Positions 1-64,000 of a stretch of 64,000 bases of DNA are shown in pieces (within the stretch, counting starts at the first letter, position 1; the number at the start of each line of letters is the position of its first letter). The position numbers were made by a program, and so were the translations under genes. The notes beneath the pieces are model-generated. The model ran no database searches. It was not told where the DNA came from and was given only the letters and a program-made list of their open reading frames with translations. Origin of the DNA: Tricharina praecox (Eukaryota); NCBI RefSeq assembly GCF_024521635.1, contig NW_026250428.1, forward strand, positions 186,001 to 250,000, given 5' to 3'.

Positions 1-95
1 GTTCCGTGCCGAGTACTATCCCCCGTGCAGCCACAAACATGAGGAACGTGAGGATGGTTTGCTTCCAAGCATGGTAATTTTCGCTGTTTAGGAGC
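1..95 (-). mobile_element. Ty1/Copia gag N-terminal fragment running off the window edge
   Basis: Minus strand reads NSENYHAWKQTILTFLMFVAARGIVLGTE, parallel to the gag start at ~2.8 kb (ERNYHEWKNDIMDFMGMEDSLDIVLGIE); NYxxW is typical of Copia gag N-termini. Confidence 0.55.
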
Positions 96-139
96 TCAAC
101 GGAACCATGCTTGCACGTGAACATGTTGGTTGAGGCCAT

Positions 140-475
140 TGCGAGTGGGTATCGGTTGTTCGAAGCGAGAAAATATATTCGCAGTCGACTCCTCCTTTGC
201 TTCGGTCCCCCCGCTCACTCTTCTTTACGTTGAAGATCCACTCTGGTGGAGGTCGGCGGCGCCGTGACTGACCTGGAGCACGAGGTTCGGTGGGGATCTG
301 TTCGTAGATCTCCTGCATCGTACGATATTCCGCCGTGCCGGGAATGAGGGCGTTCCGTCGTTGCTCTGCAACCCGTTCCTTCTCCTCCTGCCTCTCATTC
401 TCAATAATCAACATCTTGCTTTGAAGCTCTTCCTTCGATTCCTTCTCCCAAAGAAAAGATGGACCATTCATCCCA
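140..475 (-). mobile_element. Tc1/mariner-like transposase internal fragment
   Basis: ORF 88..471 contains GPSFLWEKES...RGDRSKGGVD, which I recognise from fungal Tc1-like transposases; truncated at both ends. Confidence 0.55.
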
Positions 476-481
476 TATGCC

Positions 482-1200
482 AGCGCGCCTCAGAAGATAA
501 TCCGGGCGGAACCCTTTTCTTCTTGGGACGGGCATGTGGGCTCAATGTGTCCCCACGATTGGCAGATCTCACACTGCGTGTCTGGCTTGACGTCCCGGTA
601 CTCCTCACTCTTGATCAGTCTGCCACAGAGCCGCAGTCCCTTCCTAGCCGCAGCACACTCTCCAGGTTTCTTCCCCATGCGACCATAATCACCGTGCCTG
701 TTTTCTCCCGTCCTCTTTCTTCATCTCTGCTCTTAGAATTTCCTCTGAGCCAAGCCAGCGGAGTCTCTGCAAGATTTTCAGCCCAAACTGGGCATTTTAT
801 GCCTCCAGTGCCTTGTGTAGGGTGTCCAGTCCGTCATCGGTCAAGAAGATGTCCAGCGGGATGCGGTAGAGCTTGACTTTCATCCGTTGCTCGTCAGCCC
901 TGACCTCTGCGATGCCTGGATCCACTGTGCGTGCTGCCTGTAGAATCTGGTCCTGATAGCGCAGGAGAATCACGGCATCCGCTCTATTCGCCGCCATTGT
1001 GGTTCCCTCGGCTGTTGACATTCACCTGGCCTATCCTTACGTGACGGGGTGCCCCCGCCTCGTGCCGGGCGCTGCCTCGGCCCCTTGCTATAGCCTCCGC
1101 TGCCAGTCCCCCATCTTCTGGTCGAGCATTGCGGCTAGGCTCTCACTGAGCTGGCCTGCAATGAGTTGCCTCTCGGCACTTGCCGCTCAAGCTAGGCCCC
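482..1200 (-). mobile_element. Tad1-like LINE ORF1 (gag-like) relic
   Basis: CCHC knuckle QCEICQSWGHIEPTC preceded by KGLRLCGRLIKSEEY; upstream frame ILQAARTVDPGIAEVRADEQRMKVKLYRIPL; frameshifted. Confidence 0.65.
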
Positions 1201-1474
1201 AGCCTTCATGAGGGCTCCCATGACCGACTGGAGAAGTACTTGCCTTCGCGATTGCTGGCTGGGGGACGGTTCGCGTAGCGTCGCGCGATGATGCTGTGGC
1301 TCTGTCGGGCCGCCAATGGTTTTTTCTGCTGGGTAGCTGGGTGGTGCTGGCGAGGCGTTGCCATGGCCCCTGTGCAAGCGCCTTGGTGCTGCAAGGCGCA
1401 TGAGCTGGCGCCCGGGAGTTCCTCTTCCGGGGGAAATTTGGTTTCCGACGCGGGCTGGCTGTTGTTCAGGGTCC

Positions 1475-1790
1475 GCAGCAGGTACGAGCACAGTGAGTGA
1501 AAATATGTATCCTCGCAGACACGGAAGCAGACATTCATGTCCATGATCTACTGAAGGAGGATGTCCTTGAAGATGTCGATGTTGAAGATTATCCGTGGCT
1601 TCGACTGGTCAAACGCGCTCTCGATCGTCTGCTGCGTCTTGGTTCCCCGTTCGGTAGCAATGTTCCCGTCTGGACCGATACGGTACTTGGAACGCAGATG
1701 TGCAATTTCGTTTTTCGTAGTCGTCATTGCGGAGGTGGCAGCAGTTAATGGATTCGGGCCTGCTCGTAAATACCTCAGTCAAGGCCTATG
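1475..1790 (-). mobile_element. hAT transposase N-terminal relic
   Basis: Minus-strand translation TTKNEIAHLRSKYRIG (BED-finger end) ... FNIDIFKDILLQ*IMDMNVCFRVCEDTYFHSLCSYLL resembles the hAT W-I-x-PF-xx-E-xx-F block; internal stop. Confidence 0.55.
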
Positions 1791-2099
1791 AGTGGTGTTA
1801 GCGATGGAAAGCCACTTACATCGCTAGTATTGCCATCGGGGAATCCCCCTCACCGTACACTCCTTCTCATTCTCCGGCAGCCAGATATGGCTTGAGCGAA
1901 CCTTCGTCTTCGCTTTGAAAACCGCCGGGATCGAGTCGGTGTCTGCCGACGCGGCCTGTGAACTATTTTCCGGTTCCAGAAGCTGATGGATATACTGTGG
2001 CAGGTCGGATAAGACCGGAGGATAAGAAGGAAGTGATGAGCTGTCTCGTGACGTTTTGGAGTCATAGCGAGTGCGGCTTAACCGGCCATCCGTGGATAG

Positions 2100-2280
2100 G
2101 ATTAAGGCGTCAAGCCGGGCTCATAACCTCATGAATAATGAGGTATGTAGAAGAAGGTAATGAATTCGGTACAGAAACAATATAGTGAGCAGTTAGCTCT
2201 CTCAATATAAAAGCTTCACGGACCAGGGTATATGGGCTTCGATCCCTTCGGGAGGTAGGTCTCCCGCGCTCGGCCCATGT
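2100..2280 (-). mobile_element. Copia LTR remnant followed by PBS-region motif GGTTATGAGCCC
   Basis: Plus-strand gggctcataacc at ~2117-2128 is the motif commonly found just inside fungal Copia 5' LTRs; an AT-rich, TATA-containing segment precedes it on the minus strand. The LTR outer boundary is approximate. Confidence 0.5.
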
Positions 2281-2402
2281 TTTGAAAGCGTTGATTCAGC
2301 CAAGGCGTCTGAGTCGATGATCCAGGTGGATGGTGGATACTTCCGCCGATAAGGCGAAGTGGGCTAACCGGAGGGCACCGAAGTGGGCGTCGAGATAGTC
2401 CA

Positions 2403-2965
2403 CTAACCGCTATTCCGTCTTCCCTCGGGATTGCCGTATGTCAGAGATATGTTTTCGGATACAGGAATGCTCGGCTTCATGACGGATGTGTGGAAGCGGG
2501 AAAGAATGGTGACCCGACCGGACTGACTGGAGTTGGTGTCGTAGCGTGCGCGCACAGCTTCCCAGGCGCGCTGGGGGTCGCGGTGCCCCAGGGAGCTGAT
2601 AAAGGTTCGGACACTTCGATTCGCGGACGACCGAATGATACCGTATGCGAGGTTGGTACGCCTGCGGTTGTCCCGTACTTGCGCCGATGCGTTCGCCGGA
2701 GGTGGGGGTTCTATTCCTAGCACGATGTCAAGGGAATCTTCCATTCCCATGAAGTCCATGATGTCGTTTTTCCACTCGTGATAGTTTCTCTCCGTGAGGA
2801 GATCCGTGGAGCCATACTTGCATCAGTATTTCTTAGGATCCATTTCGAGTCGTCAGGACACGAGAGGTGTCGGCAACGGAAAAAGAAACAATTTTCGCTA
2901 ATGAACATAGGGTATGAAGAAAAAGAATGGTTTTGGGGGTTTTAAGCGTCAAAACCCGGGCTCGT
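2403..2965 (-). mobile_element. Ty1/Copia gag relic with leader and PBS-region motif (AGTTACGAGCCC at ~2948-2959)
   Basis: NYHEWKNDIMDFMGMEDSLDIVLGIEPPPP...AYGIIRSS...DPQRAWEAVRARY resembles the Copia gag (UBN2-type) domain; frameshift near the start; no intact pol. Confidence 0.7.
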
Positions 2966-2994
2966 AACTTGTCGAAGACATATCTGACAACTTC

Positions 2995-3480
2995 TAAATG
3001 TGGTTGATGAGAGCGTTGTCGGAGATGGCCTCGGCGGTGCTCTGAAGTGTATGTCGGTAGAGGATCATTCGCTCGCGGTAACCTCATATCGGTTCTTCGG
3101 GATTTTCAATTGGTTGTCAAGCTGGCAGGATAGTATGCTGCAACTCGCGGTTGTAGCAGTGTTGTTAAGCTTGTCCCTTAGAATATCCGACATTACTGCG
3201 GGATCTTCAACGTTCTCTATCGAGGGTAGGACTTCGTCGGAGCAGGCAAACTCTTGCCTGCGATCGTCTGGTGCGGTAGAGTGTGTGTGTTGCTCGAGAG
3301 GCAGCAGTTTGGCCGACCGGTGGTTCTTCCTCTTGCCGGAGGACGATGGGGAGAGCATCTAGCGTTTCTAGGACGGAGGAGACCTGGCCTCTCCAGTTCA
3401 GGTAGTTGTGGTTGGAGCTTCTCGAAGTTTCCGTACGTGAACGTGTGGGAGAGCGGGAATGTGTTTGTGTTCATTCTGAC
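2995..3480 (-). mobile_element. A different Ty1/Copia gag relic
   Basis: Frameshifted pieces NHNYLNWRGQVSSVLETLDALPIVLRQEEEPP, ACSDEVLPSIENVEDPAVMSDILRDKLN and AISDNALINHI. Confidence 0.6.
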
Positions 3481-6400
3481 GAGAATGGTAAGGATGGACG
3501 GTAGGTAAGTGGGGTAAATATTTCTCAGGGTCAGCTCCATGTCCGTCCTATTTTCCTCTCCTTCCTTCTCGGCCTGCAGCCGCTCCCTGAGCGGAGTGCC
3601 CTCGCAGGCGCCGGCCCCAAAACCACTGTCCTTCTCGTTGCCCACCCTCTTCCTGGTCTCTGGGGCCGTGTATGATATTGTGATGTTGAGTTGGCTGTCG
3701 GAAGTTTCTCTCGATACCGAGAATGGTCTGGCGTCGATAGGTCTGGGCTACTTTAACGACGCATGTGATGACGGGGGTTGGTGGTGCTGCTTTGCTGTTT
3801 GTTTGATCATTGGTTGCATGCGACCTATCTATATCATGGCAATAGAGGCAAGGAGACGCGTAATAACCGGCATCGACCATGCGCCGCTAAGTGTGTGGCA
3901 TTCCGTGATTCGGCTGCACACGCAGCAACTCCGCGGTCCGGTAAAAGTGATTGCCTGAGCTGGGATACCTACGCACGCAGTTAGAATATTGATCGGTAGA
4001 GCATACCCATTCGGTTGGTCGTACTTACAATTTTCTGGCTGCTTCTCTTCCCTCTCCCTCAGCTCCCGCTCCATAAACTCCCACTCGTTGAGTTCCCATC
4101 AGGATCAGTGAGGCGGATATAGGCAGTCGCCGAGGAAGATGCAGTAAGCGAGGTGTCCGAGTGGTAGTCAAGGGTGTGGGAAGATAGGGAGGCGGAGTTG
4201 AGGCGAGAGTATGAGGAGGGTGTTGAGGTTGAGGAGCCGGGGATACTCCCGCTGTTCCTACCCCGCCTTTCTTCATGGCATCTCAAACAGGAGGCGAGAC
4301 GGAGTAGGGAAATGAAGATTTATTTCTGCAGTGTTATTCGTGATTTCGCTCGAGCTGAAGCTTTCATCATCGTCAGCATTATTGTAGTGGAGGAGAGCGG
4401 ATAGGTAGTGTACTCTTCCAATTGTCGCTGTTGCCAATATTGCTGTTCCTGAAAACCAGACTTCGATCCCGTGTCATCTTCACCGCCGAAAATCGTTGCC
4501 CACTCTATGACGCTGCCTCCACAGTCTCCAAACACTGTTATCATGGCAACGTCCGGGCCGATGCCGCTGCCGCCATGCGTCGTTCCTTCCAAAGGCACGC
4601 GGTTCATCGTTGTGATTGCCTCCCTCCTTTTCTCTCCGAAAACGAGGCCGCAGTCGTCGTGTTTCGTGGATGCCATTGATCAGGCCTGACTTGCCAGATT
4701 ACGATCGAAAATTGGGGCGGCATAGTCGTAGTCATCTCCGCCCCTCACCGAGTTTCCTTCTCCGCCGAAGGATAGAACGTTTCCCCGCATGTCGCTTCAA
4801 TAGAGGTGGTGATCGGTATTGTAGTAGAGGTATCGCAATTAGGCTACTCGTCCCACAGTCGGTGCTGTCGAGTAGTATCCCTCGTCATGTTCCTCCTTCT
4901 TCTCCGAAGACCGGTACCGGTACCGCAGTGATCGGCTCGCCACTGCAACGAAGATAGCTCCTCCCGGTGTAGTGTCTAGAAGGAGGCGGCGATGGATGTC
5001 ATCGCTGAGCGGTGGAGGGGAAAGAGGATGACGATGGCGATGGCGAGGATGGCGATGAGGATGAAGATAAGGAGTAGGAGGAGAAGGAGCTTCTGGAAAC
5101 TCCTGTAGTCGCTGTAGCCGATGTTACCTTTGTCTCAATCATCGTAAGCGATGGCCCGTGAGGCAATCCTCTGGCAAAACATACCGATATTTCGACACTA
5201 ACTTCCGCTTCTCCCGTCTTCTTCCCTTCGTAGCGAGTGCCCTCAATCTAGCAGTCCACCGCAACCTTCTTCCTGAGGCAAACAGGCGTCGTATGTGTAA
5301 CTTCGATGACCGTTGCATCTTTGTGGTGGTTTGGTGATATGGGTGGAGGTGGAGGCGGTCGTGGTTCGCAGTATTCGGAGGGGGTAGGTGCGGGGTAATG
5401 GGCAAACTTTAGAATATCTAGCAGCGATGGGCATCTACTTTCGCGTAATCCAACCACCGTCTCATCGCTTCGTGGCGCAACAGTGGCTTGCGGTCTCCCA
5501 CCACCGCCACCGGTTGATTTGAGCCTCTGCGGCGATGTGCGAAACAGGCGAGTGAAAAGCCATCCACCGAACGGGCGGGCCGCGGGCATCTAGGTACTCT
5601 AGAGTAGCGACACGATCGGCCGCACCCACCACCAGCACGCTTGACAAGAAACATCGCCGTCACGATTTCTGCCGTTCGGTCCGTCGCATCGGTGGCATCG
5701 GTACAGTCCTGCGTTCTTCATACGTTGCCCCGCTGTTCTCAATGCGGTCGAGCATGCCGTACTCACTTGGTAACAATACGCGACATGACATCACCGTCAT
5801 CACTGCGATCAGGATTCAAAGGCTCACAGCACGGTTATATGGCATACCCATTTCCGGCATATTCCATCGGAACGGCGGAACCTCCCGAGCATGTACGCAC
5901 GGCCCGCAAAGCTCGGAAACCGGAACTTGGAAGAGCAAATTTTGTGGTAAAAAGCAATGCGCACACGTGACTTCGCGCCAAATGGCTTCCAAGCGAATTC
6001 GTGAAATGTGTAGCGAAAAGCAGGCGCCACGGAATCGCCAGCCCTTTACCGCAGATCGCCTGACCACACTGCTCTATGTACATCATATGATCTCGCCCTC
6101 CCGCGGTGCTTTCCCTCCCGCGGTGCTTTCCTTCCCGGCTGTCCTGGTTCCTGTACATACCAGCGGTTCCCGTCCCGCCCATCCCCTGTAGGCTGTTCCC
6201 GGGATCCCCGATCGTAAAGCAACCCGAAAGCTAACTCTCCCGGGCTTAGGTTAGCCGGGTGGGCTGGGTTCGAAACCACGGTACGCAACATACGCTTAAC
6301 TCCACCACCCGGCATGTATATACACACGAGATCACAGCTTAGATACGCCCTACGGCCCGCGGGATGAAAGGAGGTGGTTGGTTGTTGTCGTCGAGCGCAG

Positions 6401-8109
6401 ATGTGTGTCACTTTTATCACCGCGAGGAGACAGAAGTTGGAACCACCAAATTTGATTGTCCCTGAATAACTAAGCGCACTCCACCCCTCCATCCCGGGAA
6501 CAGCTGGAGGGGGCCAATAAATCGGTATTTTTGTCGTTCCGAAGGAATCCTGGTGAAAGTGACGAAATAGGTAGAAACAAAAACACAGAAACACACCGAA
6601 CACCAGCCCTATTGACCTGACAGTGAGGTCAATAGAGTACACTGGATAACCCTGACCGAATGGCAGCGAATTCTAGAAGAAAACAAAAATCAATCGCAAT
6701 CCCCAAAAAAAAAAAAAAATAGAAAAGAAAAGAAAATTTTCACCGGTCCTGGGGAAGTTGCGGCTGCCGTCGCCGCCGTCCGCCTATAACTTCGCTGCTG
6801 CGGCCTCCTCGAGATTCTTCTCCGGCCCCTCCGTGCCGGCGGCCTCGTCATCGCTGTTGGCCTCGACCGGCGATTGGGTTCCGGGAGGCGGCGTTTGGTG
6901 GATTCGCCACTTGACGAGGGGCCGGTTGGGACCCATTGACCGCTCGTAGCAGTACTGGATTCCGTTCTCCCAGACGTACCGGGTTTCCGGGGTCTAAGAT
7001 GCGAATATCCTGTCAGCTTTCTGGACGGAAGGAGGAACTCGGGATGATACTGGGCTGGTATTTGCCGGGGGAACTGGGGAATGGCGAGAATTGAAAAGGG
7101 ATTCCGGCGGTACGGGAGGTAGACTTACCCAGGGGCCGGCGCTGGAGTGGCAGGAGACCGTGGGGATCGTCATGCTCGCGAGCTATAAGATGGATCAAAG
7201 GGTAGGTGGGGAAACGTTGTTTGTGTGTGGTTGTGCTCTGGTCGTAATGTTTTGGGTGACGAGCTCAATTCCACCGTTCCGACGGGCTCTTTATATGCTT
7301 TCGTCCCACGTCCATGGGAGCAGTTAGGGAGGGGGAGGGCGGTATCCATCACTCGCGACAACAACGGGTCACCGGTCTCCCGGTGTTGGCATCACACATC
7401 CAGTCGTGAGAAATCACCATCACCCTCTCTCCCGCATGGAGTACGTAGACGGGATTTGACGTTCAGTGACGGCCAGCGACGGCCGCAATAGGTAGGCGCA
7501 GGGAGAACTCCAGTGCAGCACTGAGGTCCCCCCCCCCCCCCCCCCCCCGCGCGCGCAAGACGACCAGCGAGCAAACATTGGTAGCGGACCGGTGAGCACA
7601 CCAATGCAGCTGGAGCAGCGATGAATGAGCTGGGATAGATGAATCAACCGGTCAAGGCGAACGGTTCAAGCGCGAGAGCGAACGGCTGAAACAGCGAACC
7701 AACAAACCAACCAGCCGGTGAAATGGCCTGAGCCTACATACCGTGGATAGGTTGGTACTAACGCAGTTAGAAGTCCTGGTGTTGTCTATTAACGGATGAC
7801 AGAGCTGAGGTGGCACATCCGCAAGTTGCCTGTTGTTTCCGGCGATGTCGACCATCAAAGTAAAGTAATGTGAAATGCGACGTTGCGAACCTCCAACCGG
7901 AAGCGAGAAGCGGCAGTAAGCGAACAATCGACAAGGGGCGGGGCGCGGCGTGGCGCATACTAGTACACGGAGATCCGCAGCAGGTGCCGGTGTGGGGGCC
8001 GTTGGTTGGATGGATGGATGATAGCAGATGTGAAACTACACCCTACTCCGTCCATATTTCGGCTATACCGAGGTGCTGTGACGTAGCTTTGGAAGAGAGA
8101 AGGCGAAAA

Positions 8110-8337
8110 TGAAAGATGATGAAGAAGTTGAGGTTGTATTCAACTTCGAAGAGCCATCTATAGTAGAGTAATATGGCTCTCTTTGGCTGCTTACAACGTT
8201 CGGTGTCACTCGAGCGGGCTAGTCCGGTTAACAACACCATTCGGATCCACCGATCCGACTAGCCTCACCTCCTCCTATCTTATCTGATCTTCCATCCAAC
8301 CCTACCTATGCTCCTCTCATCGTGGTGGCAGACGACA
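8110..8337 (+). repeat. ~230-bp dispersed direct repeat, copy 1
   Basis: Aligns by eye with 11736-11964 (tgaaagatgatgaaga...cttcgaagagccatcta...caacgttcggtgtcactcga...ggcagacgaca). Confidence 0.85.
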
Positions 8338-10291
8338 TGCTGGAGACATGGTGCTCTAGTCGGTTAGGAGACGCACACTAGATATATAACGGGCAAGGTA
8401 TGTGCACTCGTGTAGACTACCCTGGAAGTCTGCCTTGAGCCGTGAATCGTGATGTTGGACTAAAGTGCGGGAATCCACGGCTATGCACGGCGGGAGGGCC
8501 AGTTTTATTTCGTATTTGCACTGTGCACGACATCCCGTCGGTAAGATGTAGGTATGTGTTCACCGCTATCTTTCTCGGTACTAGCTAATTGTGATATGAG
8601 AGATCTTTACCCGTGAATTCACTGCGCCACTTATGTCTCGCTCAATACAGACCTATCACTCGTCGGGGCATCGAAAGTTCGTTCATGCTCGAGCCCAACT
8701 GTTCTAGATCCCCCCACGCGATTTTGCCATGGCGGAAGAGCAGCAGACGGGCATCTGCTGTCTATTGACTGTCATTCGCCACCGGCTCACAGGCTACAAC
8801 TGTTGGCTGTTGGACTCAAGCTTCAAGGATCCCACACACTCCATCTTCCAACCTTTTCTAGACAAATGTCCTGCTAACCGTTGACTGACATTGAACACTG
8901 ACAAACATTCCTGCCAGGGATCGATAACTACTCTACTGCATGCCGTTGACTACACTGCACCAACCGGCAAGGATTGATCGACCGACGACACAATATATCA
9001 TCCGCGGTTGAGGGGAAAGGGAAGTCACGCCCCGACCTTCCCATCTTCTGGCTGACTGACAGAATCCGGCAGGAAATGAAGCGGGGAGTCTTGTAACGGC
9101 AGACAGACGGGAGAAATCAGAGCTCATGGCGGGCAGCGACCGGATACCGTATGTAATCGTATTCGGCTTCCCCGCATTGAAGAAACCTGTTTTCTTTCCT
9201 TTTACAGATAGTGTTTTTCGCTCGACGGCCCGTTCCGTAGCGTGGAGAGTGCGAGCGAGCGTGTTTGTTTTCTCACAGCGTAGGATTTCCCTTTGCAAGG
9301 CAGCCACAACCACCACACGATCAAGTGCACGAGTTGTCCCACTGTTCTGCATAAAAAAGCTGCCCGTTGGCTCCGACGCCCGTGTTGGCCAACGCACCCA
9401 CGTTCATCATTGATGATGCAGATGCCCGATCGATTACTCCGCACACCGGTTTTAGGAGGTTATTATGCAGCTGAGCTACTTACTGGCCGAATAGCTGTCG
9501 TATCTGCTCGGCGACTTTGCCTCAAGCCATAGAGAAGCAAGAAAATGCGGTCCGTAAAATCCCACTGGCTGATTATAATTTCAGCTTGAATTCAGTGTTT
9601 TCCGGCACCACCTCCCGGCGCCCGCAGGCGGCGACGAATCCTCACGCCTCTTCCCCGCATGCCTCTACCCCGCACGCCCGCACGCCCGCACGCAGCGCGC
9701 ACGGACCGCAATACCGTGGTTCTCTCATGACCATATTCCTGCCGATACCTAGTATATATGTACATGTGCATGCGAGATGCGAGATAGAGGATCTGCTGGC
9801 CTCCCACTGGCTGGAGGCGTTCGGCATGCATCATGTCTCCGCACCCGGCGGCTGGCGTACATAATGCCTGGTGGCGACGAAAAAAAGAGACCACGTCCGA
9901 CAGAAAGACAGACAGACAATAAATCCGCCGCGAGAAAACCAGTTTTTTTCTCTCGAAGGTGGTGCATTCTAGGTATGTTGCGCTGCGGGGAAGTTCGACG
10001 TTTTACTTTTTCGATCGGTCGGTCGTGCTGATTTCTCTCCCGCCGGCCCGCTCCAGGACAGTTGACGATGCTTGGTTATCGTTATCGTTATCGCCTCAGT
10101 AATGTGCGCTGTCCTTCGCTTGCCCGTGCGGGGTAAATCCTCGAGGTTGTGTGTGGGCGCAACAGGTTTTCCTGTCGAAGCTGCAGAGTGCATGTCTCAG
10201 GATGCATGCGCATGTGCCGTTAGCTGCCTAAATATCAGTGAAACTGTCCGCTAGGACTCAACGAGGATCCCCAGGATCGAATGCGAAACAT

Positions 10292-10292
<1 letters not shown>

Positions 10293-10326
<34 letters not shown>
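10293..10326. repeat. (GT)n microsatellite
   Basis: Perfect GT run. Confidence 0.95.
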
Positions 10327-10327
<1 letters not shown>

Positions 10328-11199
10328 GACATTGAAGCCTGAAGCCTGACGCCTGAACAATACTGGCGACAACCCGTGGCGAGAATCCGCCGGCTTGCGG
10401 GGCTGGTGATTAGCTGTGACACATACCGTACGCATTGTCACGTCGAAACGTAATCCAGCAGGTGGGTGGGTATGTTCGCACGGTACTGAGACGCCGTTGG
10501 CAGTGTGGACGCAAAAAAAACGTGAAGTTTGAACAGACCATAGGCGTAACCTCGTTGGGATATTTTGAGATATTCCACGGGACTTCGAACTTGTCGGATC
10601 GAACATGAGGTGTTCTTTCACGGTCGATTACCCACCGTGTTGGGAAGTTGAAGGCGATTTACGCTTCCCAATCAGCATGCTCCGCGTCGGCCAACCTCCA
10701 TCTTCTTGTCCCGAGCTGCTTACTCAACCACCACCGTCTCCACACGGCTGGAGCAGCCGTTCACCATCGGGGTTCATCCAATTGTCTCGCCGACGGCATC
10801 GGGGATCATCCACATGTCTCGCCGATGGCATCGAGGGTGGGTACACTCACTGCTAGGTACACTTAGCAGTGGCGGTGGCAGAATGGGAACTCAACCTCAC
10901 GACTCTGATGTCAACCGTCGCCCTCCATTTGCAAGCGATGCGTGAGTGTTTTCTCGCAGGTGATGATTGGGAATCGAAATCGTAGAGGTACGCTGACTTT
11001 GCTGCCACCAACAGTCAGATCATGAAAACGCACTCGACGAATGTCCACCAATCCCCGTGTGAAGACTGAAGTTACCGTGCAGCAGGAATAGGACGAGGAA
11101 CAGCGGCGTGACGTGGCTGGAGACGTAGCTTTAGAGACCGGTGCTGGGCGCGAAGGGGAACGACGAGTGGAATGACGAGTAATTGCTTGGGTACCGTAT

Positions 11200-11510
11200 T
11201 TGATGACGTTGACGGCGTTGATGGCATTGATTCCGAGGACGAGGACTATAACGACGGGGAGGGACCGAGGATTGGGAAGACGAGTGATGGCGTTGATGGT
11301 ATTGATGATATTGACGGCGTTGATGGCGAGGACGAGAACCACGACGACGCGGAGGGAACGAGGAGTAGGAAGACGACTGATCGCTTGTGTACCTTAGCTG
11401 ATGTTATCGATGGTGTTGATGGTATTGATGCCGTCAATGATGGTATTGATGGTATTGACGGTGTTGATGATGGCATTGATGGCGACTCCGAGGACGGGGG
11501 CCAGGACGAC
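11200..11510 (+). repeat. Degenerate 9-bp GAYGGYRTT minisatellite in ~3 higher-order blocks (Asp/Gly-rich ORF 11172..11738)
   Basis: Repeated gatggtatt/gacggcgtt units, each block ending in gaggacgag...acgacg; coding status uncertain. Confidence 0.7.
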
Positions 11511-11735
11511 GGGAGGAGATGGGGGAGAGGGTATAAGGATGCTCAAAGGCGTATACAGTCTCGGTGGCCGTTCCGACGTGGGGAGACGGGAGAGGGGCCT
11601 GGGGGTGATGATTTATCAACTTTAGTCATGTGGATCAGAAATCATCAGAGGGCGGAACATACCTCGACGCCCATGACCTCCACGCCCACCGACCCTACTG
11701 ATGTAATCCTTGAAGTGGCAGCAAGACGGTTAAGA

Positions 11736-11964
11736 TGAAAGATGATGAAGAGGTTGAGGTTGCATTCGACTTCGAAGAGCCATCTAACATGGCTCTCCTC
11801 CGCCGCCAACCTACAACGTTCGGTGTCACTCGATCCGGCTAGGTAGTGCTGTGGAAATCCCCATTGGGATCCACCTATACGACTAGTTAGCCTCGCCCCC
11901 TCCTATCGTATCAGATCCCCCATCTACCCCACATGTGGTCCTCTCATGGGGATGGCAGACGACA
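11736..11964 (+). repeat. ~230-bp dispersed direct repeat, copy 2
   Basis: Diverged copy of 8110-8337. Confidence 0.85.
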
Positions 11965-12891
11965 CCCACACCCATGAACTACGGACGACGAACCCGCCTA
12001 CCAACACATTGTGTACCCATACCCACGCGGCCACGCCGTCCACCACTCTGGGATGGCGAAAGCTCGGCACCTTCGAGGCTTCGCCACGTGTGATTAGAAC
12101 TATGAACCAAGCTACTATAAATAGCGGCGTGCTGGACTGTTAGATTGGGCGGGGCGGGGCTGGGGTGGTACTCTCGGTACTCTACTCTACATGCTTCTAC
12201 TCTACCTGGCCCGGGGACCGACTCTGCTGACAGACAGAGTCCGCTGAGCAATGAGCATCGACAAGGGAAATGGTGATCAGTTATCTCAGGCTAAGTTGTA
12301 ACTAACGGTCATGGGAATCGGAATGGGAATCGGCCAAAGTAGGTGTATCCATGGATGCGGCCGGGCACCGTACAGATATCGCCGTCGTGGAAATATAAGG
12401 CGTGGAGATTTCCGTTGGTGCTGATGTAGTATGTACCGAGGCGCGTCACGATATTACAGATAGTCATGTTACATGTTATCATCAACCGTGGGATGAATAC
12501 TAGGAGGATCATCACTCGACAATCGCTGTATGAGGCTGCTATGGAGGGTACCATAGGATACCTAGGTTCTGCGGAACTTCGCCTTCTCCAAAAGTGATAC
12601 ATACATGAACCCGTTGGACACGACTTTCGAGGGCCACGACGCCACGTTGGTGCTTCGTTGTTTTCACATACCCTCCGAATAGTAAGCGCCTCCGAACTAC
12701 AGGAATCCCATTCGATTCTGTTCCCTATTAAAACTTAAAACAACAGTACTCCGTTCGCCTCCCCTCCAGGCCCTCTCTTCCGACCAGTGACCACCTTAAG
12801 ACTACAAGAAAGCCTTCCCTCCAATTCTTTTCCGTATCAAAAGAACAGTGGGTAAGTAAGTGATGCCGCCCGATCGTTACGTCACTTTCAT

Positions 12892-13848
12892 CTACCAAGG
12901 CCACGAAGCTGCCGCGGTATATGTACTAGAACCTCTTTCGCACATGCTATTCGCCAACTGAGCCAGCTCAGCCAAAACCTCCGAAAACGCCATTCTCTCC
13001 TGGAGATCCGAGATGCGATACTCTTTGCTAACTTCCATGCGCAGACCCTTCTCGGGTCCGACCAAACACCCCGCGCTAACCTGTCCGTTCGTTTCCAGCG
13101 CCTTGATCAGCGCCCCCGACACCGTTGCTTTGACGACCGCCCCGCTTCCCGCGCGCACTGTGACTAACCACACCGCAAACTCCTGCTGCGCATCGCGATC
13201 CATGAACTCCTGCGCCAGCGACACGGCGTACGCCGCCTCCTCGGCAAAGTCGGGGGAGCGGCGGCGCGGCACAACCAGCCACACACGAGACCCGATGAAC
13301 CCGCGCGGGTCCCACGTGACCGTTATCTCCTGGTATCGCAGCTTGAGCGGGAAGAGCGGCCAATCGTAGGAGGTACAGAAGTACCGCAGTACGTGCTCGA
13401 CCAGTTCGACGCAGGCGTAGCGGCGAGGCTCGACGTCGCGCGGACCGGGTGGGATCATCGTGAGGCGGTAGGAGGACTTGGCGATGTTCTGCAGTGCGTT
13501 CGTGTGGTGGATCGAGCGGAAGAGCTTGGAGAACGGCGATAGGGTGTTCAGTACCGCATCGATGAACGCGGGCTTCAATGCCGTCGAGCTGTCCAGGTGG
13601 AGATCGAAGGTCAACGTGGCGCCGATTGCGTCGAGGTGGTTCTTGTTCCAGCGGAAGGGCTCAATGCGGCAGGGACGTATCTGGCTTTGACCGGAGCTCG
13701 TCGGCTGAAACAGCGGACTTTTTGTGAACATCATGGCCTGTTGGGCAGGGACGAGAGAGTCTTCAGGGAGGCATGGTGACTTCTGCCTCTGCTCGCTGAC
13801 CGCGGAGTGTGGAGGTACGGAGCAGGTCGATGGAAGGATCGTCGCCAT
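12892..13848 (-). CDS. Hypothetical protein, ~318 aa, single exon
   Basis: Longest clean ORF in the region, with GC-rich third positions and globular-looking composition. Likely start is MATILPST at 13848; an upstream ATG at 13965 is possible. A TATA-like sequence lies upstream. Confidence 0.7.
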   Translation of the reverse strand: MATILPSTCSVPPHSAVSEQRQKSPCLPEDSLVPAQQAMMFTKSPLFQPTSSGQSQIRPCRIEPFRWNKNHLDAIGATLTFDLHLDSSTALKPAFIDAVLNTLSPFSKLFRSIHHTNALQNIAKSSYRLTMIPPGPRDVEPRRYACVELVEHVLRYFCTSYDWPLFPLKLRYQEITVTWDPRGFIGSRVWLVVPRRRSPDFAEEAAYAVSLAQEFMDRDAQQEFAVWLVTVRAGSGAVVKATVSGALIKALETNGQVSAGCLVGPEKGLRMEVSKEYRISDLQERMAFSEVLAELAQLANSMCERGSSTYTAAASWPW

Positions 13849-15249
13849 TGTGTGTGGATTGTGGTGAGAGGATACGAGAGAGTCATCGACATGAGCAAAT
13901 AGAAGCAAGAAAGGACGCCATTGAACGGGGTCAAAAGACGGAAACGGAATAGAATGAAACCGCATCCTCGATATAGCCTAGTGCGGGCGCTCGACGTAGA
14001 CCTTGGGCGTCAGAGTCTCCGGCTTCTTTGGGACCCCCATGAGCTCTATATATAACTCAGATTCGCCTCGTCGTCCGCTGAACGACGCGTCCGCTAAACG
14101 ACGCGTCCGCCTTCTCCAGCACTGGATACCTCGACATCACCCTGAACCTGCTTTCACTTTCTTTCCTACACGCGATGACGATGAGGCTGCCGCTCAGCTT
14201 CCCCATCCCGTGGCAATGGCGAACAGCATGGACGGTATCATTCGAAACCCAGGGAGGGGGGTGGGGGGACTCGGGAGGGGGGCACGCGGCCGAACCCTCC
14301 AGATTTCCCAACGTGCTGGCTTTCGATCACGGTTCCTATGCCACGGCACAACTGGCGATGATGGCTGAGAGGCTGGGACGCTTTAAGACATTGGACGAAG
14401 GACGGAGTTCTCACCACGATCATGAGGAACGTGCTACAGATCTGCTCAAGACGCCGCTCGTGGCACCACACTGTGCCGGAGCCTAAGCTGTATGAGGTCT
14501 GGTCAACTTGGTCTGGTACGGGGAAGATGACTTGGTATCAGACCTGAGACACCCGCGGCCGTCATCTCGAAGAACTCCGACCGTGACTAATGCTACGTAC
14601 AACACATATAGCGACCGGCTGTTTCTCCGAAATCGAGCTTCCCTGATAGTACTAGTAGTTCATATCGCCGTTCCATCTCCCTGATTTCTGGGCTTTTCTC
14701 CTTCGATTGTAGCCCACGATCATCGGTTTCTATTCTCGAAATCCGTCCCAACAATGCAACCTGTAAACACCCACAACACTCTCGCTCCCAGCCCAACGCT
14801 GCATCTGAAGGAAATTTACTGCTGGGGGTGCACCTAGACATTCAACTGGCCATATTTCACCGTGTGCCAACACAGTCAGTGCTCATACTGCCACAAGGCT
14901 TTGGTGAATTGGGATGGGAGGATGGTCGAGCTTTGAATGCAGACGTGGGTAGTTGATCTATTTGCTTCCCCGTCCTCAGGCCTCGCCGACATTAGGGGCT
15001 CGCTGTCATTTTCCTATGCCCTCCGCCTCGCCGGCTCGGTAGGCCTGTCGCAAATTTAAACAGTGCATTCAAGGAAATGGCTTGTCGCGCGTGCGCAAGT
15101 CGGGGCGTCTCCCCCTCTTAGTAGTTGCTACTTTTCTTCTCAAATCGGGCACCTCCTCATTTTTCCTCAACCACTCGCTCCACGCCCGAGTCCGCCGGTT
15201 CATTTCTCTTTTGTTTTTGTTTCGTCAATTGCTTGCGACGTACTACACG

Positions 15250-15830
15250 AGCGATGGTGTTTTCGGCTGCCAGCTTCGCCTATTCGTCAGCCTTTTTGTT
15301 TCCTAGGATGCGTTTATGGGGCAGGGCACCATAGATCTCGATAGCGATCTCAGGCTACCTCCATCGAAGTGTGGCGATGGATTCTGTAACCTCGATGGAC
15401 TCTTGGCTGGAGCAGGGTGCGTCTTGGGTCATCCTCCTAGTGGCAATTTGCACGTCGGTGCAGAAGGTGACTCTGTCGTGGGTGTACCGCCTATCGACGG
15501 CCGCTTCAGGCTACGCAGTCCGCTTCATAGGCCTCCCGGTAAAGTCCTACATCGACCTTGTATCCTTTCTATTGGGAGCCGACAGCTTTGTTGCCCGTCC
15601 GGGATCCATGCGTGTATATCGACAGTCCCGGGGATTGTGGGCTTTATGTGCGGGTTTAGTCGCGAACGCTTCGCCGATGGTGACCGTCGGACCGTGAAGT
15701 CGCATGCTTCTGATACATTCAAGAGCACCGTTTCTTCCGTCCGTCTCAGCTTCCCTAAGAGTGTGGCCGGTCGATAGCCAATCGCACTATCGGCTCCTAC
15801 CATCAGCTCATGTCTCTCTGAAATCCTGAC
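15250..15830 (-). mobile_element. Tad1-like LINE RNase H relic
   Basis: Across frameshifts: GLSIYTHGSR (cf. FTDGS), AYEADC (cf. AYDAE), VTFCTDVQIA (cf. IFTDAQAA), WCPA...GNKKADE*AKLAA (cf. WxPxH-GNExAD-AK). Confidence 0.7.
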
Positions 15831-16800
15831 CGGGCGCTTACTTCGTTCTAGTTGACGGCCGTTTTCTCAACAACCGCTGTCTATGTTGGTCCGTCTTCTA
15901 GGGTATTCATCACTCGGATTTTCTTCTCTCTTTGGTCCCCTCGTCCTCTGTCGTCTCCTCATAGGGTTGCCCGTGAGGCCTTAACGTTCTGTGCCGTGGA
16001 TGGTTTACAGAGTGATGGGAGAAATCAGACAGGGTACATTTTCCTGCGAGCTCTATTCGTCCGATTCTCGCGCCGTGTGTGATGTAAGGTTGAAGAGTTT
16101 GAGAATTCGGTTCGATTAGCGATAGTGGGCAATTAGCGACTGCGGGCGATTAGCGAGATCTAACGCACGTACTCTAGTCGCACCAAATCTGTGAAACCAT
16201 GCCAACCATGGCGGGATACGCCGTGCACCCATTCTCGCTGTTGCAATCCCTCCATGTAATGACTTTAATCGTGCGCGTTCTATATACCAAGGTAGTGAGT
16301 ACATCTAAGTAATTCATGATTGAAGAAGGAGAAACCCGCTGAGTTTTCTTGACGTGCAATGATCAATCTATACGGAACTCCAAATTTGATCGCTCTAAAA
16401 CCATCGAAAGCACACAGATATAGAGAAAAGAATGCACATGCAAGTTTGATTTCAAACATCTACCCAACGTAGCTCGCCCTCCCTTGAAATCATCCATCAT
16501 ACAAAAAAAAAGACCGACATAAACACAGCAAAGAAAGTAAAATGAAAGTAATCTGCAACTTCCGCCAACGCCATTTTATCCCACCTAGTCCCAGGATGCG
16601 ACTATGTGCTCCTGCCGTACGAACTCGTAACTCGTTGAACTCCATATCGGTGTGGGCGAGCTCGAGAGCTCTCACCGTGAGGGTGGCATCGTGGTGCGCC
16701 ACTTACCGGGCTCGGTCTCGGGCAAAATTAGCTAGTCGAGACCGCAACGAGGTCCGGATCCAAGGTAGCGAATGTCGCTGGAGGATGGCACCTTGGTGGG

Positions 16801-17241
16801 TATCTGCGGGATCTCCGTATCTCTATCCTGCACAAGGATGGACATGAAGATAATGGCTTTGTCTGGTTGCCGAAACGGTAAGAGAACTCTATGACTGGCC
16901 GCGGGAGAATGCACTGTATCATCGAATTGAAGACCTTGGGCTGGTCTGGAACGATCATTGAGAGGAGCACTTCATTGCCTTCTCCCAACCGGGCACGCCC
17001 GGCGACGAACCGCAGGCGGTCGAAGTCCATGTTGGCCCCCGAGAGGATGGCGCAGAGGGAGGAGGTCGGAGTGGACGGCTGATGCTCAGCGGCGTATTTC
17101 TTGAGACCAGCAAGGGTCAGGGCGCCGGTAGGCTCGACGATGGATCGGGTGTCTGTATATACCATCAGAGCCGAGCCCCGAGAGAGAGACGGAGGGTGGC
17201 GGCTCACCTAGGAACACATCTTTGATTGCCGCACAGGTCTC
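16801..17241 (-). pseudogene. ILV1: Threonine dehydratase (ILV1/IlvA) internal fragment with retained intron
   Basis: ETCAAIKDVFL|DTRSIVEPTGALTLAGLKKY...ILSGANMDFDRLRFVAGRARLGEGNEVLL...IEFSYR. Intron 17207-17153 (GTGAGC...CAG) splices in frame; frameshift near 16860. Confidence 0.9.
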
Positions 17242-17474
17242 TACTGCGCGATCTTCACTACCTTGGAGGCCAGGGCCTCGAGCTCGAGAGCTCTCTCCTA
17301 GATGGTGGCACCGTGATGCGCCTCTTACCGGGCCCCTTCTCGGGCAAGCTTATCAGGCCGAGAACGAAACTAGGCCCGGATCCAAGGTAGCGAATTTCGC
17401 TGGAGGGTGGCACCGTGGTGCGTCTCTGCTGCGCGTTATCCGCTACCTTGGATGCCAGTCCTCGGGCTCGAGAG

Positions 17475-17656
17475 CTCGTTCGAAGCGTAGGCCTTTCCGG
17501 TGGAGGCCTTGTACCAGTCGAGGATGCGGCTAACTAAGGATGAGATCAGGAAGGCGCCACCCTCGGCGGCGGCGATGGCCTGCACCTGAGAGAACATCAG
17601 GGTGAGGCTGTAGTTGATACCGTGCTTGCTCTGGAGCTCATGGGCGGCCTGGATGC
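17475..17656 (-). pseudogene. TAL1: Transaldolase internal fragment (~60 codons)
   Basis: [56 protein letters not shown] matches the transaldolase region NLTLLFS...ISPFVGRILDWYK, with substitutions at conserved positions. Confidence 0.9.
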
Positions 17657-17929
17657 ACCGTGGCGCGCCTCTTGGATGTCGTTGGTGATCTTCATAAGCG
17701 AGCAATGAGCGCAGACCATAGTGAAGGCCTCGCACTGTGTCGGGTTGAACTTACCGAGCATGAGCGAGGAACTGGTTGCATTTTCAGGCGGGCTGAGTTC
17801 GTCACGATGGAGTGGAGATTGTAGTAGTTGAAAGGTGGAGTGAAGAGTGTAGTGAATGAAAGGTGAAGTGGAGGTTGTGACGGACGAGGTTCGCTGTATT
17901 TATTGGTAGTTACGTTACGCAAGTGCTTC

Positions 17930-18067
17930 GCTTAATCGTTCGAAGTAGGGCTTAATCGTTCAAAATCGCGCAAGAGCTCAGCTTAATCGTTCGAAGTCGG
18001 GCAAAAGCTAGCTTAATCGTTCCAAGTAGGGCGAGAGCGTAGCTTATGCGTTCGAAATCGCCCAACA
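17930..18067. repeat. Five-copy degenerate tandem array with core GCTTAATCGTTC (20-31 bp spacing)
   Basis: Cores near 17930, 17950, 17981, 18011 and a degenerate copy near 18041; upstream (minus strand) of AATAAATA and a CT-rich leader. Confidence 0.85.
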
Positions 18068-18069
18068 CG

Positions 18070-18520
18070 CCTGGGCTCCTTCGGGCTTCCTAGTCTGCGG
18101 AAGATTGAGCCTCTTATCTGAGACTCTGAGTATCTCCCAGCACCATTGCTGGTATGGCGACGTAAGTGGGTGCGAGCCGCTGGATAATACGGCCAGTACC
18201 TCTCCGTACGGATCATTATGGCGACTTCGGTAACAGGGGTCGTCGGCTTTACGTTCATCTATTGCGCTGTACTGGCCGGTAAGGCTCTATATATGCCATC
18301 TGGAGACTGGAGTCAACGACCCTCGAGTAGCGTTCTACATAGACCAGTCCCGATCAAATTTGGGTATGGTCGGCCGACCGGTCTGGTCTATGTAGAACAC
18401 TGCCCTCGAGTGGCTTGCTTTGCCACCAGATGCCATTAATCTGCCTCCAGATATTACTGCCACCTTTCCAGTATCCTCGGAAGCAACTTCTATCATTGTA
18501 GTCACAATGCCGCGCAAGCA
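18070..18520 (-). mobile_element. Possible Copia integrase relic
   Basis: DQTGRPTIPKF... and TEVAIMIRTERYWPY...THLRR...IFRRLG weakly echo Copia integrase blocks; heavily degraded. Confidence 0.3.
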
Positions 18521-19120
18521 ATCTCACAGTAGACCGTCTTTCACTGCTATGCGGCTTGCAATCAGTAGAGATCCTGGATTGAAGACGGCGGATTCCATCC
18601 AACACTAGGAGATCATGGTTCTGTGAAAGGCTTCGAAACATGCGGGTTTTCCTCAAGAATACTAGGATTTTGTGGGACTATAGTCGACTGAATCCTATAC
18701 GTAGTGGTTCCATCGAACGATACCTAAATTTGAGATCTTCTAGACGGTGAAGAATATGTGATGGTAAACCGATGTCTTGATGTGAGTTAGTAGGAGAGAA
18801 GACTAAGTATCTCGAGAGATTAAAGAAAAAAGTGTAAAGGCGCCTGCCTTCAAAGACAAAACAGGAATGCGTCGGCGTGTTGGAAGGTGTGGCGAATCAC
18901 CTTAATACCAGCACTATACTGAGGTGTCGGTAGTCAGTGGCGGCGCCGGCAGAAATCGTCGGCAGGAGTCGTTGGCAGGATATAAGAGTCGGTAGATAGC
19001 CCTCAATGAAAGAGCAACTCTCATACAAAACATCATACGTTCGAGTGAAACTATTTCCCGTGCCTTTCAACACGGCGCAGTAACATAATCACATTATTTA
19101 AGTACAAAACCGCTCATCTA

Positions 19121-19959
19121 CTATAACCAATCTTCTGGCGTACATGATACATCCGTTGTCTGCGCATCGGAGCGCAATCCATTATCCGCACGCCACCACG
19201 CCTCAATAGCTTCCTTCTCTTCTCTGTCTTTGAGAAACCTCAAAATCTCTAGATAGCAGTCAGCGCTGGAACAAATCGAGGAGTTCGAGTAGTAGACTGG
19301 CGTTGCACATACCAATCTTGAAATCCACCAGCAAGGCGCCGTGGTTGAGGACCCGTTATCTACAGGTACGCAAGGTAGCTCAATCCATCACTCGTCCACC
19401 GCGTCACAGTAGGTTCGTCCAGTAGTCTTTCTGCGACAAAGCTCACCACCTCTGGATAGTAGTTAGCGCTGGACAAACATGAAGACCACGAACGTTAGAC
19501 ACGGGTTGCACATACGTTCCGTGAGGTGAACCACCAAGAATTAATGGATAAAGACGTTCCATAAATCCTCGCCGGTTTGTTTTGACCTCGGGAACGTGAT
19601 TAGTAACATATCTCGGGAGACGGGGCTAGCTGGGTTATACTACATACCGCGGGCCCTGGGGATATTGATCATGGCCTGCTTCAGTTGCCTGTACACGTTA
19701 TCGAAGAAGTCGCGTTCGCACTCTGCCCTCGCATTGACTAATATCCTGCAGTTACCGAAGGGCTCGGCGCAATAGAGCCACTGGGTAGGCTGCAGCACGT
19801 ACCTCGACGCTCTAACGCAAGAATGTAGCGAAGGACAATTTCGGGGAGGCGTTCGATGACGTTAGGCAGCAGGGCCGGTTCGTTAGTATGCCGTAGGTAC
19901 AGCGCGTCAAGTTCGGTGCGCATCCCCTCCGATATGTAGAAGTTCTGTGGGTCTAGCAT
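19121..19959 (-). pseudogene. Disrupted hypothetical gene with an internally duplicated Cys/Trp motif
   Basis: MLDPQNFYISEG... start after a TATA-like sequence and CT-rich leader; WWFTSRNVCATRV*RSWSSCLSSANYYPEVVSF duplicates WWISRLVCATPVYYSNSSICSSADCYLEILRF; stops and frameshifts. Confidence 0.4.
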
Positions 19960-20211
19960 GTTGTCAGCGTTGGGGGGTATAAAGTCGGAAATTTGAACAG
20001 AAAAATATGAGGGAGGTGAGTGATAGATGCGGTCGGAATGGGGAACTGAGAAGAGCGGGGGAAAAGGCCGGGTTTTTATATGATCCATTCGTGCCCCCGG
20101 ATTACGGTCATAATTAAGTTACAGCACAGGTACGAATAAGCTTTTTTGACACTGTTGAAGTCTAAATAAATTTATTTTTGGCACTGTTGAAGTCTACATA
20201 GAGTGTACATA

Positions 20212-21595
20212 CCATATTGAGCCGTATAGCAAAGTCAAATGCATTATAGCAGCCATATTTGAGGTCGATTTTGACACTAGAGTTTTGGGGGAAAAATACT
20301 AATATTAATATTTTTTCCCCAAAAATCTTGTCATAAAATAAGGCTTAGTCAGGGTTTTCAAATTTCAGCTCTGATTGTTGAATATGGCTTCCTCAATCCT
20401 GAGTGCAGTGAAAATCAGCCCCGACTCGTAAGTCTTCTGTAACCACTACGGGCCCGCCGGCCTTGGAAGTTCGTAAGAGTTCTATATGGGCTCATTCCTG
20501 AATACTAAGCAGCACATAATGACTTCTTATGCGACAAGCCTTATCTCATACAATGCTTATCACTTGTTGATGCTCTTCTTTCGTAACCTTATATACCTAA
20601 AGTTTAAACTACTCTCCTTCCCCGCTTCCCAGTCCCTCGCCACCATTCCCATACTGACTCCCGCTCGCCATAGTACTGTATCCCCCTACTACTCCTCGTT
20701 GTGGAAAACTTGCGGGCATCGAGGGAGTAAGTGGAGGAAGTGATGCAGGAGCTAGGTATCAGCGAGACGACGAAGTGATGGAGGACCTAGGAGGACATGT
20801 CAGCGAGAGGGGAAAGTGATGGGGAGTTGTGGCGAGAGAAGGAGCTATTAGAAAGATGAGGAGGAGTTGTTAGAAAGATGAGGAGGAGTTGTTAGAAAGA
20901 TGAAGAGGACGGGCCGTGGGTTCGCGGGTTTAAAACTTCAAAATAAGCTTCATCATATTTGTCTTCAGAAAACTCTGCGCCTAACAATATGTTAGGACAT
21001 ATCTGGCGGGGTTAATACTGTCGGAGCTGCCTCTCTCTCCCTCTCATCATCATCTACAGAGTACCTAGACGGTCAACCTCCCATCTCCGCTCCCTCCTCT
21101 CAACCCGCCGCCGCTTCTCTCAAGCTGGCTGATTTTCGCGTATGCTCTACTAATTCATAAGAGGGATAAGACCCATCGGTCTGAATAAGGCTCACTGAAG
21201 GCTTGTATGATGCATGTAAGGAGGTTGAGCGTGTGGTGCTCTAAGGATTTTCTGTCTCGAACTGATATATCCCATAATGCTTCACAAAACCTGCCAGTTT
21301 CACAATCATTATTGTACGGCAGTGCTGTGCATTTAAACAATGACGATATAGGACTGACTAAAGCTATGAGGTTTACAAAGTGAGAAGGCCGATTTATGTG
21401 ATGGTGGTTTTCGCTGCATAGGCATTATGTAGGAGTTACGACAATTTTAGGGAAATGAGAACATCAGCCTTAGTTGAACACAGCCCTTACTGAGGCCTCA
21501 TGAGCTCAACTCGCTTGTGGCTGGCTTATACGAGGACTGTTTGCCTATTCAAGCCCTACATAAGGCTAACGACTTTTGTACACGGCTCAATATGG
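20212..21595. mobile_element. Non-autonomous TIR DNA transposon (Tc1/mariner-type ends), copy 1, ~1.4 kb
   Basis: TA|CCATATTGAGCCGT ... ACGGCTCAATATGG|TA; interior homologous in inverted orientation to 34892-37241; no transposase ORF. Confidence 0.9.
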
Positions 21596-22892
21596 TAGGT
21601 ATCATCCACCAAAAATAAAATTACGATCCGCCCGGAGGTAACTCTAATCATACGGAAATCTTAATGAGCCGCAGATGTCACGATCCAGGAAGCCAGTTTC
21701 CCGCCATCTATACAGCGAACCCCAACGGTACTACGTGGAAACACGAATGATTCTGGAAATGCAAGCAAAGTCCTCCAGCCATTGGAAGGATTGTTTGGGA
21801 ACATGGGAAGACTTACACTGCTGGTGAGATGCACACAGTTGGCTTGGTTCAATCGATTTCTCCGCCACCGCCCTTCACAGACAATTACCTACGTTACGGC
21901 ACAGATACGAACATGCTTTTTCTGACACTGATGAAGTCTAAATAGTAACCTAAGGGCGAACCCCAGATCTGCCAAGCAACCGCGAAGACGCAACTGCTGC
22001 ACGGCAAGAAGCGAACTGTCGAGCACACTTAAGAGTGGCATGTGAGCCAGCCTTGAAGAGAGAGAACGAAAGAATACCGCAGAATCATGGTTAGAATCAG
22101 AGAATGCGAGTAAAGTTTCAATAAACTTTTGCGTACCCTGCTACAGTATTTGTATATGGATCAATATGTGTACGGTAACGGAGTATCCCGGGACCCAACC
22201 CGCTGGCACCACCACACAAGCCCCCCCCCCCCCCCCCCCCCCATCATGTAAGGTAGGCGCTGCATACATACTAATGCACACCGCTCTTGAGAAATTTCCT
22301 ATCTAGGTATATCCGGCGGACTTTGAAACCCTCACTTAATTGGTCCGTTAGCTTGGGCGGATGTCAAGGGATGTCCAGGGATTCCTTTACGCCATAGCAT
22401 AGTTCATACCAGAAGCGAGCTCCGTAGCGTGGTAGTTTTTCGCGCAACATCACCGACAGGATCGAGCTCGGAGGGCGGTTATGGAGCTGTCACGACGTGT
22501 TTCTGGGTTCAACGGTAGTATATACAGTGACCAGCGGCAGAGGTGAAGACTCAACAGTCCCGATAAACGTAACGAGCGGCGTATTGGATAGTTGCACGTA
22601 ACGATACTCAGAATTTGTCGTTTCTGCTCGCATGAATATTCCTGCTTCCATTACGATACTAGTAAAGCCCCTTCGGCAAATCAAAACGCCGGCGACCACC
22701 CACAAAGCAAACCGAAAGTACAATACCCAGCAGCAAATATGTAAGAAAACGAATACGAAGCATTGCCCTGCCCTGCCCTGCCCAGACCCAACCGATGTCA
22801 TCTGACCGATTACCATTCATGATTCATCTGATTCCCACCACTAGAACAAAGCAATACAGACTAAAGAAAAACCATGAGCACACTCACTCCAC

Positions 22893-24096
22893 CTATTCTT
22901 CTATCTCCTCATCCTTGCACCACCCGCACATACAGTGCCCCTCTGGACACGACTCCTCATCTTCCCGGGTTTCGCTCCACTCCCCGGCTTCGTCGCTCAT
23001 CGGCGGGCTTTCCTGCACCTCCTCCGCCTGCTCGAGCAACCTCAGGTTGGCGGCGGTGAGGGCATCCCTCGATCCGCGTTGGTTCGGCGTGCGCACATCA
23101 TGCGATTCCATGTCGTTCCTCTCGCTCACGGGCGAGTCTTCTCCGGAAGCACGGGACATGTATCCTTCGGGGGTGCGGAAAAACCGGAAGGAAGGATCGC
23201 GAGCGGAGATTGTAACGCGGCTCCACGCCTTCCTGTAGACAGTGTTTGCGCGTTTGCGCGGGCGCAGTGGGATGTCGGCGATCCCAATCAAGTCGAATAT
23301 CGGCTCCTTGGCGATGTCCTGGAAGTTGCGCAAGATGAGCTCCTCGCTGGCGGTCGACGGGACTGCACTCGGCGCGACTCGGTACTCGTAGATGTACGCG
23401 GCCATATTCGCGAACTGAGTGCAGTACAGCGAACTGGCGGCCGAGTCGAAGATCCTGTCAAGATCTATCTCGCGGTTCAGGACCCGGAATACGTCTTTCG
23501 CCACGGACATGTCGAAGCCGTCGAAGAAATCCGTTCTCAGTTCCACGCTCGTTAATCCAATGAAGGCGTCGGGCTCGTGCGCACATATTTCCTCCACCTA
23601 CCATCCATTTGTCTTCAGTAGTCAAAACAATGATCGCCGAAACACTCACATGGTGGGTGAGGCGGGTGAGCACATCGCACTGCCACTGGCGGTTCCATGC
23701 CATTACCTTTTCGACCCCGATGTGGTAGGCCAACGCGCCAGCCGGCTCGGTCACCCCGTGACCCAACGCCCTCGTCAAGATACCCCTGATTGTGTCTTCG
23801 TTGGCGAAACCGAAGTGTCTGGCCCAATGGAACTTGCTGAGCAGGTTCAGCCACTCCCAATCGGAGGCCGAAAATCCCGCCAGATCATTATCATCCTCCT
23901 CCTCATCATCATCATCCTCATCCTCCTTATCCTCATCCTCTCCAATCCCAGCCTCCCCGCTATCCTCGCCGGCAGTCCGAGGGCCAGCAGGCCGCCGAGT
24001 GCTCCCCTTGAACGCCCCCTCAATCATTCTGTGCGCTTCCTGCGCAGTCGCGCCAGCGGGAATGATAAGTTTTCTTAGCAGATAGGCAGTCGACAT
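22893..24096 (-). CDS. Hypothetical protein, ~383 aa, 2 exons (24096-23650, 23597-22893)
   Basis: A 52-bp phase-0 intron GTGAGT...TAG joins ORFs 23458..24096 and 22893..23597 in frame; acidic tract; C-terminal CPEGHCMCGWC. Confidence 0.75.
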
Positions 24097-26654
24097 CTCG
24101 ATCTTCGCTGTGGTGGTTCTCGCTGAGGTAGTGCTTTCATCGTGTCGATGTATGTCGGCAGGGTGCGCAGAGTTGGAAGCGGGGTGAGGGATGAGGGGTG
24201 ATGGGTGAGGGACCTCGCCGCCACCGCCTGTCCATAGGGCTGCACATCCCGTTCGGGATCACCGTGCAGTAATAGCGACCTTCCACTCGAGTGATGGCGG
24301 CCGGAACAAAAACATTTCTCGTAGAACCCGAAGGTTCGGCTGTGTACGTGGGTAGGATAGAGTTGCAATATTGCATTCGAAATGAGGGAGGTAATTGAAA
24401 GGTGTCAGCAGACATTTATTGGGGTGCTTCAAGCCTTTTATATGTGCGGCGAACATCTCTCAACACGCGCCATCCCGCGCCATCACTCGTATCAGCTGGG
24501 TCGAATCAGCTAAGACCCAGCTGTCGAGCTCGACGAAGGGACTCCAGCCGTACGCGGCGATGATATCGCAACGGAATTGCATACGAGACATACATATAGC
24601 ACCAGCTACCACTTGAGTTCTGACACAAGCGTGTGCACTCTCCAAACAACGGACAACTTTAATATCATTCTTGATCACTCGGAATTTCATGGACTGGCGC
24701 AAGTTCATAGGCGCAACCCACCATCAGCCATCAGCCACCGCAGCTTCCTGTGGCCAAGTACAAAAACGAGATATGGGATGATCATTCGGTAGTGGCCAGT
24801 GGCCACCATACCCGGCTTCTCTTCCGACGCGAAAGTTCACGGGCAGACCCGAATGGCCTGGGTCTTCATACAAGCCACAGTAGCTGATAGGAAAGAAGGC
24901 CAGCTGCCAGCGTATCTTCCACGATGTGGGCAGATAATGACAATTATTTCGAGATCTAATTCGTCCCGTGTGGATAAGGAGCGAGGAATCAAACGGCCCG
25001 CAAGGGCTGCGAAACTTCGATGGTCTGTCATCACTTCATGGCTCATGTTGTAATCTCAATCCATAATCGTCTCACGTTGGTAAAGACTTCTCACTCCTCC
25101 GTTTATCTAGTATGTGTGGATTGATCACTCGTTTACTTGCTTGTTGTGTACGGACATTGGTTTCTTGCTTGGCGTTACGGTAATTTCATATCGTGAGCTT
25201 CAGGCTTTCAGCCACTTGTTCGGACAGTCGAATATCTTCATATTTTTATCGTAACTGAATACTAGGGTGGTTATGTGGTTTAATTGACACGTGTACCATG
25301 CCAAAAGCCCGCGCTTGGGCTCATGGTCGAATACACAGAATATCACTCGGCTTATAGCCACATTCCCGTGTTGTAAATCGTGAAGGATAGAGTGGTAAAC
25401 AGATATACTGATACGTAAAAAGAGAATACCGAGAGACCTGTGGGGGTAAGGAGGTAGAGGTAGAGGCCTGTTTATCCTGTGTACCATGACTAAGTATCGA
25501 GTGATATATTACACCCCGAGCCGAACGGCTGTCCCTAACCACTCGCTGCCTCTCATCCGAAGGTTGTCGTGCAACGGCAATGCACTATTATTGCGTCTCG
25601 GCCTTCGGGTTCAGCGGGAACCCTACATTTAAGTAGGAGAAGTTTCACACTGGACGCCGCGATCCGAAACTGTAGGGTGAGCACACAGCAGAACGCGTGG
25701 ACAAACGCATAGGCAAACACTCATGCAAGCACTGAGACAAATGAATATACAAACGCATAGGTAGACAAATGCATAGACAAACGCTTCGCGGTCATTTGAC
25801 ATACATATTCCTCCTCTACACAAACGCCGTCACTGACACTACCGTCCCCAAACTGCGTCCTCAAACGTAACTACCCTGAGTATGCATACCGCCCCTGGTA
25901 GGTACGCTGTTTTCCGGAGGTACCTGGCCGACTTGCGCAAGAACGCGCCGGCAGCTGTTGCTTTCCGCCATCCGAGACGTCGGTGGTCACGTTGGCAGGT
26001 TTCCCCTTCGCAAACGCCGTCACCGTTGTAGTGATAAAAGCCTCGTTTGATTTCACCTCCAATCCTACGGATGGGTCGTTGGTAGGGCCGACAGGTTTCA
26101 GTGTTGGCTTTCTCCGGGCTGCCTTCTCTTCCGTTCGGTTGCCTCTAGAACTTACCGGACGAGCCAAAACGTCGATCGATTAGAGACCCATCTTCCTTCC
26201 TCACGGTGTCCTCATATCCAGTTTCCAGCGTCGACTCGTCACCGAGAGATGGATATTCGCCGACACGACACAGTACGGTATTTCCCGTCGAGTTACAAAC
26301 GCTCCAACGCGTGCGGACCCCGGGTCTCCGCTTCCGTTCCGCCCACACCACTAGCGACAGGAAATCTGAAACCACGGCGCGACAGGACGGACGTTTGCAC
26401 GACTCCGCACGGGATCATACGCAGGCCTCTCGTACATATGGATACCTGCACCCAGCGCTAGTGTGCTCAGTGCTCAGTGCATACGAACGGGCAGATGACT
26501 TTGGCAGATGACTCTCGCGGATGACTAGCAGATGACTCTAGAAGACGACTGGCCGACGACTCTGGCAGGTGACTGACAGTTGGCACCACAATCACCGTCA
26601 CACACTGCCGAAACATACTTCCGGCTCGAGCTAGCAGATGGAAGTCCCCGTTCA

Positions 26655-26820
26655 TACTCATCTTGCGTACATATTCAATTCGATTCTCACTCGATTCTAG
26701 TTCTTACTCAATTCGTGTTCGTAGTCAATTCTCGTTCATACCCTATTTCCGTTCGTATCAGCTCGATTCCCGTTCATACCCAATTTCCGTTCGTATCAAC
26801 TCGATTCCCGTTCTTACTCC
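26655..26820. repeat. Degenerate ~37-bp tandem repeat
   Basis: ttccgttcgtatcarctcgattcccgttcwtacyc twice near-perfect, plus decayed copies upstream. Confidence 0.7.
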
Positions 26821-27073
26821 AGGTTCAGTCTAGAGGATCACTACAGTGAAGTTTGAATGTAACGATCTTCCGCCGGGTTGAATGGTTCAAGAAATGTCAT
26901 GATTAGCCGAGAACAACCAACGAACCATCGTGCAGCGATTCCGCAGATCCCAAATCCCACCGGTCCCGTTGGCAACTTCCATGCATGTCTCCACCACGCA
27001 TGCATATTCTGGCCCCGCATATTCTGCCCCCGCATTTCGCAGCGGACGATAATCCTCCGGCGACTGGTAGATA

Positions 27074-27629
27074 TGGTGGGGGAATCCTAGTCGCGATGTA
27101 ATGGGACATTCGTGGAAAAATCGAATTTAATTACAAAACGGGTAATAAATAGCGATTTGTGAGATTTGTTTTAGCAAAAAATGGCATTTTAAATTCCCTT
27201 TTCGTCCTATTTAGTCCACATTTCAGCCTATTATGGTCCTCAACTCACCTGATCGGGCTGTCCATGGGTCCAGATACACTCAATGATGCTTATGTAATAC
27301 AAAATGACCGTGATATGTGGCTCATATGTGGCTCATATGTGGCTCATATGTGGCTTGTTGAGCTAGCACCTTCCTCATCCGGAGTTCGGCAGGGGTTAGG
27401 GGGTTAGGAGAGGGACATTCGGGGGAGCGCCCCACCAAAATCACTTTTTTTCTAAATTCAAACGAAAATCAACCACGCTTTCTACAATTCAAAACTTGTT
27501 ATTAAGTGAATCTAAATATCCTGATCTATCGACTAATAACGAGCTTTAAGAATTTGGTGTGGTTTTGGTGAAGGAGATAGGTGTCAAAGTTGGGGGTGTT
27601 TTTGCATCGGGACTAGGTGTCCCCCACCA
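27074..27629. mobile_element. ~556-bp MITE with ~25-bp imperfect TIRs, TA-flanked
   Basis: Left TA|TGGTGGGGGAATCCTAGTCGCGATG versus reverse complement of the right end TA|TGGTGGGGGACACCTAGTCCCGATG; AT-rich interior containing (ATATGTGGCTC)x~4. Confidence 0.85.
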
Positions 27630-29769
27630 TAACTCTATCCTGCAGGCTGCAGCGTAGCCGATGGGATAACTTAGTTATCGCGGCACTCGCATTGGAGAAT
27701 CGGACGAACTCATGTGGTGGTGAAAGCTAAAAAGCTAAAAACTGAGGTGCTTGATATGCGCTGCCACGATCGCAGCGGTGGGTGGGTGTGGATTCGAATA
27801 CGAGAAGAAGCATCGCGCTGTCAGTGAGGATTCATACAAACAAGCCATAGACCACTCTAAACGCACCGAAATTCTAGACCCTACATATACAGCAGCGTGG
27901 TATATGTAGGTGATGGCACCGTATGCTTGAGATCTCAAGTCGTGAATACGGCCTATCCCCAGCGATGCCCGCCGAGTCACTGGGTGGCTCGGAACGGAAC
28001 TGTCAACGCTAGTGGTTGCGACCACCGAGCAGTGAACACGTCCATCCACTCATGCTGCCATGCAATTCTGGGGCCTCCATGTTTTTGCCTATTTCTACCG
28101 TCACATTCGCCCTCTTTTGCGTATCCAACTTGCTCGTCACTTTCCTGCGTCTCCTTCCTCTATCGCTCTGTTCTTCTGGTCGGTCGCGCTGTTCTTCGGG
28201 CCGGTCGCCCTCTTTTTCTGGCCGGTCTCTTCCCCTCTTACGGCGGCGTTTGAGTTTCCACGCCTTCTAAATTTAATATCCCCCGTTCCGTTTCTCTTCG
28301 ATACTATCCCTAGCAACCTTGAATTGCGCGGAGCAGACCTGCGAAAGATCGTCCAATCATTGACCTACCGTACACGACTGCCAGTCAGCACCTTGAGCCA
28401 AGGAGAAGTGGGCAACGCAACCTAGTAGAATTCCTTCGCTTTGGCGAAGCCTTGCAACAGTGTTGACAGCATTGCAGTCGTCTCCTCTTCCTTAGACTTC
28501 GTTTTTCCCGACTGCCACAAGCACGTGCGTCCAACGACTGGCGATCCCCGACGCACACCACTGGACCGCGCCCGGGAGAATTCCCTGAGTGTGATATGTT
28601 GGTGTCCCCTTCTCTTCCCGCCGAAACCCTGCCTAATTGTTCAAGACGGCCCGCAATAATGACGACACAGCATCGAACTCCCAGTCGCTGGTGAGATGGA
28701 CTGCAATCACCAACCTCCTAACGCTTCGATGGCGTACACCTAGGTTCGGTGATGATCGTGCAACCCCGTATACCCATAGCATCAGTTTTTATGTTTCTTG
28801 GAGTACTGGAGTTCTTTTGGGTTTCACTTTACCTGGGCTGGGTCCCTAATTTCACCATGGGGTTTCTGTTTCTTCCTTAGTGATGGCGACTTCTCGACTG
28901 TCTTTTCTTTGGTGATGGTGGTTCTTTGACTGTCGTTTCCTCAGTGATGGCGATTAATTTACTGTCTTTTCCTCTTTCCTCCTGATTTCGGGAGGCGTGC
29001 GCGTATATTTCTGGTGACTTTCGTTTCCGCGAAATCGGCGTGCATTAAACTCTGATGGCCACCGTGCCCCTGCCAATGGATGCTGTATCCACCTCGATAT
29101 CTCGCTGGATCGTGACATTCGGTGAAGCTGCTAAAGAGCGTCATGGTCGGAGAAAGTCCCCTGTAGACTCCGCATTACCCCCACAAAACAAATGTTCTTC
29201 CAATCAAGGCCCTGTGCATATCTCCGCAAAGATCCGTGCTGTAGGCGGCTGAAATATGCTTCTTGGAGGGTGGTAAAAGGAACGCATAACTGTATGCAGA
29301 ACCGTTCATTCAATCACACAGCGACCCCGCACACTGCGGATCCCGGCAGGCTGTATTGAGGGGAATCTGAAAGCCATAAAACAAACGTTTTGTTTCTCAG
29401 TTGCGGACCCTTTCTGGAAACCCGTCGTATGAAAAGCCCCTAGTCTTTCCCTAGGCCCTGGGAGCGCTGTAGGTGCCAGGTGGCGGTGATGGTGTCGCGC
29501 ATTTGACTAGCGTTGTTCGCGCACGTCGAAGCAGGACACCACATGACTCAGCGTCTCGTTGTGTAGAGTACGTACGGTATCTACTCCCGCTCGTGTTACA
29601 CTCCTCATCCACCAATCCTTCCCCCACTACCCGCCCTATTGCTCGCCACCAACTTTCTCCAAGTCCTCGATCCTCCGTAGCTCCGCATAGCAGCAGGCGC
29701 CTCTCGAAAGCGACAGTCGAAGTGGGCGTAGCCTGTGAGACGCGTTTAGCTAGCTTGTCCGACTCGACG

Positions 29770-30961
29770 ATGGCAACCATGGACCTTACAATACTCTACC
29801 TTCGCGATCCGAACGACGACGCCCGGCTCTCGCTTCTTTCCGCCGCCGAACAGCAAGCCATCAGAACCTCCAGATCTGGCGACCTCGCAGCCGTCGATCC
29901 GTACGACTACACGTGCGACCACGTTCTCCGCGTCTTCGAGGGCGTCCTCGACTCTAAGGATTTGCAATGCATCCGCCATCATGAGATCACCGGCGCTACC
30001 CTTCTCAGACACGCCTCCTTCGCACAGTTGAAGGAAGACTACGGAATCTTTCGTATGGGATCGAGAACCAAGATCCTGTTGGTTTCCGAGCAGCTTCGGC
30101 GCGACAGCAAGCACTGTTGGGAGCTCAGCTATGCAAGAGGCGGTATTCAAGAGGAGGAATACTCACCCACCACCACTCCACAAACTACGTTCCCACGGGC
30201 GGCCACTCCGCCGGCATATCGAGCGACAGCTACACCTGAAACAGCGGCTGCGTGCCCACGGGCCAAGGCCTCGACCCCTGTTCGTCGCTTCTCGCCGTTT
30301 CCGCCCCTCAGGCTGTGGGCGCGGGACTACCCGCTAGTAATCACCAACCCGATCCGGCGCGACGACGGCCGCCCCTTTTGGGCTGACAGTACCGGGACGA
30401 TATTCGAGCCGGAAGTGTGGAAATGCGACGACGGAATTGCACGGAGAGGGAAGACGATGTCCTCGAACGTTGTGGTCTTATGCTGACATTTCCCCAATAG
30501 GCTCAGTCGAGATCTCTGAAGACGAAGCGGTCGGCCTGGCCACAGTCGCATCCCAGACTCCTCCGTCCGAGTCCACTACTGTCATCAGCGATCGCGAGAT
30601 GACCGCAGCAGCAGAGCGTCAGCAACATCGCACACCGACCGCTACATATCGATTCTGTACTCTCTCGCCTCCGCCGTCGCCAGATGGTCTTTCGCACGAT
30701 CTGGTTGATGGGGACGACGGCGACTGGAGTCCAAGCACCCTAGACCACGAGCCGTCGCCCGAAATCCATCTAGGAGATAGTATTGACGCAACCGACGGCG
30801 AATGGAGTCCTCGCATCTTTTCCGAACCGAGGAGCCCGCGCACCGCTTCCGAAGCGCCTACGACTCCGTTCAGTGGCTGCAAGGAAGTGGACACTGAGTC
30901 ATTCACGCTATGGGCCAAACGATTCGCGCCGGGATCCCAGGATACAGACTACCAGGACTAA
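29770..30961 (+). pseudogene. SAM-like domain protein gene, probably disrupted or truncated
   Basis: DPYDYTCDHVL...IRHHEITGATLL...LKEDYGIFRMGSRTKIL fits the SAM pattern. Putative intron 30449-30500 has a GCTGAC branch and TAG acceptor but a GGAAGA donor; early stop at 30961. Confidence 0.55.
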
Positions 30962-31778
30962 TCATCCTGGTCGAAATGAAAGACGGCGATCTCGCAAAGG
31001 CGCCGATGTCACGCACCAACCCTTTTATCCATAACTCTACGAGATTCAAATCGCACCCACTAGACAGCAGTTTCACGATATTCTTACCTTAACCTATATT
31101 TTGAAGATACGAACTACCCCCAGAGTGGGGTCACATGTTGTCCGTTGACACGCTCCCGCGGCGAGTGCATCATCCCCTTCGATAAAGCGCGATGTAAGCC
31201 GCACAATCCATTACAAAGACCGGTGGACCAGTGCACTAAATGTCAGGATTTCGGAAGATCAATGCGAGCGGTGTAAAAGAGCCTACTCTACACGGACTAC
31301 CGCTGCGTGTGAAGTACTGGTACATAGAAATACATTTTGAAAGCTACAACGCATATCCAAGTGAGAACAAGCCGGTGAGGAATGGTGATCCGTAAAAAAA
31401 AACGCCGTGTCGAGTCGAGTGTCGAGCCATGAAAGATTCCGATTGGGCAATCAATGATTTTGACATCCCAGATCTCCAACTTCCCTCGGTCAACCCATAA
31501 CCAACATACGCGCAACCCCAACGCGTCGCACCGCCATCACCGTGATGTTTTAGAACTTTTCGGGGGTGAGATCCTTGCCATGCCATCCTCGAGCCACTCC
31601 AGAGTATCCATAGAGTAGAGAACCCCGGAAAAAACACGCCTGTCTACTATAGTGACCCAGCACGCCCATTTATTGTACACGGATTTCTAAATAGCTAGAG
31701 TACACATACCACCACGCGTCACCACGCGTAGGGGGTTTTTGACATACGATCTATCGCATCCACCTCGCTCGTCGCTGC

Positions 31779-32870
31779 TTACATGTAAGTGGTGGTCTCG
31801 GTGGTCGTGCCCCAGACATGCCACGGCTGGTCCGTGCCAGCGATCCGCTTCTTCTCGACGACGATGTACTCGATCACGGGCTTGGGGATGTCAGTGCCCT
31901 CCACCACCTTGCCTTGCGGTGTGTATCTCGTCACGCTCTGGTTGGTTCCCCGTCAGTATCTCCACAGCAGGCAATGGATGGATGGATGGATGGATAGACG
32001 AGCGCACCTGCAGCGAGTGGATCCGCACGACCGCCTGCTGTCTGCTCAGCGTCGTGCCGGCATAGTGCGCCGCCTTGTACGAGACGATTCTCGGGCGCTC
32101 CAGGTACCTGTGCAGCGTCCACTCCACGCGTGTCTTCCCCCGCGCCATCAACCGCTTCTTGAAGGAGTCGAGTAAGCCCTCGCCGCAGATGATCCGCAGC
32201 GAGTCCACGTCACCCCTATGGCACCGTTCTCATCAGCGCCAGCCGACCGACCTCCGGGGGACAACTCACTGCGCGAATGCGTTGTACATATCGACGTGCA
32301 GCGTGACGGCCACGTTCTTCGGCTCGCGGATGCGGATCTTGGTTTTGGCCATGTACATGAACACGAGTTTGCTTTTTGTTTCGCCGCATTTCAGTCTTTG
32401 TCGCGTTTCTCGGCGCGGTGTGTGGGGTGTGGGTGCGGGGCGCGGGTGGTTGATGTGGATGGGTGGGTGGGTAGGTGGGTTGCTTACTCTCGCCAGTCGA
32501 CCATGCGTGCCTTCGCGCGCGCCCACTCGAGCTTGAAGCGCAATGCGGGGGTCATGATGAGCGACGGGAGCTTCGCGCCCGTGGGCATGATGAAGGTGTC
32601 TACGCGGCGGCGGAACGGTCAGCCACTCGCGAACTCAACACGACCGCAGTACCGGTGGGGAGGAGGCGGACCCGGGAGCAATCCGAGATCGGCAGGGAGT
32701 TCGCCGAGTTCCTGTGCGGCAATCCGGTGGCTCTGCTGCGGCCGCACTTTGGGCATTGGCAGCTGCGTGCCGCGGTTTCCCCCCTTGTAACGGACGTTGC
32801 GAATCGCCGACAGGCGCAGGACTGGCCGCACGGCGGAGGCAGAAGCGGAGGCGACAACCCGGGGCAACAT
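31779..32870 (-). CDS. MBA1: Mitochondrial Tim44-like domain protein (Mba1/mL45 family), 259 aa, 5 exons
   Basis: Exons 32870-32672, 32599-32488, 32371-32270, 32215-32008 and 31937-31779 splice to 780 nt in frame. Arg/Ser/Ala-rich presequence; MYNAFAQGD, QAVVRIHSLQ, EYIVVEK...WHVWGTT motifs. Confidence 0.85.
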
Positions 32871-33484
32871 CGTGGCGTGGCGTGCGTGGCGGGGTGCGTT
32901 GGATGGTGAGTGATGGTCGTGCGTATGTAGGTGCGTGCGGAATAATGGCCCCACCACCAAAAAAAAAAGTTGCTGCGGCTCGGCGATAAGGTAATCTAAT
33001 CTGCTGGCACTAGTTAAGCGGGTGTCTTTCATCCAGGGTGCTTTTGTAGTCCGTCACCCAAATATCTATCAATTGACGCGAATTCTTCTTCGGTATCGGA
33101 TCAAGATATGATAATACATTTGACCATGATAGGCTGGAATGTGGAACAGCAGGCAGGTATGCTCGCGTGAGTATCACTAGCTCTCGGATGAGTGGCACGA
33201 ATCGTGTCTCAGCAGTTCACGTGACCGTGTGATTCCCGAAGTACTAGGGAAAGAAAACATTTTGGGGTGGAGTCTGCTGGTTCTGCAATCTCAAAGGCCA
33301 GGCAGTAGTTGGACTGAATGTAATCTGAATGGTCGTTCAGATTCCATTTGGATTCAGCGACACTATCCGCACCGCGGGCGGCTCTTCGTCCACTGAAGGT
33401 ATGTACTGGCCGGTGAGGCAGTGTCCCTTCTTCAACTAGTATAGCCTCGAGGTCAATCACTTGAGGCGGCCAAAGGCTGCCCAC

Positions 33485-33930
33485 ACAGCCATTGATAGAG
33501 TGCTTCCTGATCGAAACAACGCGTGATTAGTACTCACGTAGAGCAGTAGTCATAAAAGATCACCCGTGCCATGATACCATTGACCAACATGCCAATCTAA
33601 CGGAGTTTAGAAAACAGAGATTATGCACATAATCCTGTGGCAATCGGTCCTCGTCTGGGGCAACCCAAACAGCCATCAATAGAGCGCGGCATGATCAAGA
33701 CAACGCATGAATAATACTCACGTAGAGCGTGATCATAGTGGATCACTCGTTCCAATGAACATCATCGCGCTCTAACAGTCTAATCGACGTAATACCTGTG
33801 CCATACTCTTGTATCTATCAATATTCATCCGTGATAACTCAAATTATCATTGATAGAGTGTGGCCTGATCGAAACAACGAGTGATTGGTACCCTCCCGGA
33901 GGAATAGGCATGGAAAATCACTCGTACGAT
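33485..33930. repeat. Three ~85-bp diverged repeats at ~180-bp period with dissimilar spacers
   Basis: catyratagagyg...tgatcrarac aacg...tac...atcacycgt at ~33487, ~33670 and ~33848. Confidence 0.8.
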
Positions 33931-34891
33931 CGAAAATTATTGCGATCCAAATTTTTGTAAAAGTAGAAGGAGGCCGTATGTGACATTGAATTGGTGTTCT
34001 CTCCCCCACATAAGTACCAGGGGGCTCATGTACGGTCTCTCGTGCGGATCAAGAACCGCTGTTTCAGCACCACGCATCCGAAGAGTAAACCGGACCCCGC
34101 GCTCATCAGAACACTGCATCGCATGGCGAGCCCAGCAGCGTGCCCTGTGGCAGAGAGTGAAAAAAGAAAGCCGATTTTGAGATGTGGACAGGGGGAATTA
34201 CGGGGCTATTGGATGACGGATGTTGCAGCGATGCGGGACTCGGGAGTTCATTCGGGCAATATCTGTGGACTGGATGTATACCTATCTAGATTCTAGACTA
34301 CCTAAACTGTGTCTGAATGCGGCCATAGCGGGAGACCAGGCTGGCTCTGCCTCTAAAGAGTGCCAGGCTTTCTCTACTTCCAGAGCGTACCAGAGACGTC
34401 TAGCAAACGGCAGCAAAGAAGGTTCCACTTGACACAGCTGAAATTGAAGAACGCGTACTCCAAAGGCCGGTGACGTCAAAGCCGCGCGCGCAAGTGTGGT
34501 GTTCAAAATTCTCCACGTGGCGAGTCTGGTCATGAAATTGTAGAGTAAAATGACCATCAATTTCATCCCTGCGGCGGAAAGCCGATCTGGCTGGTGGGCC
34601 GAGTAGGTGGCCTCTATTTCTCCACAAGACGTTGTGCCACGGAAAGTTTCTCCGCCATTCTCTCGTTTTCGCAGACACACGCACTCGTATGCACAAGCTT
34701 TTACCGGCGGCTCAAGAAGCTTATATGAATGCCGCTGGCTCCTCACCTACAGCTTCGCCGGCTCCCGCCGTGTAGATGATTCGTTTGCCACACGCGGAGG
34801 CCCCAGATCTCCCAGACGCCTTGATGACTGCAAGATCCTAGTTTTTTATTACATCATGTGGATTCATCCTTCAGTTACTACACACCATGTA

Positions 34892-37241
34892 CCATATTGA
34901 GCCGTGTACTAAAGTCGTTAGCCTCATTTAGGCCTTGAATAAGCCTATGAAATAAAACAGTCCTCGTATAAGCCAGCGATAAGCACGTTGAACTCGTGAG
35001 GCCTCAGTAAGGGCTGTGTTAAACTAAGGCTGATGTTCTCATTTCCCTAAAATTGTCTTAACTCCTACATAATGCCCAAGCAGCGAAAACCACCATCACA
35101 TAAATAAACATTCTCACTTTTTAAGCCTCATAGCTTTCATCAGGCCTATATCTTCATTGTTGAAATGCACAGCCCTGCTGTACAATAATGACTGTGAGAC
35201 TAGCAGGTTTTGTGAAGCATTATGGGATATATCAGTTCCAGACAGAAAATCCTTACAGCGCCACACGCTCAATTTCTTCACTTGCATTATACTAGCCTTC
35301 AATGAGCCATATTCAAAACCATGGGTTCTATCACTCTTATGAGTTAGCGGTGCATATGGGAAAATCAGCCTGCTTGACACCGGCGGCGGCGGCTCGAGAG
35401 GAGAGGGCGGAGATGGGAGGTTGACCGTCTAGGTATTCTGTAGATGATGATGAGAGCAGTGTTCTCCATAGTCCAGTCCGGACTGCCAAGATCCAGTCCC
35501 GTCCGTGCCTTTTTGCGGACGGGATGAAAGTAGCCCGTCCCGTCCGCCAATTTCCTGGACGAGGTTGGACTGCAGTCTGGTATTGAAAAAAAATGCCACC
35601 ATTTTCAGCACTTACCCCACCAACTTTGATAGTATTTCCCACTCTCATGTGTTGAATTCCGTCCAATGCCAGCAAAACCGTGACCGGCGACACCATCTTC
35701 GTCCGGCACCAGAAATGCCACGCCACAATCTTCGTCTAGGAGCAATAATCTGCGCCACAATCTGCGCCACAATGTTTGTTTGGTGCCATCAACGCCGCGG
35801 TGTCATCTTTAGCCCATGCGCATATGCTTCCCTCGGCAACTACAACCGCCGATAATACGCCGCGGGCTTTCAATCGTGATTTCTATCGCCTTGTACCAAT
35901 CTTGGCAGTCGACTGCAGTCGACTGCAGTCCGTCCCGTCCGACCTCACTGGTGGACTAGTCCGTCCGACAGACACCTCCGGCCGAACTGGATGTATGTAG
36001 TCCAGTCCAGTCCAAGGCCCAGGATGGACGGACTGGACTATGGAGAACACTAGATGAGAGAGAGAGGCAGCTCGGACAGCATCAAACCCGCCAGATATGT
36101 CCTAACATATTATTAGGCGCAGAGTTTTCTGAAGACAGATATGACGAAGCTTATTTTGAAGTTTAAAAACCCCCGGCTCATCCTCTCGACGATAAATCCT
36201 CCTCCTCTTTCTAACAGCTCCTGCTCTGGCTACAACTCCCACTCTCGTACCCCCCCTCCCTCTCTCTCCCCCTCCCCCCCCGCAACGGCAACTGCTAATC
36301 CCACCGCAACTGCTACTGCTACTCCCGCTGATATGTCATCTCTCATATAGCTGCTACTCCCGCTGCAGCTCCTCCTTTCGCTAACAGCTTCGCCATCAAT
36401 CCACCACACCCCCATTGACTCGAACGACGAAATTGCCCGGCTGTAGGTCGAAGACAACGAGCTGTAACGTGACACGTGTTGAAACGAGATGAAGATGTCA
36501 ATTGAGACTATGGACAGGGCAGTGTTTATATACACAGCAAGCGGCCAAATTCCCTGGTGCCGAGTCCATACTTTAAGGTTCCAGATGCTGAATCCGCCTC
36601 TAGGTTCTTGAAGCCGGATCCAGCATCTAGGTTCGGTCTTCCGATCGCTCGGCCGCCTACGGCGCCACCAGAACCCACCTCAAAATCTAGGTTCTGCCAT
36701 CCGATCGGGCATCGCCAGAACCTGCCTCGACAACACGGCGAGGAGTAGTAGGGGGGCACAGTATGGTGAGTGGGGGACGGTATGGGAATGGTGGCGGGGG
36801 ACTAGGGAGCGGGGAAGGAGAGTAGTTTAGGTATATAAGGTTATAGAGGCATTGTATGAGATAAGGCTTGTCGCAGAAGAAGTGATTATGTGCTACTTAG
36901 GATTTCAGGAATCTTTATGAGCGTATAAGCCTTACTAATCCTTATTTTTCAAAATTCCCTACAGAGCCCATATAGAACCCTTATAAACTTCTAAGGCGGG
37001 CCGGCCAGTAGGCGTTGCAGAAGGCTTACGAGTCAGGACTGATTTTCACTGTACTCAGGATTGAGGAAGCCATATTCAACAATCAGAGCTAGAATTTGAA
37101 AACCCTGACTAAGCCTTATTTTACGACAAGAGTTTTGAGGAAAAAATACTAATATTAGTATTTTTTCGTCAAGAGTCTTGTGTTAAAATCGCCCTCATAT
37201 CTGCCATAATACTAACGACTTTAGTACACTGCTCGATATGG
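34892..37241. mobile_element. Non-autonomous TIR DNA transposon, copy 2 (inverted relative to 20212-21595)
   Basis: TA|CCATATTGAGCCGTGTACTAAAGTCGTTAG ... CTAACGACTTTAGTACACTGCTCGATATGG|TA; longer than copy 1 because of a nested MITE and extra internal sequence. Confidence 0.9.
35457..36052. mobile_element. hAT-type MITE (~596 bp) nested in the TIR element
   Basis: TIR YAGTGTTCTCCATAGTCCAGTCC at both ends; 8-bp TSD GATGAGAG at 35449-35456 and 36053-36060; subterminal GTCC/GGAC repeats; empty site in copy 1 at ~21030-21055. Confidence 0.92.
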
Positions 37242-38544
37242 TAACTAGAAGACTTCCCACGGACGAAATCCAATCGCGACTTAGGCTTGTTCTCGAGTAT
37301 TTTTAATCTTGCAATGAACCAACCAACAGTGAGGTAGTTGCAAACCGAGCTGTCACTTCAAGTGGCTCGACAGACTAGCACAAAACCAGTTCGACTGGTT
37401 CGTTTAAACTTAAAACGCTTGGAATCAAAGATCGTCATCAGTTCTCACCAGTAGTCTGCCACTATTACGCACTCCAAATGACGCCGACCTCAGGACTCTG
37501 TGAAACTACCATCGAAGTGGTAGCAATGCGGTATAGAGTAACCATGTCAGCCGTTGCGTAGCAGTACCAGGCTGTTACGTTGGGTGCATACGAGCATGCG
37601 GTGGTCAGTGATTTCATGGCTGTGCAAGTTGTTACCAAAGTTTCATTCAAACTGTCAATGCGAACAGGTTGACCTTCAAACTGGGTCAAAAAATCATGAG
37701 TAAACTGCACCAACTGCAAATCTGACTGTCGGAAAATTAACTGAACCGCGTAATCTACCCGCCAATCGAGCCAGTTCGTTGGCTCCACCCAATCTAACTT
37801 GGTAACTGTTGGAGCGTCTGGAACCTTTACACAAGGCCAGACTTTCCTTGGGTTACGCGGTAAACTCTAAATCAGATCACTGTTACATGACCCTGGCGTC
37901 TCCAGCAGCGTCACACAGTTCTATATAAACCCCCTCCCCCGTCAGTCTCGACCACCTCATCCTCACTCCTCATCCTGATCCTCGTCATCCCTCAGCCCTT
38001 GAACGGGTGCCGCTTCTTCTTGAAGACTTTCATCTCCCCCGGCAGTTCCTTTTCGTGGATGAAGCTTTCGTCTGGGATTCCAGCATATACACTCCTTTGT
38101 TCACGAAACGGTGTTCGCCGGGTTGCTAGCCGAGTTGTTGCATCGAAGCACATGCCGTACCACGTTGCCAACGTGCCGTCAGCAAGCCGCGCGGGCTCTT
38201 CCAAATGCTTGATCCACTTCCTGTCACCCGGATAGAGACACCGTCACATCTCCTACGGCGCACGGAACACAACAGACGGCCTTCTGGATGCGTTACTCAA
38301 GCACGAGCACCGCATGGACAGACGGAATGTCGACACACGGAGCATTGCCCGCACTCAATCTCCTAGGGAATCCCAGTCTCACAGAGATCCGCAGCAGAAC
38401 TGCGTTGACAACCGGTGCGGACACCGCCGGGGTTATACGAGCGGACGCAACACACTGGTGGTCTCCTTCCTTCCTTCGCTCGGGGAAGATACCTACGAGC
38501 GGAAAGGGATCCGGACCACGCATACATGTGTTGAGCGCTCATTG

Positions 38545-38745
38545 GGCACACATTCCGTCAACTTCGCGGGTACAGACTGAGTTGAATCACGAAAGCCATT
38601 CCGCCCAATTCGCAGGTACGAATTTGGCTGGACCACGAAAGCCATTCCGCCCAATTCGCAGGTACGAATTTGGCTGGACCACGAAAGCCATTCCGCCCAA
38701 TTCGCAGGTACGAAGTGGGCTGGACCACGAAAGCGATTCCGTCAT
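38545..38745. repeat. 46-bp tandem repeat, ~3.4 near-perfect copies plus one diverged
   Basis: cacgaaagccattccgcccaattcgcaggtacgaatttggctggac at 38588, 38634, 38680 and partial at 38726. Confidence 0.92.
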
Positions 38746-39380
38746 AGTGCTGGCACTATCCAGACGGGACCGCAATATCCCCACCGAAACGGTCTAGTCG
38801 ACAGTGGGATGTCGTTCACGACGGCGCCGGAGATCTGCACCAAGCTGATGCACTTCAGCTCTGCCGTAGGACATCTTTCGCCCCCTGCTGAGTGATGCAA
38901 ACGTGTGCATTGTCACGAATTACCTTCATGATAGATACCCTCTTAAGAGTTTTTAGCGGGATTCCCCCTGATGAGTTTCATTTATGGTTCTAACGAGTTT
39001 TTTATAGTCATGATGCCCTTTTACGAGTTGCCTTTGTTATGACTTTCTTTTCGCCATGGTTTTCTGTTGATTGCATACCGTTTTCCTTTTGTCCGTTTGT
39101 TTCATTTCGTCTGATTTTCTGCCATGATTTTCTGTTTTGAAAAAGAAAACCCAAAAAAAAACCAATAAAATGCGATAAAATAACCTAATCGTCGTCACCA
39201 TCCTTCATTTTGCCCTTCACCCCTCAAATAATCCTCACAGATTCTCTGCTCTATAATAGCACGATGCCCGAATGGTGATCCGCACACTTATTCTGACTCG
39301 TTCTTCATTTTCCAGCCTGTTGTCGTAGCCCGTTCTCCATTGGGGAGATAATTACCAGTGTATTGGGGTGGTGAGACCAG

Positions 39381-39612
39381 TGGTAGGCCTGTTATCCATC
39401 GTGCAATGATGTTGTAGTTTAACTGCAGTGGTTCGAAGACTGCTTTTGTGCCTGTACACCAAGCGGGTGATGTGGACAGGCACCAAAGCAGTCCTCGAAC
39501 CACTACAATTGACCTACAACATCATCGCGCGATGGATAACAGGCCTACCATCCACGAAACGCATCTCCAAGCTGCTGACACTTGCCAACCTACCCCCGCC
39601 ACACACGTATTG
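39381..39612. mobile_element. Head-to-head LINE ORF2 fragments (post-RT region) forming an inverted repeat
   Basis: Plus strand WTGTKAVLEPLQLTYNIIARWITGLPSTKRISKLLTLANLPP; minus strand WCTGTKAVFEPLQLNYNIIARWITGLP; arms 39381-39461 and ~39471-39550. Confidence 0.75.
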
Positions 39613-41414
39613 ATATCGTATCAGGGCAAAAAAAACGTATTTTGACCGTACTGATACGATATCGCTAGCATTTTGTCAAAGATACGTTAGCACTACCACA
39701 TTTTTCAAGAAACAAAAGCAAGCAAGAAACAACTATCACGACAGGAGAAATCCCAAGTAAATCAAGTATCGCAGCCTTCGCTTAGTTAATAGGTAGTCCG
39801 TATCGTCCAAGCGCCCACGCCAGAGTCTCGGTGATCTCGTCCTGCCTGCCCAGCTTCCGATCAACCGGTGTGCGCGTCTAGCCCGGGGCCCTCGATGTAG
39901 TACATAGAGCACAGCTGTAGTCTTGCCGTCCGCGGCCCCGTAAGAAAAGCGATATCGACGCGAGCGACCGTGCCGAAACTAGTCCTGAGCTGCATGCCTG
40001 GTGGAGCAAGACCATGGACGTGCTTAGTGCAACTCGCGAGACACATGCCTCTAGAGACACTCAGGGACTCGTCAACGCGTCAGCACTTTTCGCCCCCAGC
40101 CCGGCTTCCTCCTTCCATCTCGTTGTCGGCCAGTAGACGGTAGTCGATTAGACACGGATGATAGAGAGTCGATCGCAGCAAGAGAGATGAGGAACCAGAG
40201 TGACGTGGGGTGGAGAAACCAGTCAGGTTGAATGGGGAGGATCACCATGCATACCAGCAAGCGTGTTTTCTTAGCGAGCGATGGAGTGCGGGGTGCTTGG
40301 CCCCAGTCAGCGATGGATTTATTGATAAGATGATGTCACGTGACGAATGATGTGGTTGGGTCGGATGGCTGCTGAGAAGTCAGAAGCGCAAACCCGGCAA
40401 TCTATGCTCTGTTCCGTGCGGAAGCATCTCCGGCGACCATTCTACGGAGTGAATGGCCTTTGAGAGCGCCCAACTGGGAAGAAGATTGTGTTGTGGAAGT
40501 AGAACATCGGGAGATTGGGGATTTTTGAATTCATGAATTTGAGAAGAGATTAACTATGGCTTGAGATACATACTATGAGTTGCCTCTACACCATCCCTGT
40601 AACCACGCAGCAATTGATCCAGATTTCTCCAAGAGTTTTAAGTTGAAGTCCATCTTCGCTTGTAGATCCCCAGCTACCGTATGCAGTCAATCAGAAGCGA
40701 CATTCGACCTCCGCCTTTCAGGTTTCAAGCTTCAAGCTTCACCTGCACCGAAATTGCCACCAGGACGAGTGCATCGCCCGCATCTCCCGCGGATCCGTCC
40801 GTCTGTCCGTGCGGAGCGGAGCGTAGATCTGTGGATCCGGGCATGCAATATCTGCAGGTACATAGCGTACATACAGCCGACACCCCCGTCCCGCTCAAAG
40901 GTTCTCAGGTACCGGTATGTACCTATATCGCACCAGGTTCCAACAGTTGCCCTTCAAGTCGCGAAGCATCGATCCTTGGTTCGGGTTGATTAATGAGGTG
41001 ACACCGGAACGGGGACTATGTAGCACCTATTCAAGCGAGCAATGTCATATATGAGACGTGCGAACCGCGGCCCGGCCCGGCTACGCCAGCAGCACCGCCG
41101 GTCCACCGCTGGGCGACTCGCAAGCTCGTAGAGTTGTAGTTGAAAGTGGTGAACTTGCTGTATCCATGAAACCATGGTCAATGGCATCGGGTAAGGAACA
41201 GCCTACAGGGCATAGTCGAGACGGACAAGACTGACGAAGCATGGGAATCGCAATAATCGCAATGAAGGCGGCGTCCAGCTCAGGAAGGGAAGGGAAGGGG
41301 ATCCCGGATTACGGTATAAAGGCGATATCCCCCTCGCCTTCTCCGGGGAATTTCTCTGATCTCACCGGCATCCAGCACCCAGTCCCACCCACACTCCCTC
41401 CGCAGATCCGCATC

Positions 41415-42050
41415 ATGAAAGCCCTCCTCTCCCTCCCCGTCCTTCTCATTGGGCTATGCAGCTTCGTCCTCTGCACCCCCACGCCACTATCCCCGCGCGC
41501 CGCTGCCGACACCGTCGCTCCCGTAGCCTCCCTCTCGAAACTCACCTTCGGCGGCCCCGGCTGCCCCCAGACCGGCGGCGAACCATGGGTCTACGGCACA
41601 CCCACGCAGAACCTCACGATCGTATTCGCGAGCAGCGCGTTCCAGGCGTCGATCTCGGGGGACACGACTACGCAGCGCACGTACTGCCAGATCAACCTAG
41701 CGATCACGCATGCGGCGGGGACGCAGTACGCGGTCGACCGCGAGCACTTCGGCGGCCTCGCGAATCTTGAGGAGGGGGTGCGCGGAAGGCATAGGATCTC
41801 TTACTACTTCTCCGGAGAGCTCGAGACGGTCGCTAGTGAGGTCGAGTTCGGGGGGCCGCTGCAGAGGGAGTACGAGCTTGATGAACAGGTGGAGGAGCTG
41901 TGGTCGTCGTGCGGACAGGGCGCGGGGCTGAATGTTAACTCGGAGGTTTATGTCACTAGCAATGGGGTGAAGGGCAAGAGGGGTATCATGACGGGCGACT
42001 TTGGTGGGAACGCGCTGTTTGAGCTGCATTTGAAGTGGAGGGCCTGTTGA
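41415..42050 (+). CDS. Secreted protein, DUF4360-like, 211 aa
   Basis: Signal peptide MKALLSLPVLLIGLCSFVLC; GGPGCPQ, RTYCQINL, YYFSG, WSSCG...LNVNS and terminal LKWRAC motifs; TATAAA at ~41315. Confidence 0.88.
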   Translation: MKALLSLPVLLIGLCSFVLCTPTPLSPRAAADTVAPVASLSKLTFGGPGCPQTGGEPWVYGTPTQNLTIVFASSAFQASISGDTTTQRTYCQINLAITHAAGTQYAVDREHFGGLANLEEGVRGRHRISYYFSGELETVASEVEFGGPLQREYELDEQVEELWSSCGQGAGLNVNSEVYVTSNGVKGKRGIMTGDFGGNALFELHLKWRAC

Positions 42051-44247
42051 GACGAGTTTTACATATACTGAGGAGCTTTGCCGGAAAGATGGGCGAGATC
42101 CGGTTGTATGTACCGTTGAACTGTAAGGAATCGTGCAAATCGTATTACCAGAGTTGCTAGTGGACGTACTGTGGCGGAACGATGGAGGAGATGTCTGCGA
42201 GAGGAGGAGATCTCGGCGAGAGGAGGAGATGTCGGCGAGAGGAGGAGCTGTCGGTGAAGAGGAGGAAGCGAAGGGGACTCCTTTCGGCGGGAAACCCCGA
42301 ATGTGGTTAGTAGTGGGAATCAACGTCGGCGGGCATGGTGGGGTCTTCTTCTTCTTTCTTGATCATCCTCTTCAAAGTGGACGATCAACCACTATCTCCT
42401 CTTTCTCCTTGAGTGTTCTCCTTCCCTCGGCCGTTACAGCTTATGATGCGATCGCTCACGGTCCATCTTCCGCCTTCGGGCTTGAATCCACACAGCCCAG
42501 CACATCTCACGAGAAGGCAGAATTTTCAATTCCCCCACCACGAGGTAGCCAACGATACCCAGTATGTGCACAAATCGAACAGCAATCCCATTTCGCGCCA
42601 TAGAAATACATGAGCACGTATGCCTGCCAAACAAAACAAAACAGTACGCCAACTCCAACCACGGCCTCCACGCTGCCGAAATCCCCCCGCACACCACCTC
42701 CCGCACATCCCGATGCACTGCAGGGAGTGCCTTCCGTCCCAAGCCGACGTCTTCGACGTCCAAGCGGTAACGAACGATGTTGTAGCGGTGGTGCACCACG
42801 AAGCCATGAGCGTCGAAGGCCCACGGGCACAGACACAGCCACGGAGCGGTAGCGAACGCCGTAGCAGTAGCAGTAGCAGTAGCGAGCGATGTCGCGGAGC
42901 GCCGAGGGGAACCACCGCAGATAGCGACGACGAAAGGCACGAGTGGAGTCGAAGAAATACAGGTTCAGATTCGGAGCAGGAACGGACGTCGGAGGTAGTA
43001 GTAGTGTTCAACCCGCACGAAACCGAAACAACGAGAATAGCACTGTCCGTCGCACAGTATGATTTAGCCACCACGACAACGACGACGGGACAAAATCGGG
43101 CGACATACGGCCCTCCTCCTCCTCCTCCTCCTCCGAGAAGAGCTGTTCTTCACTCTTGGGGACTGCCGGCGACTCGGTCCAGCCGTCGCCCATCACTACC
43201 CTCGGGACTCGCTTCCCCCCTCTGACTGTCCACAATACTTCCGCCGCCAGATCGCACTTCCCTTCCGAGTTCGAGCCCACCACACCACCTCCTCCGAACG
43301 TCGTCCACCACAAATACCGGCGGCCGCGGCGATGCCTGCCGGAAGTACTCGTCTTCGGCCCTCTGGAGACGTTCGCGGAAGACGATGGAAAATATGGGGC
43401 CCGTGCTCATGGTTTTGTTGGTGGGTACTGCGAAGCGGGACTCTGGAGGAATAAGTATCAGGGCCTATTCCGGAGGGGAGATGAGGGTAGGACGAGTGGC
43501 TTTATTGGCTGAGAACTCGTACAACACATGTATGGAACCCTGGGGTTGGGGGCTTCTTATGAGGATGAGCATGGAGAGATCTGACTTACTTACAATAATC
43601 ACAGAGTGTTTTAGGTTTCGTTAGTGGTGGTGGTGGTTTTCTGAGTGTTTGACGAGTTACGAATTACGAGTAAGCTTAGGGAACCTGTTTGAATACCGGT
43701 CAATGTTCCGCAACGTTGATCGATGGGCCACCCCCCGCGCCCTGTATGTGGGTACCTTTGCTTTTCTTTATAACGTGGCTCTCCGGATCTCCGTAACCTT
43801 CTTCCTCACGGCAACCTCCAAGTTCCAACAATGGTGGGTTAGAGATTGCGATTCGCGAACCTCCGTCCGGCGTTCACACTCTGGAGTGGTGTATAAATTG
43901 CTGGGCACGATACGTCAACAACACCCTAGGGTAGAGTAGAGTCAGCGTAGTGTTTCGGTAGCTGGACACGATATCGTCAAGCTCCCCGTCTGCCACTCTG
44001 ATCTCGATCAACTATTGCCGTCAACCCCAGATTTGCGCCTTGGTTAGCGGCAATAGGTCGGCTTTACACAGAGTGATAGAAGGAGGAGGGGGACAACGAA
44101 CACACAACGGTGATGTTTCGAGGAATGCATGGAGGGATGGATATGCGTATTTAACTATCGTCCTTCATGTGAATTGTGGTTAGCGCCGCGGAATGGCCAG
44201 GCTGGCTGACTGGCTTCACGAACACCCACCCGGTCCCACCACCACCT

Positions 44248-44303
44248 CCCACCACCACCGAGTGCCCACCACCACCGAGTGCCCACCACCACCGAGTGCC
44301 CAC
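44248..44303. repeat. 17-bp minisatellite x3
   Basis: cccaccaccaccgagtg repeated. Confidence 0.85.
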
Positions 44304-44624
44304 ACCCACATCCTCAGACCGGTAGGTACATATTCTGACTTAAAGTAGTAAAGTACTCTAGGTACCTAGCCAATGGTTTTCGCGAATGCCGTTCTACCTC
44401 AACAGCACAATAAAAGCCGTGGTTAAGGGCTTGCATACATCTACAGCTCTGCCAAAGTCTACAGCCAAAAAAAAAGTCAATAATTTGCGTACCTACCAGC
44501 AACCAGACCTTCGCTTCCAGCCAACAAGACCTCGATGCTGTGCTACCTCGAAGCCGAGCCACAGTATGTGGAGTACATAAGTGGAGGATGTGGAGTACAT
44601 ATCCTCTGCAGACTGCAGCATGTA

Positions 44625-45501
44625 CTGGGGTGCAAGAGTAAGTGGTGCACCGCCTTAAGCGCCATGGCTGGGTGGGTGGCCGTGTTGGTGATGTAATGGT
44701 GACATTCTCGAATATTCGGCTTGTGTGTAAGGCAAACTCAACGCCGCCACCCACCATCGTCGTGCGAATTCTGTCGTTGTGAAGTCTATTGTTCGTACAT
44801 TCGGTCGTTATACGAAGTCCATCGCTGCACGAAAGCATGAAGCAGAAAGGAGTCCGCGATCCGGTACCGGAAGGTGTCAGTCACAGAGAAACGACTCGGG
44901 ACGAACGAATACAGATCATTGCGCTACGCGAGAAAGCGGGATGGAGCTGGAGGCAAATAGCAAAGAAACTCAGGATCGATAAAAGCACGGCCTCGAGAAT
45001 TTATCAGTGTTGTCACCAGTACGGCACTCCTTCAAATCGAAAACGATCCGGCGGACCCTCAATCTTCGACGCCGCAGAGAAAGCCCGTCTCGAAGCTTTT
45101 GTTACCCGCGACTCCCGTACTCAACGTCTTAGCTGGGAAGCAGTCTGTATTGAAATGGTTTATGCCTGCGACTCTAAGACAGTTCGAGATGCGGTGAAGT
45201 CTATGGGATATCACAAACGGGTCCCGAGAAAAGAGTTCCATGTCAAACCTGACAACAGAGGAAAGGTTAGATAGATTGGTAGAAGGTATGCCTGAAAGGT
45301 TGCAGGCGGTGATTGATGCTAGAGGAGCACCGACAGCATATTGATGGTTGGGTGGGAAGGGGTGGTGCACGACGTTCTCCAGTCATACAAACAAATCACG
45401 TTCGATCACTCGTTTTGCTCTATCTGGTCTGGTGCCATATATTTTTTTTACGGCGTTTAGAATTTCATAGTGGTGGTGCACCACTTTCCCTGACACCCGA
45501 G
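44625..45501 (+). mobile_element. Internally deleted Tc1/mariner element (HTH retained, DDE core lost)
   Basis: TA-flanked imperfect TIRs (CTGGGGTGCAAGAGTAAGTGGTGCACC versus reverse complement CTCGGGTGTCAGGGAAAGTGGTGCACC). ORF from 44837 has HTH GWSWRQIAKKLRIDKSTASRIY, joined out of frame to the C-terminal LVEGMPERLQAVIDARGAPTAY*. Confidence 0.9.
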
Positions 45502-45549
45502 TACGTCAGAAGCTCGCAACAACATGAGTTGAAGAACAGCCGTCGCAGA

Positions 45550-48140
45550 ACTTTTCACCTCCTCCCCACTTAAGTCCAACAGATGAAAGGCAATGAAACG
45601 CATCCCTCCCGTGGGCACAACCGCCTACGCTCCAAATCAACGCCCGTGGGCACAACCGCTTAAGAAAAATGCCAACCTCCGCGCCGGGAGCACATCTCGT
45701 CAACAGAACATTATCATCCCCGTAGACATGTATTCCCTCTTACTGGGAAGCATTTCCTCCTCCTGAGACGCAATAATTTCCAGTTCATTCTCGTGGTCGA
45801 TATAAGGTTTGAGGCGGTTCCCGTTGACCGGGTTCCTCAACGGTCCTGGATTGTTCTTTCCTGAAAACCGAGGGTCCGTTGCTGCTGCTGCGCCCCTCTC
45901 GCTGGGGCACACCGTAGAATCATGGCAGAAACCTTTGCAGTTAGAGCAACGCTGCGTAGGGCACACCGTAGAAGCATGGCCGAAACCTTCGCAGTTAAAG
46001 CAACGTTGCGTAGGTTGCTGCTGTTGCGAGCCTCCTGCCCGCGTTTGGCATCCTTGGTTGTGAGGCTGGGTCAGCCCGTGTCCGGCCACGGTACTAGTCG
46101 GCTGAGTCCTTAATCCTCGCGACGTTCCGTCTCGACCCAGTCCCCCTCTCTTCTGCGCCTCATCCGCCGGGACGTCTCCGCGTGCGATGGATGCCTTCAG
46201 TTTCCTGCATTGCCTCTTAAGTTTTGCAGGAGGGTCAGGTCTACTTCATTTCGAAGTGCCGAGTTGTGATGGCCAAGAAGCAGTTTTCGAACGATAGTGT
46301 CCAGATATTCCACACCAGTCGCATCCCGTAGCACCCTGGTTGTTTCCCTGACCCATTTCCTTTTCTCCTTTTGGGGCCGCTTGTCCACGTCGGCACCTTG
46401 ACGTCTCGTGTCTGCCTCCACACACCGAGCACTTGCCTTCCTGCATGAAGTCCACCAAGAATGTATTTGACTGGTCGTGTACCTGTTTCCAGAACTGATC
46501 CTCCTCTGGAATCGGTGCAATCCTGGACCTCAATGCGGCCGGCTCGATATCATTGCATATCTCATCGCACATTAGGTTCCATGATGTGAATCCGACCCGC
46601 TTGGCCAGGATCTTCGACTTGCTCTTGAACGTGGCGAAAGAAAGGGCGTTCGTCTTAGTAGCGTCCCAACGCATCCGCCACAGTTCCATCCTCGAGGCTT
46701 CCTAGTCGTATTCAGACGTGAATTCCTCGCGGAGGAGCTCGTAAAGCGATACTTCGACGACGGAGGGGCGCTTGATGTTGATGATCGTATCGGCAGGCCT
46801 CCAGCAATTCGGCGAGGGTCCGCCGCTATTGAAGTATTCCTCCCACCACAATCTTGCGGTGCCTTCCATAATACTTCCGATCGATGCGCAGAGCCGTCGA
46901 CCGAACGCATAGTTCGACTTGCCCTCCGTGTTGTGAAAGTTGACGTACGTATACTCATCGTCCGCCGAGCAAATCACCGTTCCACCGCGATAGACCGGGT
47001 AGTTGTGGCCGAGGCAGAAGTTCCGGACCGAGACATCAAGTGATCTTAGCTCTTGCGGTTCGCCGTGGAAGTTGAATTCGTTCCGAATCTTGATCTCGCT
47101 TGGGAATCGAACGGTGCTAACGACCGGTGGGACCGTGGACGCGATTGCCATGGTCGGGGCACGGTGTGGCAGTCGGGGGGGGGGGGGGGGGGGGGGGGGC
47201 TCGGGGGTGACGCTCTCGTGACGGCTCGCGGGGCGGGAGCTCTCGTGGCGGCTCTCGTGACGGCTCTCAACTCGCTCGCTCTCGTAACGACGTGTTTCCA
47301 TGCGCGGAGTCTCAACTTCTCGCTCTTCCGATAGCAGGGGCCCTCGTTCCCGCTCCGCTCCTTCTATCTAGTTCGTCGTCTTCTTCCAGGATGGTTTCCT
47401 CGAAGACTGATGCTTCTCCCGGGTCCACCTTGTTGTCGAGTATATTCTGAAGGTATTCCCACTGATCTCCGAAACTGCGTAGCTGTACCTTCGGTTCCTC
47501 GCGGTGTAGGTATTCGGAGCTTGGTGTAAGAAGGGCGGACTGCGTAGATCTTCTCGTAAAAATACCGGCACTGGAGTCGGAACCTGCTGAGGGTGCTGAT
47601 GGCCAGCTGCGGTTGCGTCTCCCACTCTGCCGGATATCTCCTCCCCCCGTACTGGTTTTGGTGCTGCTGTTTACAGTATATACCACTCCTTGTCGACCTC
47701 TTTGCACAAGGCCAAGAACTGAGTGACAACGTCTATGCCGATTGCTGCTACCCTCCTCGTGAGGTTCTTATTCCCGTTCTCCTCGACCCACTTGCAGAAG
47801 TAGACGTCGAACTTCAGGCAGAGCCGCAGGCTGCAGGCAAAGCTCCTAGACCTGACGGTAGGTTGCCGAAGACTGAAGCCGCAATGCTCAGATTCGGTCA
47901 ATGATTGGAGAGAAGATAGAATATGTAAGGAGAAAGAAAGATTCCTCGATGAGGGCGGGTTCGTGATATATTGTGGTCGCCACCTGGCACTGTACGCAAC
48001 TAGGTGTGTCGATTGAAAGTCTATCTGACAAGCTTCTAGTCCAGAACCTCCTCCGTGCCAAGGCTGCCAAGTCACTGGAAGGGCTGCAGCCTGCAGTCTG
48101 CGGGGATTTCTGGACAGCGAGGGACTAGTATGCTGTTACA
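45550..48140 (-). mobile_element. Ty3/Gypsy-like LTR retrotransposon relic (5' LTR, gag, integrase tail)
   Basis: TGTAACA start at 48140; frameshifted gag (EGTARLWWEE; CCHC knuckles CFNCEGFGHASTVC, CSNCKGFCHDSTVC) fused to integrase-tail-like NPVNGNRLKPY; PPT-like AAGTGGGGAGG at ~45560-45572; no 3' LTR seen. Confidence 0.75.
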
Positions 48141-48881
48141 CGACCGTGTTACGATATTTGACCGTACTGATACGGACAAAAGCGTATTTTTTACCCCCCC
48201 CCCCCCCCCCTTCAATACAGTAGCCGAGCTGTTCGAACTTCGTGCAAGTGATGACTTCGGTCTATAGCTTCACCAGCGGTGATGATGTACTTACTTACAT
48301 ATCCAACTCTTCCACCCTTTTTTTCTTTTCCCTCGCCAATTAGAGTGATTGACTGTGACTGATGATAAAAATCGACATACCTAGGTACCTCCTATGTAGT
48401 CGGCCAGTCAAACACCCGGCACCCGACACGCGCAATGGCGCTCGTGGAGTTGGCGGCAGACACACCCGCAGCTACATACGCTGCTCCACTTCAACTCCGC
48501 CATTTCCCTAGTGCTCCCCCGGTGCTGCTGCTGTCCAGTGGCCAGCACCGATATATATGCCTTCACCGACTCACTGCAGAGCAGCATAGGTATCGCATCT
48601 ACTGACGTCGTTACAACATCCCGCCTGACAGGCTGGCCGATGGCACATAGTACGTGCGACGCTCATGTGGACACCGCTAGTTAGCTTCATGGCTGCGAAC
48701 ACAGCTCGTCACCCGTACGGGACAAAAACCGTGTGAAGCACTCGACTGGAAGAAGCAGAAACGAGTGAGAGTTAATGAAGGGCTCTACCTACCTATTCTC
48801 GCTTAGCGGTGAGGTTTTGTAATTTGCTCCTGTATTGGTGGGCAATACTTGAGATGACGGGTAACTAGGAGAGCTCTGTGG

Positions 48882-49172
48882 TGTGGACTCTGGAGAACTC
48901 AGAAGACGGGAGGAAGGGAGGATGGATGGATGGAAGGCAGCGGCTGTCCGCATTGGAGGTGCTGCTGGTTAGTAACTTAGGATTTCCAATCGCGCGGAAC
49001 CGAATGCTGCCCTTCCACCGTGTGTACTGTCTACTGCCCACTGTTCAGGTAGATTTGGGGATCGTGGGATCGTAACTTCGTGGGATCTTGGTTCCTTTGT
49101 AAGCAGCGGCGAGCGCGAAGCGGTCTAGGTAGGATGGTCTCTGCTCGGACAGGTACGTCTGGCAGTGGGCAC
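48882..49172. repeat. ~290-bp inverted repeat, left arm
   Basis: Reverse complement of 52814-53098 (ctctggagaactc...aggatggtctctgctc...gtacgtctggcagtgggcac). Confidence 0.88.
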
Positions 49173-49401
49173 CTGCAAATGGGGGAGGTTTCGTTGCTGC
49201 ATACTATACCCATACTCTCTCTATTGTCGCGCCTAGAGAACGAATTGAGTCTTTGTCATTTAAACACGGCAAAGCATAGTAACGCCTGGCTTGCTCACGT
49301 AGAATGCGTCAAACACGTCGAAAGCCATGCCCATATACCTACCTCACTTCGAAATTACAATTTCGAGATGTATCATACTTACTCTAGCCAGGCTATGCCG
49401 A

Positions 49402-49513
49402 TCACTCACTCACTCACTCACTCACTCACTCACTCACTCACTCACTCACTCACTCACTCACTCACTCACTCACTCACTCACTCACTCACTCACTCACTCA
49501 CTCACTCACTCAC
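49402..49513. repeat. (TCAC)n microsatellite
   Basis: ~28 perfect units. Confidence 0.97.
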
Positions 49514-49712
49514 AGTCTTCCAACTTCCCAATTTCCAAGTTCTAACCAATTCAGGGCGCCCAGGCAGGTTTAGGGGCAGCGGCAAGTTTGGTCCGAGTCG
49601 TCGCGAGTCGCGACGCGTCGACGAACGCGCGGCTGGGCTGGGCGGGGGAACTCTCAACCCTCCTGTTATGTCAGGAGTCAGGAAGGAAGTGGGAACTTGG
49701 AAGACACGATGC

Positions 49713-49714
<2 letters not shown>

Positions 49715-49755
<41 letters not shown>
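49715..49755. repeat. (GAT)n microsatellite
   Basis: Perfect trinucleotide run. Confidence 0.95.
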
Positions 49756-50185
49756 CGGATTCTTACAAGCAGAAAACTCCTATTGCTACAAAGTAGTTAC
49801 CCAGAAAGAACTGAAAACCAAAAACCAAAAAAGAAGTGCAGAGGCGTATGTAATGTAATGTATGTACGTATGATGCGCCTGCCTCTGAAAAACAGACAGA
49901 CAGACAGAAGGAACCCCCTCAAACCCCACACAAAACTCCTCCCACCCACCAACGCGCAGATATGCGCAGATTGAATTGAGACCCGACGGACAGACGATCA
50001 AGGCGAAGGCGAGTGTCGAGACTCGCGACTCGCGCCAAACCGCCCTCACGACAAACCTGCGTTTTGCCCCCCGTTCCCTTCCCTCTCGCGATCCCCCCTC
50101 CCCGCCGATCCGACGTGACCAAAGAACACCCGCGTCACGTCACGATACGACACGATACCACACGCCACGCCGGGTGGCAAGCGTG

Positions 50186-50738
50186 CTACAACCTCTCGCT
50201 CCTCTCACTCCTGTCGCTCCTGTCGCTCCTCTCACTCGTGGTGGTCGTCTTCTCAGCGGTCGCCGCGGGATCGGGATTGGGATGGTGGATGAGCATTGAC
50301 CTGGGCGCCGAGTCGAAGTCGCTATGTATCCACGTCAGTTCAGTTCAGTTCAGTTCTCCGTCCGTCCATCGTCCGTCCATCGTCCGTCCATCGTCCGTCC
50401 GTCATCGTCCGAACTTCTTTTCTTTCTTGCATGCGCGATCATGCTCGAATCATGCTCGATCCTGCTCGAATCCTGCTCGATCCTGGGCTGGGAACGACAG
50501 GAAAACTCCAGGAACGAAAAAAAAACTAACCCTGAACCCTGCATGCGGTATCCGTCGACGTGGTGGACTTCGTACGGACTCGAGATGACCATGCTGCGTG
50601 TCGGTTTCTTGTCCCGCCCAAAGATCCGCCTAAAGACTGGATTCGACGCGCGTGAGTTAGCACCGAAGGGCCGCGCGGGTGAAAGGGAAGGAAGGAGGGA
50701 GGGAGCGAAGATGTTGACATACGCCGTGCGCAATCCAT
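50186..50738 (-). CDS. 85-aa microprotein with CRIB-like motif, 3 exons (50738-50723, 50636-50531, 50321-50186)
   Basis: Introns GTATGT...GCTAAC...CAG and GTTAGT...ACTGAC...TAG give 258 nt in frame: MDCARLFRRIFGRDKKPTRSMVISSPYEVHHVDGYRMQGSGDFDSAPRSMLIHHPNPDPAATAEKTTTTSERSDRSDRSERSERL*. Confidence 0.7.
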
Positions 50739-50778
50739 GCCAATCAATCCGTGGTACCGTAGGTCCCGTGGGTCCGTA

Positions 50779-50875
50779 GCGAATGTGTGGTGCGGTGTGG
50801 GCGGTGTGGGCAACGAAGGCGAATGTGTGGTGCGGTGTGGGCGGTGTGGGCAACGAAGGCGAATGCGTGGTGTGC
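50779..50875. repeat. 41-bp tandem duplication in the presumed 5' UTR of the microgene
   Basis: gcgaatgtgtggtgcggtgtgggcggtgtgggcaacgaag x2 plus a partial third copy. Confidence 0.9.
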
Positions 50876-51124
50876 GGATTGTCGACAGTGGCCAGGCCAA
50901 TTGACTGGCACACGAGTGGGGGAGAGGAGGGGAGGAGGGGGTGCGGAGGATGGTGAGCGGACTGCTGCTGCGGGAGGGGCAGACGGATGGGCGAACAGGA
51001 AGTGAGACCTGTTTCCCGAGGTTTGTAGAGTAGGTGGAGTACTTGGGTAGTTGGTAAGTGTGGAGAGCAATGTCGAGCTTGAAGCTAGGTAACTAGAGTG
51101 GTGTCCGCGGAGCTCGAGCTCTAC

Positions 51125-51125
<1 letters not shown>

Positions 51126-51172
<47 letters not shown>

Positions 51173-51174
51173 CA
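51126..51174. repeat. (GGCA)n microsatellite
   Basis: ~12 units. Confidence 0.95.
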
Positions 51175-51484
51175 AAACGAACGAACGAACCGGTGCATCA
51201 ATCGAATCAATCAATCAAATCAGCCGCCTTGCTTTTTGCTTCGCTTTGCATTGCTTCGCATCTCGCTTTTAGATTGTTAGAGCAGCGTTGCTCGGTGCGC
51301 CTCCTTTTCCCTTCCTTTCCTTTCCTTCGCGTATGGTAGCCGTCCTGCGCGAGACGAGACAGGGTGCATCGCCCCTCGCGTGAGCACTTGCCCTCTACAT
51401 GGCCGCCACTGATTGGCCGGCTCCTTCCTTCCTTCCTAGTGGTTCCCCCCCCCCTTCCCCCCCTCCCCCCTCTCCGAACCGTCA

Positions 51485-51981
<497 letters not shown>

Positions 51982-52813
51982 CTACGAGATCCCTCCCTTC
52001 CATCCATCCTTTCGCCTCACCGTAACCACGACCACGACCCCGCACGGTCTGATCTGTTGGGTTGGGTTGGCACAAATTTCTGCCCACTTCTCGATCCCTG
52101 CCATGGTTACCTGGTAGGTACCGTACACAAAGCCAGTGTGCACTGCACAGTGCACAAGAATTGGCGCGCGCTCCCAAAGGTTCGTTAGCTTTTTACCGAA
52201 AATTATTGTCGCATTTTTGGCTTTTGCGTCACCCGCGAGCGAGCGGCTATAGTTATGCCGGTGTAACGTGTTCCCGACCAACACGAGGAGTCTGGTCTGG
52301 CATCGCATCCAGGAGATCGAAGATATTTATGATGAGATGAGATGCGATGCGCGCCCCGGGTTCGTGCGCGCCTCGTATCTATCATCATTCGTTCGGAACT
52401 TGGACAGATGGAAACGGCCGCTTCCCCCCCACTTTCGCCGTGCACAACTGTATGTGGTTTATTCCCCCCACACCCCGTGTACTCTACCTAGAGTACAAAC
52501 GTGGAGTAGATATTGTGGGGGGGCCGCCTGGGGGAGAGCGGAGAGCGGAGAGAGCGTGGAGATGAAAACGCCTGGCGGGGGGGGAGGGGGGGGGGGGGGG
52601 GGGCTGAGTGCACGGTTGACGGTTGATGGTTGGGGGGCTGAGTGCACGGTTGACGGTTGATGGTTGATGGTTCATCACATCGCTACCTGTTAGTTAGGGC
52701 CGGCCGGTGCTGTGGTACGGTACCCATGCCGACGTTCTCCCCCCCCCTCTTCTTCGGTGTCCCGCTTAAGTGGGCATCATGAGCATGCCGAAACTTGGCC
52801 TGCACAACTTATG

Positions 52814-53098
52814 TGCCCACTGCCAGACGTACCCGTCAGAGCAGAGACCATCCTACCTAGGTATAGTAGACCGCCTAGCGCTCGCCGCTGCTTAGGAACC
52901 ACGATCCCACGAAGTTACGATCCCCAAATCTACATACCTGGACAGTGGACAGCGGACACGGTGGAAGGGCTGCATTCCGTTCCGGGCGATTGAAAGAAAT
53001 CCTAACGATCGAGCAGCGCCTCCGATGCGGACAGGCTACAGCCAATGCCTTCCATCCTTCCTTGCTTCCTTCCGTCTTCCGAGTTCTCCAGAGCCCAC
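52814..53098. repeat. ~290-bp inverted repeat, right arm
   Basis: Reverse complement of 48882-49172. Confidence 0.88.
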
Positions 53099-53619
53099 CG
53101 TACATAGTTTGAACTTTGGATCCGTTGGTCACGAAACGAAAACGGCATCCACAATGGCACATGGGAACATGGAGCTTGGAGCTTGGAAGACGCGGGGTCG
53201 GCCGCCATCGATGTCTCTACTAGGTAGGTATAACTACAGGCGCATCCCCGGCTTTGATTCTTGAGTACTCGTGCTCGTGCTCCTGCTCCTGCTCCTGTGA
53301 ACTCTGCGCCTCACCAACGGTCAAACGTCAACCCCAAGAGACGGCACGGCTCCTGTCTTTATGCAAATACGTGTTCTTTAGACGTTTCTAAAATTGGGCA
53401 TAGGTATTGAACAAAGATCTGGTTGTTATTCGGTGGGCAAATGGCCGCGGTGTTCTTCCCGCATCAATCGCACCCCACTTTTTGCTACCGGAAGTACACC
53501 TTCGCTGGGGAGGCTATAGACGGAAGTCATCACTTGTACGAAGTTCTAAGTTCGAAGTTCGAATACCTCAGCTGGGTACATACACGTCCGGGGATCGGAA
53601 CCGCCTCCCCAAACACTGA

Positions 53620-54405
53620 AGCCAAACTCGATGATCCACGTCAATTCGAGTCTCGCCAAGCTGACGGCCTATCTACACGATCCCATCGATCGCTGGCACA
53701 GCTCTTCCTCGAGGCTCGAGGATAAGCCATCACATCCCGCTGCCCTGCCTCCAGCACCTCACCAGGCTAGCGGACCGCCCTGCCATCCGCCATCCACCAT
53801 CCACCATTCTCGTTCCTCCTTACTACTCCATAGACGGCAGACCTCCACCACAGCCAAGCTCGGCAGTCTCCCTCCTTCCCACCCGGCACGGATCGATACG
53901 CCTGCCTGCATGGCGTTTTCTACCTCCACCATAAGAAGCCGTGACACCTATAGGACATCGTAGGATCGTAAAGCTGCTATGTGAGTACTACATAGTACAC
54001 GCTCGTACTGCTTCATGACAATCACTCGGCGGCAGTTATTCTACCCGCCTAGCAGCTCTCTCGAGTACGAGGTCCTCGAGATGTTCACGTAATCACGGCT
54101 GCTCGTGGCGGCGGTAGAAGTGCGCCATGTAGGTAGACCGGTGATATCGGTCCGTGCCGGAGGACTGGTGAGTCTGACCGTAACTAGTCAGCGTCTATGG
54201 TGCATTAAGCAGGAACTGGGAGGGGGGTGGCCGCTGGCGGATGGAATGGCGGTCCGTTAGCGAGTGATGCTGCAGCCTGCAGCCTGCAGGCAGAGGGATG
54301 TGATGTCTTGCCCTCGAGGAGGAATTGTACCTTGTGCAAGCAGTCGTTTTGGCCGTGCAGGCCGTCGGACTGCCGAGGTGAAGCGGATCATCGGGGTTTG
54401 CCTTC
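53620..54405. repeat. Old ~780-bp foldback (diverged ~370-bp arms, ~50-bp loop)
   Basis: Colinear anchors in inverted orientation: cgatgatcc, gacggcct, cctcgagg, catcacatccc, cggaccgcc..ccatccgcca, ccggcacgga.cgata, catggcg..ttctacc, agccgtga, agctgcta. Confidence 0.7.
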
Positions 54406-54494
54406 TGAAAGGCGGTTTCGAACGTGTAGCCGAGGGGTTCGTGTAAGTGATGAAAATATGTAGCTACCCTAGTGTATCACGCCGGCTGATTGTC

Positions 54495-54746
54495 ACTGTG
54501 ATAGACACACTCCAGTCCGTCCGTCCGTCCTGAGCCTCGGAATGGACCGGACTGTATCTTAGCTGCCCGTCCGGGAGCGGTGTCCAAAAAAATCGAGAGC
54601 AGGACCGACCGACTGTAGTCGACTGCAGTCCGCAACTAGTCAACGAAACCCATCGACTGGGCGAACTACCTTTACGCAGTCCGTTCAAGGAGCCGGGCTG
54701 GACCAGATCTTAGCAGTCAGTCCAGTCCGGACTATGTCGAACACTG
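54495..54746. mobile_element. Degraded relative of the hAT MITE at 35457-36052
   Basis: Right end GGACTATGTCGAACACTG resembles the TIR GGACTATGGAGAACACTA; shared GTCC/GGAC and GTCGACTGCAGTCCG motifs; left end unclear. Confidence 0.6.
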
Positions 54747-57279
54747 CATGATTGTCAAAGCTTTCCCGTGGATGTCGGTGTTAGTAGGGTGGAGGTCGTT
54801 GGGGAAGACCGTCGACAAAGGCATCGCTCGGCAGCGTCCGGCCAGTCCTTTTCGCAGCGGGAGAAGGATGGGAGAAGGATGGGTGGTGAGTGTGGAGACA
54901 TCGTCTGCGAGCTCGAGGGGAGGAGGTTTATACTAGTAGTACTTCTCAAGCCTCTGACGGATGAAAAAGTTGTCGGTTGCGTAGAACTATCTCACCATCG
55001 ACTGGTAGGATTCAGTCTCCAAGCCCGGATCCAAAGGCAAGGGTTTCATTTCGCCGTACAGAGAACTTTGAGATATCACTCACAAACGAATTCGACACCC
55101 ACAACACCTTCCCTCAAACGGTCTGTCAAATTTGCATACAATCAGTGAATGAACAAAAAACAAAAAACGGTCTGTCAAGCGTTCGCTCAGTCCTCTCAGC
55201 GTAGTAAGCCTAGGTATCAAGACTCAAGATCTCGGTCTGCTGTCATCCCGGTCACGACACGAGCAAACCAGTAGTGGTTTGTCAACTCATAGTATGGTAA
55301 AACTAGGTTATAATTGCAGAAAGAAGACAACATCAAAGTTATTATCACCCAGAATCTATGTAGACTTCACCGAGTTCTCTCAGCATGGGTTTTCATTGTC
55401 TCCTTAATTCCATACCCCCATGATTCCAAAGGTCCGTCAAACTTTCAGTTAAGCCTCCGGATTGCCGTGAAGTCTCAAGCCTCACGGTAACTCGCCATGC
55501 AAAGTTGTAAAGTCTAGGTAGGCTGTCTAGTACCTAGCGAGCGCCACCCACATGGCTATGTATCTTGAGACTGGGCCGGGTAGGTTACGCGATGAGCGTA
55601 ATGTTGCTGCAAGCATTCACGTGTTTGATGTCCCACTCTCTCACTCGCTCACTATACCTCACATAATCACAGCGACAATTCTAAGCCCCCACTGCCCTTC
55701 CGTGTATGCAACTTATTGATCGGACCTTGAAGGGAAGATTAGATGCTGAAGTTTGGTGACCCACCAGTTTTGCAACTGGAAACAATTCCAGTCCGCCGCA
55801 GCATGCGCTGCCAGCTTGTTCGACCTGCGGACCAAGAAGAAGGGGAGCACTATGATTTCGGCGGGGTTTCCCGCCCTAAGTATTGGAGGGTGCATTGAGC
55901 CAGTGACTGGGCTGCAGCCCCAATGCCATGGGTCGATAATCCCCACCGTTTGTGCGGTGGAGTAGGGTGGCGCGGACATGAACTGTCCGCTCCACCCTGA
56001 TGCTCCACCCGCATGGCTCCCTCCGCGGCTCCCTCCACGGCCTCGGCCGCTAGTTAGTGGGGATGTCGCGGCGATAATGTACAAAGAAGGGCCGTACCAC
56101 ACGTGGGCAATTTTCCACGCCTTCTGGGAGACAGGACCAGCGCTCGAGGACTAGCGCACGAGGAGCTACTGTACGCCGCGATCCGCCGCGATCCGCCGCC
56201 AGCAGCTGAACTGCGGGTGCAAAACATGCGCCCCGCAATGCCCCACGGGGCCTGTGGTGCGGTCCGCCGGTCGGCTGCAGCAGCTGCCTCTCCATCCGAC
56301 CCGCGGGTCGGATGAGTCGGAAGGTGGTGAGTTAGGATCGGTGAACGACGACGACAACGAAAACATCGATGTGGTCCGACGCTACAGAAGTATACATCAT
56401 TTTTGCCGTCCAGATCACACAGTATCTAGACGATACGAAGGGGATACGGGCGTACCAAGCTGCATCGCATCTGGGACAATCTCGGCGATATCCCTAGATT
56501 CAACTTTCAGGAACCTGGGTATCAATGGATTCGCCCTGCGTCACTGCGTGCTCCAAGAATCAAGCTTAGCTCGTAAGCGCAAGCGCAAGCGAGAAGAGAG
56601 TCCGCTGTTAGGACTCAGAGGACATCTTTGAACTTTGAAGGCATGGAGTACATACGGAGACAGTGACGAGCTTGGAGATTACGAGGACCCATATGATATC
56701 TGAGGAATTGACTGTACTGTACTGAGGTGGATGAAAATTTGCATTACATTAATGTGCATCATATCGACGTCTTTTTAAACTACTTCAGAGAATAACTACA
56801 CTTTGCAGGGCATGACAGTTTGTACCTATCACGTACCAGACTCTGAAACATGGGCGTTATGAGAATTTCCCTGTGATGCGGAATATATCAGTCCAATTTT
56901 CGCATATGAACCATGTAGCTATAAGGGTGATAGAACACATAGTTTGAACCAGCCACTACTGGCCACTACCACGCCCCTCGCGAAAAAATGTTGCTTGTCG
57001 ATTGCAGTGAGTGATAATACATGACGTGATATGACCTGACTGCCCCATTAACTACCGCCGGCATCCCTCGGAATCCCCCGGCGAGCATCGTTGAGCATCA
57101 TTGAACCTTGAGCCTTGACACTGCACAGCCCACACAACGATACCAACACCACGCCGTACAGACCAGTCCGGTCCGATCACGTGCCATCAACCACCACACT
57201 GACCACGCAACGTCACAGCCGGTCTATAGTACTGTCTGATCACTCCGTCCTCAAACCGATGATCAATAGGTCAAAAGGT

Positions 57280-57655
57280 CATTTTCATTGCCATTTTCAT
57301 TGCCATTGTCATTGCCATTGCCATCCACTGCCATCCACTGCCATCCACATTGCCATCCACTACTCGCGCTACTCGCACTCACTCACTCATCCACATCATC
57401 CACAGCATTATCACCTCCGAAATCGTCTCCAAAATCATCTCCAAGATCGTCTCCAAGATCATCTCCAAAAATCGTGGGTATCAAAAGAACACTCAAAACT
57501 CTCAAGCACTCTCAAAAACCACTCCCAAATCACTCAAAACCACTCGACAAATATATCCGCAGTAGCAGTAGTAGCAGTAGTAGCAGTAGCAGTAGTAGCA
57601 GTAGCAGTAGCAGTAGCAGTAGCAGTAGCAGTAGTAGCAGCGGTAGTAGTAGTAG
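57280..57655. repeat. Microsatellite-rich tract: (CATTGC)n, (ATCRTCTCCAAR)n, (GTAGCA)n
   Basis: Simple repeats downstream of the transcription factor stop codon, probably 3' UTR. Confidence 0.85.
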
Positions 57656-58175
57656 GGGATAATGTTCCGTTAACAAATCAAGTAAAAATACCGCCTTCCA
57701 AGTTCCCACGGCGCCATCCAACCAACCAACCATCGATCCCCCCGTCCCCCCCGCTTCCCCCTGCCCCCCCCTACCCCTACCCCTACCCCTATCATAGCGA
57801 TTCATTTGAAGAAAGAGGAAGAAAGAAGAAAAAATGAAAGGAACCCAAAGATAGATAAAATAAAACCCCAATAACCATGCGTTTGCTTACCGAAAAAGTA
57901 AAAAAAAAAAGTAAGAAAAAATAAATAAATAGGAGAGAGGTGTATAGCAGTGGGAATATGCGGACGAGGACCATGACAAATATCGAGAAATGGATCGAGA
58001 AATGAGACGGCAAACATAACCCCCCCCCTCCATGATAAACCGAGCAATTAACACGTATACCGAGTACCAAGTAAAAGAGAAGAAAAAAGGAAACAGAAAA
58101 AAAACCGCCCCTCCCACAGAACCATCACGAACTTTTCATCTCACATCCCACTCCACTCTGTCGAAGAGACGACAC

Positions 58176-61100
58176 TCAGATTGTGGGCCAAGCCAGCTGC
58201 TCTCCTCCGCGCTTCCTCGACTTATCGGCAGATAGCGGCGACTCGACATTGTTGGAATTTATCGATTCGTTGGCCTCCATCAGATCGGCGCGCGCACGCT
58301 CGACGCCCGAGTCGTACGAGGATCCCATATGGCTCATGCCGTATTCATCCGTCGTCGACCACTTGGGAAATTGCGGCGGTGGCGGCATGATGATGTTCGA
58401 GACTCCTCGCGATAATCTCTTTTGCATGCGCTCGTTCGTTCGACCGACTTCCTCGTGTTGGCAGTGGTGCTGCACGTGATGCTGATCGTGGTTCTGGAGC
58501 GGGTGCTGCTGGTGCTGCCCGTGGTGGTGTTGCATCTGTACGTGCATGTCGTCATCGTCGTGAGGAGGATGGTGATTGTCCGCCGCATACACGAGTTCAT
58601 GCGTGTCGACGTAATCCGGTGGTGCCGTACGGAAAGCGGCATCCATCGAAGTGGGTGCAGTCGAGTGGAAAGCCGCGCCGCCGGGCATGCCCATCAGGTT
58701 GTCGAACGGGCTATGGATCGGTATCGTGCCGAAGGGGAATGGGTCGTCGAGAAGTCCTCGGAAGATATCCTGCACGTCGCCCAGATGTTCCGTATTAGCA
58801 AAGCGCGGGGAGGGCACGTGTAAGGGCTCATCGAGCGTGGTTTCGATTCCGAGCATGGCCACGCTATCGTGCACGGCCAGGTGGTTGATGGGGCGTTCAT
58901 GATTGTTGAGCCGATTTTTGGCGGCCGTGGTCGCCGAGTTCGATTCGCCGAGATCTCTCTCGACGTCGGACGTATCGCCGCCAATCTTGGGCGCCGAGAT
59001 GAGTAGTAGTTTGGTGAGTACCGTCAACGAACGTTCAGCGGCAATATTGTCCTTCGACATGGCCCGCAGCCATCGTACCACCTTCTTGGAATCGTTGAGG
59101 AGTCCTTCGGCCTGTTGTGGGTTATGCTCTGCCCGCATGGATATCTCCACCATGAGAATCACGCCGGCCGAAACGAGGTAGTGCAGCAGACACCACCACG
59201 GAGATTTGCTGATGAGCCCGACAGGATTCGGCTCATCCGGCAACAACGCGATCGTTTCCCGGGCACCCAGGATGCACGTGGCCGCGGCGGACCGATTGAA
59301 ATCCCGTGACCGGTTCGATTCGTTCGGTATCCGCTGATCCAACCGACAGAGACAGGGCCGGTTGATAAGAATTCGAGCGTTGTAAAATTGAAATGCTAGC
59401 GACATTCTCTATCCGCCGTGTCAGCACATGCGTCGCTCGAAAAAATAACACCATCACGGGATCTCACCTCGCGGGCGAATTGGACGTCCCGATGTCTCTT
59501 GTTTCCAAAGTCCCATATCGCAGGTAGATCCGCTCTCCACTTGATGACACTCAGTTCGAGGGTGGATATGATGCCCTGGATGTCACTCCAACTCCGTTTG
59601 ATCGTGTCGGCGCTGTAAAGACTCGACAGGACAGCCGATGTGATCTTATTGAGTTTCGTGAGTTCTAGGAAATAGCTGGACCTAGCGTGGATGCCGGGCC
59701 GAACTCCAGGCGATTGGGAGTAAGGTGTGTGGGAGGCGCGAGACGATGGGATGGGCGGAACCGACGAAGCGTGGGACATTCCCACCGACAGGTACAGGGC
59801 GTCAGGGGTGCTATGCGACGGTGTACTGATGGAATTCGAACCGATTCCCTGTAGAGGCGGCGTGCTGGATTTAGGGGTAATCGAGTCGGGCCCCGAGTTT
59901 GTGGAGGGAGTCATCAGACCATCGGGATCTGGAAAATGTTGAAGTGGCACCTCGAAGGCCAACGCTCCGTTGGCTCCATCGAAACCCTCCCCCATCGGCC
60001 GAGGTAAAGGCGCACTGCAATCCTTGTCCTGGATCGAAGCCGGACGACCGGTCATGAAGCACAGGAGGTGCTCGACCGAGTAGAGCGCGTACCACATACG
60101 CACGCGTAGTTCCTTCTCCACCTCATCAAAATTCTGAACGTCATTACGGAGGTTAAGACCGAGAGTCTGCGCATAGCGAATCGCTAAACCATTGACATGC
60201 CATGCCCTTGCGGATGAATGCGACTGTCAGTCCTAACACTTTTTCGAGCAAAGGTGGTTGCCCTCCATACAGTGGGCGCGGGATAGTAGGAGCCGGTGGA
60301 ACGAGAAAAGCAGATAGGTCCCTTCGCGGCCAATCAAAAGCAGAAAGAGGATGAGGAAGGTGGGCCCCCATGTGATCCTGTGTGGTGAGCACGATCGAAA
60401 GCGCAGTCCGAGCTACCCACACAGTATCGAGCCCCCACGGACCATGCCGGCGGCAGTCCACCTGGAAAGGAAAGCGGGGAACTCCCCCACAAACACGGTA
60501 ATGATGAGCAGAAGACCGAATGCTTACCTGTTTGTTTGGTTGCTCGCCAGCAGATACATTCCGGTCAACCCCATGATCTGGACCTGTTGCAAGTCGGCAA
60601 CCTCCAGTAAGCTTCCTTCGTCGAGGCACAGCAGCCTGGCCCTTCCGAAGTACTTCAGGTGCTCCGTGTCACCTCCCTTCCATTCGACGTTGATGAGCTT
60701 GGCGTACAACGACCCAACAGCGAATTTGAGGTTCAGCATGGCAAGCCATCGTCTGGAGCTTCCCGGCGGGAAGAAGGTCTCGAAGAACGTTTCGTACTGG
60801 CGCATGAATAGCTTCTTCGAGACGATCGGGAACGACGGGTGGAAGGTGTTGAAGTACGTTTCGATCAACCGATCGGCGATCTTCTTGTCGGGCAGGAGGT
60901 ACGGATCAATCTGGCTGCCGGAGAGGGACACGCTCAAGTCGTCCAGGTGGTAGGCGGGCGTTTGGAATTGATACTCATCATCCACTATTGCTGAGTCGCA
61001 GCTCATTCTTTTAGTAGATGGGCACGAGTAGGATGATTTTCGGGAACTGGTTTTCGTACGGATACCTGCGCCATCTGCTGATTCCTGCTCGGCTTCCTCG

Positions 61101-62522
61101 GCGAGCTGCTGGGCCACACGTTGGATCCAAGCCACTTCGCTGCTCTTGCCCATGTATCCGGTCGGGTAGGGCGAGTTGTCGCTGTTGATATCCTCTTTGA
61201 TATGGTCCATCGAGCCCGTCGAGCCGACCCCAGCCGAAACCAGAGATTCGCCGTCACGAGGCTGTACTCGAACTTGGATTATGCTCTCCTGTGAACGCAG
61301 CTACAGACGGGAATGGATAAGCTTGAGCATCCGCGTAAGTTGCAAGCACGGGGAGGGGTCAGGATTGATTAACACGCACTGCGCGTAGACCAATGATACA
61401 TACACCTTGCAATGCCTTGGTGATGGCCAACTGCCCAGCACTGTCCACCTGTGCCTTGAGCTGCTCCAGTAGACTCTCATAGATGTCCACCCGAGTTTTG
61501 AGTGCTATCATCTCACTATGCCATCATCAGTCCAGTGTCGAAGAACAGTTGCGCGCCAGGACCCTTTCGGATGTCAACGAGATTACGGCATCGGATGTGC
61601 GGTATGGTGGTATCGGGGAGGTGGTATAAAGGTTCACAGTGGGGGGCTGTGGCTCAGGGGGATTCCCTCTACAATCGACGTTCAGTTTGGGGGTCCACAA
61701 CAATGCCACCGATCCGTCCCATCGGAGGAGGGAACACCAATCAGATTCCCCACGAGTGACGCCGCATGACCATCCGCTTTCCATCGCCATCGCCATCGCC
61801 ATCCGAAAGGGCCCGGGGGAGGAGGAGGAGGAGGGAGAAATGCGGGTCGAGGTCGCCTTGACGACGTACTTTTTGGCGCGGTCTCGTTTGCCATCCGCGT
61901 AGTAGCAGCTGATCTTGAAGTCCTGACAGTGCTTACAGCAAGGTCTATTTTCCGGAGGACAATCGCGAATCACCGTCAGCACGACACGGTAAACATCGAT
62001 AGGATATGCACAGGGAGTAAGCGAAGAGGGGTATGCGGGGGATTGAGGCAGGATTGGGGGGAGTGGGAGGGGGAGGGGAAGGAGGGGACGCATAAGGTGC
62101 GCACCTTTCGCCGCTACACTAATTATATGGAGCGAAGCCGAAGGGGCGGGAATGATCAGCGTTATTCTATATCATCTCGGGGGGATTTTCCTTCGTCGTC
62201 TGCCGCTAGGGTGCGTACGGTATGTGCGTGCTAGTAGGAGGGAAAGAGCCACGGCCACATGTTTGCTTACCTTCGTCTTCCTCTGTCTGCACGGCTCGCA
62301 CGCGTGCGATACTCTGTTTTTGCCGTCGCCCAGACTGCCAGCGTTGCCGATGAAACTATCCTCTCGGGTTTTGCTGCCTCTACGCAACCGCGGGATGGGA
62401 ACCTTTACGCGCGTGGAGGGGGGAGCAATGGCCTCGCCGCCGCAACCTCCACCTCCACCACCACCACCGCCATCGTTGGAGCCACCCGAACCGCCCTGAC
62501 CGGCGGGGGGACTGCTCGCCAT
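58176..62522 (-). CDS. Zn(II)2Cys6 fungal transcription factor with middle-homology (Fungal_trans) domain, ~1065 aa, 7 exons
   Basis: Exons 62522-62271, 62118-62105, 61944-61870, 61515-61404, 61300-60528, 60206-59468 and 59408-58176 total 3198 nt in frame. Binuclear cluster CEPCRQRKTKCSGERPCCKHCQDFKISC; YFNTFHPSFPIV, AIRYAQTLGLN, RVRMWYALYSVEHLLCFMTGRP, ILINRPCL. Confidence 0.93.
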
Positions 62523-64000
62523 GGACCCTCTGCGTCTCTTCAGTGCGTTCGTTGCGTACGGTGAGGTTTGGATAACGGCGAGGTCTGGATAACGTTTCGC
62601 TTAGAATCCTGTCTCTCGGTGGATGTTGAGCGGCGCGGGTGGGTGGAGGTGGGAGGGGGTGGGGACAGGATGCGAGCGCCCGGTCAGGCGCGGAGCGGGG
62701 ATTTGCGCGGGTGCTTGGGGGAGGTGCCGGCGACTGTTATGTCAGTTCTTTGGTCTCTCGGTCTGTCTCTCTGTCTCTGTTTTTTTTTCTTCTCTCGCCG
62801 CAAGCCGCACGCGGTCGCAGGACGTTTCGTATGCTGTTACGGAACCGAGTCGAATAGCAGCGACGGTAAGGGGATGGAAGCGAGTGAGGAGGAGTAAGTT
62901 GTAGTGTGAGAGCGACGGGATCAGTGAGTGTGTGTGTGTGTTTCGTCCAGGACCGGGGGGGCGGAGGTGAGGCGGAGGGGAGGCGGAGGGGATATGGTTG
63001 GCAGGTGGCGGTGGTGATGGATGATCTAGTGGGGGAGGGGGGGGAGGCGGACGACCCGAGAGGCGGATTTGCAATTTATGTAGTAAGCGCGATGGCGGCT
63101 CCGACAGGGGAGCAACGATTCCCAAGCGTCCCTTACAGCTTTTCATTGGTTAGTGTACTTCTCTCTCGCGGGCAGGCGAGGGACGCCGACTAGCTAGTCT
63201 CGCGGCGATGGCTCTCATTGGTGTGGACGTCGTGATCTACTTAGGTCTATAGATACGTCTATAAAATGATTTCCCCCCCCCCTATGTTGTTGCATGGCGT
63301 GGGCACTCTGGGCAGCTGGCAGCTGGCTCGCGAAATTCGGATGCTGGTGGACGGGCTGTATATTTGGCTACGGCCGGCGGGGAGGAATCGGGGGACAATG
63401 GTGATCTCGAAGGATGCTGTGCGCAGATGGGCGACGATCGAATTTGGCCGATATCACACCAGGAGGAGACGACACAAACATTGCTATGATACATTTCTCG
63501 AGTGGCCTCGATCCAACACACGATGAAGCTGCTGCTCGACGAGGCGATTGATTGCGTCGGCAATGTGGGGACCATCTACTATCTACGAATTCTTACCCTT
63601 CCAGCACCATCAATCCAGGCGCGACGTGGAACACATGAACTCGAGCCGGACCGTACAAGTACCGATGGGCGCAACAATGCTCCCAAGCACTCCGGACAGC
63701 GTGGATGACATAGGTATCAGCATCCAACAGTGTGCTGGATGTTTCCGTGCCGCCCGATGATCTCGGGGCTCAGAAGGGAAGTATAGCTTCTACTTCTGCC
63801 TGCTGCTTCTGCTTGCTGACCACGTCGCGATCGTAGGCATCGGCCCTCACGCCGATTCCGCATCGATATCATCCATCCGCTGCATATGCCGACGCTGCAT
63901 CACCGCGCCGCACCGCTAGCATCGCCATCATGGCCAATATCCTGTTTATCGCACGCCCATGCCCATGCCATGCACAACACTCGCGGAAGCGGAAGCTGCT

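Follow-up and report, generated by a model that had tools for sequence, protein, structure and literature searches.

A mosaic of fumarase, transaldolase and threonine dehydratase gene pieces in Tricharina praecox that may have arisen by template switching or patch repair

On the minus strand of the window, by which we mean the whole 64-kb stretch of Tricharina praecox DNA that was analysed, positions 17800-16657 hold a 1.1-kb mosaic of short, co-oriented copies of the fumarase, transaldolase and threonine dehydratase genes. The donors are three unlinked housekeeping genes, FUM1, TAL1 and ILV1, and all six pieces (four of FUM1, one of TAL1 and one of ILV1) lie on this strand. The fumarase pieces overlap within about 55 codons around the active-site loop and are accompanied in each unit by a 21-nt inverted copy, and the other two donors contribute 60 codons of transaldolase and 129 codons of threonine dehydratase with one intron. 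The sequence-only reading from which this work started had placed the transaldolase and threonine dehydratase pieces within an array of repeated units, and they do lie between repeat units of ~185 nt. It had missed the third donor, fumarase, and had let the locus begin at 17781 instead of ~17800. From the 5’ end of the minus strand onwards, the features are:

17708..17800, minus strand: FUM1 piece (i), 31 residues; Pfam Lyase_1, E 8e-6; NCBIfam fumC_II, 4.4e-9, profile positions 304-336; tblastn with bacterial FumC, E 1.4e-7
17675..17704, minus strand: FUM1 piece (ii), 10 residues; secondary phmmer domains against PDB fumarases (CSLMKIANDI in human FH)
17655..17673, minus strand: first copy of the D3 motif, AAGAGGCGCGCCACGGTGC; 17/19 match to the unit, score 28 against a best of 23 in 200 shuffles
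17475..17654, minus strand: TAL1 piece, residues 141-200 of 324, 60 codons; Pfam TAL_FSA, E 2.5e-12; tblastn
17294..17477, minus strand: repeat unit 1, 184-185 nt
17433..17453, minus strand: inverted 21-nt copy of the fumarase codons (E)IRYLGS; partner arm 17400-17380
17404-17327, minus strand: FUM1 piece of unit 1, 26 residues; NCBIfam, tblastn and PDB
17237..17293, minus strand: first 57 nt of unit 2, ending at GCAGTAGAGAC; repeat comparison
16801..17241, minus strand: ILV1 piece, residues 293-421 of P0001, 129 codons; tblastn
16672..16807, minus strand: rest of unit 2, with a degenerate D3, FUM1 at 16782-16705 and D3 at 16704-16681
16782-16705, minus strand: FUM1 piece of unit 2, 25 residues; tblastn E 1.2e-6, 73% to bacterial FumC
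16657..16671, minus strand: first 15 nt of a third unit (GAGCTCTCGAGCTCG), with unrelated 3’ flank beyond

For piece (i), all 28 PDB matches at E<=1 are fumarases (best 4.1e-8). This piece spans the GSSxMPxKxN signature of fumarases, here decayed (G to S and P to L). When bacterial FumC was searched against the whole 64-kb window by tblastn, the three best matches fell exactly on the 5’ piece and on the two units, with no further significant match. Among 18950 NCBIfam models, TIGR00979 is the top match of the 5’ ORF (4.4e-9, with three weaker families behind it) and the sole match of units A (0.029) and B (0.013), each of these two being individually weak; the matches of all three fall at adjoining profile positions, 289-336. 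The repeat unit derives from a class II fumarase. The pieces overlap and their native order is broken, running through residues 234-264, then ~211-221, and then 218-243 twice. Piece (ii) directly follows piece (i) here and lies ~25 residues upstream of it in native fumarase, an order that reads as a back-jump of the kind found at a tandem-duplication junction. A fumarase C-terminus was also sought in the 3’ flank (16671-16490), where the two frames tried gave 0 PDB matches at E<=10 and no NCBIfam match turned up, so that the idea was dropped.

The two units align over 151 nt (17429-17279 against 16807-16657) at 83% identity, with a period of 184-185 nt. Unit 1 consists, in order, of the GAGCTCTCGAG palindrome, the inverted arm (17453-17433), a D3 motif (17428-17405), the FUM1 piece and a further D3 (17326-17303). 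Its arms at 17453-17433 and 17400-17380 form a hairpin stem of 16 bp, the fold of which reaches z-scores of -3.9 and -3.4, and the corresponding arms of unit 2 (17267-17248 and 16778-16759) enclose the ILV1 insert. The locus had been taken for a repeat-protein pseudogene, an idea that had to be given up: the 25 differences between the units in 151 nt (8 of them transitions) are without codon periodicity (6/8/11 by position), copy B has stop codons in every frame, ~78 of each 185 nt are fumarase, and a repeat-protein signal is absent from the units. For the remaining ~100 nt per unit, comprising the D3 motifs and the GAGCTCTCGAG palindrome, descent from the fumarase codons that follow GK found no support, as the DNA alignment to the 5’ fumarase piece was not significant (18 of 300 shuffles scored equally). 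When the 91-aa ORF of the unit was compared with 1.84 billion representative sequences, two matches were returned, a T/S-rich bacterial surface-repeat protein and a low-complexity ORF, both of which were judged compositional. An Rfam scan of 15500-19000 at E<=1 gave no match on the units, and its only score was miRNA-like, on the hairpin of a neighbouring MITE; the unit is therefore not a known structured RNA. No other copy of the unit was found within the window, and a 20-mer of the unit had 0 matches in JGI metagenome contigs.

The TAL1 piece begins directly after the first D3 copy and is 88% identical to its best match, P0121, one of the 324-aa transaldolases. Four of 25 invariant columns are altered in it (N156S, P179S, F180L and G182S). 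The metagenome relatives of the best transaldolase protein, 80 loci of which the best is 78% identical, are too distant to supply the parental junction bases. For ILV1 the parent is closer at hand: the piece shares 117 of 128 aligned residues with P0001, a resident 556-aa protein of Tricharina praecox (91%), followed by P0002 at 80%, and named species reach at most 77% (Trichophaea hybrida 77%, Geopyxis carbonaria 74%). With the species’ own gene as its nearest match, copying took place within this lineage. Among 61 columns conserved at >=90%, the piece departs from the consensus at 6, one of which (Q328) also departs in P0001; for real homologues the median number of such departures is 0 and the largest is 5. 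One frameshift lies near 16868. A 151-nt contig of soil metagenome run X1 is identical to the fragment at 138 of 150 positions (92%), and its non-synonymous differences encode Met, Thr and Val, the residues of P0001, at three positions where the fragment has Ile. The resident ILV1 thus persists elsewhere, and the piece is a copy and not a moved gene. Its GT..AG intron of 55 nt (17207-17153) is retained, as had been proposed, and it stands at the parental position; the description of it as ‘in-frame’ fails on its length, which is not a multiple of three. The further claim that the template must have been DNA or unspliced RNA is supported by this retained intron.

Read on the minus strand, the uninterrupted unit is CACGGTGCCACCATCTAGGAGAGAGCTCTCGAG and the second uninterrupted junction is GCAGCAGAGACGCACCACGGTGCCACC. 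The TAL1 piece enters at CACGGTG followed by CATCCAGG and leaves at GAG followed by CTCTCGAG; the ILV1 piece enters after GCAGTAGAGAC and leaves at GCAGATAC followed by CCACCAAGGTGCCATCC. All of these strings, as quoted before this analysis, are present in the sequence. With lengths that are deduced from the parental protein codons and from a sister unit itself 17% diverged, TAL1 overlaps its host by 2 nt at the entry (GC) and 3 nt at the exit (GAG), with 14 nt of host sequence lost. At ILV1, no host sequence is missing on either side. On the left the insert departs from the host at ...CAGAGAC, overlapping the ILV1 codons GAG-ACC (Glu293-Thr294), and the overlap GAGAC follows because Glu-Thr must be encoded by GAR-ACN; on the right, GCAGATAC agrees with the host GCAGAGAC at 7 of 8 positions. 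Neither poly(A) or poly(T) at the fragment ends nor flanking direct repeats were present in the sequence. The view that fragments of two unrelated housekeeping genes, mutually in sense, had been inserted here holds, and the junctions are compatible with short microhomology.

The structure could in principle be a chimeric contig, given that assemblers can be misled by repeats and conserved gene fragments. However, all four TAL1 and ILV1 junctions are bridged by contigs of two separate soil runs, X1 (0 differences) and X2 (~1-2% diverged), and the left ILV1 junction also by record 24 of X3 and record 29 of X4. For X1, records 3 (16928-18119) and 1 (15800-16837) carry 0 differences, bearing in mind that X1-X4 are short-read contigs of one study and that X1 may share its source with the assembly; records 12 and 10 of X2 carry 7 and 18. 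We therefore consider an assembly artefact next to impossible.

These contigs also bear on the annotation. NCBI lists a model at the locus, "hypothetical protein BZA05DRAFT_421318 [Tricharina praecox]", of 208 aa, and this protein (P0160) matches the window with 100% identity across 141 aa. Together with the GT-AG introns that can be drawn, and a structure that is kept in at least two haplotypes, the model might suggest a chimeric gene, young and functional, that arose through exon shuffling, or else a locus that supplies regulatory small RNAs directed at FUM1, TAL1 and ILV1. Its details, however, speak for neither. Fumarase piece (i) holds both the annotated ATG (17781) and, at its GK codons GGTAAG, the first splice donor of the model, but the ATG is out of frame, so that exon 1 consists of out-of-frame fumarase codons, and the model ends in 42 residues that join frameshifted ILV1 to unit sequence. 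In the X2 haplotype a CAG codon of the TAL exon has become TAG (17633 G>A), a premature stop, and conserved transaldolase residues are lost. Furthermore, the last exon of the model differs in X2 at 9 of 261 nt (4 of them non-synonymous) and is thus more variable than the adjacent non-coding flank (8 of 556 nt). A second, homologous chimera was not found among the 564 matches of the protein search, and of the 120 matches listed, full coverage of the query (100%) was reached by the query alone. On these findings P0160 does not behave as a selected open frame, and the annotated protein is a product of the gene finder stitched over patches, not a conserved gene; a function for the chimera or for small RNAs from it strikes us as very improbable.

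The surroundings are gene-poor with relics of transposable elements: in a Pfam survey of the 146 window ORFs of at least 110 aa, 6 had any match, including a copia gag and a Tc3-type HTH. Short tandem motifs occur on both flanks (17899-18065 and ~16120-16170), and a high-copy hairpin MITE lies 530 bp from the locus. A 13-nt match between 16380-16392 and the interior of this MITE was judged to be chance.

Could the mosaic then have been carried by an old gene-capturing transposon of the Helitron/Helentron or Pack-MULE/hAT kind, non-autonomous and by now reduced to a single copy, which picked up the fragments as it moved and of which D3 and the palindromes would be remnants? Co-oriented fragments of several genes, with introns, are the classic look of Helitron cargo, and here fragments of several unlinked genes indeed lie in one orientation with an intron kept, between tandem motifs and in a neighbourhood of element relics and a MITE. 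Helitrons are otherwise recognised by a 5’ TC, a 3’ hairpin with CTRR termini, insertion at A|T and a RepHel partner. No helicase/Rep domain of this kind was present among the 146 window ORFs (Pfam). Neither terminal inverted repeats nor a clear target-site duplication were found, the best result of comparing flank with flank by blastn-short being a 13-nt match with E 0.06, and a repeat search over 9000-27000 returned no long inverted-repeat pair that encloses the locus. The units stand at a depth of 9.2 in X1 and ~5 in X2, the same as their flanks, compared with up to 357 for the nearby MITE; at >=90% identity, a threshold that more diverged copies would escape, units and flanks are at the depth of neighbouring single-copy sequence in all four runs that cover them. 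With no second copy in the window either, the earlier suggestion of a Pack-type mobile element finds no support. Moreover, the fragments are tiny, overlapping and re-ordered copies from one gene with two others added, which polymerase hopping fits better than capture of flanking DNA. Gene-capturing Helitrons have been described from fungi (PMC4289320), but we regard capture by a transposon as an unlikely origin for this locus.

The same sense orientation of every donor piece could also point to RNA as the template, with a reverse transcriptase or an RNA-templated repair polymerase jumping among FUM1, TAL1 and unspliced ILV1 transcripts and the chimeric cDNA sealing a break. FUM1, TAL1 and ILV1 are housekeeping genes with high expression. 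A fungus is also known in which template jumps have produced chimeric retro-pseudogenes of several parts (PMC2104539). Against this stand the retained ILV1 intron, the lack of poly(A), of any LINE or SINE part and of flanking direct repeats, and the 21-nt inverted copies, which arise more easily from a fold-back of DNA. An RNA-templated origin is accordingly one that we consider quite improbable.

On balance we favour, by a modest degree, the reading of 17800-16657 as a non-functional mosaic made by microhomology-mediated template switching or patch repair, probably in more than one event, with palindromes that keep the site fragile. In replicative or synthesis-dependent break repair, whether by MMBIR/FoSTeS-like template switching or by ‘patching’ during SDSA, a free 3’ end would repeatedly anneal to ectopic templates at microhomologies of 2-8 nt, copy 30-440 nt and switch back. 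The fumarase-derived part would have come first, and inverted and tandem duplications would have turned it into a 185-nt unit with hairpins. The palindromes would then have rendered the site prone to breakage, and renewed patching may have placed TAL1 beside a D3 motif and ILV1 within the loop of the 16-bp hairpin. Copies that are discontinuous, overlapping, inverted and re-ordered are indeed present, in the form of the fumarase pieces and the 21-nt inverted copies.

As to the number of events, the fumarase pieces look more decayed than those of TAL1 and ILV1, a comparison made over short stretches and, for fumarase, with a bacterial reference. Over 150 nt, 8% of positions separate the ILV1 fragment from its parent, and the two units are 17% apart. 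The unequal decay of the pieces would speak for several events over a single one. Foreign pieces seem to have entered the locus on more than one occasion, and the notion of a recurrent acceptor survives to that extent. A single orientation for all pieces is not what random patching predicts (~6% chance for five independent pieces), and it fits Helitron-type capture or RNA templates too.

A bolder and rather doubtful extension is that the locus is a self-perpetuating ‘scar’, in which the palindromes of the fumarase patch keep breaking and the breaks are sealed by copying single-stranded templates that arise during transcription of highly expressed genes, either R-loop strands or pre-mRNAs. Such templates would explain why pieces from three unlinked donors share one transcriptional polarity. 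If this is true, the locus would be a natural, small-scale site of exon shuffling in a fungus, making new chimeric ORFs and transcripts with sequence from genes of central metabolism, and like scars may lie throughout the genome of Tricharina praecox.

Multi-donor templated insertions are known for the most part from repair mutants of yeast, from cancers and from CNV junctions in humans; on the favoured reading, this locus adds a case from a filamentous fungus that is naturally fixed and shared in the population. Repair debris would here have become an annotated ‘hypothetical protein’ with a transaldolase Pfam domain, which calls for caution in annotation and in counts of orphan or de novo genes. 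Furthermore, testable hints on the template and site preference of such repair come from the shared polarity of all donors and from a single palindromic array of 400 bp having been hit repeatedly.

Among the described systems, repair-mediated duplications, or ‘filler DNA’ (Pace et al. 2009, PMC2671141), are a close parallel: as set out there, genomic copies of 50-600 bp, exons included, are placed at a break with 2-9 nt of microhomology, deletions of 1-15 nt or short duplications and no poly(A), the donor being retained. The present locus likewise has copied genomic pieces, no poly(A) and, for ILV1, a donor that persists; its junctions are compatible with short microhomology, and their types appear to match these hallmarks. 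In contrast, the confident cases given in PMC2671141 are single pieces with donors less than 5 kb away, whereas here six or more pieces from no fewer than three unlinked donors are crowded into 1.1 kb of a fungal genome. MMBIR/FoSTeS, as modelled by Hastings, Ira and Lupski (2009, PMC2621351), involves 2-5 bp of junction microhomology, synthesis of low processivity and multiple template switches. Its products are discontinuous duplications among which inverted duplications and triplications are interspersed, and in the features outlined in PMC2621351 the discontinuous, duplicated and inverted pattern of that model is the one that the fumarase pieces show. Unlike the kilobases to megabases of that account, the pieces here measure tens to hundreds of bases and their donors are not nearby, and their unequal decay would suggest several events instead of one. 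Helitron or Pack-MULE capture likewise yields co-oriented, unrelated host-gene fragments with introns, and chimeric ORFs annotated as genes; unlike such captures, the locus yielded no element termini, target-site signature or other copies, nor an autonomous partner in the window, and it holds overlapping pieces of a single donor in altered order. Finally, the LINE-mediated bi- and tripartite chimeric retro-pseudogenes of Magnaporthe grisea (Gogvadze et al. 2007, PMC2104539) offer a fungal comparison. In the tripartite chimera described there, the WEIRD non-coding RNA, Mg-SINE and the MGL LINE are joined between 14-bp direct repeats. Both there and here, different cellular sequences are fused head to tail in one orientation at a fungal locus, with switches at specific sites, but the mosaic of Tricharina praecox has no retroelement part and no direct repeats, and it retains an intron.

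The mosaic occupies 1.1 kb of the minus strand (about 17800-16657), in which ~2.3 copies of a 184-185-nt unit lie around and between fragments of a transaldolase (TAL) and a threonine dehydratase (ILV1) gene. All junction strings quoted in the sequence-only reading occur as written in the minus-strand sequence. Searches with TAL and ILV1 proteins found no further piece of either in the window, and the host itself is a third captured gene, that of class II fumarase (FUM1/fumC). The pieces and unit copies, all on the minus strand, are:

17800-17708: 5' fumarase piece (match to the bacterial fumC L081, E 1.4e-7)
17654-17475: TAL piece, found by tblastn with transaldolases from the protein search; residues 141-200 of 324-aa enzymes
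17429-17279 and 16807-16657: the two long unit copies, 83% identical, gapless
17404-17327: fumarase piece of unit 1 (L081, E 0.003, 54% identity)
17241-16801: ILV1 piece; residues 293-421 of P0001, the T. praecox enzyme
16782-16705: fumarase piece of unit 2 (L081, E 1.2e-6, 73% identity)

The L081 matches are an independent check, run against the whole window, in which nothing beyond these three was significant. Among 34 small ORFs of the locus, the sole Pfam family match is Lyase_1 in ORF 17597-17899 (E 8e-6). Against PDB sequences this 5' ORF retrieves 28 chains at E<=1, 28/28 of them fumarases (best 4.1e-8); a 32-residue stretch aligns with the active-site loop, and the next 10 residues with a segment that the native enzyme has ~25 residues further upstream. 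The peptides of unit 1 (26 residues) and unit 2 (25 residues) likewise have fumarases as best PDB matches, and of 18950 models only NCBIfam fumC_II matches them (E 0.029 and 0.013), with the units at profile positions 289-315 and the adjoining 5' piece at 304-336 (E 4.4e-9). The remaining ~100 nt of each unit hold the 'D3' motif AAGAGGCGCAYCACGGTGCCACC, present twice, and the palindrome GAGCTCTCGAG. In each unit, the upstream arm of a 21-nt inverted repeat is the reverse complement of the (E)IRYLGS codons, an inverted mini-copy of the fumarase gene. The host had been taken for a repeat-protein gene, which does not hold: the 25 positions that differ between units spread 6/8/11 over codon positions (8/25 are transitions), copy B (unit 2) has stop codons in all frames, and the units match fumarase.

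The presence of TAL1 and ILV1 fragments is confirmed for both. ORF 17436-17750 matches Pfam TAL_FSA (E 2.5e-12); the TAL piece is 88% identical to its best match P0121, the best available transaldolase, from which 7/60 residues differ, and 4/25 columns invariant among 92 homologues are altered (N156S, P179S, F180L, G182S). The ILV1 piece shares 117/128 aligned residues with P0001, a 556-aa threonine dehydratase family protein (Pfam PF00291 and PF00585) that NCBI names as Tricharina praecox. It holds a 55-nt GT..AG intron (17207-17153), exactly between codons contiguous in P0001, and a single frameshift near 16868. Of 61 columns with >=90% conservation, six are off consensus (including Q328, common to P0001), whereas real homologues have at most 5 (median 0). 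A 151-nt contig of soil metagenome run X1 (16808-16957) is identical to the fragment at 138/150 positions and has an additional C after 16868; it is the resident ILV1, because its non-synonymous differences restore the Met, Thr and Val of P0001 where the fragment has Ile, Ile, Ile. Since the fragment is nearest to its own species' enzyme among all found (91%; P0002 follows at 80%, and named species reach at most 77%: Trichophaea hybrida 77%, Geopyxis carbonaria 74%), it was copied within the T. praecox lineage.

X1 contigs span every mosaic junction with 0 differences; X1-X4 are short-read contigs from one study, and X1 is perhaps not independent of the assembly. Contigs of X2, a diverged haplotype, also span every junction (7 differences and 1 gap in 940 nt; 18 differences and 2 gaps in 815 nt), and those of X3 and X4 span the ILV1-left junction. 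Unit depth equals flank depth (9.2 in X1, about 5 in X2), so the units are single copy at >=90% identity. Depth at the mosaic needs caution over 16928-17115, where the ILV1 fragment is most conserved (…LSGANMDFDRLRFV…): contigs of many other organisms in the soil runs are drawn there, with summed depth up to 115, and short-read contigs break as a result. No other unit copy lies within the 64-kb window, and a 20-mer of the unit had no match in the metagenome contigs.

An annotated model crosses the mosaic: P0160, 'hypothetical protein BZA05DRAFT_421318 [Tricharina praecox]', with 208 aa. Over 141 residues its identity with the window is 100%, and further exons match the TAL piece and unit 1, which places the window in this cup fungus (Pezizomycetes). 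The parts of P0160 are:

9 residues, from the ATG at 17781
45 residues, TAL piece
14 residues, unit 1
99 residues, second ILV1 exon
42-residue tail of frameshifted ILV1 and unit sequence

P0160 is not a working gene, because its ATG lies inside the fumarase piece out of frame, conserved residues are lost, the X2 haplotype carries a stop in the TAL exon (17633 G>A, CAG to TAG), the last exon is variable (9 differences in 261 nt, 4 non-synonymous, versus 8 in 556 nt of adjoining flank), and no second chimera was found: 564 proteins match P0160, and among the 120 matches listed only P0160 covers both parts. Its first splice donor is a fumarase Gly-Lys codon pair. X2 also has a 2-nt deletion at 16603. 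The main practical lesson is that this annotated 'gene' is probably repair debris.

The surrounding window is gene-poor, with a Pfam match in only 6/146 stop-to-stop ORFs >=110 aa (1-64000):

2406-2822: copia-type gag remnant
41235-42047: DUF4360
44783-45271: Tc3/mariner-type HTH
57112-57834: DUF7524, weak match
59399-61300: fungal transcription factor, two ORFs

Within 18320-18410 lies a hairpin element (18333-18402) of 70-75 nt, whose terminal inverted repeats measure 16-20 nt (…GTTCTACATAGACCAG / CTGGTCTATGTAGAAC…), with an 8-bp direct repeat CTCGAGGG on both sides; it looks like a hAT-type miniature element. Its summed depth in soil metagenome contigs is 357 versus about 8 for its neighbours; it sits between many different flanks there, and variants with a longer interior occur. 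The only Rfam signal is a miRNA-like score below threshold (28.9 bits, gathering 65). Four to five copies of a GCTTAATCGTTCGAAGT-like unit (period about 30) stand upstream of the mosaic at 17899-18065, and three of a TCGCTAATCG-like unit (period about 17) downstream at about 16120-16170. These motifs share the core CGATTA(A)GC in opposite orientation, have single-copy depth, and may represent either binding-site arrays or subterminal repeats left by an old element. A minisatellite at 11192-11495 (9-nt period, TGATGGYRT-type, 12 copies in three blocks) lies within ORFs of both strands, its plus-strand reading giving D/G/V/I-rich repeats (…DGVDGIDS…). The segment at 20-22 kb is richer in A+T (GC 0.45) and contains a pair of 42-nt inverted repeats (20206-20247 / 21560-21601), 79% complementary and 1.3 kb apart, as well as a 27-nt motif that recurs at 20142, 20174 and 21918; region 20142-21944 is possibly another non-autonomous element.

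How, then, was the mosaic assembled? The ILV1 insertion leaves the host sequence intact on either side: the uninterrupted unit reads ...GCAGCAGAGAC|GCACCACGG, and the copy with the insert ...GCAGTAGAGAC|CTGTGC...(ILV1)...CCGCAGATAC|CCACCAAGG. At the entry, GAGAC overlaps codons Glu293-Thr294, necessarily GAR-ACN; at the exit, the last bases GCAGATAC (Pro-Gln-Ile) match host GCAGAGAC at 7/8 positions. The insert sits within the 32-nt loop of a 16-bp hairpin. Such junctions would be expected of a nascent strand that exits and, guided by microhomology, re-enters the same template. In the case of TAL, host sequence continues up to CACGGTGC, at which GC overlaps the codon for the Gly preceding Ile141, and resumes at GAGCTC, where GAG overlaps Glu200, with 14 host nt lost. 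Capture at microhomology junctions, as had been proposed, is right in part: the ILV1 and TAL ends show putative overlaps, deduced from protein-constrained codons and from a sister unit that has itself diverged rather than from parental DNA.

Microhomology-mediated template switching or patch repair would account most economically for the mosaic, probably over two or more episodes, at a site that its own palindromes would render fragile. All six pieces (four of fumarase, the 10-residue segment among them, one of TAL and one of ILV1) are co-oriented, which is without explanation under random patching, and therefore two rivals stay alive. An old Helitron-like or Pack-type carrier would account for the shared orientation; termini, copies and a partner were looked for in the window (copies also at >=90% identity in the metagenome contigs) and none were found, nor were TIRs or clear direct repeats flanking the block, leaving the transposon alternative of the sequence-only reading unsupported. 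Synthesis from RNA templates, which the co-orientation would also fit, is disfavoured by the intron retained in the ILV1 piece and by the lack of poly(A), a retroelement part or flanking repeats (compare PMC2104539); no insert end carries an A or T tract. The boldest reading, of low probability, is that the shared orientation reflects templates that were transcription-associated single strands. The fumarase scaffold may, on weak indications, be older than the patches, since its pieces are 54-73% identical to bacterial FumC in one of the enzyme's most conserved stretches and the two units are 17% diverged from each other, against 7/60 differing residues for TAL and 91% identity for ILV1.

Fumarase as third donor extends the original observation, and the features of this part fit the hallmarks of the MMBIR model (PMC2621351). 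The junctions, together with the lack of A or T tracts, TIRs and clear direct repeats, resemble the tabulated hallmarks of repair-mediated duplications (PMC2671141). The mosaic would be a further instance of a repair outcome already known.
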